A DNA stretch of 51,894 nucleotides. Origin: an uncultured Acidobacteriota bacterium (GTDB taxonomy: Bacteria > Acidobacteriota > Thermoanaerobaculia > Multivoradales > JAHEKO01). How positions within the stretch are numbered: position 1 is the stretch's first letter; every line of letters starts with the position of its first letter. The notes below the pieces were generated by a model, which was not told the DNA's origin, ran no database searches, and saw only the letters and a list, made by a program, of their open reading frames with translations. Where the stretch lies: positions 1 to 51,894 of the forward strand of contig CAVQNG010000002.1 of the NCBI GenBank assembly GCA_963713825.1. The letters are read 5' to 3'. This document shows positions 1 to 51,894 of this stretch, piece by piece. A program made the position numbers and the translations under genes.

Positions 1-13
1 GTTTCGACTGGTC

Positions 14-167
14 ACTTCGTAGTCACCCTCTCGGGCGACCGCATCCCCGCATCGTGCGAGAACCACCTTGGGTGTCCGCCCCAGGTTGGCGGGCCTGGTC
101 ACTTGCCAGGCCACTCCTGATGCTGGTTCTTTTGTACCGCGGAAACTGTCAAGGTCTGTCAGTGGAG
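14..167 (-). ncRNA. Putative structured RNA / conserved non-coding element, copy 1 (may extend past the left edge)
   Basis: Colinear with 8031-8188 (shared GACCGCATCCCCGC, CGAGAACCACCTTGGGTGTCCG, GAAACTGTCA, CAGTGGAG). The minus strand folds into 4 hairpins, e.g. GGCCTGG/CCAGGCC, TTCTCGCA-CGA-TGCGGGGA and GTCGCCC-GAGA-GGGTGAC (GNRA loop), with G-U pairs that work only on the minus strand. Confidence 0.5.
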
Positions 168-200
168 TCCACCCTCCGGCTGACTACGCCCTGCAAGCTC

Positions 201-923
201 TCACCGAGTGCGCCCAGAAAGGTCGAACTCGGGGGCCTGTGCGGGGCGGTGGAGAGGGACTCGCTCTCGAGCACCACCGCCGGTTCGTGACAACCATCCG
301 ACGACGGCCAGGGTGACCACAATCTGGGCCAGAATGACGAGCGTCAACAGAGTGACCCGCCCCGCGAGCTGGGCTTCGATCCCTACTACCTGCGGCAGGA
401 ACAAGCTCAGATTGGCCGCGTTGAACGCGATGATCCCGAGCAGCAGCCATCGCGATCCCCGGTAGATGCGCCAGCATGCGATGCCGAATCCGAGCTCCAG
501 TAGAAACGCCAGAACGGGTGCGCTGCCGTAGAGTCCCGCACCCAGTTTGTTTCCGGCGAGGCCGGGTGCGATCGAGATGTCGGGACTGTGGGTCACCAGG
601 TCCAACACGAGATGAGACGCTATTCCCAGCGCGACGGCGATCGCGGTCTTCGGTCTTCCGAGAGCGAATCGGATCAACGCCCACGCCGCCAGGGAAAGAA
701 GGGTCGTCGTGGCAATGGAGTGGGACCACGGCATGTGTGCCAGATGAATGTTCTGAACTGAACGAACGGTGGCGTCGGTCGTCGTGGTTTCGACACCCAT
801 CAGGTTCAGAGCGACCCATAGGAGCTCGACCGCTTGAACAGCCAGCAGAATGAGAGCCATGCGAACGGTCGGGTAGCGTCGTTTGAGCACGAGCGCCGCG
901 GCGGCGTGATTGATGGCGAACAT
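201..923 (-). CDS. Multi-pass membrane protein (possible metal-dependent membrane hydrolase-like)
   Basis: 240 aa, several hydrophobic helices, His motifs (INH, PWSHS, SHLVLD), GGAG RBS upstream. Confidence 0.7.
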   Translation of the reverse strand: MFAINHAAAALVLKRRYPTVRMALILLAVQAVELLWVALNLMGVETTTTDATVRSVQNIHLAHMPWSHSIATTTLLSLAAWALIRFALGRPKTAIAVALGIASHLVLDLVTHSPDISIAPGLAGNKLGAGLYGSAPVLAFLLELGFGIACWRIYRGSRWLLLGIIAFNAANLSLFLPQVVGIEAQLAGRVTLLTLVILAQIVVTLAVVGWLSRTGGGARERVPLHRPAQAPEFDLSGRTR

Positions 924-942
924 TGTCAGCTCCTATTCTTGA

Positions 943-960
943 AGTTAGCAATTGCTAACT
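943..960. promoter_or_regulatory. TetR operator, perfect palindrome AGTTAGCAATTGCTAACT
   Basis: 18-bp perfect inverted repeat ~20 bp upstream of the 923 start; near-identical copy at 1609-1626. Confidence 0.8.
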
Positions 961-979
961 CCGCAGTCAAAAAAAACTC

Positions 980-1582
980 CTAGCGCTTGACCAGGGCCAG
1001 AATCCTCTGGGTGAACGGCTCAGCCCAGTCGGTAGCTGGGCGGGCGAGCAGCCCGAGGTAGCCCATCCTCGAGAGCTGCTGGATTCCGCCGATGATGATG
1101 GCCGAGGTGAGATCGAGGTCGAGATCCTCGCCGATCTCCCCGCGGTCGATCGCCGAGGTCAGCATCCGGTTGATCTGCCCGACGAAAGTGTCGCCGGCGA
1201 CGTCCGCCCGAACCTCGGGCCAGAAGTGCTGGATGTTGTCGGACAGGTAGATCACGACTTCGGGAGCGGTCTCGAATTGCTGGAAGAAAGTCTCGCTGTA
1301 GGCGGCGAACTGGGCCGCGAACGATTCGAACTCGCCTCCGACCACTCTTTCGAGTGCCGAGTGGAGCCACCGGTAGCAAGAGACGAACAGCTCCTGCGCC
1401 AGCGCCTCCTTGCTCCTGTAGTGCTTGTAGAGCGCTGGATTCGAAAGCCCCGCCACCGCGCCGATGTCGCGGATACTCGTCTCGCAAAGGCCCTTCTCGG
1501 TGAACAATTGGAGTGCAGCGCGCAGAATACTCTGTTTGCCAGGTGCGGCCCCCGGTGCGAGCTGTATGCCGTCATTGCTCAT
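980..1582 (-). CDS. TetR/AcrR family transcriptional regulator
   Basis: N-terminal HTH ILRAALQLFTEKGLCETSIRDIGAVAGLSNPALYKHYRSKEAL. ATG at 1582 preferred because the longer ORF start overlaps the operator. Confidence 0.92.
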   Translation of the reverse strand: MSNDGIQLAPGAAPGKQSILRAALQLFTEKGLCETSIRDIGAVAGLSNPALYKHYRSKEALAQELFVSCYRWLHSALERVVGGEFESFAAQFAAYSETFFQQFETAPEVVIYLSDNIQHFWPEVRADVAGDTFVGQINRMLTSAIDRGEIGEDLDLDLTSAIIIGGIQQLSRMGYLGLLARPATDWAEPFTQRILALVKR

Positions 1583-1608
1583 GGCTCGGTTTCTTCCTGT
1601 TGGCCGTA

Positions 1609-1626
1609 AGTTAGCATTTGCTAACC
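1609..1626. promoter_or_regulatory. TetR autoregulatory operator AGTTAGCATTTGCTAACC
   Basis: GTTAGCA-NN-TGCTAAC palindrome just upstream of tetR, matching 943-960. Confidence 0.8.
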
Positions 1627-1850
1627 CAAGTGTCAAGCTCGACCCTCCGCAGCTTCGTCAAGGCGCCCCGACTCACCGGCAGCACCCGGTTGACCGGGGG
1701 CTCGAGCTTGACCTCCCAGTCACGACCCTCGTCCCGCCGGCCGATGAGGTGGACGCGTCGCAGGTTCACCACGTACTCGCGATGGATCTGAAGGAATCCA
1801 TGGGGAACGAACAGTGGCACCAGCTCACGAAGAGGCCGCATGTCCAGCAC
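1611..1850 (-). pseudogene. LytTR DNA-binding domain fragment (probably 5'-truncated)
   Basis: GFLQIHREYVVNLRRV...LPVSR is a LytTR signature; lacks the N-terminal part and abuts REP-like hairpins upstream. Confidence 0.6.
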
Positions 1851-1885
1851 CGGCTGGCATCTGTGCGCCTTGGAGAAACCTTTGA

Positions 1886-1908
1886 AGCGGCCGGCGCCCC
1901 TGCCGGCC
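1886..1908. repeat. REP-like hairpin family B (AGCGGCCGGCGCCCCTGCCGGCC), copy 1
   Basis: Identical 23-mer at 6387-6409; stem GGCCGGC/GCCGGCC; intergenic. Confidence 0.65.
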
Positions 1909-1956
1909 GGGGCGTGCGGGTGTGTCCGGACCTGTGCCGGCCGGGGAGGGAGGCGG

Positions 1957-1982
1957 TGCAGGGGCGGGGCTTGCCCCCGCCC
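1957..1982 (+). repeat. GTAG-type REP element family A, copy 1 (GCAG variant)
   Basis: TGCAGGGGCGGGGCTTGCCCCCGCCC; matches the reverse complement of 42444-42469 and 47154-47179. Confidence 0.75.
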
Positions 1983-1990
1983 GTGTCATC

Positions 1991-2380
1991 TCAGCTGCCC
2001 AATAGATCGTCAGCCAGCACCTTGATGCCGCATTTGGGGCACTCGACGTCGCCTTCGGGTGTCACGTTGGTGTGATCGACGAATGCCAACGGGCGCCCCT
2101 GGTCGCCGAAGAGCACATCGCACCAGGGGCAGCGCACCTCGGCCTCCATCTTCGGCCGGCGGGTCTCCGCCAGCTTCTTGACGCTCTCGAGAGTAGGCGC
2201 GCGATCACCATCGAGAACCCCGGCATCCTGCATCAGCCCTACGAGCTCCTCCCAGGAAAGCTCGATCGAACGAATCTGATAGTCGAGGATGCGGATGCGC
2301 AGGCCGTCCTCGGTCCATTCGATCACGCAGCCGTCCGTCGGCAGGTGAAGTCGCCCTCGTGGTTTGCTCGGCTCGCTCAT
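1991..2380 (-). CDS. Hypothetical protein with C-terminal zinc ribbon
   Basis: 129 aa; CPWC...CPKC; possible promoter ATGACA-17-TAGACT upstream. Confidence 0.65.
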   Translation of the reverse strand: MSEPSKPRGRLHLPTDGCVIEWTEDGLRIRILDYQIRSIELSWEELVGLMQDAGVLDGDRAPTLESVKKLAETRRPKMEAEVRCPWCDVLFGDQGRPLAFVDHTNVTPEGDVECPKCGIKVLADDLLGS

Positions 2381-2522
2381 GACAAGGTGAAGGGGAGTCT
2401 ACCGGTGGTCGGGTGCCCTGTCATCGAGAAATCCTCGAAGCTCGTACCCGTCACGCCCACAAGGCCCAGCGCAGCGACCGTCAAGGCCTGATAATAGACG
2501 TATGTACATGATTCGATGGAAC

Positions 2523-3644
2523 TTAGGCCAACTCCCACCACCTCCGCCTGGCCTGCTCGATCAGCTCGAAAACCCGGCCGTCGTCGGAGTCGGTGGTGCG
2601 GCCGGTGAGTTTGCTCGTCCAACGATCAGGCAGAGCCTCACGGCCATGGAGGGCCCCGACCGCGGCACCGACGATGGCTGCGATCGTGTCGTTGTCCCGG
2701 GTGTCGTTGACGGCCCGCACCATCGCGGCCTCGGCATCGTCCCCATGGCACATCAAGATGTAGAGCACGCAGGGCACCGTCTCCAGCAGATAGGCGCCCG
2801 AGTACCAACTCTCACAGGCCTCCAGCGTTGAGAGGCCCCGTTCATAAGCGGCTGGCACCTTCTCCTCGACGAACCGCCACAGCGATCCCTGATAGTCCGG
2901 GAAGTCGCCGGCTCTCGGCCGGTAGTCCTCCCGGTGCTCGAGCTCTCTGGCCACCCGAACATAAGAGTCCACCCACCACTGGGGCTCGGGTGCCGTGGTC
3001 CTGCCCAGCAGCTCCCAGAGAATCGAGACAAAGGCCACGCAAGCAGCGATCGAGGCCGAGTCGTTGTGAGTGATCGCGGCAGAGAGGGCAGTGTCGGTCC
3101 ACAGCTCGGGTGAGGGCTCTCGCAAGTGCGGCACCAGGATGGGGGCGATGCGCATCAGGGCCCCGTTGCCGGCCGATTGGGGTCCACATTTCCACCAGGG
3201 TCGTGTGCCGCCCTTGTAGTTCCGGAGGAAACCCCTCACTGTCGATCCAAGGCCGAAGATCTTGCCCCGGCAGAAGCGTGCCGCCACCCGGTCGGGGTCG
3301 AAGCCATCGTCCTCCAGCATCTGCTCCAGGGCCCAGAAGGCGAGCTGTGTGTCGTCGGAGGGGTAGCCCTCCTTTCTGCCGTTGTATCGATTCGGCAGGT
3401 AGTCGCGAATCTCCCCGTGTACCTCGCGTCGAATCTCCGGCACTAGGCCCTCGGACGTGATCCCCAACGCATCGCCAACCGCCAGCCCCAGCAGCATTCC
3501 CTCGACCTTGGAGAACGAGGTCTCACCCGGCAGTGGGGAAGGATCGTTGTCGAAGATCTCCGAGGCCTGAATGTCGATCGCCTCGTCCTTCAGAAGCTGG
3601 TTCAGCAGCGTGCGATTCGCCGTGTCAGCTGTGGTCGAGCTCAT
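2523..3644 (-). CDS. ADP-ribosylglycohydrolase (DraG/ARH family)
   Basis: GMLLGLAVGDALG, SDDTQ, SAGNGALMRIAP, ITH and DNDTIAAIVGA motifs intact; ATG 3644 with GAAGGAG RBS. Confidence 0.93.
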   Translation of the reverse strand: MSSTTADTANRTLLNQLLKDEAIDIQASEIFDNDPSPLPGETSFSKVEGMLLGLAVGDALGITSEGLVPEIRREVHGEIRDYLPNRYNGRKEGYPSDDTQLAFWALEQMLEDDGFDPDRVAARFCRGKIFGLGSTVRGFLRNYKGGTRPWWKCGPQSAGNGALMRIAPILVPHLREPSPELWTDTALSAAITHNDSASIAACVAFVSILWELLGRTTAPEPQWWVDSYVRVARELEHREDYRPRAGDFPDYQGSLWRFVEEKVPAAYERGLSTLEACESWYSGAYLLETVPCVLYILMCHGDDAEAAMVRAVNDTRDNDTIAAIVGAAVGALHGREALPDRWTSKLTGRTTDSDDGRVFELIEQARRRWWELA

Positions 3645-3708
3645 ATTCGGTACTCCTTCAGTGTGCCCCGAAGCCCCAGTGGCGCATTGTCGCGGCCCCA
3701 TGTTGGCA

Positions 3709-4251
3709 TCAGTCCGGCATGCCGACAACGTCCGGCCCGAACGGTCGCGCACAGGCGGTCTTCCGACCGGTCCTCGGATGGATGTAGAGGTCACAGCCAT
3801 CTCTGTGACCTTCTGCGGCCCGCCAACGATCGGCCCCCTTCTTGGGGGTATAGACGAAATCCTTGCTCAGCGACTCCTCGTAGCACCAGTCACGGGGAAC
3901 AGCCAACTCCCCTGGCTCGGTCCCCGTCTGCCAGGCGTAGGCAGGGCCGTCCATTTGGCGCTCATAGACGAGCCAGTCACAGGTCGAGGTCGGCCCGCTG
4001 AGCTGATCGACCACCGCCACATCGCGGAATCGCTTCTCGGAGTCGACCCACAGGAGCCCCCGCTTCTGCAGGCAACGAACGAAGAACCCGACGTCGTTCG
4101 GTACCATGAATCCCACGCGGGTCAGTCGGCCATCGGTGCAAAACGTCTTGTTGGGGCAACCGAGGCGGTAGGCGACCACACCTCCGGGGAACTTCTCCTC
4201 CAGAGTCTCAGTCCGCACGACTACCGAAATGCCCTCGATGAGAATGCTCAT
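3709..4251 (-). CDS. Conserved hypothetical protein
   Basis: 180 aa globular ORF with AAAGAACGGAGG RBS, co-oriented with the ARH gene. Confidence 0.7.
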   Translation of the reverse strand: MSILIEGISVVVRTETLEEKFPGGVVAYRLGCPNKTFCTDGRLTRVGFMVPNDVGFFVRCLQKRGLLWVDSEKRFRDVAVVDQLSGPTSTCDWLVYERQMDGPAYAWQTGTEPGELAVPRDWCYEESLSKDFVYTPKKGADRWRAAEGHRDGCDLYIHPRTGRKTACARPFGPDVVGMPD

Positions 4252-4291
4252 GAGATCCTCCGTTCTTTGCGTCGATTGGTTCGTGCCCTAC

Positions 4292-4888
4292 TCAATTCCC
4301 GTCCACCACACGGTCGGGCCTGACCAGAAGGGCAGAAGCGGTGAGCCGCACTCTGCTTTCTAGGAGCGACTGTGCGTCCATCGACAGCCCCGCTTTGTCC
4401 ATGCGCCTTCGCAGCGCGGGCTCCACTTCCTCCCAAACCGTGTTGGCGACCCAAGAGCGCCGGCGCCAGCGGAAAGAAAGGTCCAGGGGAGAGTCTCGGC
4501 CCAGCGGGGGTAGCTCCCCGAGGCGAGATTCGAGCTCCCTGCCGAGTTGCTCTTCGAAGCTCTGCGCCAGGTGCTCCACGATCTCGGCTTCCTCGTCGGG
4601 GGACGGATCGGCCGCGACCGGTTCTTCTGCCACTTCGCCCGGAGTCTCGAAGGCCTCGATGGCCGAGCGCTCTCGCCGAGTGGATTCGCGCCACCACAAG
4701 ATGAGAGCAGCGGCGCCGGCTCCCATCCCGACCAGGCCGAACAGCACCTCTGGGCGAAGCAGGTCGGGAGGAGTCTGACTCCATTGCCGGACAATCGCGC
4801 GCAAGGCGAGAAACAGAATCACGCCGACGATGAAGTTGCGAGACGAAGACTCCTGCTCAACACTTTCAGCCACTGCGTCGCGTGTCAT
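4292..4888 (-). CDS. Hypothetical membrane protein (2 TM helices plus acidic tail)
   Basis: 198 aa, two hydrophobic segments, GGGAGG RBS. Confidence 0.65.
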   Translation of the reverse strand: MTRDAVAESVEQESSSRNFIVGVILFLALRAIVRQWSQTPPDLLRPEVLFGLVGMGAGAAALILWWRESTRRERSAIEAFETPGEVAEEPVAADPSPDEEAEIVEHLAQSFEEQLGRELESRLGELPPLGRDSPLDLSFRWRRRSWVANTVWEEVEPALRRRMDKAGLSMDAQSLLESRVRLTASALLVRPDRVVDGN

Positions 4889-4972
4889 TCAGACCTCCCG
4901 TCGCTGGATCGGTTCGCCGTAGCACAATTCCACCAACCTATTGTGCATCCTTCAACTGTCAACGGCTGACAG
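4754..4972 (+). repeat. 219-bp direct repeat, copy 1
   Basis: Aligns to 6488-6706 with 6 substitutions counted by eye; covers the promoter and first 45 codons of the 4292-4888 gene. Confidence 0.95.
4940..4971 (-). promoter_or_regulatory. TGTCA-N5-TGACA-N11-CACAAT box (candidate WYL-dependent promoter)
   Basis: Same geometry as 31207-31238, 42508-42539 and 8168-8199; points to the 4888 gene. Confidence 0.5.
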
Positions 4973-5264
4973 CGATTCCAAACGCCTTGTAAGGTGGGCA
5001 CACTTCTCAATTCACCTCTCCTTCATCCTCTGGGCTAGAGACGGGAATGGCCGGAAATGAGAAAAACCGCTCATCCTGCATCAGGAGCACGGGTCTTCGC
5101 TTGGTGTCAGTGCTCGATGCCTACTTCAGGAAAGATAGCAACGTCGCAGTCCGTCTATGGAAGTAGCGGTCGAGCTAGTGACATGCAGCCTTTTATTTTC
5201 GAAAATGAACTATAATGAAAATAAAGAAGGCGCCCATTAGCGACTGTGAAAATAGGGAATTGCC

Positions 5265-6362
5265 ATGACTGTAGTCTTCAAACCAAACTCCTTTCCGCCA
5301 TTGCTCGAATGGACACCGGAGTTGGTGAGAGATCTCTCCGAGGCTGACCGCGCCATTGGTCGACTCGCCGGCGAAGGTAGCCAATGGCCAACCCCGAGTC
5401 TGTTGACGCAGGCCTTTGTGCGCCGAGAGGCCGTCGATTCCAGCCGTATCGAGGGAACCCAAACGACGCTGGAAGAGCTCTTGGTTGCCGAGGCAGGGGG
5501 TAGGGTGGAAAGCTCATCAGCGGATCTCCAGGAGGTTGAAAACTACGTGGCAGCGATGGAGTACGGTATCGACCGACTGGGCTCCCTGCCGCTTTCCTTG
5601 CGCCTCGTTCGCGAGCTTCATGCGCTGCTGATGAGGGGTGTTCGGGGCGAGCAGTCGAAACCAGGTGAGTTCCGAAGATCTCAGAATTGGATCGGGTCTT
5701 CAGGTTGCACGCTCGAGCAAGCGACCTATGTCCCGCCCTCGGTTCCTGAGATGCTCGAAGCTCTCGACCGTTGGGAGCGCTTTCTTCATGACACGAAGCT
5801 CCCACCTCTGGTTCAGATCGGCCTGGCCCATTGTCAGTTCGAGGCGATTCATCCCTTCCTGGATGGTAACGGGCGTATTGGCCGTTTACTTGTCACGCTC
5901 TTCCTTGTCGAGCGAGGCATTCTGCAGACGCCCCTGCTTTATCTGAGTGGCTTCTTCGAGGCCACCAGAAACGACTACTACGGTCGCCTCCTGGCTGTGA
6001 GCGAGAGCGGAGATTGGCAGGGGTGGTTGCGGTACTTCCTGGTCGGTGTGACACGACAGTCGGACGATGCCCTGGGCAGGGTGGAGCGGATCCACGATCT
6101 CCTGAGAGGCTGGCGTTCGGCCATGGCTGGTCAATCTTCGAGAGTGCCGGTGGCGCTGGTGGGGCTGCTCGGAGACAATCCGTTCTGGACCATCACGAAA
6201 ATAGCCGAGCGGTTGGGTGTCGCTTATACAACGGCCCAACGGGCCGTTGAGGAGCTCGAGAGGGAGTCCATTCTGCAGCAGTTCGGGGACGGTAGGCGCT
6301 ATCGTGTGTTCTGTGCCCGAGCGATTCTCGACATTCTCGAAGAGCCCGCCGACCTCGGGTGA
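5265..6362 (+). CDS. Fic family protein (class II-like, N-terminal inhibitory motif, C-terminal HTH)
   Basis: Canonical HPFLDGNGRIGR; SSRIEG inhibitory motif; C-terminal wHTH (TITKIAERLGVAYTTAQRAV). Confidence 0.95.
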   Translation: MTVVFKPNSFPPLLEWTPELVRDLSEADRAIGRLAGEGSQWPTPSLLTQAFVRREAVDSSRIEGTQTTLEELLVAEAGGRVESSSADLQEVENYVAAMEYGIDRLGSLPLSLRLVRELHALLMRGVRGEQSKPGEFRRSQNWIGSSGCTLEQATYVPPSVPEMLEALDRWERFLHDTKLPPLVQIGLAHCQFEAIHPFLDGNGRIGRLLVTLFLVERGILQTPLLYLSGFFEATRNDYYGRLLAVSESGDWQGWLRYFLVGVTRQSDDALGRVERIHDLLRGWRSAMAGQSSRVPVALVGLLGDNPFWTITKIAERLGVAYTTAQRAVEELERESILQQFGDGRRYRVFCARAILDILEEPADLG

Positions 6363-6622
6363 AACCGTCCCACCTGGCCGCTCCACAGCGGCCGGCGCCC
6401 CTGCCGGCCACAGCCCACGCAGTAGCGGTACCCGCGCTCGAGGATCAACTCGTCGAGAGTCAGTGAGTTGGCGCCACCACTCTCCGTGCGAAGCAGGTCG
6501 GGAGGAGTTTGACTCCATTGCCGGACAATCGCGCGCAAGGCTAGAAACAGAATCACGCCGACGATGAGGTTGCGAGACGAAGACTCCTGCTCAACACTTT
6601 CAGCCACTGCGTCGCGTGTCAT
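6299..6622 (-). pseudogene. Truncated duplicate of the 4292-4888 gene
   Basis: First 45 aa nearly identical, then unrelated sequence running into a REP-like hairpin and the Fic 3' end. Confidence 0.7.
6387..6409. repeat. REP-like hairpin family B, copy 2
   Basis: Identical to 1886-1908; just after the Fic stop codon. Confidence 0.65.
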
Positions 6623-6706
6623 TCAGACCTCCCGTCGCTGGATCGGTTCGGCGTAGCGCAACTCCACCAACCTATTGTGCATCCTTCAACTGTCAACGGC
6701 TGACAG
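6488..6706 (+). repeat. 219-bp direct repeat, copy 2
   Basis: Offset 1734 bp from 4754-4972. Confidence 0.95.
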
Positions 6707-6758
6707 TGGTGTGGGTGAGGATTCAAGACCAATGGAAAAGCACTACGGAGGAGAGCGT

Positions 6759-7193
6759 ATGAAGACCTCGCTAATGGTGTTGTTACCGTTGCTTACCTTG
6801 GTTTGCAGTTCCGGGCCCGAGCAGGGCGAGTTGCCTGAGATCTCTCAGTTGGGCGGTTCTCTGACGGAGATGTGTCGAGATGCTGCCCTGTTGGTCGAGG
6901 GTGAGACCTGGACAGAGGATGTGCCAACCGTTCCCACGATCAACATCTCCTGGTGCGCGGGGTATGTGCTCGGCCTGAAGGACACCGTCGCGGTCGTTTC
7001 AGCGCAAGCCGGGTTGTTCTGCGTGCCGTCATCCGCGACTTCCTGGCAGCTCATCGAGCCGATTGTCGAGTTTGCCGCTCAGCACCCCGAGTCGCAGGGG
7101 CTGCACAGGGCCGCGCTGGCGATTCAGGCGTGGTCTGCGGCGTTTCCGTGCTCTCAGGAGTCGCCGCTTTCGCAGCCTCGGCTGCTGGGTTGA
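6759..7193 (+). CDS. Rap1a-like (T6SS amidase immunity-type) exported protein
   Basis: Signal peptide; C..CAGYVLG..D..FCVP..QL..F...HPE......A......AFPC pattern typical of Rap1a; GGAGGAG RBS before ATG 6759. Confidence 0.75.
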   Translation: MKTSLMVLLPLLTLVCSSGPEQGELPEISQLGGSLTEMCRDAALLVEGETWTEDVPTVPTINISWCAGYVLGLKDTVAVVSAQAGLFCVPSSATSWQLIEPIVEFAAQHPESQGLHRAALAIQAWSAAFPCSQESPLSQPRLLG

Positions 7194-7208
7194 CCTACAC
7201 TTCAATCG

Positions 7209-8006
7209 ATGCAGAGTGAATCACAGGACCGTGCTGCCGGAACCCTGATCGGCCTGGCCGCAGGCGACAAGAACCATGGTCCCAGTGAGATGGCCTGGCG
7301 GTTGGCAAGCAGCTTGGCGGAGTTGCAGCACTTCGACCCAGAAGATGTGTTTGCCCGATACCTCGAGTGGCATCGTCAGGGTTCTTACGACACGGGTGAG
7401 GTAGCGCAGGTCGTCTTCGATCACGCGGTCGCTGGAGTCGAGCGCGGCGAGGCAGTGGCGCGGGCCCACAAGCAGCTCGATGGACTCACCGCAGGGGTCA
7501 ACACGGCACACCGCGTGGCGCCGCTCGCCATGGCCTCGTTCATCGCAGACGAAGACCTAGCGGCAGCGGCCCACCGGGAATCAGCTCTCACCCATGCCCA
7601 TCCCCTGGCAGGAGATACTGCAGCAGCGGTGGCGATTCTCTGCCGCAAGCTGATACGGGGATTCCCCTGGGAGGAAGCTCTGGCAGAAGCGGCCAACAGT
7701 AAGTTACCCGAGGTTGCGGCTGCACTTCGGCCAGAGGAGTCCAAGGCCGATCCGCTTTCACGTGGTGGCTTCGCGCCCGAGACGCTGCGAGCTGCCGTGT
7801 GGCACCTCAACAATGCGCGTAGCTTCGACGAGGCGCTGGCCAAGAGCCTCGAGTTCGCTGGCCCAGCAAAATACTGCCCTGTCTTGGTTGGAGCTATTGG
7901 TGGAGCCCTGTGGGGTGCACCTGCTATCCCCGAAAAGGAACTACTCGAGCATCCCCTTGTCGATGAGATCCGAGTTGTTGCCGAGGACCTGGCTTCTTCG
8001 TGGTAA
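7209..8006 (+). CDS. ADP-ribosylglycohydrolase-family protein, divergent active site
   Basis: GTLIGLAAGD, TAGVNTAHRVAPL, LTH and VGAIGGALWG align to the ARH fold, but the xDDT and DxDT acidic motifs are absent. Confidence 0.8.
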   Translation: MQSESQDRAAGTLIGLAAGDKNHGPSEMAWRLASSLAELQHFDPEDVFARYLEWHRQGSYDTGEVAQVVFDHAVAGVERGEAVARAHKQLDGLTAGVNTAHRVAPLAMASFIADEDLAAAAHRESALTHAHPLAGDTAAAVAILCRKLIRGFPWEEALAEAANSKLPEVAAALRPEESKADPLSRGGFAPETLRAAVWHLNNARSFDEALAKSLEFAGPAKYCPVLVGAIGGALWGAPAIPEKELLEHPLVDEIRVVAEDLASSW

Positions 8007-8030
8007 TCGGAGATCAAGGGGTCTGCAAAG

Positions 8031-8188
8031 ACTTCTTTGTCACCTCTTCTTGTGACCGCATCCCCGCTCTTGACGAGAACCACCTTGGGTGTCCGTCCCA
8101 GGGTGGTAGGCCCAGCGTTGTGTCGAGCTACTGCCGAGGCGGCTGTCTCCGTTGTTGATGGAGAAACTGTCAGGCGCCGGCAGTGGAG
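8031..8188 (-). ncRNA. Putative structured RNA / conserved non-coding element, copy 2
   Basis: Homologous to 14-167; stems kept with different sequence (GTCAC/GTGAC, ACCACC/GGTGGT, TTCTCGT/GCGGGGA). Confidence 0.5.
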
Positions 8189-8199
8189 GGGTCTAATCT
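8168..8199 (+). promoter_or_regulatory. TGTCA-N5-CGGCA-N11-TAATCT box
   Basis: Degenerate second half-site but a good TANNNT at the conserved spacing; points to the 8437 gene. Confidence 0.4.
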
Positions 8200-8436
8200 G
8201 ACAACAGATGAAGGAACCTCTTCTCTCATGGCTATGAGTGCTCTTTGTGCGCTATTCAACTGAAGAGACCTGCGCAGAACCCCATAATTGGAGTCGAAGA
8301 ACTTCAAGCCGGGGCGCAGCAAGAGAGCGCCTTTTAGAGAGCGGAGGGGGTACGGTTCGACAGTCTCGCCGAAATGGTAGTTGGCGCTCTTCAGTAGCCA
8401 GCAACCCATCTCAAGTCAAGAGCGGAGGGAGAGGTC

Positions 8437-9570
8437 ATGAAGGCAACACATGTTGTGAGCATGGCGGTAGTAGTACTAGCGATCTGTTTGACACTGGCGC
8501 CCTGTATCTCCGGGGCCGCGGTTGCAGATCGAATGCCGGACAACGAAGCTTCAGTACCGGCCGAGTGCCTCAATGAGGTGAGAATCTTTGGTCGAGGCTC
8601 GCAGCTCGAAGAGTGTCTAGCCGAGTACCAACCTGAGCCTGAGAGCAATGACGTCCTGGCAGCCTTCAAGGCCGACTTCGAGGACTACACCGCGAAGTCC
8701 GATGCAAAGGCGTTTGCCTTGGCGGAGGATTCATCCGGTACGGCGGCTTGGGGTTACGTCTTCGAGGCGGCCGACATAACCCAGGCGCTAGGTGGCGCCA
8801 TGGAGAACTGCAAGCAGCAAGCTCTCAGATTCGAAGTGCAGGCTGAGTGCCAGATCGTGGCAATAGGCGATGCGCTCGTTGGGGCTAGCGACGACTCTGA
8901 ATCGCCAACCCCAGAATCTATTGCGCAAGAGGGCGTCGTTTACGGGACCCGCTGGATCGAGGGCACTGAATTCCGAGTGGGTGTCAGCGGTGAGACCCAG
9001 GTTTGGCTCTCACCGCAGCCATCGGATCATCAGCTCCTCGTCTATATGGTCAATGGGGCGGATCGGTCCGTGACTTTTGCCCCCCAGAGCATTCGAGTCA
9101 AGGCGTTCAGGAACATGGCTAAAGGAGTTCAAGAGACATCGCTTCAGACCTTCAGCGCCGGACAGTGGGAGAAGAAGGTGCAGACTCGCCAAGCTTGGGC
9201 GGCAGCCCTAGCAGGGGCGGCTGCGGGGATGGCCAATCAGCCCCAGGCACAAAACAGCTCCGTTTATGGCAACTACTCCTCCTATGGCTCGAGCTACAAC
9301 AACGGCTCCTACTACGGCACCATCACTACTTGGCCTTCAGCGCAGGACTATGCGGAAGCGAACGCGAGAACTCAGGCTCAGGTCCGGGCAATGGGCACTC
9401 AGCTCAAGCAGTCGTTCCAGGCCATGGCGAGCACTTTGATGCGGACCCATACCTTCGCGCCTGACAGCTTCTACGGCGGGGTCGTGGTCTACAAGAAGCA
9501 AAAGGCGGACAAGTTCCTCGTGACGATCCCCTTCGCCGGGGTCGACTTCGAGTTCGAATTCGGCAAGTGA
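8437..9570 (+). CDS. Secreted two-domain hypothetical protein (N-terminal DUF4189-like Cys domain)
   Basis: Signal peptide; AWGY...A...AMENC......C pattern; Ser/Tyr/Gly-rich linker; GGAGAGG RBS. Confidence 0.7.
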   Translation: MKATHVVSMAVVVLAICLTLAPCISGAAVADRMPDNEASVPAECLNEVRIFGRGSQLEECLAEYQPEPESNDVLAAFKADFEDYTAKSDAKAFALAEDSSGTAAWGYVFEAADITQALGGAMENCKQQALRFEVQAECQIVAIGDALVGASDDSESPTPESIAQEGVVYGTRWIEGTEFRVGVSGETQVWLSPQPSDHQLLVYMVNGADRSVTFAPQSIRVKAFRNMAKGVQETSLQTFSAGQWEKKVQTRQAWAAALAGAAAGMANQPQAQNSSVYGNYSSYGSSYNNGSYYGTITTWPSAQDYAEANARTQAQVRAMGTQLKQSFQAMASTLMRTHTFAPDSFYGGVVVYKKQKADKFLVTIPFAGVDFEFEFGK

Positions 9571-9620
9571 GCCGGTCCACCCAGATCCGAAACAGGGTTG
9601 CCAACATAGGGAGACACCAG

Positions 9621-10265
9621 ATGATCGTATGGGGGACCAAGCCCGTCACACGCACAGTCGACTCAGGTTCGTTCTTTTGTCCGAACTGCGGCTCCAGTCA
9701 GCACTACGAGCTCAAGTCACTTCGCAAACACGGCCATGTGTATTGGATCCCCTTGATGCCCATGGGAGACAGTCACGAATATGTGGAGTGCCAAGGCTGC
9801 CAGGAAACGTTTCGCCCAGAGGTTCTGACGTACGACCCTGCGGAATCACAGAAGGACTTCAAGTCGGAGTTCGAGTATGCGCTGCGGAGGCTCATGACTC
9901 TCATGATGATGGCTGATGGCAGCGTCGCCGATGAAGAGGTGGCTACGATCATGGGGATCTATGAGGCTGTGTCTGGTCACTCCCTGACCCGGCCCGAGGT
10001 GTTGCAGGAAGTGGTTGCAGCAAGAGAGGCCGGCTTGGAGGCAGTCGAGTACGCACAGTACATCGAGCCCTACCTCAACGATCATGGTAAGGAGTTGGTG
10101 GTCAAGGCACTGCTTTCCACTGCCGCCGCAGACGGCAAGTTCGAGCAATCAGAGTGGGAATCTCTGATCAACGTCGCCATGGCTCTCGGCATGACGTCCT
10201 CGCATGTCAAGGGGATCGTGGCCGAGTTTTCTGAGCCCGGTGACCATCCAGCCCTGAAGAACTAG
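9621..10265 (+). CDS. Zinc-ribbon plus TerB-like domain protein
   Basis: MIVWG..FFCPNC..YWIPL..VECQGC zinc ribbon; ADGSVADEE and ADGKFEQSE TerB motifs; AGGGAG RBS before ATG 9621. Confidence 0.85.
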   Translation: MIVWGTKPVTRTVDSGSFFCPNCGSSQHYELKSLRKHGHVYWIPLMPMGDSHEYVECQGCQETFRPEVLTYDPAESQKDFKSEFEYALRRLMTLMMMADGSVADEEVATIMGIYEAVSGHSLTRPEVLQEVVAAREAGLEAVEYAQYIEPYLNDHGKELVVKALLSTAAADGKFEQSEWESLINVAMALGMTSSHVKGIVAEFSEPGDHPALKN

Positions 10266-10375
10266 GGCTAGTTGGTCTCTTCACAACTGATTCGAGGGGC
10301 CCCGTAGTGCCTCGAGAGCCTTCCTTGGCGAGGCAGCGCGGCCGGCAGGGATTCGGATTCTTGGGCGGGATCAAC

Positions 10376-11971
10376 CTATCCTGTTACCTCGATACGGCAG
10401 ACAGCGTGCTCAGCCCTTTCGATGGCGTCGTGGCGACTGGGCGCTGGTGGGCGGATTGGTGACGCCCTGCCCAACAGGTCTGCGGCAAACTCCGCTTTCA
10501 CGGCCCAGTTGACCGACTGTGGGAGGGAGCCGGTGACGCGCTCGAATGATCCTGTTTCGGCTGTGGCTTTGATGATCCCTACAACCTGCCCTTTGTCATC
10601 GATCAAGGGTCCCCCAGAGTTTCCGGGCTGAATCGGCACTGACATCTGAAGAAACCCAGCATCGTCCTGAATGCCGGAGAGAGCGGAGATTGTTCCGTCC
10701 GTGAACTTGGGTGCCTCACCAAGTATCCCAGTGGCAGGGTAGCCAATGGTAAACACCCAGGAACCGAGTTCGAGGTCGACTGTGTCGCCAAAAGACAAGA
10801 AGTCAGGTGTAGCCGCATTGGTCTTCAGGAGCACCAGATCATGGTCCTCAGATGCCGCCACGAGCTCCCCGCGGACTCGAGACCCATTTGAGAAGTTGAC
10901 CCAAACACTGCCGCCCCCGTCAACCACGTGGTTCGCAGTGACGACCAGACCGTCTTCAGAAACGGAAAAGCAAGTTCCACCACCGAGGACCAAATCTGCT
11001 GTATCTGCGGCAAACGGACGGAGAGCAAAGCTGCAGGGCTCTGAAGCGCAGGTCACCATGTTCACTACCAGGTTGTAGGGTTCCCCTGCCTTTGCCTCGA
11101 AGTAGACCACGGGACTCGCGTCGGTTTCGGTGTCAGTTACCAGATACTCGCCGGCTGCGTTCTTTACTCCGAGGTCCAGGTCGCTGCAGTCTTCATCACA
11201 TCCAGCTAACACGAAGACTCTGAGTGACTTGTCCTTCGAGAAAGGGAACTCCTCCATTTGTTCGCTGTCCAAGGCACCAACCACATGATCGACAAGGGGT
11301 GTCAGTGATCCATCGTAGTCGGCTAACCAGTTTGAAAGCTCGTGCTCGAGAGCGTCGACTTCTGCTACTGCTTGCTGCCGAAATTCCTGGAGCCTCTCGC
11401 TTTCTGGCATGCCTGCGAGCCCGACTATGCCGTAGGCGATATATGCGGCCACAACAGATGCAGCTCCAGTCAAGACTCGACGAGCGGTCACATGGCTGTG
11501 AAGAATCAGCGAATGTCCGGACTCGTCCCAAGTCGAGTGCCCTGCCTTGTTCAGGTGGTTGTAGGCGAGAGCCATCGTGAACACTGAGATAATTGGTATC
11601 CCCAGTCCAACGCCACGTAGCCATACTCGAAAAGCCCGAGTGAGTGCTTCTGAACCACTCAGCGAAAGGCCGTCTCTTTTCTTCACCGTGATGCCAAAGA
11701 TCCACTTCCCAGGCGTCTGGCCCCACTTGCTGATCAGGAAGGCCTCTACAAAGATCCAGAGAAAAGTCCCCAGCAGGTTGGTGAGAAAGCCCTCCAGCTG
11801 CAGGAAGTGCTCGATTTCAGACCCCAGCCAGAGGGCGGCTATGGCCCAAAGGGACGCGCCAAACAACAGATAGTCGATCTGTCTGGCCCAAAACCGTAGC
11901 CAGGGCCTTGGCGACTGTGCTTGCAGCACAGATTCTGGAAACTTGAATCCTTCTCCCAGGCGGGTGTCCAT
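10376..11971 (-). CDS. RDD membrane domain + beta-sandwich + trypsin-like serine protease fusion
   Basis: RPWLRFWARQID...GQTPGKWIFG...R (RDD); CDEDCSDLDL middle domain; triad TANHVV / DLVLL / GNSGGP. Confidence 0.88.
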   Translation of the reverse strand: MDTRLGEGFKFPESVLQAQSPRPWLRFWARQIDYLLFGASLWAIAALWLGSEIEHFLQLEGFLTNLLGTFLWIFVEAFLISKWGQTPGKWIFGITVKKRDGLSLSGSEALTRAFRVWLRGVGLGIPIISVFTMALAYNHLNKAGHSTWDESGHSLILHSHVTARRVLTGAASVVAAYIAYGIVGLAGMPESERLQEFRQQAVAEVDALEHELSNWLADYDGSLTPLVDHVVGALDSEQMEEFPFSKDKSLRVFVLAGCDEDCSDLDLGVKNAAGEYLVTDTETDASPVVYFEAKAGEPYNLVVNMVTCASEPCSFALRPFAADTADLVLGGGTCFSVSEDGLVVTANHVVDGGGSVWVNFSNGSRVRGELVAASEDHDLVLLKTNAATPDFLSFGDTVDLELGSWVFTIGYPATGILGEAPKFTDGTISALSGIQDDAGFLQMSVPIQPGNSGGPLIDDKGQVVGIIKATAETGSFERVTGSLPQSVNWAVKAEFAADLLGRASPIRPPAPSRHDAIERAEHAVCRIEVTG

Positions 11972-11983
11972 AGCGTAGGGAAC

Positions 11984-12586
11984 TTATCCGGAATTGTGGT
12001 TGTGATTGTCCATGTCGACTTTCAGGTGGCTTGCCACATTGGCTAGAGCTGATGCCTCTTTCGCACTGATCCTGTCCTTCTTTCCGATGAAGCCGCCCCC
12101 AGACGCCTTTGCCACTTCGCGACCTACGTCCAAGAGGCCAAGCTTGAATGCCAGAGCCTCCTGTTGGGGCAACTCTGCTTCGAGAATCGAATTCACTTCG
12201 TCCAGGGCCTGCGTCAGGCTTCGTGTGTCTTGAAGGTACTCCCGCCACAATTCATCCGCTTGGCGCAGAACCGCCCCGCAAACCTCGCGGAGCAGGAAGT
12301 CCTCTATGCGACTGGAGCTTTCAATTAGACCCAGGAAGGCTCGCTGCTCGTCTGAATCTACGTTGCCATCGGACTCTGCCACTGCAGAGAAGACCCACAT
12401 CGGCGAATAGAGGAGAGTTTTCCATCTGGAGCCTGAAAACGCCCACTGGCCGACCTGGATCAGTTGGTCGCTCGCCGGTGGCTTGGGCGCGTTACAGCGC
12501 AAACACAGGTAGGACGATTCGGGATTCGCGTTGGCGCAATCCGAGCAGGCCCAGGTTTCCACGATGATCGATCCCATTGGTCTCAC
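11984..12586 (-). CDS. RanBP2-type zinc finger + TerB-like protein (paralog 1)
   Basis: W-x-C-x2-C-x3-N-x6-C-x2-C exact; VAESDGNVDSDE TerB-like motif; start overlaps the upstream stop. Confidence 0.75.
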   Translation of the reverse strand: MRPMGSIIVETWACSDCANANPESSYLCLRCNAPKPPASDQLIQVGQWAFSGSRWKTLLYSPMWVFSAVAESDGNVDSDEQRAFLGLIESSSRIEDFLLREVCGAVLRQADELWREYLQDTRSLTQALDEVNSILEAELPQQEALAFKLGLLDVGREVAKASGGGFIGKKDRISAKEASALANVASHLKVDMDNHNHNSG

Positions 12587-13122
12587 TCGATAGTGTCATC
12601 GTCAGGCCCGAAGATCGCCTCACCGATTGGGGTGAAGGACAGCTTGAAGCCTTGGATCATCGCTAATGCATAAAAGAGAATGTCCATCGGAGAGAAAGTT
12701 GCGGCCATGAGGTTCGCTGAGATCTCGAGATCGAGAACAGAAAGTACCGCTGGAATTGACATGTCCTGCCCCTTGGAGACGAGAGCTACCACCACAAAGA
12801 AATTACCAAGGCCGCAGCCCAGAAGAGCCAGGGAGGCGCCCATGACACCGAATTTGGTGCTTGTCCCATGCCCAAAGTGACGGACTGCAAAGCCGACAAC
12901 GAACCCGACACCGATCGCCATCCAGCCAATCTGAAATCCTGTTGTGGCGGTAATGGCAGCCCATATGAGCGCTGACCCTACTGCGGCTACAATCCCTGCA
13001 AGCAGACCCGCCACGAGATTCTCTTCACTCTTGAAGGCCTCGATCATCTGCTGGAGCTTTTGGGTATCTGGGCTGCCGAAATCGACTTCGGATGTTGCAG
13101 GGCTAACGTCATGCACAGTCAT
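12583..13122 (-). CDS. Membrane protein (4 TM)
   Basis: 179 aa, Gly/Ala-rich TM helices (GFQIGWMAIGVGFVVG; FSPMDILFY). Confidence 0.8.
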   Translation of the reverse strand: MTVHDVSPATSEVDFGSPDTQKLQQMIEAFKSEENLVAGLLAGIVAAVGSALIWAAITATTGFQIGWMAIGVGFVVGFAVRHFGHGTSTKFGVMGASLALLGCGLGNFFVVVALVSKGQDMSIPAVLSVLDLEISANLMAATFSPMDILFYALAMIQGFKLSFTPIGEAIFGPDDDTIE

Positions 13123-13233
13123 CTCTTCGTCCCTTCGCGTTCTGGTGGGTATTAGTAGACACCGGCGTAACTAGCTAGTTCCATTATGGTTATGAGTATT
13201 GAGCTTCTCAATGCAGCTCTCCACTTTGCTGCC

Positions 13234-14382
13234 CTAGCAACATGTTTCACTTGAGGCTTTCGGCGCTAGGTAGCTGATGATGTTGATAGTGCAATCAGGG
13301 CACTCTCCTGCTTGCATCTGGAATTCCGAGTGGCACAAGGGGCAAAAGGAGAGAGCGTCAGGGCCCGATTGCGTTGGTGGTGCGAAGACATCGTCTTCAT
13401 CGAGGCCGAGGTCTCTTGCGAGGCTTAGCAACGCTTTGTAACGGCTCTGGCAGGCGGTCCGCCAGGTAGGGTCTTTGTCTCCCGCATGGATCGCCGTGTG
13501 CAACGAGTAGAGCTCCGCTCTTGCGGCGAGCCTAAATTCCGAGATCTCGAGAGTTGCAGCGACAATCGCCAGGTAGTCGAAGTCGCTGAAGAGATCCTGC
13601 GAGACGAGGATTGTTGATCTGATTGCTGCCGGCGGGGAAACGAGGCTCGCAGCAATGCCCTTGCCAGCAACAGAAAGGCCATGCAGTCGCAGGGTTCTTG
13701 TTGCTCTGAAAGTCTCAGCCAGGGAATACAGCAGCAAGAAGGCGATGAGGAGCAGAGCGCTTCGTGTCCAGGGCAGGCTATTGCCGAAGACAGACAACGG
13801 GAGGAGACAGAATATGGCGAAGAACTGGACTGTGTTGAGTGAACGCAAAGGAAATAGTAGCGACCGCACGAATGAACGACGACTCGAGACCTTTCTCAGG
13901 TCGTAAGCGTGTTTGAGTAGTGTTTCGATCCCGCGGGCCCTCTCTTCGCGTGGGAGCTCCCTTAGAAAAATGAGCAATTCCGAGAATAAGTGGGCTGCTT
14001 GCTTCGATGGCAAGGGAATGTTGAGGTAACGGCCGAACCTGACGGAATTGGCTTCGACGGATGGTTCTTCAAGTTCGCCGTAAGTCCAGAAAGCAAAGTC
14101 CCTTCTGTCGAACTGGCTGCTTGCAGATAACGCTTGCTCCTGTCGGACGAAGACTCCCTCGGGTGTGATGAGTAGCTGGCGCTCGGGTACCCTGAGAACT
14201 TCCTGCCAGGGCAGGATGCCGCCAAGATGTAGACCGTTTCGACAAGCCGTTAATGCCTGCCAAGGCCATTGCTTGACCAGCAGGTGCGACGGTCGTGTCC
14301 AATAGACGCACTCGATGAAGTAGAGGGCTACTACGAACGGCAGGAGTTCGAGTACGGCTCCAATCATGGGTCGGACATGCAA
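13234..14382 (-). CDS. Membrane protein with C-terminal zinc ribbon
   Basis: 382 aa, TM segments, FCPLC...CPDC at the C-terminus; exact start uncertain. Confidence 0.7.
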   Translation of the reverse strand: MHVRPMIGAVLELLPFVVALYFIECVYWTRPSHLLVKQWPWQALTACRNGLHLGGILPWQEVLRVPERQLLITPEGVFVRQEQALSASSQFDRRDFAFWTYGELEEPSVEANSVRFGRYLNIPLPSKQAAHLFSELLIFLRELPREERARGIETLLKHAYDLRKVSSRRSFVRSLLFPLRSLNTVQFFAIFCLLPLSVFGNSLPWTRSALLLIAFLLLYSLAETFRATRTLRLHGLSVAGKGIAASLVSPPAAIRSTILVSQDLFSDFDYLAIVAATLEISEFRLAARAELYSLHTAIHAGDKDPTWRTACQSRYKALLSLARDLGLDEDDVFAPPTQSGPDALSFCPLCHSEFQMQAGECPDCTINIISYLAPKASSETCC

Positions 14383-14438
14383 CCGTTACAGCGGAGATCC
14401 GGATGCTGCGCGAACAGCAGCGCCAATCCGCGCGCCTT

Positions 14439-15332
14439 CTAACCCGGGAATTGATCCGACAATCCTGATGGCTTGCGGCTGAAGAGTCGTTTGATTCCAC
14501 CGAGCAGGGCGAAAACGGCAACCACCACCACCTTCCAGGCCTTGGCCAGGAACTGTCCCAGCTTTGCAAAGAGTCCCAACTTGGCCGCCGCAGCACCCGC
14601 GCCTCCTGCAATGAGCGCTGTCAGTCCGTACTTCGCAATCTGATCGCCGGAAGTGAAGTCGGCATATCTGCTGCCACTGACGTAGGAGAATCCTTGAAGT
14701 GCTGTTTCGACTTCGGGGAGAAGTGTGAAGACCTCTTGTACATCGGCGACCAAGGTGGCTGAGGTGTACCCTTTGCGACCGAGCAATCGAACGTTGTAGT
14801 TACCCGACCGATCGCCTGTCCCTTCTTCTACCCCCTCGATAGCCCACACCAGATTCTTGGTGGCAGAGTCGTATTGAGGCTCCCTTAGCCAGCCGACGAC
14901 GTGTAAGGCTGGGACGCCCATGGCTGCCCTCTGCTTGTTGGCTTCCTCGGTGCCGTTCTTGATGCTGTCGAGAATTGCGGCTGGATCCAGGTTGTCCTTG
15001 TCGTCGTCTTTCACGTATCCGACGTCCGCGAACTCGAAGACGAGAAACCAATTCTCGAATTCAGAAGCGGGAACCAGCATTCCAAGCTCGTTGCCACTTG
15101 GCGGGTTCCCGGCGTCCCTCATGATCTCCTGCGTGAAGCTGGCATCCGCGAATAAGTAGCCTTCTCTGACAGTTAGCTCTGCGAGCCCGTTTCCGAGTTG
15201 AACTCTAGTAGGTCCTGGGACCCATTCGCTCCCAGGTTGTCCACTTACATCCTTGGGAAGGGCCAAGACTAGGATTGCTGCGAGGGTTACGCCAAGAATT
15301 ACAGCATCGGGGCGAGAGATCTCACTTCTCAT
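14439..15332 (-). CDS. DUF2167-family membrane-anchored protein
   Basis: GYVKDDD, VVGWLREPQYD, NYNVRLLGRKG, RYADF..GD.IAKYGLTALIAGG..AAKLGL pattern. Confidence 0.88.
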   Translation of the reverse strand: MRSEISRPDAVILGVTLAAILVLALPKDVSGQPGSEWVPGPTRVQLGNGLAELTVREGYLFADASFTQEIMRDAGNPPSGNELGMLVPASEFENWFLVFEFADVGYVKDDDKDNLDPAAILDSIKNGTEEANKQRAAMGVPALHVVGWLREPQYDSATKNLVWAIEGVEEGTGDRSGNYNVRLLGRKGYTSATLVADVQEVFTLLPEVETALQGFSYVSGSRYADFTSGDQIAKYGLTALIAGGAGAAAAKLGLFAKLGQFLAKAWKVVVVAVFALLGGIKRLFSRKPSGLSDQFPG

Positions 15333-15397
15333 GGAAGTTCACCTTTCTCTGGTAGTGAACTGATCGGTTCTCAATCTGCTAGTGCGGGGACGGAGGC

Positions 15398-16015
15398 CTA
15401 TTGCATATCCTCTGGTGTCACGCCCAGCTTGACTGCAATGAAGGCGAACGCAGTCTGCTCGTCTTTGCTGATCTTGTTGCCCAGACTAAGGACTCCACTA
15501 CCAGAGGCTTGGGCCACCTTGCTGGCCACGAACAGCAGAGACTTCTTGAAGTCCATGGCTTCGGCTGTTTCGAGATTCGAGTCCACGGCACTTTTCACGT
15601 CGTCGAACGCGGCAACGATGTCTCGGCTATCTCTCAGATATCGAGGCCACAGGTCGCTAAAACCCCTAGCAACAGAGCCGAAGACCTCGCGCACACTGGG
15701 GTTCTCGAAGTACTGAGAGTTGCCAAGGATTTCCACGAGAGCGCCAAACTCCTTTTTGTCGGCCTTGCCGTCTGCCTCCGCGACGGCACTGAACACCCAG
15801 AGTGGAGAGAATTGAAGTGTCTCGAAATCGGCAGGGCCAATTTCTCTGGCTCCGACCCGCTGCGCTCCAATTGCGCTTTCAGTGGCCGGGGCTCCGCAGC
15901 CGAGGCACTGCGATTGATCCATAGAGTTGAGATTCCCGCATCGATTGCACCGCCAGGTGGAAACATTGCTCGGGCTCTCGCCCGGCCCATCAAAGCCAAT
16001 CGACTTCGCCGCCAT
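15398..16015 (-). CDS. RanBP2-type zinc finger + TerB-like protein (paralog 2)
   Basis: WRCNRCGNLNSMDQSQCLGC; SPLWVFSAVAEADG shared with 11984-12586. Confidence 0.78.
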   Translation of the reverse strand: MAAKSIGFDGPGESPSNVSTWRCNRCGNLNSMDQSQCLGCGAPATESAIGAQRVGAREIGPADFETLQFSPLWVFSAVAEADGKADKKEFGALVEILGNSQYFENPSVREVFGSVARGFSDLWPRYLRDSRDIVAAFDDVKSAVDSNLETAEAMDFKKSLLFVASKVAQASGSGVLSLGNKISKDEQTAFAFIAVKLGVTPEDMQ

Positions 16016-16290
16016 CAGTGTCCCTCCGCAGGCTCACTAGTGAGCGATAGAGGCCCTGAGTCAGGGCCCATTGATCTTTGAACGCTAACGCTTCCACCCT
16101 ACCGACGTCAGCGAGATCAGTAACGGCCCGATTGGGTGGGAAGCGGCCCACCCGTAGGGGTGGAGAAGCCGAGGCGTCTTTGCTCCCAGAGTTGGGGACT
16201 CCAAAGCGACCGACCACCTAGTGGATGACTGACTCCCTCGATAGGAAGACGCTGAGCCGTCAGGAAGAAAGATCTGGCAAGGGTTCTTTG

Positions 16291-16833
16291 TTACTGAATG
16301 GTTGGGAGGAGAGCGTTAAGCCTTCCTCCTATGGCAACGTACCTCTCGACTCTAGTCTCGTAGGTCTCTAGGTCTTTACCGTATTCACTCACGCTGTAGT
16401 TGAGCTTCCCTTGGCTCTTCAGACAGAGCTTTCGGCTTATCTTTTGAAGATCGGCCACGGTTGAATTGAGAGCCTTGGCGAATTCGTCGAGCGTGGAAAG
16501 GAACATACTGTGTTGTGTCTCAGCTCTGCGAGCCGCCGGGATGAGGGATATCGTGGAGCTCAACTCACTTCCCTGTCTCGAGAGGTTCGTTTCAACTTTG
16601 CAGAACTCTATTTTCTCGAAGATTCCAGGAATCGGGGTTATGTGGCGAGCGTTCGTGTCGAAGATCTGGTTGTGAATGCCGATGTACTTGCTCAATGCCC
16701 CGTTCACTTGTGTCGCCAGCTGGAGTGCTTGACTGGCCTGAGCCTGAGAGGTCACAGTCGCTAGTAGCGTTGCTGCGAGCAGTAACGTGGTGTGTAGAAG
16801 GCTTCGCTTCGGTCCCGGGCCTCTCTCGCTCAT
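16291..16833 (-). CDS. Secreted helical hypothetical protein
   Basis: 180 aa, signal peptide ending QAQA, GGGAG RBS. Confidence 0.65.
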   Translation of the reverse strand: MSERGPGPKRSLLHTTLLLAATLLATVTSQAQASQALQLATQVNGALSKYIGIHNQIFDTNARHITPIPGIFEKIEFCKVETNLSRQGSELSSTISLIPAARRAETQHSMFLSTLDEFAKALNSTVADLQKISRKLCLKSQGKLNYSVSEYGKDLETYETRVERYVAIGGRLNALLPTIQ

Positions 16834-17030
16834 CTCTTGACTCCCTATTGGTGAACTGAGTGAACTGAATCACCGCATCGCGACTCTGTGAGGATCGTAA
16901 GAGATTAGTGTGAAGTCTGTCAGTGACGACCTCAACTCGAAGATGAATTTGCGAAGTAGTCTACTTCTCCGCCACTTCAGCGCAATGGAATTCGTCCATC
17001 TGACAGGCCGTTTGAGACTGACAGTGGAAT

Positions 17031-17108
17031 TGAAGCCGCCCCCAACGCTGGACCAAGGGTTGTGAGAATTCTCGCAGATTCCCGGTCCAACTTTCGGGGG
17101 ATGCCTCA
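17031..17108. mobile_element. 78-bp miniature IS3-like remnant (two terminal inverted repeats only)
   Basis: Left TGAAGCCGCCCCCAACGCTGGACC vs reverse complement of right TGAGGCATCCCCCGAAAGTTGGACC; TG...CA ends; no clear target duplication. Confidence 0.55.
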
Positions 17109-17180
17109 CTAGTCTGTGGAATCGTCCCTTGTGTGCCTGACTAGAGACGCTCAGACTGGGTCCAGCCAGGGGGACCGTCT

Positions 17181-17597
17181 ATGAAACGCTTGAACGTCAT
17201 CTATTTCACTGTCCTTGGCTTGCTAGCGTTCTCGGCCTCTGGCGAAGCAGGATTCAAGTTCTTTGACTCAACTCTTGTCGATGTGGTCGAGGTCGACAAC
17301 GAGGTCGTTGAGGAAGTATGGGAGACGGCATACTCCTACAACAACGGTAAGGGCGCAGCGAAGATTCGCAAGAGCGGTCGATGTAAAGCAGCCAAACTCG
17401 CCCTTGAGCGAGGCTTTGAGTTCATGCAGTACGAAGAACGGGACAACGAGGATTGGGCGGTGAGCGAGGCGACTGCCACGTTCATGAAGCGCGATCGTGG
17501 TGAAGGGTCACTACCTGAAGACGCCAGGATCTACGAACTCTGCAAGTACGTAGTCCTCTGGGAGTGCAAAGGATCTGAGAGGTGGGCCCGTGAGTAG
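17181..17597 (+). CDS. Secreted hypothetical protein
   Basis: 138 aa with signal peptide. Confidence 0.6.
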   Translation: MKRLNVIYFTVLGLLAFSASGEAGFKFFDSTLVDVVEVDNEVVEEVWETAYSYNNGKGAAKIRKSGRCKAAKLALERGFEFMQYEERDNEDWAVSEATATFMKRDRGEGSLPEDARIYELCKYVVLWECKGSERWARE

Positions 17598-17760
17598 ACA
17601 GCCTTGTGCCGGTTTGGGTCCTTTGGTCCCATCTCCGCATTGTCGAGCACAGTGCAGTAGCCACCCGTCTCTTCCCCTGTTGAGTTCGTAACGCCTCCCT
17701 AACCATTTGGGTGTGGTCTCGCAAGGTCAACTAGATAGGGTTTCGGGAAGGGAATTGACT

Positions 17761-18423
17761 ATGACAGTGAAACCATGTCCAGCATGTCATCTGGTCAACC
17801 CACCGGAGGCTCAGGTCTGCGACTGTGGATACCTATTGGTGAACTCCAGCGACAATGGCGAGCCGGTAGCAGAAGAAGAGCGATCGCACGGAGGGGGTGT
17901 TCTATCGGGGCAGGGTGATGGCAGAGACTGGCAAGAGTTCGCAGCTTCGTACATCGGACTGTCGAAGAAGCGACAGTCGGAGATCTGGTCGAATCTATCG
18001 ATAGAAGAAAGGATCAAGTTCTCAGCAGCTTGGGAGGCTTGTGGCTACGCCAATGTGCCCATTTCTCCTGAAGCTGCGGCGAAGTCAAGAGACCAACCGA
18101 AGCGAAGCAGAACCCTACTTCAGGAGCAAAGGCTCATATTCATCCGCAGAACCCTGGTTACCTGGAGCATCGCATACGCTGTCAATTTCGCCGTCTTCTG
18201 GTTCTCCGAAGGCTCCCATATTGACATCATCTTCGTGGTACGCCTCGCATGTAAGGCATTTCTGGTCTGGGCGGCATGGGACTTTGCAACGCACCTTGAC
18301 AGCACAGCAACTGGCAGGAGGGCCTTTTACGCAGCAGTAATGTTCCTTTTCCCATTGCTGGCTTTTGTAGGTTTGCTCTTCTGGTCGCGAAGGGAAATGA
18401 GCCCGACTCTCGCTCGGGCATAG
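17761..18423 (+). CDS. Zinc-ribbon membrane protein
   Basis: CPAC..NP..A..CDCGY N-terminus plus 3 C-terminal TM helices; AAGGGA RBS before ATG 17761. Confidence 0.65.
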   Translation: MTVKPCPACHLVNPPEAQVCDCGYLLVNSSDNGEPVAEEERSHGGGVLSGQGDGRDWQEFAASYIGLSKKRQSEIWSNLSIEERIKFSAAWEACGYANVPISPEAAAKSRDQPKRSRTLLQEQRLIFIRRTLVTWSIAYAVNFAVFWFSEGSHIDIIFVVRLACKAFLVWAAWDFATHLDSTATGRRAFYAAVMFLFPLLAFVGLLFWSRREMSPTLARA

Positions 18424-18724
18424 TATGTGGCTCTTGTCCAAGCCATTGCAGCATTCTGCGCGAAAAGAGGGGATACCCCTCTACCACCTCGGGTGTTGTG
18501 CCGATCCTCCACCTTTCGCGATGGTTGCCGGAGACCCGAATGGGAAGTGAAGTGATGAAGAGAGTGGCCTTGATTCTGCGCGCCTTCAACGTGCCAATCA
18601 CTCTCTTCTCCGCCGAGCTCTCGGCGCAGGCATTCGAAGTAGACGGACCGATCAAATCAGATCCGATTCTCTGAGCTGGTGTGGTGATTGGAAGGGCTGA
18701 AGCAACCAAAGAAGGAGACTAACC

Positions 18725-19105
18725 ATGAAGCGAATCACCGTGCTGTACATTCTTCTAGTTCTGAGCCTGACGTGGTTCGCAGTCGAGTACCACAGGGACA
18801 CGGTTAGGGAGCTCAAAATCGGAGACCGCTGGGCTCTGAATAATAGCGAGTGGAGAGTCACGGCAGAAATCAACAAGCAGACCGAGATGTATTACTGCTG
18901 GGAAAAGGTCATGCTGAGGCTGATCGAGGTTGACAAGTTGGAAGCTCTCGACACCGAGCATGTCCGGGCAATCAACGACTCCTGCTATTCGGATCCGAAA
19001 GGAACGATAAAGCTGGTAAGCGAGATCAGACAGGAAGCTGGGTTGGAGTTTCTAGTGCGCTCCGTACTAGATCACCTACCCACTGAGACGGAGGTCTCGG
19101 AGTAA
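18725..19105 (+). CDS. Hypothetical protein with N-terminal signal/anchor
   Basis: 126 aa, AAGGAG RBS. Confidence 0.6.
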   Translation: MKRITVLYILLVLSLTWFAVEYHRDTVRELKIGDRWALNNSEWRVTAEINKQTEMYYCWEKVMLRLIEVDKLEALDTEHVRAINDSCYSDPKGTIKLVSEIRQEAGLEFLVRSVLDHLPTETEVSE

Positions 19106-19595
19106 GGCAGATCGCATTCGCGGTGACCCGGCCCCAATGCATGTACCGCCCAGCACGCTAGGAATCCGTTCAGGACGGGCGCATTCTACTCGAGTGTCCT
19201 CCGAGGGGCAGTCGATCGCTTCTGGTGCCGGCGACAGTGTTCAATCGGAGATCGAGTAAGGCACCGAGGGAATGAGGCGATCATTTGCCAACCGAGCAAC
19301 GGCATGCCACTGAGGTGCCAAATCACATATTAGGGCTGCCCGCCCAACCCAGTGCGAGTAAGCCCGCCATGCAAGAGTTGAAGAACTGGAACGGATGCCG
19401 CCTAGTCCTTCTCGAGGGAAAGTCTAGGCACATGGTCGAGATACCCTGCGTAGTGCTGGAAGCCCCACCTGATAATCGCTAGCGGATCAGAGCAGCGTAC
19501 GCCCGTGTGGGGGTACTGCATGAGAAGGAGTGGATAGTCGAGGGCTGAAGGCTTGCCCCGCAACAGATCCGCGCCTAGTAGGAATCAGCTCAAGC

Positions 19596-20204
19596 TCATT
19601 GGCACTGCTGACACACTTGAGGACAGTCACTTCCCCCTCCGGGTCCTGAATAGCACGGCCCTCCGGGGCCGTCATAACAGGGTCCTCCCGGCCCGTCGTA
19701 CACCGGCCCTCCTGGGCCTGAATAGCAGGGTCCCCCTGGACCGTCATACCTCGGCCCCCCAGGGCCGTCAAATGCTGGTCCCCCAGGACCGGAGAACTCC
19801 GGCCCTCCGGGGCCGTCGTAACAGGGTCCTCCTGGGCCGTCATATGCTGGTCCGCCTGGTCCGGCGTATGCTTGACCTCCCGGCCCGGCGTAGCACGGTC
19901 CACCAGGGCCAGCATAGCCTTTACACTGACAAACAGAGTCACCGATGGGAGGCAACGTTGAGCTGACGGGTGGGATACTAGGATAGGCCCTTGGGGAATC
20001 CGGCACTGAGCCGGATGCTAACTTTTCGGCCAGAATGAGCACAGCTTGGTTGTAGGCTTCTAGTGTGAGCCTTGGGTCTCGCGCCTTCGCCTGCGAGTAG
20101 GGGATCAGCTTCTTGATGGTCAAGACAAGTTCTGCCTGCGTTTCAGCGAAAACCGGCCCGCTGAGTAAAGACGCAAGAATGAGCAACATGAGGATTCGTC
20201 GCAT
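19596..20204 (-). CDS. Secreted protein with 12 tandem (Y/F)xGPGGxx octapeptides flanked by Cys clusters
   Basis: Signal peptide (..PVFA); CQCKG-[repeats]-DCPQVCQQCQ; GGAGG RBS before ATG 20204. Confidence 0.82.
   Translation of the reverse strand: MRRILMLLILASLLSGPVFAETQAELVLTIKKLIPYSQAKARDPRLTLEAYNQAVLILAEKLASGSVPDSPRAYPSIPPVSSTLPPIGDSVCQCKGYAGPGGPCYAGPGGQAYAGPGGPAYDGPGGPCYDGPGGPEFSGPGGPAFDGPGGPRYDGPGGPCYSGPGGPVYDGPGGPCYDGPGGPCYSGPGGGSDCPQVCQQCQ
19629..19916 (-). repeat. 12 x 24-bp coding tandem repeat
   Basis: Degenerate at the DNA level, conserved as YxGPGGPx in protein. Confidence 0.9.
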
Positions 20205-20515
20205 GTCGGACCTCCCCAAAATCGTTATTGGGTGAATTCACCGTAACAAGCCCCTTTGCCCCGCAACACACCCTGATGGGTAGGGGGGTGTTGCATATTT
20301 CACAGTTGCGCTGCCGCCCAATCATAGAGGTGGAACCCATCCTTCGGACCACTTTCAGTCAAATCTAAGGTGGTATCCGGGTTCATGATTCAGGCTGTTT
20401 CTTCCTCAGTCTGCGATGAGGTTGGGCGAAGCCCCGGTCCCTGAGCAGCCCCGTCGTCAGTTCACGCCTCCTCCAAGGCCTCAACGCAGAAGCTCGCCGT
20501 GGCTTGCTTCCGAAT

Positions 20516-20540
20516 TAGCTCGCCCTTCGGCGGTGAGCTA
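20516..20540. other. Isolated intergenic hairpin TAGCTCGCC-CTTCGGC-GGTGAGCTA
   Basis: 9-bp stem; weak U-tract, so a terminator role is uncertain. Confidence 0.3.
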
Positions 20541-20882
20541 CCACCTTTCTTGAGTTGGAAGGAGCCAGCGTCCTCTACTTGCCACACACCATCGGTTTGT
20601 AGGTGCCAGAAAGGATACTCAGGATGAGTGCTTGGGGAGTCAGGTCCGAACTCGCGGAAAAGATCCCTCAGGGGCTCCTGAACGTCTACGAATCGTGTCT
20701 TGGCGTCTTCGCCTCGGAGAATGCGGCCGAGCGCGAGAAGGGCGAGTAGGGGCTTGTGCGGTGCTCGCCTGTCCCCGTGTTTCCAGACGTTCAGAGTCTG
20801 AAATTTGTTCAGTACGTCAGAGTTTGGCGCCAGATGGGCCTCCCCGCTTCTAGGACTTCGTCTTGAATTCCGGGACTACTTG

Positions 20883-21377
20883 TCACCGGCGGGCCAGATC
20901 CTCCAGCTTCTTTTCCAGCTGTGCCAGTCTCTCCAACGCATCTTGCAGAGATGGGATTACAAGGATGCCTCTCGCCGGCTCTCGGAACAGTGATTCCATC
21001 TGCTCATAGAAGACACCGTCCTGATAGAGCTGCTTGGCTTTGTTAGAAATGATCCCGCGACTGCGAAGCGCTGGATCAAGAATGTCGTAGGCCACAAGTT
21101 CTGCGGCCTCTCGTCCGACTTTCCCAACAAGCCTCTTGTGCTTCCAGTATCGGACCTCAGTCACGTAGTCGGGGTTTAGGCAGGCTGCTGACGTGCCTGT
21201 AGCCACACTGCTGTCTCGGCGCAAGAGATGCTGTTCGATTCGCCTCTGGAGATCCTTTCCGCTTCCTACATAGGCTACATATCTGGATCTGCCTTGGCCG
21301 CCATACAAGGCATAGACCCCTGGAGTAGTAGGGAGGTCCGGGATCGAGGTGTGAGTAGTCATGCCAGAGCTGTTCAT
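20883..21377 (-). CDS. GIY-YIG nuclease-family protein with C-terminal coiled coil
   Basis: PGVYALY...YVGSGKDLQRRIEQH, later conserved Glu (AAEL); ATGA overlap with the upstream gene. Confidence 0.75.
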   Translation of the reverse strand: MNSSGMTTHTSIPDLPTTPGVYALYGGQGRSRYVAYVGSGKDLQRRIEQHLLRRDSSVATGTSAACLNPDYVTEVRYWKHKRLVGKVGREAAELVAYDILDPALRSRGIISNKAKQLYQDGVFYEQMESLFREPARGILVIPSLQDALERLAQLEKKLEDLARR

Positions 21378-22786
21378 TCGTTCAGATCTCCATTAGTCCG
21401 AAGGCTGGGGAATCCGGGGTCGTCAGTGTCCAACGCTGGCCACCCTTCGTGGAGGTCCCTCGCATTCAATGCTGCTCGCATGATGAGGGCCTCCGAATCA
21501 CTTGGTCGGCGTTGCGAGGCCCAGGAGAAGAAAGCGGTTAGAAACCGAAGCCACTGCGAATAGTTGATCGCGAGCGGATTGGCATGAAGGCAGATGACTT
21601 TTCCTGCATTTGCCGCAGCTGCGATCCCGTGAGCACCGAGGGCCATCGCCAGGAACCGGGGGTGGCGCCCGATTCGTTTCGTATTGTTCAGCTCCGCCTC
21701 GTGTTCGATCTGTATCTGGTATGGAGGATCGAGCCTCTGCCGAAGTGCAAAGTAACCTCGAAGCACGGTCTCAGCAGCTGCTACTGAGGTACTCATGGTC
21801 AGGAAATGTCTGCTGTCATATCCCTTGAGGTACATGAACCGAGCGAGTTCTGCTGCGTTTCTGTGCCTCGTTCCAAAGTCTCCAACTTGGAGAAGTTGCA
21901 GGGCAGACCAGCCTGGTGCGGGTAGGCCCATGGGAGTGAACCCGTCGGACAGGAGGTGACCAAGCTGAAACACGAAAGCGGTGAGGGGGTTAGGAATGGC
22001 CTCCCCGGTGCGGTTGAGAAAATGAATCGTTCCTGACTTGCTGATGGCCGTCAGACCGCCTCTCATGATGTCGACAGTTCCAATAACAAGGCCTAGGAGG
22101 GGGTCGTGTCCAATTGACTGGAGACGATGAGATCTTGGGTAGAAGCCATCCACTGGCACGTCTTTCACCCGGTCGTACGCGACCTTGAAGTATCTGGCGA
22201 GCCAGTTGTCAGCTGGCATATCGAGTGACCGAAGGGTCTTGGTTAAGGCACTCCCGGTCTGAGAGTGCACTCCCAGATAGACCACATCCTTCGGGATCTG
22301 GACGATGAACAAGTCAACTAATGCAGCGACTAAGCCTGCGGTGACAGTCACAGCGACGTCGTATTGGTCAAGCTCGGTTCTGATCGAGAGTCCACCCTCG
22401 AACCGAAGATGAATGTCTCGAGCTTCTTCTGGGTCCAACAGTTCATCCAAAGTGACATGGTCTACTTCGATGCTTCTCTCTTCAAGGCTGGTCCGGGCAG
22501 CGTCGCAGAGTGCGTCCCAACTGACGTTGTCGGTGTAGTGATCACGACGTTGGGCGGCCAGGGATAGACTCCTGTTCGGGGCCTGCTTGGAGGTCTCAAT
22601 GCCAAGGTGCTTTGCAGTCCTCTCTATTCGATCTTCGACCTTTCCAAGGTTCTCGTCTGTATCCTGCGCCGACTCTTTCAGCTCCAGGACCTCTTCTTTT
22701 AGGTCGGCCAGATCCCTCTTGAGCCAGTTAAGTACTACTGGCAGCGATTCGTTGGAACTCAGACTGCCTCCTCCTTTTCCATCCAA
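21374..22786 (-). CDS. Coiled-coil + membrane protein of unknown function
   Basis: N-terminal heptads, hydrophobic helices, HRLQSIGHDPLLG and GHLLSD..TPMGLPAP motifs. Start uncertain (GGAGGAGG RBS precedes a CTG at 22762 overlapping the upstream stop). Confidence 0.8.
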   Translation of the reverse strand: MDGKGGGSLSSNESLPVVLNWLKRDLADLKEEVLELKESAQDTDENLGKVEDRIERTAKHLGIETSKQAPNRSLSLAAQRRDHYTDNVSWDALCDAARTSLEERSIEVDHVTLDELLDPEEARDIHLRFEGGLSIRTELDQYDVAVTVTAGLVAALVDLFIVQIPKDVVYLGVHSQTGSALTKTLRSLDMPADNWLARYFKVAYDRVKDVPVDGFYPRSHRLQSIGHDPLLGLVIGTVDIMRGGLTAISKSGTIHFLNRTGEAIPNPLTAFVFQLGHLLSDGFTPMGLPAPGWSALQLLQVGDFGTRHRNAAELARFMYLKGYDSRHFLTMSTSVAAAETVLRGYFALRQRLDPPYQIQIEHEAELNNTKRIGRHPRFLAMALGAHGIAAAANAGKVICLHANPLAINYSQWLRFLTAFFSWASQRRPSDSEALIMRAALNARDLHEGWPALDTDDPGFPSLRTNGDLNE

Positions 22787-23709
22787 CTGATGGCAGTTTC
22801 GACTGCTCCAAGCGTAGCTTCGATGTCCTTGAGGCGCCTCGAGTTTTTGTCGTTAAGCGCTCGCTCCTCTCGCAGAGAAGATTCAATCTCTTTGCGCTGT
22901 TGAACAAGGGACTTGATTACCTCTTGTGCCTTCTTGAGCTGGATCTGGTTTGACAGGACGAGTACTCGAAAACTTGTTTGCAGCTTGGCCAGTTCCAACC
23001 GTGCCCTAGCGGCACCAATCTCGAGCAACAGCTGTCCGCCACCAATAGCTCCCCCACCGACGACAGCGCCAGTTGTAGCTATGAGCCACAGGCCACCAGC
23101 AATACCCGAGCCACCGGCTGCTAGGCTTCCTCCTCCAAGCAGAGCTAACCCGTGAGAGACGGCTGCTGCCCCGCTAAGACCTGCTGCTGAGCCCAGAACA
23201 CCTCCGATAAGTGGCGCCAGAGCCCATCCGCCCACGGCCAGAGCGGCACCCCCACCGATCGATATAACAGTGACCTTCTTCCAGTTGAGGTTCTTCTGGG
23301 ATCGTAGCGCTGCCTTTTTTGCCTTGAGTACCTGATCGACCTGAGTTTGGGAAAGGCCAAGGCTTTGTGCAACAAACGCCAGCGCCGAAGCGAAATCGCG
23401 AGGAGCGATCTTGAGATCATATGGGAAGAATGGTTGGGTGAATGCCAACTCGCACAGCAGCGGGACGGCAGTTGACTCTGTCCAGTCAGTTTTGAGTAGG
23501 GCAAGAGCACTCCCCTCGACTGTGGTTCCACCTAACTCCTCTTTGAAAGCCTGATTGAATGAATCCACCTTGATTCTGATAGCTCTTTGCTTCTTACCTT
23601 TTCGGAGCTTGTTTTTTTCGAATTCGGTAAGTTGCCTAGCCAGATCGATAGTTCCTGCTGCGATGGCGAAAGAGTCGACAGCTGCCCTGTCGGATTCAGT
23701 AATCTCCAT
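22759..23709 (-). CDS. Glycine-zipper membrane protein with C-terminal coiled coil (pore-former-like architecture)
   Basis: ~80-aa Gly/Ala hydrophobic stretch (GLSGAAAVSHGLALLGGGSLAAGGSGIAGG) followed by heptads; GGAGG RBS before ATG 23709. Confidence 0.8.
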   Translation of the reverse strand: MEITESDRAAVDSFAIAAGTIDLARQLTEFEKNKLRKGKKQRAIRIKVDSFNQAFKEELGGTTVEGSALALLKTDWTESTAVPLLCELAFTQPFFPYDLKIAPRDFASALAFVAQSLGLSQTQVDQVLKAKKAALRSQKNLNWKKVTVISIGGGAALAVGGWALAPLIGGVLGSAAGLSGAAAVSHGLALLGGGSLAAGGSGIAGGLWLIATTGAVVGGGAIGGGQLLLEIGAARARLELAKLQTSFRVLVLSNQIQLKKAQEVIKSLVQQRKEIESSLREERALNDKNSRRLKDIEATLGAVETAISWMEKEEAV

Positions 23710-23763
23710 GGTCGGCCTCCATCCTCTGGTGGTTCTGCATCTCAAACCGGCAAGTACGGGCTT

Positions 23764-24165
23764 TCAGCACACATCCCGTCCAGTCAACAGATACTCAAAC
23801 CGATCAGCTTCGCGCGCCAGGACCTTCAGATAGAACTTGAGTTCCTCTGGTTGTAGCGTGTCAGCTCGGTGGCTAACCCAGGCATCTATGCCATTTCGAG
23901 GACTCAATCCAAAGGTCACAATTTCGGTTGCGCGGTTCCGAGCCAGGATTCGCTGTGCCAAATGCTTGAGCTGGATCTTTTTGACCGCTTGAGGCCGGGC
24001 GACTGGCGAGACAAACAAGTAGAAGTCGCCCTCTTGCCGATAACGAATTACTTGGCTGCGTCCAGTCTCAAAGGTGACTGTCAAGCGCCCCTCGCTACAA
24101 CTCACCACCAAGTCATGATCAAGTCGAGCCTCGGCCCCGCCAAGTAGAGTCTTAATGTGAGGCAC
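23764..24165 (-). CDS. Small YbjN / type III chaperone-like protein
   Basis: GTG 24165 with AAGGAGG RBS; GRSQVI..FVSPVA..LARN..TLQPEEL..LAREADRFEYLLTGRD resembles the YbjN/CesT fold pattern. Confidence 0.7.
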   Translation of the reverse strand: MPHIKTLLGGAEARLDHDLVVSCSEGRLTVTFETGRSQVIRYRQEGDFYLFVSPVARPQAVKKIQLKHLAQRILARNRATEIVTFGLSPRNGIDAWVSHRADTLQPEELKFYLKVLAREADRFEYLLTGRDVC

Positions 24166-27100
24166 GTTTGGCCTCCTTGTGCAGGTCGCGACGAAACTGA
24201 TCGATCGAAGTGTCCTCTTCACCTCTCCAGTACTGCTCCAGATAGTCAGCGCACCGGCAGATCCTGCGTATGAGGTACCGAAGCTCCTCGAACTGAGTCA
24301 GCTCCTGATCGAGCAAGAGATCGCCTTCCACCGTGACGGAGTAGGAATCGCGCTCGTCTTCTGGCACTGCGCAGATCTTGTCGCCGTCGATTGCGGACTG
24401 AAGTTGCAGCATTTCGCGAGCCACTCGGTCGTTCATAGCAACGGGTCCAACAGGACTGACCCCATGCAGTAGCGTTACATCACCGTGCGCCGATTTGCGG
24501 AGGGACAGGGCAAACGGTTGTCGGCGCACGGCCGGGTCGTCCAGCAGGTTTTTCTCATCCGTCGTGAGCAACAGATTGTCAAGTAGAAACGTGGTTCCAT
24601 ACCTTCCAGCCGGTCCATCAGCTTCATCCCACTCGATGAGTAGCTCTCGGGACACCTGTTCGCGTAGCAGCTGGAAGATGTCGAGGAGATCCTGAACCCT
24701 CTTGAACGGTTTCAGAACAAGCTTTCTACTGCCCTTGAGCAGGTGTTCCTGCACGGGAAACCGGGTCTCCAGTCGGTTTTTGATGGGTTCAATATCTCGC
24801 AGCAGCTTCGCGAATTCACTTTGGGTATCAATGCTTGGCTCGAACTTCTCCATCCGAAAACCACTGTGAATGAGGCGAAGGAACCGATTCATGCGTTCGA
24901 AGACTCGATGGGCTTGAAGTCGCTCGACGGTGTCTCCAAGGTAGGGGTACTGGACCTGAAGGAGCTCCTCTGGCGGAGCTTCTTCGTCGCGGTTGTCGAG
25001 GCTGCGGTGAATCAGGGATCCGATCCGGTCGACCCGGCCCGTACGCTGTTCCATCGCGGACGGCGTCCACGCCAAACCGTAGTGAATAACCCTCGAGCAG
25101 AAAGTGTGGAGATCCTCTCCCTCCCGCAGGACATCGGTGGACACCAGAACGAACGGGTATCCTGGCAATCTGAATTGCCTGACCAGGACGTCGCTCTTGG
25201 CACCGCCATGCATACGGCCGACGGGCGACTGCTTGCCAAGTGACGTGGCATAGAGGCGTGGCAGCTCAGGAATAGGAGCCCGCAGAGCCTCAGGGAAATT
25301 CACCGCGTGGATCAGGTCGTGGTACTCGGCGAAGAGCTGAAGTTCTCTAAAGGCTGTGAAGACTTCGGTGTCCCCAACCTGGGACTCCAGGAGATCGAGA
25401 TACTCGTCAATCAACGCGGTGGACCGATCTTCAGCTTGTTCCTGTACCCGAAGTTCCATCGAACCGAGTCGATTCACGGCCAAGATCCAGAGGTCGATAA
25501 AGGCGTGACCGAGGCGGGCAGCTGCGGAAAGTAGCTCGCGCCGCCTCTCCCGGTCCTCAAGTTGCCCAGAGAATTCGCCGCCGTTGTTGATCGGCCAGAG
25601 ACGCTCTGCGAGATCGGGGCGATGTCGAAGCTCGGTGAAGAAAGTGCGAGTGTCCAGGAACTCGGAGGAACCCGGCAAGTCATCTGGCACCTCGTCCACA
25701 CGCCTTAGCGGCCTAGCACCATAGCGCTTCTGTCTAATAGTGCGGGCATCGCGGCTGACAGGGAGGCTGGATTCTGCCAACAGTTCCAGACCAGCCTCCT
25801 GATAGGCGTGAAAGAGTCGGAAGCGGGGGAGCCTCTTCCGCTTCCTTTCCTGGAGCCGGCTGAAGGCTAGACGGCGAAGATCATCCTCCACCTCAGGAGC
25901 TTGGCGGCCAAGAACGGCGCAAAGGGCCTCACGGGTGTGCGCCCTGGTCTGCAGAAGATCCCCGACGTAGTTGTCCTCGAACATGGTGGAGTAGAGAGAG
26001 CCCTCGCCACGTAAACGGTTCTTGCGAAAGGCTGCCCCTGAAAGCCACCCGCTCGGCCCGTCGCCACGGAAGAACCATGAGAAGAAGGTGTCCAAGCCAC
26101 CTTTGTCCTCGGCCTCCCCCGTTTCTGCGAGCAGCTCTTCGTCGGCCTCGAGATCGGGTTCGTCCCTTGCTTGGTCGGAGGAGTAGTCCCTGCGGCCTCG
26201 TTTGACCTGCTCCACTTTGTACTGATCGAGGATCTGCTCTAGGGGATCCTGAAGACCTGGGTCTAGCCGCTCCTGGAGATATCGGAAGATCTGTCGGTCG
26301 TATGCCAATGACAGTTTTTCTGCAATCTCTTCGACACTCCTAATTCGGCGAACGAAAACGAGTGTCTTCTCGCCTGTTCTGAAGCTCTCTGCGAGGCTCT
26401 TGACCGCAGAATCCATCTTGGGATGGGGAAGGGGTTGTCCGAACTTCCGCCGATAGGAGGCTGCCAGTCGATTGACTGCAGGGGTATCGACCCCGTCCCG
26501 CTCCGCTTGTTCTGTCGTCTGCTCAGCCCCTTCTTCGAAGGTTGCTAGCTCTTCCTCTTCGATTTCTTTCACCCCTGAAGTCTCGAGAAAGCTCTCAAAT
26601 GAGGCCAACATGCCGATCTGGAAACGGTTGTTGAACTTCTCGTGGCTCAGCACCTCGGCGACCTTCTTCTGAATTAGGGCCACGATGAGCTTCTGACGAT
26701 CGTCAGGGATCTCGAGACCTTCATCGTGGATCTCGCATCCGCCGCCGCGCCATTCGCGGCGATACATATTCTTGGTGTGGAGATCGCCAGCGATCCGTAA
26801 GCCAGTCAGGCGCCGAAGAAGAAACCTCTGTGCAGCTTCGTGTTGTTGCTGCTCCGTGAGCTCGCGGTCTTTCAGTTCGGAGACAAGGCCCCCAAACCCG
26901 AACAGATCCAGCTGATTCCAGAGCTGAACATAGTCCGTTTCGAGCGGGGTGGCCGAGAGAAACAGCACTCGGTCAAAACGTGGGCCGAATTGTGGCCATT
27001 CGAGGCTCTCCTCGTCTGTGTCGGACCCCAGAACTAGCTGGATGAGCTTGTTCCTGGCCGCGCCAGAGCTACGGCCATGCTTGAGATTGTGGCCCTCGTC

Positions 27101-27730
27101 AAACACAACGAGGTCGTAATGCGGATGGAGAATGTTGAGAGTTCTGGCGTAGATGCTCTTGAATCGGTCCTTGTCCCGCCCGACCCGCTGGAGTAGTGGC
27201 CGATACTTCAATGGCGTGATTTGTGCGAGCTGGTTCTTCTTGCCTTGCCACTCCCGCGGATCGGATGAAAGCGGCAGGCTGAAGCTCGTCAGACGGCAGA
27301 AGAAGTCTCGATTTGGATCACGGACTGCCTTCTGTGTCCAATCAAAGAGCGAATGGCAGAAAGCCACACCCCTAGCTGGAGTGCCCTGAACGCTCTTGAC
27401 TCGCTGTTCCACTCGAAGCCAATTACCGCTGACGAAGTTGCGCAGTTCTTTGATCCACTTGCGTTGGATGTTCTCGCGTGGAGCAATGTAGAGAACACGG
27501 TAGCCGGGATTGAAGTAACGAAGCAGAGACACAGCTCCCAGGGCAACGTAGGTCTTGCCCATCCCGACCTCGTCAGCGAGGTAGGCGACCCCCTCTTTCG
27601 CCAGGATGTTGTGGATGGCGACCGCACCTTGAAGCTGGTCGTCTGCCATCACCTGGGACACGGCAGGTCCGCTCTTGAAGTTCAAGAGCTCTCGAGCAGC
27701 GCCGATGGGGATGGTCTCTATTTCCCTCAT
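24152..27730 (-). CDS. SNF2-like SF2 helicase/ATPase with C-terminal chaperone-like domain
   Basis: LADEVGMGKT, DEGH, SATP, STDVLREGEDL, QRTGRVDRIG; ATGA overlap with the PLD gene. Confidence 0.92.
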   Translation of the reverse strand: MREIETIPIGAARELLNFKSGPAVSQVMADDQLQGAVAIHNILAKEGVAYLADEVGMGKTYVALGAVSLLRYFNPGYRVLYIAPRENIQRKWIKELRNFVSGNWLRVEQRVKSVQGTPARGVAFCHSLFDWTQKAVRDPNRDFFCRLTSFSLPLSSDPREWQGKKNQLAQITPLKYRPLLQRVGRDKDRFKSIYARTLNILHPHYDLVVFDEGHNLKHGRSSGAARNKLIQLVLGSDTDEESLEWPQFGPRFDRVLFLSATPLETDYVQLWNQLDLFGFGGLVSELKDRELTEQQQHEAAQRFLLRRLTGLRIAGDLHTKNMYRREWRGGGCEIHDEGLEIPDDRQKLIVALIQKKVAEVLSHEKFNNRFQIGMLASFESFLETSGVKEIEEEELATFEEGAEQTTEQAERDGVDTPAVNRLAASYRRKFGQPLPHPKMDSAVKSLAESFRTGEKTLVFVRRIRSVEEIAEKLSLAYDRQIFRYLQERLDPGLQDPLEQILDQYKVEQVKRGRRDYSSDQARDEPDLEADEELLAETGEAEDKGGLDTFFSWFFRGDGPSGWLSGAAFRKNRLRGEGSLYSTMFEDNYVGDLLQTRAHTREALCAVLGRQAPEVEDDLRRLAFSRLQERKRKRLPRFRLFHAYQEAGLELLAESSLPVSRDARTIRQKRYGARPLRRVDEVPDDLPGSSEFLDTRTFFTELRHRPDLAERLWPINNGGEFSGQLEDRERRRELLSAAARLGHAFIDLWILAVNRLGSMELRVQEQAEDRSTALIDEYLDLLESQVGDTEVFTAFRELQLFAEYHDLIHAVNFPEALRAPIPELPRLYATSLGKQSPVGRMHGGAKSDVLVRQFRLPGYPFVLVSTDVLREGEDLHTFCSRVIHYGLAWTPSAMEQRTGRVDRIGSLIHRSLDNRDEEAPPEELLQVQYPYLGDTVERLQAHRVFERMNRFLRLIHSGFRMEKFEPSIDTQSEFAKLLRDIEPIKNRLETRFPVQEHLLKGSRKLVLKPFKRVQDLLDIFQLLREQVSRELLIEWDEADGPAGRYGTTFLLDNLLLTTDEKNLLDDPAVRRQPFALSLRKSAHGDVTLLHGVSPVGPVAMNDRVAREMLQLQSAIDGDKICAVPEDERDSYSVTVEGDLLLDQELTQFEELRYLIRRICRCADYLEQYWRGEEDTSIDQFRRDLHKEAKRASH

Positions 27731-29751
27731 TCGGCCACCTTCGTCTCCGCATGCCAAAGGAAGTTCTTCTCATACCAATCGAGAAACTCTTCGTGCTCAG
27801 AGGCATCTCCCAGCGCCAACTGAGCTTTCAGCCTCTCTGTTCCTTTGAGCTGTTCCCCGAGCTCCTGGGCTGAGCGGTTGTGCTTCTTGAAGAAGTCTGG
27901 ATTCTTGGCGTCAAGTCGTCGCAAGAGTTGACGTGCCGTCAGCAACGTGAGGTATCGATTGACCAGGTCACCCTCGTCATCCGCCAGGACCTTGTCGATT
28001 AGATTCGGTAGCGAGTCGTATTTATTGCCAAAGAGCCGGTAGACAGCTTCTCGCTCGACACCTTGATCAAGTGCCTCTTCGACCCTTTTCTCGAGGCTGG
28101 CGAATGCATGAAAGATCCCGGCAAATCGATCAAACATGCTGTCTGGCCTGTCGTCGATGTCTGTGGGCACTGTAACCAGTCCCTGCTCTGCCAGGAACCG
28201 GACAGCCTTTTCCTCCAGGAACCTCTGCTTTTGCTCCGGTGACAGGAGAGACCAGAAGCGCAGGATCTCCTCAGGGGTCAGGCTGAGCAGCAGGGATGGC
28301 TTCTTGGCCATCCCCTCTTCACGGACGAGAACCGTGGCGGCTGGATGTCCCCCGACAATGACCTCGACAAAGGAGGTGCTCTTCAGGGCATGAGCGAGCC
28401 GGGCGCCGATGTCACTGGAAAGTTCAGTCCAACAATCTTGAGAGACAGGGGAAATCTGCCCTAGCTTGACTCCGGCAGAGGACAGCTCGAAGAACTCCGG
28501 TGGATCCGACTCCCAGAAGTAGCGAGCTGTTTCCGTCTGCCAGTCGTAAAGGACGGTAACGGGTGGCACCCAGACTTCTTCCGGCTCCTCCTGGTTGGCC
28601 GTCTGCTCGAACTCCGAGATCGTCTCTTTGTCCAGGAGGTCGAGCCAGAACCGGAAGCTGATGCTGCTGGGATCTGTTTCGGTGATGAATGCAGTCTCGA
28701 GATTGCCCGAAGCCGCTCGCCCGTGGGCTGCGCGAGTCAGGTTGGCTGAACCCGCGACCAAAAACTCTTTCCCTTCACTCTTCGACCAGAGGCGGTAGAC
28801 CTTGGCGTGAACGAAGCGATTGGCTTCATTCTCGGCGCCACTTTCGGAGCGTTGAAGCACGGACCTCGGAAGAGTTGACCAGCCAGCGGAAGGCAGTTCG
28901 GAGACCGCATCGAAGTAGGCCCCGCTGCAGAGGGCTGTTCCATCGTCCTCCCGCGGCAGGAAGATCCGCGTCTCCTTGGGCCCGAGAGCCTCAATAAGCT
29001 CCACCAAAGTGCCGGCTTCCTCGGTACCATCGAAGAATGGCGAGATGACCTCTAGGTTGTAGGTCTCCGAAGGAAGCTTCAATTCGTGAGATAGGAACTC
29101 TGGCAAGGTTTGCTGACCGTAGAACAGCCGCGGATGGAGCATCTTGTTAATTGTGCGATAGGGCAGATCACTGGTCCGATACACAACAAACCTTCGAACC
29201 TGTTCGAGGGCCTGGTGGTCATGGTCAGTCCCTTCGTCCTTCCGAATCCATCCGAAAAAGTCGAGTAGGTCCGAGTGGAATCGGCATTGCTCCCCGGCAT
29301 GGACCTCTTCGAACTGGGCACACTCGACGTTCTCCCACCAGCCGGACCGGGTGAGGTTGGCCGAGAAGACCCCTACCAGCAGGCTCTCCCAGAGTTCTTC
29401 CTCACTTTTGTTTTCGACCAGGATCAATGCGATCTTGGGATGAAAGTAGCCTTTGCGCTCGATCGGAATGCGGCGGAAATCGAGAGATGCGGAGCCCCCG
29501 CTAGTTTCCAGCGCTCGGCGGTCGTAGTAGACCGCCAGATGATCTATCGATCGGAGCTCATTCTCCAATTGAATCAGCCGAAGCTTGGGCACATGGGAGA
29601 AAGAGAAGTCAAAGAGAAGAGGTAGGACCTCTTCCTCGAAGAATCCAGGATCGAAGGTAAAGGTCGTGAAGACGGCAGCTTTGACTCGGCGCCCCGCGAT
29701 CGCCTCGACGAGAGCCTCGGAGAGCACGGAGGTGGGTATCGTTCCCGCCAT
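27727..29751 (-). CDS. Phospholipase D-fold (dual HKD-type) nuclease-like protein
   Basis: FHPK....SANLT and VHAK....GSANLT...NLE; TGATG overlap with the upstream gene. Confidence 0.85.
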   Translation of the reverse strand: MAGTIPTSVLSEALVEAIAGRRVKAAVFTTFTFDPGFFEEEVLPLLFDFSFSHVPKLRLIQLENELRSIDHLAVYYDRRALETSGGSASLDFRRIPIERKGYFHPKIALILVENKSEEELWESLLVGVFSANLTRSGWWENVECAQFEEVHAGEQCRFHSDLLDFFGWIRKDEGTDHDHQALEQVRRFVVYRTSDLPYRTINKMLHPRLFYGQQTLPEFLSHELKLPSETYNLEVISPFFDGTEEAGTLVELIEALGPKETRIFLPREDDGTALCSGAYFDAVSELPSAGWSTLPRSVLQRSESGAENEANRFVHAKVYRLWSKSEGKEFLVAGSANLTRAAHGRAASGNLETAFITETDPSSISFRFWLDLLDKETISEFEQTANQEEPEEVWVPPVTVLYDWQTETARYFWESDPPEFFELSSAGVKLGQISPVSQDCWTELSSDIGARLAHALKSTSFVEVIVGGHPAATVLVREEGMAKKPSLLLSLTPEEILRFWSLLSPEQKQRFLEEKAVRFLAEQGLVTVPTDIDDRPDSMFDRFAGIFHAFASLEKRVEEALDQGVEREAVYRLFGNKYDSLPNLIDKVLADDEGDLVNRYLTLLTARQLLRRLDAKNPDFFKKHNRSAQELGEQLKGTERLKAQLALGDASEHEEFLDWYEKNFLWHAETKVAE

Positions 29752-31100
29752 CAGCTGACCTTGTCCATGACCCGCGCGCCGACGGTTTTGAGGCTGTTGA
29801 GAAAGTAGGGGTTGGACCACCGATCTGGCAACTCGTCGGTAGGAACTAGCTCGCCACTTTCCTCGCGCAGACGCACGTTGAGTCGGCCCTGATCAAGACT
29901 GATCCAGGCAGCGCCCCCTCGTGCCTTCATCACGGCCCCGTTGTGTTTCAGAAGCAGGTCGACCAGCTTCTCGTAGTCCCCTGACCTCAAGACCCCTGCC
30001 ATCTGCAGGATGCGAGCTGAAGATTCACCTCCGGCTGCTTCCGAAAGTCGCGGTCCGAGCTCCCGGATTGGATCAATTTCGAGGTGCAAGAGGCCGCGAC
30101 CCCACGTTTCACGGATCTCGGTCGCGGCCTCCGAGGGCGTGCTTTGGTTTCGTCGCAAGAGAAAAGAGTAGGCGCTGGTCAGTGCCGACAACACGGGCTC
30201 GATCGAGTGAATCCTGTCGAGGGCTTCTGCCAGGTTGTTCTCTTCTTGTGCTCTCGCCCGTTTCACTGCTTCTGTGAGCTCCAGGAACCCAAAGGGCTCA
30301 GTCCACTCGAAGTTCCCTGAGTCATTGAGGGCCTCGAGAATCTTCCACATTGCCTCTTGGCGGCCGTTGGTGTGGTTCTGCCCCTCTCCGCGGCCGAGGA
30401 CCAGGCACGTGGGAAACAGCTCTAGTTCGGCGGTTGTGAGCTCGGGCCGATGCAGTTCAGCCAAAGCTGACGCCAGCCTCTTATGGCTGCTTCTCGGATA
30501 GAAGGTGGTCTCTTCCCGTTGCAGGAATCGAAGAATCTCCTTCCCAGACCGATTCCCGGTGTAGGACAGGGGAGGAAGATACTCGGTCTCGACAAACTTG
30601 CGCGCCAACGGAGTGAGCCTATTCTCCTGGTTTTCGACCAGTCCGCTGTGCCGGGCTGCCATCGTGTAGAGACCCCAGAGGCCATAGGTCTTCTGATTGC
30701 TGAGAATCTGATAGTCCTGCTTGGCTGAGATCGTCACACTCGGAGAGTCCGCAAGACGGCGCTTGACCCGAGTGATGCCTAGAATCCCATCCCAGTCATT
30801 CAGATCCTGCGGTCGTAGAGCCTGGCGACTGTAGGCACAGAGTTGTTCAACTTTCAGAAAAAGGTTGGCGCGATCCGATTCGTCCGCCTGGCCGGATTCG
30901 ACAAGCCGATCCGCAAAGTAGAGTCCAAGCAGCAGGGTCGTGAAGCCCCGAACTGAGGTTGTGACGGTCGTCAGATTGCCTACAACGCTGCGCCCGAACC
31001 TCTGCCAGATAGGAATCAGGCCGAGCGGGTCCCGCGAGCCCTTGATCTTGGCTCGGGGGTCAAGCTCAGTCAGGAAGAATGTCGGTCTGCCGTTTGCCAT
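29751..31100 (-). CDS. Unknown protein, N-terminus DUF6361-like
   Basis: DPLGL..IW....VGNLTTVT and YGLWGLY...SGL..RLT motifs; GGAGG RBS before ATG 31100; family call tentative. Confidence 0.75.
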   Translation of the reverse strand: MANGRPTFFLTELDPRAKIKGSRDPLGLIPIWQRFGRSVVGNLTTVTTSVRGFTTLLLGLYFADRLVESGQADESDRANLFLKVEQLCAYSRQALRPQDLNDWDGILGITRVKRRLADSPSVTISAKQDYQILSNQKTYGLWGLYTMAARHSGLVENQENRLTPLARKFVETEYLPPLSYTGNRSGKEILRFLQREETTFYPRSSHKRLASALAELHRPELTTAELELFPTCLVLGRGEGQNHTNGRQEAMWKILEALNDSGNFEWTEPFGFLELTEAVKRARAQEENNLAEALDRIHSIEPVLSALTSAYSFLLRRNQSTPSEAATEIRETWGRGLLHLEIDPIRELGPRLSEAAGGESSARILQMAGVLRSGDYEKLVDLLLKHNGAVMKARGGAAWISLDQGRLNVRLREESGELVPTDELPDRWSNPYFLNSLKTVGARVMDKVS

Positions 31101-31206
31101 CGGCCTCCGCACTCCAAATTCGCCACGAATCGATTGCACCGTAGCAAGGAACGGGCGCTACGCCGCTACCCATATGGGTGGGTTGGCCCATAAGGTTGCT
31201 GCTGAA

Positions 31207-31238
31207 AGGGTGTCGCAGGCTTTTGACAGAACCTGTCA
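31207..31238 (-). promoter_or_regulatory. TGACA-N5-TGTCA-N11-CACCCT box upstream of the 7-gene operon
   Basis: Perfect inverted repeat TGACAG-AAC-CTGTCA at 31224-31238, with a -10-like hexamer at the conserved spacing. Confidence 0.55.
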
Positions 31239-31322
31239 GTGATTCAGGCCAGCCTGGGGGCCGCGTGGCTCACGATGCAACTTCCGGATCATTACTGTTG
31301 TGATGCTACTGTCGGGGCCGAG

Positions 31323-32753
31323 CTACTCAGCCGATTCGCCTGAGCCTCCGGAGAATACCGATGGTTCCAACTCGAGAAGCTCAACTTTCTTCCTTTTTAC
31401 CCCGATCTCACCGTCGATCAGCAGATCCAGGAGCTTTTCGCCGTCAATCAGCGTGATAGGTGCAGCCCCCGGCTCAAAGGCCGCGTGTCTAGTGCCGGCC
31501 GAGAAGTCTCCGGTCGTGATGATGGTGCCCCTGACCGCGTTCCAGCGATAAAGAGAGCCCCTCAGCGCATCAAGCACCGGTCGCTGGACATTCGACTTCT
31601 GTCGTTTGGCCTGAACGACTTCCCGGACCGAGGTGATCCCCAATTCTATGGTGCCCACCACATCGACACCCTTGTCTCCACTCCTAGCAGTGACCTCGAC
31701 ATCTTCGTAGCCCATCTCCTGCAGGAGTTGTCGCACTAGGTCCTCAAAGTCATACGGGTCCATTTCGGAAAGCAGATCCTGCAGGGTTTCTCTGAGCTGT
31801 CGTTTTTGCTCCCTCGAGAGCTTGCGGATCTGTTGCTCCACTGTGGGTTCTGGGCTGGCTGCTTCAAGATAGGTCAATCCCTCATCAGTGATTTGGTAGG
31901 ACTGACCCACTCTCTCAATGAAACCGCGCTCCTGAAGATTCTTGAGCCTTTGGTAAAGAGTAGACTTTGCGACGGAGTCACTTCGTACCTTGGTCTGATC
32001 CTCAAGAAAACCCCGCCAGGGTCCTAGTAAATCTGCCCTTTTAGCTGGGCCCAAGTCGGATACGAGCCGAAGAAGCTCCAGGACTCCCTCAAGCTCGTCT
32101 ATTCTCCTGACAGTTTCGCCTTGCGGGTGATCTAGGAAGTCTCTCCCGGTGTCAGTCAGTTCCAAGATGTCGCCGGTCTGACGCTTGAGTAGGCTGTAAT
32201 TTGTGATGAGCAGCCAAAGGCCCACCAGATGCCTTGGGTTTACTGCCCGGTCTGTTCCTTCCCACGTCTTTCGAGCCCAGGTTCTCGGTTCACCGTCGAG
32301 GCGCTCCTCGATCCATCGATCTGGATCCGTCCAGTCCATTGCGTCCTGTGGTGTTCCTGTAAGCGCTGTTATGGCACTTCTCATTCCAGCAATCGATGCA
32401 CCCGAAGCACCCTGCCAGATTGGGATGAGCAACCGAGCTTTCGAGTAGTCTGGAAAATGCGGTACCAATGATCGATGCTCGTCGATCATCTGATCGATAC
32501 GGCCCGTTTCGAGCCAACCTCGGAGGCCAAAAACGCCTGGCCTGACGCGAACGAATGTTGAGGCTGATCCCTGGCGCCGAATCACAGAGCCGATCCGTGC
32601 ATTCATGGTGGCCTCCGGGGTTTTCCCATGAGTGACCAGCCAACCGCGCTCCAGGCCTCGCTTCGTAATCTCTCTGTAGTGGAGCGGTTCGTCTGCGTCG
32701 GTGAGTACCTGCGCAGCTGCGCCAAGAAACCCGAGACCTTCTGGCTTACCCAT
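31323..32753 (-). CDS. mrr: Mrr-family type IV restriction endonuclease with N-terminal HARE-HTH and winged helices
   Basis: LHYREIT..GKTPEATM (HARE-HTH); FEDLV..GY..GDKGVD..VQAKR..LIDGEKL (Mrr catalytic domain). Confidence 0.92.
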   Translation of the reverse strand: MGKPEGLGFLGAAAQVLTDADEPLHYREITKRGLERGWLVTHGKTPEATMNARIGSVIRRQGSASTFVRVRPGVFGLRGWLETGRIDQMIDEHRSLVPHFPDYSKARLLIPIWQGASGASIAGMRSAITALTGTPQDAMDWTDPDRWIEERLDGEPRTWARKTWEGTDRAVNPRHLVGLWLLITNYSLLKRQTGDILELTDTGRDFLDHPQGETVRRIDELEGVLELLRLVSDLGPAKRADLLGPWRGFLEDQTKVRSDSVAKSTLYQRLKNLQERGFIERVGQSYQITDEGLTYLEAASPEPTVEQQIRKLSREQKRQLRETLQDLLSEMDPYDFEDLVRQLLQEMGYEDVEVTARSGDKGVDVVGTIELGITSVREVVQAKRQKSNVQRPVLDALRGSLYRWNAVRGTIITTGDFSAGTRHAAFEPGAAPITLIDGEKLLDLLIDGEIGVKRKKVELLELEPSVFSGGSGESAE

Positions 32754-32938
32754 TCATCTGCTCCCGTCACACTTCAACTGTCCACGGTGAATCTTGTACT
32801 ACGACCTCATCACGTACTTTGAGCCGTCAACCCTAAACGGGCCGAATTGGAATCTACCGAACACTCTCCGGTTTCCAGACGGTTTACTGCGTGGCCAGAT
32901 TAGATTCCGCAGGCCCCTGGGATTGGCCATCTCTTATC

Positions 32939-34045
32939 TCAATCAAGAAGCAGCTCGAGGATTCTCCCCACGTAATCATGCTCGCCCTCGGGATACCAAA
33001 GCGGGGTGATGTGACAGTCGGCGAGGCGCCGATCCATCGCTCTCTCTGCCTCCAGGTCTGCCGGGCACTCGAGGATAGCGTAATGATGCGGAAGCTGATC
33101 CCCTCCCAAGTCTTGTGCGACTTTCATGAACGTGAGGATGGTGCGATCCGTTGCCAGGCTGCAACCCAGGAAAAGGAAACTGTAGCTCACGAAAAGTCGC
33201 TTCAGAAGTGTCGGCAGCGGCGAGTCGAAATGAATGTCGCTCTCCGGCCCATAAGCTGCCTCATACTCGTCTTTGAGGAGCACGCGCTCCGCCGCGTTGT
33301 CGACGTTTCCGTGGAGTTTTAGCAGGTAGCGATCACCTGAAGGAATAGCGCGGCAGAAAGCGCTTGCGTTGCCTCTGCCGGTGACTTTCTCGATGAAGGG
33401 GACACCCTCCTGTTCGTAGACCCGCTCTAACACGCGATCGAAGTTTGTTGTGATTGCACAGCGATTGAAGAGCTTCGGCAGGAGCGTAGCAGGGCCTCCG
33501 ATTCCTTCGCGGACAGCAAAGTCCCGCTCGAAGTCCCGCTCAAATCTAGCGACGCCAAGATGCTCAAGAATGTCGTTGATGGCCCCCTCGTAGTCTCCGG
33601 TTGTGCGGAGTCGCTCTTCCATCGCTCCTAGATCGAGGCCCGCCTCAACACAAAGCCGGAGGACATACTCGGTCCAGCTCGGCAGTTCAGCGGAGACCGA
33701 CATTCCCGCGCCGACAAACGGGATCACGAAGCCCCTTGTTACCGCCTGCTTGAGTTCGTCGAAGGCTTGGGCGTTGCGGCCAAACTGATTGGCACAGAGA
33801 ATATCGGCCTTCGTCTCCAAGTCGAATCGCCTTGCCTCCTGATCGTATAGATTGCGGTCGCCGAAATAGAACGCGCGACTCGGTTTCGCTAGAGGAATCT
33901 CGTCCTCACCTCGTTTGCAGAAGACCTGAATTTCTTCGTTCTCGCCATCGTCAATGATCTCGTCGAACCGACGGTTCTTCCCGATTCCCGCAAGTTCGTC
34001 CAGGCTGGCTTGGTGCTCAAAGCTAGGTTGTCGGTCGCTGGCCAT
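32939..34045 (-). CDS. SIR2-like domain protein (defence-associated NADase type)
   Basis: PFVGAGMS, LPSW, ITTNFD, KLHG, FLFLGCSL motifs; ~70-aa unknown N-terminal extension. Confidence 0.9.
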   Translation of the reverse strand: MASDRQPSFEHQASLDELAGIGKNRRFDEIIDDGENEEIQVFCKRGEDEIPLAKPSRAFYFGDRNLYDQEARRFDLETKADILCANQFGRNAQAFDELKQAVTRGFVIPFVGAGMSVSAELPSWTEYVLRLCVEAGLDLGAMEERLRTTGDYEGAINDILEHLGVARFERDFERDFAVREGIGGPATLLPKLFNRCAITTNFDRVLERVYEQEGVPFIEKVTGRGNASAFCRAIPSGDRYLLKLHGNVDNAAERVLLKDEYEAAYGPESDIHFDSPLPTLLKRLFVSYSFLFLGCSLATDRTILTFMKVAQDLGGDQLPHHYAILECPADLEAERAMDRRLADCHITPLWYPEGEHDYVGRILELLLD

Positions 34046-34054
34046 AATGAACTC

Positions 34055-35608
34055 CTAAGCCTCCAGCTCTGCCACAACGGCCTCTAGAAGCCGGGAGCCG
34101 GTGTCACGCGAGTCGCATATCTGCGTTTCCAGCCGGCCAACCAAGTCCATCAGTTGCTCCACTCTCGAGATCGTCTCCCGTTGCGCCGCGAGCGATGGCG
34201 CCGGGACCTGAAAGTCCTGAATCATGCTCTTGGTCAGCGCCTGGCGAGTTGCCCCCACCTGGATCCCCTCGATCAGCGATTGAGTTACGGGGCTCGCAAG
34301 AAAGATCGACAAGAACGGCGGCAGAAGGGCCGCTTTGGGTCGAATTATCGCCACGTGCTGATTGACGCGAGCGCCCGCCATCGAGTCAGGAGCAACTGTG
34401 ACTCGACCAATTGATGCCCCGGTGATATTCAGCAGCACGTCCCCGGGCTCCACGGTGGCATTCTTGAGCTTCGAGGCTTGCTCCTCATTGAGGTAAACCA
34501 GACCTGAGTAGTCGAATCCCTGAAAATAGACATTCATGGAACGGATCAGTGGGATCCCGTCGTCATGGTATGCCTCTCGCCCTCCCTTGGGAGTCGCTCC
34601 GCTGCCGATCTTCGTCGTCACGTTCTCTAGTTTTTCCGCTTCCCATACTTCGCTTGGAGAAGCCAGCTTTCCCATCGCGGCCAGTGCGAGGATCGAGGCT
34701 CGCAGATCGCTGGCCGGGATAGAGTACGACTCGTGGAAAAGGAACTTGAGGTTTGCTGGACTGGGGGCATCAGCGAAGCGGGCCAGCGACGCGCGGGCGA
34801 GCGCGGCGTGCTGCGTCTCTCGCTCCTGCTGCTGCGCCTCCAGTCGATCACACAACGCCATCAACTCATCCACCTTCGCCACGATTCGCTTCTGTTCAGC
34901 GAGGGGGGGAAGGGGAAACGGCTTGAGTGCAAAGTACCATGCCGGTATCCGCTTTTGGCCCGCAGACCCGGTCATTACTGGCACCCCGTCTGAGAGGAAT
35001 CGAGGCGACTTCAAGAATATCCACACATACTCGGCAAGGACTGCCTGACCCAGCGGGCGCGCTACATGGAGCTCGGTGGTGCCAGCGCCGATCGAATTCT
35101 CAAGACCAGAGAGAATTGCTGACTTCCCATTCTGGAAGCATGGTGTGATCTTCGCTAGCACCACGTCGCCATTAGCAAAGTGCGTAAACTGCCTCCTAAT
35201 ATCTCCCCAAGCTCGAGTTTCTCCAACGATATCCCCTCCATATGTCTGCGGGATACCAGACATTGGAATAAATGTGGCGGGAGTGTCATCGCTGGCGTCG
35301 TTACGAGGGTTGATCAACGAGATCTCGGCCAGAGTAGTCCATTCCCAAGGCAGCGGAAGTGGCGCCTCGGCGGGAAATTCTGACCCAGCTCGAATGCCTC
35401 GAGGGCGCTTGATTCGGCCTTCGTCAATCAATTCCTCTCGTTCGCCCTTCGCGTCCTCAATAAGTGTTGATGCAGGTTCGTCGTGGGGGTCTTGCGGAAC
35501 CAGGTTTCCGCAAACTGCCTCCTGCAGTACCAGTTCCCGCATCTTGTCTACTGCATTGGGAGCATCTGCGAGCAGATCAAACTTCTCGACGAAAGAGTCT
35601 GGCGTCAT
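34055..35608 (-). CDS. hsdS: Type I restriction-modification specificity subunit
   Basis: Two TRDs with PLPPLAEQKRIVAKVDELMALCDRLE and PSLAAQRET conserved regions; coupled to hsdM. Confidence 0.95.
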   Translation of the reverse strand: MTPDSFVEKFDLLADAPNAVDKMRELVLQEAVCGNLVPQDPHDEPASTLIEDAKGEREELIDEGRIKRPRGIRAGSEFPAEAPLPLPWEWTTLAEISLINPRNDASDDTPATFIPMSGIPQTYGGDIVGETRAWGDIRRQFTHFANGDVVLAKITPCFQNGKSAILSGLENSIGAGTTELHVARPLGQAVLAEYVWIFLKSPRFLSDGVPVMTGSAGQKRIPAWYFALKPFPLPPLAEQKRIVAKVDELMALCDRLEAQQQERETQHAALARASLARFADAPSPANLKFLFHESYSIPASDLRASILALAAMGKLASPSEVWEAEKLENVTTKIGSGATPKGGREAYHDDGIPLIRSMNVYFQGFDYSGLVYLNEEQASKLKNATVEPGDVLLNITGASIGRVTVAPDSMAGARVNQHVAIIRPKAALLPPFLSIFLASPVTQSLIEGIQVGATRQALTKSMIQDFQVPAPSLAAQRETISRVEQLMDLVGRLETQICDSRDTGSRLLEAVVAELEA

Positions 35609-37080
35609 TTCTCTATCCGGTCGGTCGCGGTCAGGGCGTCGTGTAGTTGCTTCTTTAGCAGGGCACGAGTTTCTGCAATCTGAGCTAGTAACGCTTCGTA
35701 CTCTGGCAGGAGATCGTCGACATTCCCCGGCCCTCTATCCGCGCGATGCGGATTCTTAAGGTCGAGATTGAAGTTGCCTGCCTTGATCTCATCGATGGGG
35801 ACTCGCCACGCTTGCTCGCTCTCTGCCCGGGTGGCGAAGCCATCTTTCTCCGAACCCCACCAATTGCGCTCGGCCTCGAACTCCTCTATGCGAATGGGTT
35901 TAGTCTTGCTGTAGCTCTTGGCACCGGGCGGATACGGGTGCTCGTAGTACCAAACGGCAGTGGTGGGCTGGTCTTTGGTGAAGAAGAGGAGGTTTGTGCG
36001 AATGCCAGTGTAAGGACTGAAGACACCATTCGGCAGGCGAACGATAGTGTGAAGGTTGCAGTCGGCTAGCAGCGATTGCTTGATGCGCGTCTTCACGCCC
36101 TCTCCGAAAAGTGTGCCGTCGGGCAACACGAGTCCCGCCCGGCCTCCGGGCTTCAGAAGCCGCATGATTAGTACGAGGAAGAGATCAGCGGTTTCTCGCG
36201 TCCTGTAATCGGACGGGAAGTTCGACTCGATCCCGTCCTCCTCCATCCCACCAAAGGGCGGGTTAGTGACGATAATGTCTACGCGCTCCTTCGGCGTCCA
36301 GTCGCGCAGCGGCCGAGCCAGCGTGTTTTGGTGCGTCACGTTGCTGGGAACGTTGATCCCGTGCAACAAAAGGTTGGTCATGCACAAGATATGCGGCAGG
36401 TGCTTCTTTTCGATGCCACTGAAGCAATCCTGAATGGTTCGCTCGTGGGCCGCGATCTTCGCCTGCTTGCGCAGGTGCTCAATGGCGCAGATGAGGAAGC
36501 CCCCGGTCCCGCAGGCCGGATCGAGGATGCTTTCGCCGAGGCGGGGATTGACCTGTTCGACGATGAATTGAGTAACAGCGCGCGGGGTGTAGAACTCACC
36601 GGCGTTGCCCGCGGATTGGAGGTCCTTCAGCAGTTTCTCGTAGATGTCACCAAATGTATGACGATCATCGGAAGCGTTGAAGTCAATGCCGTTAATCTTG
36701 TTGATCACTTGGCGCATCAACGTGCCGTTCTTCATGTAGTTGTTGGCGTCTTCGAAGGTTGTCCGAATGAGGTTGGCGATGTCGTCACCACCGCCAGTCA
36801 GGGTCTTGAGTTTTGGCAGTAGAGTATTGTCGACGAAGTCGAGCAATTCGTCGCCGGTGATGCCCTCTTCGTTTGCTGCCCAACTGGACCAGCGTAGGGG
36901 TTCCGCAAGAGGTGATCTGTAGTCGTCCTTAAGGACTCTCTGCTCCTCCTCGTTATCATCGAAGATCTTCAGGAAGAACATCCAACCGAGCTGCTCGAGC
37001 CGCTGCGCATCGCCGTACGTGCCGGCATCCTTTCGCATGATGTCCTGGATGGCTTTGACAATTCCTGAAACGTTGGACAT
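35605..37080 (-). CDS. hsdM: Type I restriction-modification N6-adenine methyltransferase
   Basis: GEFYTPR, DPACGTGGF, NPPFGG. Confidence 0.97.
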   Translation of the reverse strand: MSNVSGIVKAIQDIMRKDAGTYGDAQRLEQLGWMFFLKIFDDNEEEQRVLKDDYRSPLAEPLRWSSWAANEEGITGDELLDFVDNTLLPKLKTLTGGGDDIANLIRTTFEDANNYMKNGTLMRQVINKINGIDFNASDDRHTFGDIYEKLLKDLQSAGNAGEFYTPRAVTQFIVEQVNPRLGESILDPACGTGGFLICAIEHLRKQAKIAAHERTIQDCFSGIEKKHLPHILCMTNLLLHGINVPSNVTHQNTLARPLRDWTPKERVDIIVTNPPFGGMEEDGIESNFPSDYRTRETADLFLVLIMRLLKPGGRAGLVLPDGTLFGEGVKTRIKQSLLADCNLHTIVRLPNGVFSPYTGIRTNLLFFTKDQPTTAVWYYEHPYPPGAKSYSKTKPIRIEEFEAERNWWGSEKDGFATRAESEQAWRVPIDEIKAGNFNLDLKNPHRADRGPGNVDDLLPEYEALLAQIAETRALLKKQLHDALTATDRIEK

Positions 37081-37083
37081 CGC

Positions 37084-39456
37084 TTATGCGGCCTCTTGAA
37101 ATAGCTGGGATTCAAGTTCATGAACTGCAGCGAGGTAGTCTTCCTTACCGCCAAAGAGCTTTACGATTTCAACCGGTGTGCCGAGGGTGGTTAACGGATC
37201 GACCTTGAGGATTTCGAGTGATTCGAGGCTCCTAGTCCCGCCGTCCGCATACTTCTCAAGGAGAGCCTGAAGGACGCCTCGTGCCTGCTTGCCGTATTGA
37301 CCGAACACATCCCGCTTCTTGACTCGGTCGGCCCGCTCGCGGCGTGTGAGGGGCGGCTGGTCGAAGGCAACATGACAGACGAGGTCGAAGGCATCATAGT
37401 CGCGGCCGACTTGCTCAGCGAGCTCTTCGATGAATACGCCCTTGGTCGCGAGTTCTTCGATGATCGCCTGCTTACGCTCGGCCCCGGTCCAGGCTTTCAG
37501 GAACTGGTCGAGCGAGGCGTACTCCTTACGAACGGCCTTCCGGGAGTACTCCCGCAAAGACTCGGTAATGAGCTTGCCGTTTTCGTCAAGGTACTGAACG
37601 CGCTCGGTGGCGACCGCGACTTCTACGTCGTCGACGTAGTACTTGACGGGTGATTCTTCTCCCGGAGGCTCAGGGCCGATCGGAGGATCAACAATGATCT
37701 CGCCAGGTTGCTCCTCATCGTCCTCTTCCGGCGGATCATCAGGTGGCACCGGCGGGTCGTCTGGTCCCGGTTCGTAGATCTGAACAGGATCTCCGTCGAA
37801 ATCCGGGTCGGCGAAGAGAGCGGTGGCTTGCTTGAAATCCATGATCGTGAAGAAGAACTTGTTGTAGTCTTCGTTGATCCTTGTACCGCGGCCGATGATC
37901 TGCTTGAACTCCGTCATGGAGTTGATGCGCTTATCGAGCACTATGAGATGGCAGGTCTGCGCGTCGACTCCGGTCGACATGAGCTGCGACGTAGTGGCAA
38001 CTACGGGGAACGTAGACTCCGGATCGATGAAGTTATCGAGCTGACCCTTGCCCTCATCGTTGTCACCTGTGATGCGCATGACGTAGCGCTTGTTAGCGGC
38101 CGCAAGATCCGGATTGGCGTTGACCATTGCCTGCCTCATACGCTCCGCATGTTCGATGTTCTCGCAGAATATGATCGTCTTGGCGAAGCGGTCGGTGGCC
38201 GTGAGGAACTCAGTCACCTTTGAAGCGACAAGTTGGGTGCGCTTTTCGAGGATGAGCGTTCGGTCATAGTCGAGGATGTTGTACTCGCGGTCCTCAATCA
38301 ACTCGCCGTATTTGTCCGTTTGGCCCAGCTCAGGCCGCCACCCATCGAGGTCTCGATCGAGTCCTATTCGCACCACCTTGTAGGGTGCCAGGAAGCCGTC
38401 CGAGATCCCCTGCTTTAGCGAGTAGGTGTAGATCGGGTCGCCGAAGTACTCGATATTGGAGATCGTTTCGGTCTCCTTCGGCGTCGCGGTCATCCCGATT
38501 TGGGTTGCCGATGAGAAGTATTCGAGCACCTTCCGCCAAGCGGCGTCGTCAGCTGCGCTTCCGCGATGGCACTCGTCCACGACAACCAAGTCGAAGAAGT
38601 CCTGCGAGAACTCCTTGTATATGTTTTGCTCTTCTTCAGGGCCAGTAACGGCCTGGTAGAGCGAGAGGTAGATTTCGAACGCCTTGTCCGCAGTTCTCTT
38701 TGTGATCTTTGTCATCGCCTGGCCGAAGGGCTTGAAATCGTTCGTCTTTGTCTGGTCGGCGAGGACATTGCGATCGACAAGAAAGAGGATTCGCTTCTTG
38801 GCGCCCGACTTCCAGAGACGCCAGATGATCTGGAAGGCGGTGTAGGTCTTACCTGTACCTGTAGCCATGACGAGCAGGACGCGCTTTTCGCCACGTGCAA
38901 TGGCTTCGACAGTTCGGTTGATAGCGACGAGTTGGTAGTAGCGGGGCTTCTTGCCTGAACCGTCGTCGAAGTAGTCCTGATTGGTGACAGACACTTGGGT
39001 GTCCGTGAGGCCCTTCGCTGAGCAGTACTTGGCCCAGAGATCGTCCGGAGAGGGGAACTTCTCCAAAGGGATCTCTCTCGTGACGGGGTCGGAGGCCCCG
39101 GTCCGATCGTGCTCCAGAAACGCATCCCCATTCGAGCTGTACGCGAATGGCAGATCGAGGATCTCGGCATAGTCGAGGGCCTGCTGCATCCCAGCCCCCA
39201 CTGAGTGGTTGTTGTCCTTCGCCTCAACTATTGCCAGCGGAATGTTTGGCTTGTAGAAGAGGATGTAGTCGGCCTTCTTAGCTTCCCCTCGGGCAATAGT
39301 CTTGCCGCGGACAATCACACGGCCCTTGGTGAAGTAGTGCTCCTCTAGGAGCTGAGTCATGAGATCCCAGCCCGCCCCGCCCTCACCAGCGATTGCGGGA
39401 GTGATGAACTTGGTGCGGATGTCTGCCTCTGTCAGCTTCTTCTTGTCTACATTCAT
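37084..39456 (-). CDS. hsdR: Type I restriction enzyme R subunit (EcoAI/EcoEI-like)
   Basis: ADY..VEAK nuclease motif, MATGTGKT, DECHRG, TATP, QIIGRGTR, EcoEI-type C-terminus (LTRRERA). Confidence 0.97.
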   Translation of the reverse strand: MNVDKKKLTEADIRTKFITPAIAGEGGAGWDLMTQLLEEHYFTKGRVIVRGKTIARGEAKKADYILFYKPNIPLAIVEAKDNNHSVGAGMQQALDYAEILDLPFAYSSNGDAFLEHDRTGASDPVTREIPLEKFPSPDDLWAKYCSAKGLTDTQVSVTNQDYFDDGSGKKPRYYQLVAINRTVEAIARGEKRVLLVMATGTGKTYTAFQIIWRLWKSGAKKRILFLVDRNVLADQTKTNDFKPFGQAMTKITKRTADKAFEIYLSLYQAVTGPEEEQNIYKEFSQDFFDLVVVDECHRGSAADDAAWRKVLEYFSSATQIGMTATPKETETISNIEYFGDPIYTYSLKQGISDGFLAPYKVVRIGLDRDLDGWRPELGQTDKYGELIEDREYNILDYDRTLILEKRTQLVASKVTEFLTATDRFAKTIIFCENIEHAERMRQAMVNANPDLAAANKRYVMRITGDNDEGKGQLDNFIDPESTFPVVATTSQLMSTGVDAQTCHLIVLDKRINSMTEFKQIIGRGTRINEDYNKFFFTIMDFKQATALFADPDFDGDPVQIYEPGPDDPPVPPDDPPEEDDEEQPGEIIVDPPIGPEPPGEESPVKYYVDDVEVAVATERVQYLDENGKLITESLREYSRKAVRKEYASLDQFLKAWTGAERKQAIIEELATKGVFIEELAEQVGRDYDAFDLVCHVAFDQPPLTRRERADRVKKRDVFGQYGKQARGVLQALLEKYADGGTRSLESLEILKVDPLTTLGTPVEIVKLFGGKEDYLAAVHELESQLFQEAA

Positions 39457-39759
39457 TTCACGACTTGATCCCCGCAACCAGACCGGTGATTCTTGACAGG
39501 CCTGAAATCGCTGCTGGTCATGATCGAGTGTTGAGTAGTGTATGAGAAGTAAGTCGCTCTAGTAGCACAGCAACCCGAAATTTCATTCGCAAGCTGAGAT
39601 ACTCGTGCAGCCAACTCCCCCGGCCGCACCGCCTTGCACTTTCCCCAATCCCAAAGTCCACTTTGAAAGCTGGATAACCTCTAAGAGGCCTGTCACGGAG
39701 GTTGGCGGGCCGAGTTGCCCTACTGGGTTTGTTCTTGAATGCCATAGTCCGTTGAGCAG

Positions 39760-40281
39760 CTACTTCTTCTGGTTGTCTTTCGAGTACATCCAGAGGGCGC
39801 GATCCAGTTCTCGAATCGAGAGTCCTAGCTCCTGCGCTAGATTCGTGCAGTGATCTCTGTAAGCCTTCCAAAACTCGAAGTTGTAGGTCGGTGGCTCGTC
39901 GAACCCGAGCGACCACAGGGCTCGGAAGTCTAGGATTGGGTACTTGTTTTGGTAGCCCCAGTGAAGTAGGGCCGAAGCTACAGGCCAGCTCACGCCCTTC
40001 AAGAGCGTGAGCACTTCAATGCGAAGTTGCTCGCAAGGGGAGGAATACGCTAGTCGGGTGGTGAATTTGACTAGCTCGGCACTGTTACTCTTCGTGTACC
40101 GTTTAGTTCGAGGTGATTTCCAGCTACAGATCTGAATGAACTCGCCCCACCTACAGTAGCCTCGCAGTCTGATTTTGGGCGAGATTTCCTCTCTCGGCAG
40201 CGCATCTCTGCTGGGGTCGTAACTCTCAAAGAGGTCGGGGATTTCTGACTTGTCGCATCGAAGGCCAAAGCGATACTGCAT
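39760..40281 (-). CDS. Helix-hairpin-helix protein (DNA glycosylase-like fold, tentative)
   Basis: LKGVSWPVASALL HhH, followed by PILD and a C-terminal RELDRALW. Confidence 0.65.
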   Translation of the reverse strand: MQYRFGLRCDKSEIPDLFESYDPSRDALPREEISPKIRLRGYCRWGEFIQICSWKSPRTKRYTKSNSAELVKFTTRLAYSSPCEQLRIEVLTLLKGVSWPVASALLHWGYQNKYPILDFRALWSLGFDEPPTYNFEFWKAYRDHCTNLAQELGLSIRELDRALWMYSKDNQKK

Positions 40282-40300
40282 CTGAAACCCTCACTAGAAG

Positions 40301-41353
40301 CTACTCTTCGTGCTCGAACTGCCCTGCGGTCTGGGCTATGTAGGCAACCCACCGCAAGAGCGACTCAATCTCGGCTAGCGAGAGCGGCCGATCAATCAGG
40401 CACTTCAGCTCACCTCCCGCAGGTACGAAGAGCCCAGTTTCGAGTGCTTTCGAAAAGAGCTGCTCTGCGAGTTCCCCTGTGCCGCCTATCTTTCCTACCA
40501 AGCCTCCACGAGGGCTTACAAGGCCCGTGTAGAGGGACTGCTTGAATACCGACTCGGGCGGGAAACAGTAAAGGATTCCGAGAGTTGCTCCGTGTCTTTG
40601 GACGTTCAGCGAGAATCCCTTTGTGCCCCAGTTGATCGGATAGGCCTTCTTCTCTGCGAGGTCGAGAATGGCCTCAAATACGGGTCGACCGTGGTGATCA
40701 ACGGCTCTAAGAAACTGGTCTTTGGTAGTCGGTGGGGACGATACTGAGGATACCTTCGCTTTGCCATCCTCGCCCTCGACTACGATGTCTTGGGACATCA
40801 GTTGTCTTCCCGAGTCGTCTTCGAAGAACGAGAACTGGACGCACGTCGTGGGAATTCCCTTCTTGCCCAGATACTCAGCGGTTTGTCGAATTGGGTCAGT
40901 GATCTGCTGGCCGACAATCACGATCCGCTGAGATTTGTTGAAGGCTACTGCCTCGTCGCTTTCGAGTTCGAAGTACCTGCGATGGTAATCGGCCAACTCG
41001 ATTGACGGATCGCTGGTGTAGGTTTGCAGGATGCTCTCGAGTTGGGTCCACTCAAGTCTCTCAGCGAATGAGGCGTACTCGAGAGCCTGCGCGATCACTT
41101 CACGTGGCGTTCTGCCCCGCTTAAGTTCAAGCACAACAACGTCACCTTGTCGGTCGAGGGCTAGAAGGTCGATAAAGCCGCACAAATTCGTTGTTACCTG
41201 ACGGCCGATAATGAGGAGTGTGCCTTCCTCCAAAATCCCGTCGGGGTTCCTCTCTAGCCAGGCTTCGAGCGTTGCTTCTTCGTGATCGACCTCGAAGCTC
41301 ATACGAACGTATTCCTTGAAGTCATTGTCGTTCACGATACCGAATAGGCGCAT
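40301..41353 (-). CDS. NucS/DUF91-like PD-(D/E)XK endonuclease domain protein
   Basis: IGRQV...IDLLALD..G..VVLELKRG..REVIAQALEYA. Confidence 0.85.
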   Translation of the reverse strand: MRLFGIVNDNDFKEYVRMSFEVDHEEATLEAWLERNPDGILEEGTLLIIGRQVTTNLCGFIDLLALDRQGDVVVLELKRGRTPREVIAQALEYASFAERLEWTQLESILQTYTSDPSIELADYHRRYFELESDEAVAFNKSQRIVIVGQQITDPIRQTAEYLGKKGIPTTCVQFSFFEDDSGRQLMSQDIVVEGEDGKAKVSSVSSPPTTKDQFLRAVDHHGRPVFEAILDLAEKKAYPINWGTKGFSLNVQRHGATLGILYCFPPESVFKQSLYTGLVSPRGGLVGKIGGTGELAEQLFSKALETGLFVPAGGELKCLIDRPLSLAEIESLLRWVAYIAQTAGQFEHEE

Positions 41354-41394
41354 CTCGAACCGTCCTTCGCGGCTTCTGGTTGATCCTCTACCAA

Positions 41395-42339
41395 CTAGCC
41401 ATTCCTATCTACGAATGCCTGGACAATCCCTGATGATCTTTCTTTCAACTCCCCGGGCCCCACCACCCGACACTTCCCCCCGAAACCTACAATCCACCGG
41501 GAGATCTCTTCGAGGCTGGAGAGTTGGATGCGGTACTCGATGGTGCCGTTGGGGAGTTCCTTCGTTTCCTCTCCGGGGTGGTGGCGGGCGTTGAGGATGA
41601 GGGGGGCGAGGGAGGGGTCGAAGTGGAGGACGACGTCGTAGGAGCCTTCGCCCTTGATGAGCTTCCAGGAGTCCTGGAGGTGGCTTTCGAGGTCGAAGTC
41701 GTCAGGGATCTCGTAGGTCTTGTCGAGGCCGCGGACGCCGCCGATACGGTCGAGGCGGAAGGTGCGGGGCTCGGCGTTCTCGTGGCAGTGGCCCACGAGA
41801 TACCAGGCCTCGGAGCGCTGAAAGACCTGCCAGGGGTCGAGGCCCCGCCAGCGCTTCTTGCTGCCGGAGAGCGAGTGGTACTGGATCTCCACCGACTGGC
41901 GCTTCTGGATGGCCAGGCGAAGGGGCTCGAGGGCGTCCTGGGCCTGCGGGCCGGAGCGGTCGACAGAGGCGAGCTGCAGGGCCTGGGGCGACTCCTCGGC
42001 CATGGCGATGGCGGCATCGAGCTTCATCTCCAGGGCTTCGAGGCGCTGGAGCAGGGCCGGCTGGTGCCGCAGGGCCGGGTTGTGGAGGGCGACCTTGAGG
42101 AGAGCGTGCTCCTCGGTGGTCAGGTTCAGGGGCTTGAGGGTGGCCGTCTCCATGAGCTTGTAGCCGTACTCGTCGGAGTAGATGGGTATGTGGTGCTCGG
42201 AGAGGTCGGCCAGGTCGCGGTAGGCGGTGCGCACGGAGACCCCGAAGCGATCGGCGATCTCGTCGATGGAGCGGGGCTTCTTGCCTGCCAGCAAGGTCAC
42301 GACCCCGAACAGCCGAATGGAGCGGTTCATCGTTGCCAT
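41395..42339 (-). CDS. HTH-WYL-WCX transcriptional regulator (PafB/C, YafY-like)
   Basis: IADRFGVSVRTAYRDL HTH; AWYLVG..PRTFRLDRI; C-terminal W..GFG....V.GP.EL. Confidence 0.95.
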   Translation of the reverse strand: MATMNRSIRLFGVVTLLAGKKPRSIDEIADRFGVSVRTAYRDLADLSEHHIPIYSDEYGYKLMETATLKPLNLTTEEHALLKVALHNPALRHQPALLQRLEALEMKLDAAIAMAEESPQALQLASVDRSGPQAQDALEPLRLAIQKRQSVEIQYHSLSGSKKRWRGLDPWQVFQRSEAWYLVGHCHENAEPRTFRLDRIGGVRGLDKTYEIPDDFDLESHLQDSWKLIKGEGSYDVVLHFDPSLAPLILNARHHPGEETKELPNGTIEYRIQLSSLEEISRWIVGFGGKCRVVGPGELKERSSGIVQAFVDRNG

Positions 42340-42380
42340 AGTGGGCGTTCTCTAGTGTGACCTCCTGAAGGTAACAAACT

Positions 42381-42400
42381 GGTGGCGCCAGGTTGCCACC
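42381..42400. promoter_or_regulatory. Palindrome GGTGGC-N8-GCCACC upstream of the WYL gene (possible autoregulatory site)
   Basis: Inverted repeat ~40 bp upstream of the start, next to a TACCTT -10-like hexamer on the minus strand. Confidence 0.4.
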
Positions 42401-42443
42401 CGAAGGGGTGGGGCGCAATGGCAAGGGCCACATGGCCCTAGCC

Positions 42444-42469
42444 GGGCGGGGGCAAGCCCCGCCTCTACA
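42444..42469 (-). repeat. GTAG-type REP element family A, copy 2
   Basis: Reverse complement TGTAGAGGCGGGGCTTGCCCCCGCCC. Confidence 0.8.
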
Positions 42470-42507
42470 CCCCCATCCACGACGAGTGACAACACGCGAA
42501 CGTGGTC

Positions 42508-42539
42508 ACTCTAGCGAGGGCTAGTGTCAGGGGGTGTCA
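42508..42539 (-). promoter_or_regulatory. TGACA-N5-TGACA-N11-TAGAGT box pointing at the WYL-led operon
   Basis: Overlaps the non-conserved 3' tail of the Nudix gene; best match to the recurring box. Confidence 0.55.
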
Positions 42540-42963
42540 GTGGCGAAAAGGTCCTGGGGCTTGGGTCCTGCCGGGTCAACAAATCCTGGACTACCGGAAC
42601 GACGGGGATATCAGCTTCCGCCCAATCGAGGCGCACGAGTTTCTCGGCGTTGACCCAGCGAATCTGGTGATGCTCGATGGGTATGAGGTCCCCGCTCAAT
42701 ATCTGGGCTCTGAAGACTTCGAGTCGAATGGCGTGGCCTCGAATTTCGGAAGAGCCTTCGCCGAGAAACTCGTAGACCTCGATTGCCACCCCAAACTCCT
42801 CAGAAATCTCTCGCCGAAGGGCGTCAGCTGGAGCCTCGCCTGCCTTTACCTTGCCTCCAGGGAACTCCCACTTCAGTGGCACAGACATCTGCTCGCCGCG
42901 TTGGGCCACCAGGCAGGTGTTGCCGTTCAGGATGGCAGCGCCGACAACGTGGACTTCTTCCAT
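42511..42963 (-). CDS. MutT/NudG-like Nudix (d)NTP pyrophosphohydrolase
   Basis: WEFPGGKVKAGEAPADALRREISEEFG Nudix box; WAEADIP. Confidence 0.93.
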   Translation of the reverse strand: MEEVHVVGAAILNGNTCLVAQRGEQMSVPLKWEFPGGKVKAGEAPADALRREISEEFGVAIEVYEFLGEGSSEIRGHAIRLEVFRAQILSGDLIPIEHHQIRWVNAEKLVRLDWAEADIPVVPVVQDLLTRQDPSPRTFSPLTPPDTSPR

Positions 42964-42976
42964 TTCCAAAGTCGAG

Positions 42977-45900
42977 TCAGTCGAGCTTGAAGTGCTCGAA
43001 GAGATGTTCTGGTAGTGGGTCTTGAAGCTTCCACTGCACCGTGACTGGCTTCTCGCCCGCCCAGCTAACGAAGTCGAGCTTTCCGCAATAGGTGAAGGGC
43101 GTCACTTTCCCCAACGTCTTGGAGTATTTACGGACGAAGAGTGGAACCTCCAGACCCTGGTCGCGGTGGTTCTGGATCATCTGGCCGTGCTTGCCTTCCT
43201 GTGTTGTGCGGTTTTGACTGACCCACTCGAACTCTGTGTTGCTGAGAAACCGATCTGCGTATTTGTGTTCGTCAGGATGCCCAGACTTGTCAAGGGTCAC
43301 AAAGAGGAACAGATGTGGAGGCTGAGGAACAAACCCCTGATTCCAAACCGGTGCTTTGAAGTCCAGACCGAAGAGATCCGGTAGATCGGCCCTTTGGTAG
43401 CTCTCCCAGAGGGTCAGATGCTCCGCTGCGCCCCCATTCCTGCCCCTGGGGTTGAGATGCCAGCCGTCTTCCCTGTATTCGAAGACTACGCGGTGACTCG
43501 TACCAGGAAGGCCGGCATCTTCGCCGAACCAGGATCGGAGGACCTCTGGCAAGACATTGTCCTCTGAGCCCTCCTGGCGCATCACATTGACGGCCACTTT
43601 GACGAAGTTCGCTTCGTAGGTCTCGCCATCAGCCACGACCGGAGTCCATCCCGATGGGATGCCCTCGGTGGTTGCGCGATCCGGTAGGAACAGGATCGGC
43701 CGCCCCGTTGCGTGGGAGACTTTGCACTCGAAGCTCAGTTCTTCGGAGGAACCGTTTCGGCTCAGGTACTCGGCGAGTCGCCAATCGGCCAGTTCCCGAA
43801 CGAGCTCCTGAAATGGTTCTCTCTCGTTGCTCGTGACCTCGAAGGTCGAGCGGAAGACCCCATTCCGGTATTCGAAGAAGAGACTTCCGCCCGTTCCCTT
43901 GCCGCCTGTCCAGGCCTCGATAGGGTTCTTTTCGAGGTGACGGATCAAGGCAGCTCTATCTCCGGATGAGGGTCCGAGGTCGGCTTGCAAGGCTGCAGAT
44001 CGGCGCGCCAGGCGCTCGACTGCCTTGGTGAGATCCTCGACAGAGATTTCCCCGGGGAAGGCATCGCGATTCAGAGCTGCCAAGAGGACAAGCATCTTGT
44101 AGCTCTTGGTCATCGGAGTCTTCTCGAGGGTGTCGAGGAACTCGCCGGTCCGACCTTGCTTGGCGACTGTTGCTGTAGCCTCGTCGAGGCCGCCCATGTG
44201 GTCTATGAATCGAACCCAGGAACCGAAGCTCTTGCGTGCGGCCCGGGGGTTGTAACCGTCGTGAAATGCCTCGACGGCTCGTGGCCGCTCTCCGCGCCTG
44301 GCCATGAAATCGTCGTAGTAGAAACGAAGAGTCTCCTCGGTTTGCGGCGGGCGGAGGAGTGATTCGAGGATCTCGATCGCCTCGAGATCGTAGGTCACTT
44401 CACAACCCGGTGGTAGGTCAGCTTCACCCTGGCGAACGAGCTCCAGCTGGCGACGAATCAGACCGTCCTTGGGCTGGTCTAGCGAGAAGAGAGCCTGGGC
44501 CTTGATCAGGAAGATCCGGTGGTTGCCGATGTAGTCGATGACCCTTAGGTGCTCCTTGCCCTCGACCCGGCGCAGGCCTCGACCGAACTGTTGGAGCCAG
44601 AGAAGCCTGGATTCGGTGGGGCGGAGCATCATGATCGTGTCCACATGCGGCAGATCGACGCCCTCGTTGAACATGTCGACGGCAAAGACGACATCGAGCT
44701 CGCCCTTGTCGAGCTGCTCGAGAGAGCGGGTGCGAGGGTCGCTTCCGTCGCCAGAATGGACGGCTGCGCAGCGTACGCCCTGGTTGCTGAAGAACTCGCG
44801 CATGAAGTTCGCGTGGCGAAGCGAGCAGCAGAAGGCCAGAGTTCGAGTGCCACCTTTCTCTTGGTGTTGATCTAGTGCGTTTTGGGCGCGCTTCTGGGTA
44901 GCCACGGCTTCGGTCAGAGCTTCTTCGTCGAAACGGGTACTGCGCCACGGGATCTGGGCGTAGTCGACCTCGTCGGGAACGCCGAAGTACTTGAAGGGGC
45001 TGAGAAGCTCGAGTTCAATCCCCTGAGCGAGATCGCAGCGGTAGACGAGGTTTTCCTGGCATAGTGCAAGGAGGTCTCCACCGTCGGTACGCTCTGGGGT
45101 GGCGGTGAGGCCCAGCAGGAAGTCGGGCTCGAAGTAGTCGATGAGTTTGCGATAGGTGCGTGCGGCTGCATGATGAAACTCGTCGATGACGATGTAGTCG
45201 AAGGCGTCAGGGGCGAACCTTTCGAGATTCTTCTGCCGGCTAAGCGCTTGGACCGAGGCGAAGAGGACGTCTGCCGTCGGAGCCTTGCTCTTCCCAGTAA
45301 AGAGGCCCAGGTGGGCGGTGGGCCGAATGCGGCGAAAGGTGCGCCGTGCCTGGTCGAGAATCTCTTCGCGATGGGCGACGAAGAGAACCCGCGTGAAGTT
45401 GCCCTGTTCCGTATCGAAGGCTGACAGCCAGGTCTTGCCAAGGCCTGTGGCGAGAACCACTAGCCCTGCAGAGTTGCCGGCGGTTCGGGTGGCTCCCAGG
45501 GCTTCGAGCGCTTCCCTCTGGATGTGGTGGGGCTTTGGTGGGGGAGTTGTAGGCTCCTCCCGCACTTCGGAGGGCTCGATCTTGGGTGCAGGGTAGACCT
45601 TGCGCCGCTTCTCGTAGGCGTCGATCCAGGCATCGTCGAGGTGGGCGGTATTCGGGTGATTCCAGAGCCGCCCGAATCCCTCCGTAACATCCCTGAAGCC
45701 CCGGGCATCTTGGGAGAGGAGTGTCCGATAGTTCCACTCGACCCCGTCGGTCAGGGCTGGCCGGGTGAGGTTGGAGCTCCCGACCAGTGCCACTCCGTCG
45801 CCGCCGCTGGCCATGAAAATGTAGGCCTTGGGATGAAAAGAAGTTCTTGCCGCCTGGAAGACCTTGAGTTGGACCTGGTCCGGGAAGGCTGTCTCGATGT

Positions 45901-46585
45901 CTAGTAGTTGTCTGAGGGCGTCTGGATCGGTGACATCCAGATAGTCGCCGGCCAGAATCCTCAGGGTTCCGCCCTGTTGCAGAAAGTCGAAGAGCCTGGG
46001 CTCGAGAAGTGCGAGTCCGCTTGGAAGAATGAAGGCCACCGCCATATCGACGTGGGTCGCCGCCTCGAGATGAAGCTCGAGGTGGGCGAGCAGCGGGTCG
46101 ACACCGCCAGACACCAAAGCCCGGTCGTGGGGGAGTCCAACTAGGCTTGCGGAGCTTGAAGAATCGGGCTGAGAGGGTAGGCGCGGCTCGGAGTCGGAAG
46201 GCTCTTTCAGGTAGTTCCCTTTGTCAGGAACGACCCAGCGAACTCCGCCCCTGGGATCTTCGACGTCCCCTGCGAAACGGGGAATCACGTGCAGGTGAAG
46301 ATGAGGAACGGTCTGGCCTGCCTCGGCGCCGACATTGACGCCGATGTTGAAGCCGTCAGGTTGGTCCTGCTCGAGGATCTTCTGTCGGGCAATCTCGATC
46401 GCGCCGATCAGCTCTGAGCGTTCCTCGTCAGTCGCATCGAACCAGGAGGCTACATGTCGTTTCGTGATGAGAAGGGCGTGACCTGGGTTTACTGGGAAGG
46501 CGTCCCAGAGCCCGAGGATGAGGCGACCAGCGTGGAAGATTCGCTGCCCGTCGGGGGTGCAGAAAGGGCACGGGGTGCTGGTCAC
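42977..46585 (-). CDS. HIT-PLD-SF2 helicase-DUF3427 fusion (SauUSI-like type IV restriction enzyme with added HIT domain)
   Basis: CPFC..FPVNPGH..AGQTVPHLHLHVIPR (HIT); FHPKAY..GSSNLT..EWN (PLD); ATGLGKT, DEFHH, TATP, QQFGRGLR; C-terminal LFVTLDK..Y.D.F...FEW.SQ (DUF3427). Confidence 0.92.
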   Translation of the reverse strand: MTSTPCPFCTPDGQRIFHAGRLILGLWDAFPVNPGHALLITKRHVASWFDATDEERSELIGAIEIARQKILEQDQPDGFNIGVNVGAEAGQTVPHLHLHVIPRFAGDVEDPRGGVRWVVPDKGNYLKEPSDSEPRLPSQPDSSSSASLVGLPHDRALVSGGVDPLLAHLELHLEAATHVDMAVAFILPSGLALLEPRLFDFLQQGGTLRILAGDYLDVTDPDALRQLLDIETAFPDQVQLKVFQAARTSFHPKAYIFMASGGDGVALVGSSNLTRPALTDGVEWNYRTLLSQDARGFRDVTEGFGRLWNHPNTAHLDDAWIDAYEKRRKVYPAPKIEPSEVREEPTTPPPKPHHIQREALEALGATRTAGNSAGLVVLATGLGKTWLSAFDTEQGNFTRVLFVAHREEILDQARRTFRRIRPTAHLGLFTGKSKAPTADVLFASVQALSRQKNLERFAPDAFDYIVIDEFHHAAARTYRKLIDYFEPDFLLGLTATPERTDGGDLLALCQENLVYRCDLAQGIELELLSPFKYFGVPDEVDYAQIPWRSTRFDEEALTEAVATQKRAQNALDQHQEKGGTRTLAFCCSLRHANFMREFFSNQGVRCAAVHSGDGSDPRTRSLEQLDKGELDVVFAVDMFNEGVDLPHVDTIMMLRPTESRLLWLQQFGRGLRRVEGKEHLRVIDYIGNHRIFLIKAQALFSLDQPKDGLIRRQLELVRQGEADLPPGCEVTYDLEAIEILESLLRPPQTEETLRFYYDDFMARRGERPRAVEAFHDGYNPRAARKSFGSWVRFIDHMGGLDEATATVAKQGRTGEFLDTLEKTPMTKSYKMLVLLAALNRDAFPGEISVEDLTKAVERLARRSAALQADLGPSSGDRAALIRHLEKNPIEAWTGGKGTGGSLFFEYRNGVFRSTFEVTSNEREPFQELVRELADWRLAEYLSRNGSSEELSFECKVSHATGRPILFLPDRATTEGIPSGWTPVVADGETYEANFVKVAVNVMRQEGSEDNVLPEVLRSWFGEDAGLPGTSHRVVFEYREDGWHLNPRGRNGGAAEHLTLWESYQRADLPDLFGLDFKAPVWNQGFVPQPPHLFLFVTLDKSGHPDEHKYADRFLSNTEFEWVSQNRTTQEGKHGQMIQNHRDQGLEVPLFVRKYSKTLGKVTPFTYCGKLDFVSWAGEKPVTVQWKLQDPLPEHLFEHFKLD

Positions 46586-47121
46586 GGCTGCACCTCGGCT
46601 GGGGCAGGCCAGGAGCGGATCTCGAGGAGGCCTTCAAGACCGGCCTCTCGGCAGGAAGCGCAACGCCAACGACGCATGGGCCGTCGAGCGACACGAGAGG
46701 CCTGACAGACTGTGCAGCGGTGCTCGTAGCGGACGGTCTTCCGTTTGGGTGGACCGAGGCTGCTGCCCGCTTCGACTCGCAGCCTGGTCGCAGGGGGAAA
46801 GCCAGCTTTCTTAACGAGCTCCTGCCACTCCCTGCCGTGAGGTTTGGCGGTCGGTCCCCAAAGTCGAAACGCGGCAAGGTGCGCGGCCTCGTGGCAGAGC
46901 ACTTCGTCCAGAATCGCGGGTGGTTCGCCGCGCAAACGGGCAGCAATTCGAATCAGAGAACGCGTTGGATAGCAGCGCCCGAGCGACCGAGTCATGCGGG
47001 TACTGAACTCGACAGTCGCCTCCTCGCTCAGCTCGGTAACCCCCCAAAGTTCGAACAACTGGCTGAGGCGCTTCCGGAGCTCTGAAGAGCTCGTCGATGG
47101 ATCTCGGTCGGCCTTCATCAA
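46582..47121 (-). CDS. SprT-like zinc metalloprotease domain protein
   Basis: RMTRSLG, HEAAH, HGREWQ, CTVC..CASC; stop overlaps the helicase start (GTGA). Confidence 0.85.
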   Translation of the reverse strand: MMKADRDPSTSSSELRKRLSQLFELWGVTELSEEATVEFSTRMTRSLGRCYPTRSLIRIAARLRGEPPAILDEVLCHEAAHLAAFRLWGPTAKPHGREWQELVKKAGFPPATRLRVEAGSSLGPPKRKTVRYEHRCTVCQASRVARRPMRRWRCASCREAGLEGLLEIRSWPAPAEVQP

Positions 47122-47153
47122 GACGGATCCGATCCTAGCAGCAGCAACCGATC

Positions 47154-47179
47154 GGGCGGGGGCAAGCCCCGCCCCTACA
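47154..47179 (-). repeat. GTAG-type REP element family A, copy 3
   Basis: Reverse complement TGTAGGGGCGGGGCTTGCCCCCGCCC. Confidence 0.8.
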
Positions 47180-47217
47180 TCCCCCGCTCAGCCGGTCACT
47201 TCAAGGGTTTGAAATAA

Positions 47218-47254
47218 AACAGTTCTTGACACTGTTATAATTGGAGAGTAGATT
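47218..47254 (+). promoter_or_regulatory. Sigma70 promoter TTGACA-17-TAGATT with overlapping AACAGT-N7-ACTGTT operator
   Basis: -35 at 47226-47231, -10 at 47249-47254; ATG 9 nt after the -10 suggests a near-leaderless mRNA. Confidence 0.7.
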
Positions 47255-47263
47255 GAGAAAGTC

Positions 47264-47713
47264 ATGGTCAAGCCGAAGAAAGAGAAGCCGAAAGCAGACG
47301 AGCCGGTCTGGAGCCTTGCGGAGCTGGCTGAAGAGGTGGGGCTGCCCGCCAGGACAGTGCGGTTCTATATCGGCCGGGGGCTGATGCCGGGGCCGGAGAA
47401 GGCGGGCAGGGGGGCCAGTTACGGGCAAGAGCATCTGGAGCGGCTGCAGGAAATCCAGCGGCTGCAGACCAACGGGCTTACCCTGGCGGAGATCTCCATG
47501 CGAGGCGAGGAGGTGGAGTCGGCTTCTCTGCCCGAGCCGGAAGCGTGGTGGACCTACGGGATCGCCGACGGGGTGGAGGTGCGGGTGCGAGCCGATCAGG
47601 CACCCTGGCGCCTGCGACAGATCCGTCGCGCTCTGGCAGAGCTCGGCAACAAACTCGACAACACCCAGGACCAGCCGGCAGGTCGTAGCGGCAGAAAGGA
47701 AGGCAAGCAATGA
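47264..47713 (+). CDS. MerR-like HTH regulator
   Basis: SLAELAEEVGLPARTVRFYIGRGLMPGP....A.Y...HLERL..I..LQ..GLTLAEI. Confidence 0.88.
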   Translation: MVKPKKEKPKADEPVWSLAELAEEVGLPARTVRFYIGRGLMPGPEKAGRGASYGQEHLERLQEIQRLQTNGLTLAEISMRGEEVESASLPEPEAWWTYGIADGVEVRVRADQAPWRLRQIRRALAELGNKLDNTQDQPAGRSGRKEGKQ

Positions 47714-49959
47714 CCCTAGCAATGACAGAGTCCACGGGGACCTATACAGCCCTGTCGAGGGAGACGGGAGAAGAGCTGCAGCTCGCGATGCAGCGACTCT
47801 GGCTGACGGGTCAGGTCACGCCATTCGGTGCGCGACTGCTGGTGGAGCACACCTTCGAGAGCGCCGAGCGGCGGCCGGTCGAAGTCGTCTACGGCTTCAT
47901 GCTGCCGCAGGACGCGGCCCTGCGCTCGTTTCGAGTCACCGGCGAAGACTTCGAGGTCAGCAGTGATCTGCAGCCGGTCGACAAGGCCGTCAGCGCCTAT
48001 GAAGAGGGCATCGACATGGGGTCTCTGTCGGTGTTGGCCCGCCAATACGCCGACGGCATGATGAACCTGACCGTCGGGAACCTGAAGCCCGGAGAGACCG
48101 TGCGGGTGATCCTGGAGATCGTGGCGGGCGTCGAGCGCCACGACGACGGCTTCCGGTTCCGATTTCCCTTCACGCTGGCGCCGGCCTATCACCGGCAGGC
48201 CAGAGTCGTTTCGTTGCCGGGAGCGGGGGAGATGGAGCTGCCGCCGGAGGAGTTCGGCGACCTGATCCTACCGACCTGGAAGAAGGACTCGAGCAAGCTC
48301 CACGAGGTGGGCTTCGATGTGGAGGTGATCGGGGGGCAGGGCCTGACGACGGTGTCGTCGCCATCGCACGGAATCACGGCTTCGGGTGAGGGCTCGGAGA
48401 GGCGTGTCGGGATGGCTGTCGAGGCAGACGTGCCCAATCGCGATCTCGTCCTCGAGGCCAGGGCAGCCGATTCGTGGCAGGTGGCCTGGGCCTCGGAGGG
48501 AACGATCTCGGCGCTTCTGGGTTCATCGCGGTTCGGTGAACCCGACGAAGACAGACCGCGGCGTGTGGTCTTCGTGATCGACCGGTCGGGGTCCATGCAC
48601 GGCAAACCCTTCGAGCAGGCCAGGAAGGCTACCGAGGCAGGGATCGCGGCGCTGCGGCCGGACGACCATTTTTCGATCGTGGCCTTCGACAACGAAATCG
48701 AGGCCCTGTCGGAGAGGCTCCTCGAAGCCAACGACAGGAATCGGCAGGTCGCCAGGGACTTCCTGGCGGGCCTTCATACCTGCGGAGGGACCGAGCTGGC
48801 CATGGGTGTGAAGGCGGCCGCGAAGGCTCTGGGGAGGGATGGGGGCGATCTGCTCTTGCTGACCGATGGGCAGGTCTTCGGGACGGCGAAGATACTGAAG
48901 ACAGCGCGCAAGGCAAAAGCACGGATTCACGCGTTGGGTATCGGCAGCGCCAGTCAGGATCGCTTCCTCGCGCAACTCGGTCGTGAGACTGGTGGGCAAT
49001 CTCGGTTTCTCACGGCCCGCGAACGGGTGGATATGGCGTTGCTCGACCTCTTTGCGGGCATCAGCCCTGCAGTGGCGACCGACGTCGAGGTCAGGCTGGA
49101 TGGCAAGACCCTGACGACTGCCGATGTCCATGTCGGTCGCCCGTGGTTGGTGACAGGGGAGGGGAGCGGCCCCGAGCTGGAGATCGGCTGGGCAGAGGGT
49201 GGATTCGCTCTTCCTGTCGTGGAGGCACCGAAGAGGTTGGGTAAGACGCTTCGGTTGCTCGACGGGGCTGCGAAGATCACCGAAGTGGAGTCCCGCATCT
49301 CGGGCGATCCTGTCGGTGAGGAGGCGGGAGTGCTGGAGTCCCTGAGCCGCGAGTACGGCCTGGCCAGCAGGGTGATGGCACTGGTGGCTGTGGTGAAGCG
49401 GGAGGCCGACAAGCCGGGTGAGCTGCCGATGACCAAGGTCGTGCCAGTGGGAATGCCCCAGGACGTCGAGATGGATGCGTACTTCGATCAGGACGTTCTT
49501 TGCATGGCAAGTCCCTCTATCGCAGGCGCTGGGGACCTGAGGAGGGAGATGCTCAGCGCGCTCATCGAGCAGAGGATGCAGGGAGTCGATCCAGCTCCAC
49601 CTTCGACCGCAGCACGAGAGGACGTACCGTCCTACAGGAAGGTCCTCGGCCTGAGGATGCCACCGGACGAGGACTTCGATATTCCCACTGCGGCTTGGGA
49701 GGACGTCCTGATGGAAGACGCCTCCACCCTCGAGGCCGACGGTGGCATGCCAGGGGATTCCCTCGCAGATCGCATAGCAGCCTCGCTCGATCTACTGGAG
49801 CGGCTTATCGACCACGGCTCGACCCGGACCAAGGGCGCTTTCCGCCATCACGTGCGGCGGCTGCTCGACTTTCTGGGACAGGCCGATCTCGATGAGGCGC
49901 AGCGGGAGCGTCTCGAAGAGCTCGAGGCCCGCGTCGAACGGGTGTTCAACCTTCCTTGA
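47710..49959 (+). CDS. VIT + von Willebrand A domain protein
   Basis: VIT-like N-terminus (VEVVYGFMLP..A...YEEG..GNLKPGE); MIDAS DRSGS, GGTE, LTDG; ATGA overlap with the MerR gene. Confidence 0.9.
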   Translation: MTLAMTESTGTYTALSRETGEELQLAMQRLWLTGQVTPFGARLLVEHTFESAERRPVEVVYGFMLPQDAALRSFRVTGEDFEVSSDLQPVDKAVSAYEEGIDMGSLSVLARQYADGMMNLTVGNLKPGETVRVILEIVAGVERHDDGFRFRFPFTLAPAYHRQARVVSLPGAGEMELPPEEFGDLILPTWKKDSSKLHEVGFDVEVIGGQGLTTVSSPSHGITASGEGSERRVGMAVEADVPNRDLVLEARAADSWQVAWASEGTISALLGSSRFGEPDEDRPRRVVFVIDRSGSMHGKPFEQARKATEAGIAALRPDDHFSIVAFDNEIEALSERLLEANDRNRQVARDFLAGLHTCGGTELAMGVKAAAKALGRDGGDLLLLTDGQVFGTAKILKTARKAKARIHALGIGSASQDRFLAQLGRETGGQSRFLTARERVDMALLDLFAGISPAVATDVEVRLDGKTLTTADVHVGRPWLVTGEGSGPELEIGWAEGGFALPVVEAPKRLGKTLRLLDGAAKITEVESRISGDPVGEEAGVLESLSREYGLASRVMALVAVVKREADKPGELPMTKVVPVGMPQDVEMDAYFDQDVLCMASPSIAGAGDLRREMLSALIEQRMQGVDPAPPSTAAREDVPSYRKVLGLRMPPDEDFDIPTAAWEDVLMEDASTLEADGGMPGDSLADRIAASLDLLERLIDHGSTRTKGAFRHHVRRLLDFLGQADLDEAQRERLEELEARVERVFNLP

Positions 49960-50029
49960 GGTGACGACTCCATCGTCCGGCCGGCGGACACTTTGCCAGA
50001 TCTTCTGAAGGCAATCCGTCTCTTGGACT

Positions 50030-50272
50030 GTGAAGGGTCCAGGCATCGAGATCGTCGGCCCGGTAGAGCGAGCCGAGGTCATCTCTACCGGCACGAGAAT
50101 CCGCGAGCTACCTCGCTTGGTTGCAGCTCATGGTCCAGGTCGGTGGCGGAAGCTCAGAGGGATTGCGACTGTCAGGCTCCCGAACGGAGCGATCGTCGAT
50201 GCTGAGGTACACTGGTACGAAGCCCATGGGATTGGAATGAAAGAGCTCAAGATCAAGCGACTACTAGGTTGA
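50030..50272 (+). CDS. Small basic hypothetical protein (toxin-like partner of a TA-like pair)
   Basis: GRWRKLRG...AEVHWYEAHGIG motif; coupled to the next ORF. Confidence 0.7.
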   Translation: MKGPGIEIVGPVERAEVISTGTRIRELPRLVAAHGPGRWRKLRGIATVRLPNGAIVDAEVHWYEAHGIGMKELKIKRLLG

Positions 50273-50274
50273 AT

Positions 50275-50502
50275 ATGGCGAACGAGCCCACTCAAACGTT
50301 CGTGATCTGCGTTCGCAACGAAGGCTTCGAGACCTCGCTGGCTGTGCGCAAGCTCTACCGATTTCTTGCTGACGAGGAGGCGGAAGCTCAATCCCTGATC
50401 CGCGTCGTGGACGAGACCGGCGAAGACTACCTGTACCCGGCTGAGCTATTTGCTGCGGTGGACGTGCCAGCGGACACGGCGGCAGCGCTGTCGGCAGGGT
50501 GA
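50275..50502 (+). CDS. Small acidic hypothetical protein (antitoxin-like partner)
   Basis: FVICVRN...SL..RKLY...IRVVDETGEDYLYP..LF motif. Confidence 0.72.
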   Translation: MANEPTQTFVICVRNEGFETSLAVRKLYRFLADEEAEAQSLIRVVDETGEDYLYPAELFAAVDVPADTAAALSAG

Positions 50503-50620
50503 GAGTGGTGCACAGTTACCAGATCCTCCTAGCGTGGAGTCCCGAAGATCGAGTCTTCGTGGCACAGGTCCCCGATCTGCCGGGGTGCATTGCCCATGGT
50601 CGTAGGCTTGGCCGAGCCGC

Positions 50621-51040
50621 CTAGCGCTGAGAGCTCTGGTGGAGGACGACATCGCGGTCCGGGGATAGCGCTCGCAGTAGTTGATCGAGCTTCTCGATGG
50701 TCGGCGTCGAGTCTCCCCGCTCGTAGCGGGCGTAGGCGTTGCGGGACCTGGCGCCGAGACGTTCGGCGGCGTCCGCCAGGGAGAGCCCACTCTCCTGCCG
50801 CCGGCGCCGGAGAAGCAGGCTGATCATGGTCTTGAGGTCGTTCGAGGAGACCTCGAATTCGTTCTGCCCTGTGAGAACGGCGTCGATCTGGAACCCGGGT
50901 CGATTCACCATCGACACGAACCAATCCTCGATCATCTCCAGCGCCTCGCGGCGGCTGTGGCCTTGCGTCATGGCCTCGAACAGAGGCACTTCTGCCAGCC
51001 AATGAGACTTGTCCTTGTAGATCCTTCCAGAGAAACGCAT
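50621..51040 (-). CDS. hicB: HicB-type antitoxin with C-terminal XRE HTH
   Basis: WLAEVP....TQGHSRREALEMIED HicB fold; GLSLADAAERLG..SRNAYARYERG..PT HTH. Confidence 0.85.
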   Translation of the reverse strand: MRFSGRIYKDKSHWLAEVPLFEAMTQGHSRREALEMIEDWFVSMVNRPGFQIDAVLTGQNEFEVSSNDLKTMISLLLRRRRQESGLSLADAAERLGARSRNAYARYERGDSTPTIEKLDQLLRALSPDRDVVLHQSSQR

Positions 51041-51042
51041 TC

Positions 51043-51125
51043 TCAGAGTCTCCTTGCAGCTCGCTTCAGGATTGCTTTTGCCAGCCGAGCTCTCTCAGTG
51101 CCGTTTCGAGAACCCTCCGTCTCAT
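51043..51125 (-). pseudogene. hicA: Internally deleted HicA toxin
   Basis: MRRRVLETALRELGW fused out of frame to LAKAILKRAARRL*; the central G.H catalytic region is missing. Confidence 0.75.
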
Positions 51126-51130
51126 GAGAG

Positions 51131-51150
51131 TGTACACATATAAGTGTGCA
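51131..51150. promoter_or_regulatory. hicAB operator TGTACAC-N6-GTGTGCA
   Basis: Near-perfect inverted repeat immediately upstream of the hicA remnant. Confidence 0.65.
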
Positions 51151-51232
51151 TCTTCAAGTGAGCCCCGGCCTGCACCGACCTGGGTTCCAAGCGTCGTGTC
51201 CTAATATGGAAGTTGGCAGCTGGAAGGTGGGT

Positions 51233-51538
51233 CTAGGCGGCGACTGGCTTGATGCGCTGAATGTCCCGGGCTTTTGGGGAGTGCAGGGCCTGCCACAGGT
51301 CCCAGTTGCGCTGGCCGTTCAGCCAGAACTCTGGAGTGGTCCGGAACAGCTTCGCGAGTCGTAGCGCCGTATCGGGTGTCACACCACGCTTGCCGTTGAT
51401 GATCTCGTTGATCCTCGGGAAGGAGACACCGATGCGCTGGGCCAGCTCGGTCTGGCTCATGCCGAGAGGCTCGAGGAACTCCTCACGGAGCATTTCGCCG
51501 GGATGAGTCGGCGGCCGATTCTTGGGTAGGGTAGCCAT
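51233..51538 (-). CDS. higA: HigA family antitoxin
   Basis: PTHPGEMLREEFLEPLGMSQ..LA..INEIINGKRGVTPDTALRL..F.TTPEFWLNGQ. Confidence 0.95.
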   Translation of the reverse strand: MATLPKNRPPTHPGEMLREEFLEPLGMSQTELAQRIGVSFPRINEIINGKRGVTPDTALRLAKLFRTTPEFWLNGQRNWDLWQALHSPKARDIQRIKPVAA

Positions 51539-51541
51539 CTC

Positions 51542-51595
51542 TCAGGATCCATCAAATACGTCCCGTGTGCCCTGGTTGGCGAACGATCGAATCAT
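51542..51595 (-). pseudogene. higB: Truncated HigB toxin (17 codons)
   Basis: MIRSFANQGTRDVFDGS* is a HigB-type N-terminus directly upstream of higA. Confidence 0.75.
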
Positions 51596-51601
51596 TAGCG
51601 A

Positions 51602-51622
51602 GTATAACGGATAACGTTATAC
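51602..51622. promoter_or_regulatory. higBA operator GTATAACG-N5-CGTTATAC
   Basis: Perfect 8-bp inverted repeat just upstream of the higB remnant. Confidence 0.75.
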
Positions 51623-51782
51623 GTTACAAACGATCCCTTTCTATGAGCGACCTCGTCTTCTTTCGACGAGTAGGAGTAAGCTCCCTAATTGGAGACGGAT
51701 TCGAAGCGGAATTCCTTGCCAGGTTGAAGACGGTCGCCCAAGCCAGGGACGATCCCTCGAATCCAGCTGAGGTAGCTGCACC

Positions 51783-51894
51783 ATGAAAGCCATCGTTCAA
51801 GAGGAGTACGGTTCGGCGGAGGTCCTGAGGGTCGGGGAGATCGATAACCCGAAGGTCGGGGACGGCGAAGTGCTGATTCGGGTGCAGGCGGCCG
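51783..51894 (+). CDS. NAD(P)-dependent MDR-family oxidoreductase, partial (runs off the window)
   Basis: MKAIVQEEYGSAEVLRVGEIDNPKVGDGEVLIRVQAA. Confidence 0.85.
   Translation, partial: MKAIVQEEYGSAEVLRVGEIDNPKVGDGEVLIRVQAA

Follow-up and report, generated by a model that had tools for sequence, protein, structure and literature searches.

The window, the whole 51,894-nt stretch of DNA that was analysed, carries seven minus-strand open reading frames that are all co-oriented and span positions 20883-31100 in the ORF listing. With gene starts chosen by ribosome-binding sites and homologue lengths, the genes and the intergenic stretch ahead of them are as follows.

g1, 29751..31100, minus strand, 449 aa: PDC-M27A-family protein, first gene of a four-gene Azaca-like cassette.
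g2, 27727..29751, minus strand, 674 aa: PLD-family nuclease with two HKD motifs (PDC-M27B / ZacB-like).
g3, 24152..27730, minus strand, 1192 aa: SF2/SNF2-type ATPase-helicase (PDC-M27C; distant ZacC relative).
g4, 23764..24165, minus strand, 133 aa: protein with the T3SS class-I chaperone/YbjN fold.
g5, 22759..23709, minus strand, 316 aa: membrane partner in a Bunzi-family pair.
g6, 21374..22786, minus strand, 470 aa, TTG start: BnzB-family protein.
g7, 20883..21377, minus strand, 164 aa: small stand-alone GIY-YIG-like protein.
Intergenic stretch, 31101..31322, minus strand: 222 nt from the mrr stop (31323) to the g1 start; presumed promoter region of the cassette.

These coordinates bear out the preliminary description, which had counted seven co-oriented genes with five overlapping junctions and one 54-nt gap. 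The overlaps measure 1 nt (g1/g2), 4 nt in the form ATGA (g2/g3), 14 nt (g3/g4), 28 nt (g5/g6), and 4 nt, again ATGA (g6/g7), and the 54-nt gap between g4 and g5 is the sole non-overlapping junction of the six. The g1 reading frame begins at an ATG with GGAGG 6 nt upstream, in agreement with the start of its homologue in the closest relative, locus L094, and g4 begins at a GTG preceded by AAGGAGG, its 133 aa being the most frequent length in the g4 family. As had also been claimed, the run lies downstream of hsdRMS, SIR2, and mrr (Pfam Mrr_cat 1.5e-28 and SIR2_2 3.8e-23, together with matches to HsdR, HsdM, and HsdS), in an island that, besides this type I RM system, SIR2, and Mrr, holds a WYL regulator and a NucS-like gene, and it has its own intergenic box ahead of g1. 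A consensus scan found no sigma-70 consensus site in this box, which is not shared with L094, since DNA similarity begins at 31076, inside g1. Within the run, where 2.9 promoter-like and 11.8 terminator-like sites would be expected, such scans gave 0 and 13, respectively; none of the terminator-like sites stands out, and the spacer between g4 and g5 shows no better folding than shuffled sequence does (z -1.23). Given the co-orientation, the five overlaps, and the lack of a standout terminator-like signal, the genes may share one transcript and be co-regulated. Co-transcription of all seven in this host is thus possible, and the ATGA overlap suggests that g6 and g7 are translationally coupled here.

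The first three genes match the three PADLOC models of one candidate system, PDC-M27A (g1, 1.3e-23), PDC-M27B (g2, 1.7e-17), and PDC-M27C (g3, 2.6e-75), all within one co-oriented cluster. PDC-M27 is a PADLOC 'phage defence candidate', one of 145 guilt-by-embedding candidates according to excerpts of the preprint (bioRxiv 10.1101/2024.01.29.577857), and the name 'PDC-M27' was not found in the literature searched. The likeness of these genes to Azaca that had been suggested earlier holds as distant homology, with g2 matching ZacB at 5.9e-21 and g3 matching ZacC at 2.3e-23, but the PDC-M27A and PDC-M27C models fit better, in the case of g3 by far. The label 'DUF6361-like' for g1 did not survive: neither the ZacA model nor Pfam DUF6361, nor indeed any other Pfam model, matches g1 even at E<=10, and the sole tie to ZacA/DUF6361 is an Atlas lead of 0.84, below threshold. 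The g1 family comprises 1172 proteins at E<=1e-3, with no Pfam domain among the 120 homologues listed, and the nearest database relative (P0392, 88% identical) lies on a 1571-nt contig. For g2, where Pfam PLDc_2 matches at 4.3e-5, below its cut-off, the dual HKD assignment is confirmed by both HxK...SxN motifs (H104/K106/S130/N132 and H315/K317/S335/N337), which reach at least 95% conservation across 59 distinct homologues. The assignment of g3 as an SF2/SNF2 helicase is likewise sound: it has Helicase_C, ResIII, and SNF2-rel domains in Pfam, its Walker A motif GxGKT is intact and, like DExH, does not vary among 48 sequences, and its solved relatives by sequence are RapA and Ino80 only.

The fourth gene has no PADLOC or Pfam match at E<=10, bar one chance-level Pfam row. 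Its predicted structure (AF2 pLDDT 95) resembles 36 chaperone/YbjN entries in VIA-align with Z from 13.3 to 8.8, followed by a drop to 5.6; the matches span about 100-122 of the 133 residues, and Foldseek gives probability 1.00 with TM 0.5-0.6. The earlier reading of g4 as YbjN-like thus stands at the level of fold. T3SS-chaperone folds are known to bind their partner proteins through extended peptides.

We compared 80 metagenome loci with a g3 homologue (M27 loci; best 80 of 408), 32 of which extend at least 3.5 kb beyond g3. Where at least 3.5 kb lies upstream, g1 is present in 58/58 and g2 in 58/58 of these best 80. Among the M27 loci and the phylum genomes examined, every complete helicase gene is accompanied by g4. 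By HMM it follows the helicase in 65 of the best 80 (56/60 by tblastn); of the 15 loci in which the HMM finds none, in 14 the contig runs out before the 3' end of g3 is reached, and in the last, L117, the g3 match stops mid-contig at residue 433. In 4 of the 65 (again from the best 80 of 408) g3 and g4 are fused in one frame; in the other 61 the two genes share a strand, and the reading frame of g4 is already open ahead of the g3 stop codon in 60 of these. A fusion also occurs in four full-length database proteins of 1281-1350 aa (P0157, P0159, P0213, and P0235), which have the g4 domain at their C-terminus and each match PDC-M27C at <=3e-72. In the cases examined the fusion partner of g4 is the helicase and never a membrane protein, and from the fusions we infer that g4 would bind g3.

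Several comparisons locate the end of this module at the g4 stop codon. By blastn, window positions 31076-23764 align with L094 6646-13970, and the alignment ends exactly at that codon, nothing further downstream aligning. L094, the only close relative read, has proteins 62-70% identical to those of the window, and in both places the cassette sits beside a type I RM system. Among 401 genomes of the window's own phylum, g4 occurs in 5 (G000 included); the other four each carry the ordered cassette g1-g2-g3-g4, in one case fused, and none of g5, g6, or g7 occurs in the 14-20 kb covered. Among the best 80 M27 loci of 408, g6 and g7 are each found in 0/80, and a g5 match is found in one, L094, where it falls within a DUF726 protein, on its glycine-zipper region. 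The genes that follow g4 are heterogeneous: 20 co-oriented ORFs after g4, from 20 of 56 M27 loci, include DUF726, PD-(D/E)XK, UDG, and DUF429 proteins, a sigma-54 activator, a recombinase, two transposases, a PLD-ResIII-DUF3427 protein, Mrr, and an epimerase. Because g4 co-occurs with g1-g3 and g5-g7 are distributed otherwise, g4 is best regarded as part of the helicase module and not, as had been proposed, as a bridge between the core and a membrane arm.

The next two genes form a Bunzi-family pair. g6 matches the BnzB model at 2.3e-58 over profile positions 30-473 of 504 and has the long N-terminal helix and single hydrophobic helix that had been described. Its structure is predicted with confidence (AF2 pLDDT 89.7), with 0 Foldseek matches in PDB and BFVD at E<=1e-3 and a best Z of 6.6 in a wide VIA-align search, that is, no recognisable known fold. 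Across 103 sequences of the family 19 columns are invariant, with many D, H, and R among them, and the nearest database relative of g6 (P0002, 68% identical) lies on a 5179-nt contig. The hydropathy profile of g5 shows the glycine-rich hydrophobic region noted earlier (Gly/Ala-rich, residues 146-222 or about 146-235), followed by a coiled coil. g5 matches PDC-M09A at 4.4e-10 over residues 167-285, which may reflect the glycine-zipper region only, since the model also matches the glycine zipper of the DUF726 protein (8e-10). Neither BnzA nor a Pfam TerB domain is found in g5 at E<=10, and among 12 partner proteins scanned TerB occurs only in that of L035, and that of L089 matches DUF533 weakly.

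For the pair we compared 80 genome loci with a g6 homologue (BnzB loci; best 80 of 128), of which 57 have at least 8.5 kb upstream and 72 at least 600 nt downstream. g1, g2, g4, and g7 are each found in 0/80 of these, and the g3 HMM matches in 2/80 are both DpdE-type helicases, not M27C. In 15 (tblastn) to 17 (HMM) of the same best 80, the gene immediately upstream of the g6 homologue is a g5 homologue, and in 72 of the 74 loci with a definable g6 ORF (6 of the 80 lack one) some ORF abuts it on that side. A quick tree places g6 in a 15-row clade (SH-aLRT 99) that spans at least six phyla and in which 13 rows have an M09A-type partner. Elsewhere the pair adjoins DruE/DpdE, HEC-01, or DrmA, and the window's own genome has a second, divergent pair of this type on another contig. 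The g5-g6-type pair is its own mobile unit.

The last gene had been assigned to the GIY-YIG nucleases. The motifs are present: Y22, Y36, R46, H50, and E93, which we take to fit the GIY-YIG motif, are invariant in 20 family sequences (mean column identity 54%). The Pfam match is sub-threshold (1.2e-3; score 19.6 bits, cut-off 22.6), and the family profile matches the UvrC N-terminal domain 1yd6 weakly (E 0.071). g7 has 278 homologues, those listed being 51-74% identical, with 0 in the 160 M27 or BnzB loci (best 80 of 408 plus best 80 of 128). The ATGA joint between g6 and g7, and the invariance of the predicted catalytic residues, would be consistent with a three-gene variant peculiar to this locus, the GIY-YIG protein having been recruited by the Bunzi-type pair as its nuclease effector. 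We regard this as unlikely, given that g7 homologues occur in 0/72 BnzB loci with at least 600 nt downstream (from the best 80 of 128) and that the joint is found only in this locus. Furthermore, in three other genomes the g7 homologue is all that matches window 15000-24000 (tblastx), its neighbours in one of them, G202 (L178), are neither Bunzi nor M27 genes, and the strong conservation of the g7 family fits a self-contained function.

A different arrangement has an exchangeable effector slot after g4, occupied by the Bunzi-type pair here and by the DUF726 glycine-zipper hydrolase in L094, with g4 coupling the helicase to the occupant. In both loci the next co-oriented gene after g4 encodes a related glycine zipper, at a distance of 54 nt in the window and 13 nt in L094 (65% identity between g5 and the DUF726 protein over 40 aa by tblastn; g5 HMM 1e-16; PDC-M09A matched by both), so that a membrane protein fills the slot in 2/2 members of the sub-clade, and peptide binding by T3SS-chaperone folds would suit such a coupling role for g4. 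We nevertheless think the slot very unlikely: it appears at two loci, no such gene turns up in the remaining 79 of the best 80 M27 loci or in the four genomes, the downstream genes elsewhere are unrelated, transposases, or on the opposite strand, glycine-zipper regions are of low complexity and match one another easily, and the Bunzi-type pair adjoins many other systems. It is a long shot that a widespread Azaca-like nuclease-helicase system has g4 as its obligatory fourth subunit and that g4, in this sub-clade, also couples the helicase to interchangeable glycine-zipper membrane effectors; were it so, the coupling would give a DNA-cutting system an abortive-infection arm. Finally, the single integrated seven-gene system of the preliminary description, in which the core is linked through g4 to the membrane pair and the GIY-YIG nuclease, draws on the co-orientation, the five overlapping junctions, and the lack of a clear internal terminator or promoter, but it is extremely improbable, since co-occurrence with genes 1-3 across genomes holds for g4 and fails for g5, g6, and g7 (g6 and g7 being absent from the best 80 M27 loci of 408, g1, g2, g4, and g7 from the best 80 BnzB loci of 128, and g5-g7 from all four other genomes with g1-g4), DNA similarity to L094 stops with g4, and the fusions join g4 to the helicase.

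We therefore favor, with a probability of roughly 0.8, the explanation that the 10.2-kb run is made up of three defence-type modules, evolutionarily independent of one another, set head to tail in a defence island. Module A (g1-g4) would be the PDC-M27A/B/C candidate plus g4 as a conserved fourth subunit, an Azaca-like nuclease-helicase system. Azaca is attributed to Millman et al. 2022 in passages of bioRxiv 10.1101/2025.07.10.664194, bioRxiv 10.1101/2024.10.26.620412, and PMC10952713, and the word has 0 occurrences in the searched version of the Millman et al. 2022 preprint. In Azaca (ZacABC), cleavage of T4 DNA needs all three proteins as well as the PLD site and the Walker A motif of ZacC, according to excerpts of bioRxiv 10.1101/2025.07.10.664194. 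By analogy, the module A proteins probably form a complex in which the SNF2-type ATPase g3 would be required for the dual-HKD nuclease g2 to cut invading phage DNA, perhaps modified DNA, and the most likely role of g4 is that of an adaptor, sensor, or regulator seated on the helicase. Module B (g5-g6) would be a membrane module made of the BnzB-like protein and a TerB-less glycine-zipper/coiled-coil partner, and module C (g7) a small predicted GIY-YIG-like nuclease of a separate conserved family. The membrane arm would accordingly be a separately mobile Bunzi-family pair and the GIY-YIG gene one with a distribution of its own, the tight junctions reflecting compaction of the island, possibly with read-through transcription, and no shared mechanism.

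Among known systems, DISARM, to which the run had been compared, likewise brings together at one locus a PLD nuclease and a helicase of the SNF2 type, but the comparison does not carry further: DrmD models match g3 only over ~44 residues near helicase motif VI (6.9e-15), the NCBIfam DrmD model scores 65 bits on g3 against a cut-off of 610, and DrmA, DrmB, and a methylase are absent from the seven-gene run. Module B resembles Bunzi (BnzAB) in that g6 covers nearly the whole BnzB profile and a membrane partner gene lies directly upstream with an overlapping junction. It differs in that g5 lacks TerB and a BnzA match, its PDC-M09A match lying in the glycine-zipper/coiled-coil part, and in that the g6 clade stands apart from the canonical BnzA-partnered clade in the quick tree. 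The published conjecture for Bunzi, in excerpts of Millman et al. 2022 (10.1101/2022.05.11.491447), is membrane surveillance.

The nearest structural relatives of g4 are T3SS chaperones (8q8o at Z 13.3, rmsd 2.8 over 122 residues; SycN/YscB at Z 12.2; ExsC at 11.9) and YbjN (6vu7, 10.4), from which it differs in having no sequence-family match and, from the chaperones, in its context, a nuclease-helicase defence cassette and not secretion. With Azaca, taken here by its description, module A shares the three-part logic of a protein without assigned function, a PLD nuclease, and an SF2 helicase, with the HKD motifs of g2 and the Walker A/DExH motifs of g3 intact; g1 sets it apart from ZacA, and g4 is extra beside the ZacABC-like trio. 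To PDC-M27 it corresponds gene for gene, g1-g2-g3 being A-B-C in an order kept in 58/58 related loci (from the best 80 of 408), and it goes beyond it in g4, which no PADLOC-DB 2.0.0 model matches even at E<=10. The main new point is a conserved fourth gene in an Azaca-like nuclease-helicase module.

Several lines of evidence suggest that the seven ORFs on the minus strand from 20883 to 31139 in the ORF listing of the window belong to three adjoining modules: an Azaca-like cassette (g1-g4), a Bunzi-type pair (g5-g6) and a GIY-YIG-like gene (g7). We assign this reading a probability of about 0.8. With starts set by ribosome-binding sites and homologue lengths, the genes are as follows.

Genes of the run, with their Pfam and PADLOC matches
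g1: 31100-29751, minus strand, 449 aa; Pfam none; PADLOC PDC-M27A (1.3e-23)
g2: 29751-27727, minus strand, 674 aa; Pfam PLDc_2, sub-threshold; PADLOC ZacB (5.9e-21) and PDC-M27B (1.7e-17)
g3: 27730-24152, minus strand, 1192 aa; Pfam helicase domains; PADLOC PDC-M27C (2.6e-75) and ZacC (2.3e-23)
g4: 24165-23764, minus strand, 133 aa, GTG start after AAGGAGG; Pfam none; PADLOC none
g5: 23709-22759, minus strand, 316 aa; Pfam none; PADLOC PDC-M09A (4.3e-10)
g6: 22786-21374, minus strand, 470 aa; Pfam none; PADLOC BnzB (2.3e-58)
g7: 21377-20883, minus strand, 164 aa; Pfam GIY-YIG, sub-threshold; PADLOC PDC-S14 (1.2e-5 over about 40 residues)

All seven genes are co-oriented, with junction overlaps of 1, 4, 14, 28 and 4 nt and a single gap of 54 nt between g4 and g5, exactly the five overlapping junctions and one gap of the preliminary description. 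Its placement of the run behind hsdRMS, SIR2 and mrr is likewise borne out, as Mrr, SIR2_2, HsdS, HsdM and HsdR are found upstream. Because a consensus scan gave no internal promoter, terminators are not in excess and the g4-g5 spacer does not fold significantly (z -1.23), one transcript is allowed by the sequence. A repeat scan of 20500-31400 gave short two-copy matches only. The PADLOC assignments differ along the run, and thus the models divide it.

The first division follows g4. Genes g1-g3 match models A, B and C of PDC-M27 (M27 below), an Azaca-like PADLOC candidate, and a metagenome scan with the g3 alignment yielded 408 confirmed M27 loci, of which we took the best 80; 32 of these reach at least 3.5 kb past g3. 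Among these 80, g1 and g2 are present in all 58 loci having at least 3.5 kb upstream, and g4 was found by tblastn in 56 of 60 and by an HMM of its family in 65 of 80. Fourteen of the 15 HMM misses are contigs that end short of the g3 3' end, and in the remaining one (L117) the g3 match breaks off at residue 433, mid-contig. Within its own phylum g4 occurs in 5 of 401 genomes, the source genome among them; the other four all have the order g1-g2-g3-g4, fused in one, and the 14-20 kb fetched from them gave no g5, g6 or g7. A search of 40 close relatives of the genome produced no full-length g3 match, with helicase-motif matches only in 12; the 40 include the unpublished genome G006, on which no statement here depends. 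In the plasmid collection PLSDB g3 and g4 have no match.

The closest readable M27 relative, L094, shares 62-70% protein identity with the window from g1 to g4. The DNA alignment between the two spans window positions 31076 to 23764; its end coincides exactly with the stop codon of g4, beyond which nothing aligns. The gene that follows g4 in L094 is the following.

L094 13983-15293, plus strand, 436 aa, 13 nt from g4: Cys-rich N-terminus, a glycine-zipper region resembling the one in g5, and a DUF726 alpha/beta-hydrolase portion (5.5e-31)

Beyond it L094 encodes a NucS_C/PD-(D/E)XK protein and then an HD_4 protein. Twenty co-oriented post-g4 genes from other loci encode nucleases, transposases, a recombinase, a regulator, other restriction-type helicases and unrelated enzymes. 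Given the zipper likeness on one side and this assortment on the other, we find it improbable that the position behind g4 is an "effector slot".

The converse sample consisted of the best 80 of 128 genome loci with a g6 homologue (BnzB loci), 57 with at least 8.5 kb upstream and 72 with at least 600 nt downstream. Two matches to the g3 HMM in these loci were rejected as M27 helicases, both being DpdE-type helicases. The proposal of the preliminary description that all seven genes form one full system draws on compaction and a lack of terminators that allow co-transcription, and on a glycine-zipper membrane protein gene right after g4 in both members of the M27 sub-clade (the window and L094), but g6 and g7 are each found in 0 of the best 80 M27 loci and g1, g2, g4 and g7 are each absent from all 80 BnzB loci, and we regard it as very unlikely. 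The co-occurrence of g4-g7 with g1-g3 that it called for holds for g4, in the metagenome loci and in 4 of 4 other genomes, and fails for g6 and g7; g5 has one match in the 80 M27 loci, which covers only the glycine-zipper region of the L094 DUF726 protein.

Within the g1-g4 cassette, conservation across 59 distinct homologues is 95% or higher for each of the two HKD motifs of g2, and 48 sequences show no variation in the g3 motifs GxGKT and DExH. Comparison of g2 with solved structures by sequence returned nothing, and an NCBIfam scan gave only helicase-motif matches and weak UvrC-like matches. The g1 family comprises more than 1000 clustered proteins; the DUF6361 identity earlier suggested for g1 found no match in Pfam or PADLOC. 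The g4 family has 198 representatives at E<=1e-3, mostly of 130-135 aa; for g4 itself PADLOC gives no match at E<=10. Among 12 long g4 matches examined, four full-length proteins of 1281-1350 aa end in the g4 domain and have PDC-M27C matches of 3e-72 or better, another four are shorter and match the C-terminal part of M27C, and four match nothing. In the metagenome loci g3 and g4 share a single open frame in 4 of 65; in the other 61 g4 lies on the g3 strand, its frame opening ahead of the g3 stop in 60. The AlphaFold model of g4 is confident (pLDDT 95), and its whole domain resembles type III secretion class-I chaperones and YbjN-family proteins (36 entries at Z 13.3 to 8.8, then 5.6; Foldseek probability 1.00 against chaperone/YbjN-type structures). 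Based on the fusions, the conserved co-occurrence and the whole-domain chaperone fold, we interpret g4 as a fourth, conserved subunit, probably seated on the helicase, the fusions being what points to binding, and as a candidate sensor or regulator of the M27 family.

The g5-g6 pair has a different distribution. Of the 74 BnzB loci with a script-defined g6 ORF (the other 6 of 80 gave none), 72 have a partner ORF immediately adjoining the g6 homologue. We scanned g5 and 46 of these 72 ORFs, the 26 left out being mostly near-identical 174-aa Streptococcus copies: 14 of the 46 match PDC-M09A best, as g5 does, 13 match BnzA strongly (1e-36 to 1e-82), 16 match it weakly and three match nothing. In locus L024 one and the same region of the partner is matched by both models, suggesting a distant relationship between M09A-type and BnzA-type partners. 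A quick tree of 48 BnzB rows places the window g6 in a 15-row clade (SH-aLRT 99) that spans at least six phyla, has M09A-type partners in 13 rows, and is separate from both the canonical BnzA clade and a Bacillota/Actinomycetota clade. Elsewhere, pairs of the g5-g6 type adjoin DruE/DpdE, HEC-01, or a type IV enzyme with DrmA. In a Rhodothermales MAG (L023:486-10851, plus strand) the genes for a DruE-like protein of 1735 aa and a DpdE helicase of 958 aa (1.4e-263) come immediately before such a pair; thus, pairs of this type nest by other helicase systems. Contig 10 of the source genome (L013) carries another pair, a divergent one, far from any M27 cassette.

L013 2917-3459, minus strand: PDC-M09A-like protein, 180 aa (9e-15), directly upstream of the BnzB-like gene
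L013 1432-2691, minus strand: BnzB-like protein, 419 aa (1e-9)

Among the 40 close relatives, a g6 relative was seen in G031 alone (1.2e-24), and it contains an internal TAG. BnzB-family relatives occur in 470 PLSDB plasmid records, all below 60% identity and none covering at least 80% of the query; among the matches listed they show 28-39% identity over 42-75% and are annotated as hypothetical proteins. Of these records, mostly from Enterobacter, Salmonella and Klebsiella, 433 are predicted to be conjugative. The g6 model is confident (pLDDT 89.7) and shows a helical core preceded by a long helix at the N-terminus. Foldseek against the PDB and the viral BFVD gave nothing at E<=1e-3, a wide VIA-align search gave generic helical matches (best Z 6.6), the Atlas gave unnamed clusters only, and comparison with solved structures by sequence gave nothing; as modelled, g6 appears to have no convincing likeness to solved or viral predicted structures. 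Nineteen columns of the family are invariant, with Asp, His and Arg prominent among them, and hint at a catalytic or binding site.

The g7 family numbers at least 278 proteins of about 160-170 aa, with 51-74% identity among those listed. Its invariant residues, Y22, Y36, R46, H50 and E93, fit a GIY-YIG site; the Pfam GIY-YIG score is under the cut-off, and UvrC alone is matched among solved structures by sequence (E 0.071). The gene is rare in its own phylum (4 of 401 genomes, including the source genome). The other three match the window by the g7 homologue alone, and in one of them (G202, locus L178) its neighbours are neither Bunzi nor M27 genes. No g7 relatives were found in viral contigs. 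Among the loci examined, the g6/g7 overlap is specific to the window.

The run lies in a region (roughly 5 to 41 kb) whose G+C, 0.53-0.61, compares with 0.61-0.65 for most flanking windows. At the upstream end of this island are two further genes, and a separate co-oriented cluster on the minus strand at 10376-15332 holds three assigned genes and two ORFs without assignment.

40301-41353, minus strand: NucS_C-like protein, beyond the Hsd genes
41395-42339, minus strand: WYL/WCX/HTH regulator
10376-11971, minus strand: RDD and trypsin-like protease protein
11984-12586, minus strand: weak TerB-domain protein (1.7e-4)
14439-15332, minus strand: DUF2167 protein (4e-76)

The WYL protein could regulate the island, and the cluster may represent a further module for defence or membrane stress. 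The intergenic region preceding g1 contains a 10-bp palindrome, CCCATATGGG (31170-31190, minus strand), that is not common to L094 and could be an operator.

For BmAzaca, strong defence against T4 is described, with T4 DNA cleavage requiring ZacA, ZacB and ZacC, the ZacC Walker A motif and the PLD site (10.1101/2025.07.10.664194). We envisage that g1-g4 would form an Azaca-like complex: g3, acting ATP-dependently, would allow g2 to cleave phage DNA, and g4 might serve as an adaptor or sensor on the helicase; g5-g6 would act at the membrane, and g7 may be a small nuclease. Tightly coupled runs in defence islands can pass for one operon-encoded system, and comparative genomics splits this one into separately clonable, testable units. 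The conserved g4 has a peptide-binding chaperone fold and is not covered by the PADLOC models; M27 constructs that lack it may fail. For a large Azaca-like candidate family it offers a lead on sensing or regulation.

Taken as a whole, the run combines PDC-M27, a listed candidate, with a variant of the named Bunzi system (BnzAB) and a separate small nuclease. The PDC set is described as 145 candidates obtained by "guilt by embedding" in BREX, DISARM and type I RM loci (bioRxiv 10.1101/2024.01.29.577857); the term "PDC-M27" was not found in the literature searched, and supplements may already list either of the two features that seem new, namely the conserved fourth gene of the M27/Azaca-like cassette and a Bunzi subtype without TerB. 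Where DUF6361 is named, published descriptions give Azaca three components (bioRxiv 10.1101/2025.07.10.664194, 10.1101/2024.10.26.620412), to which the M27 cassette adds g4. The Bunzi partner is described as having a TerB domain and transmembrane helices, with a proposed role in membrane surveillance (10.1101/2022.05.11.491447); g5 has a hydrophobic glycine-rich region but TerB was not found in it, and g5-g6 defines a Bunzi subtype without the TerB domain.
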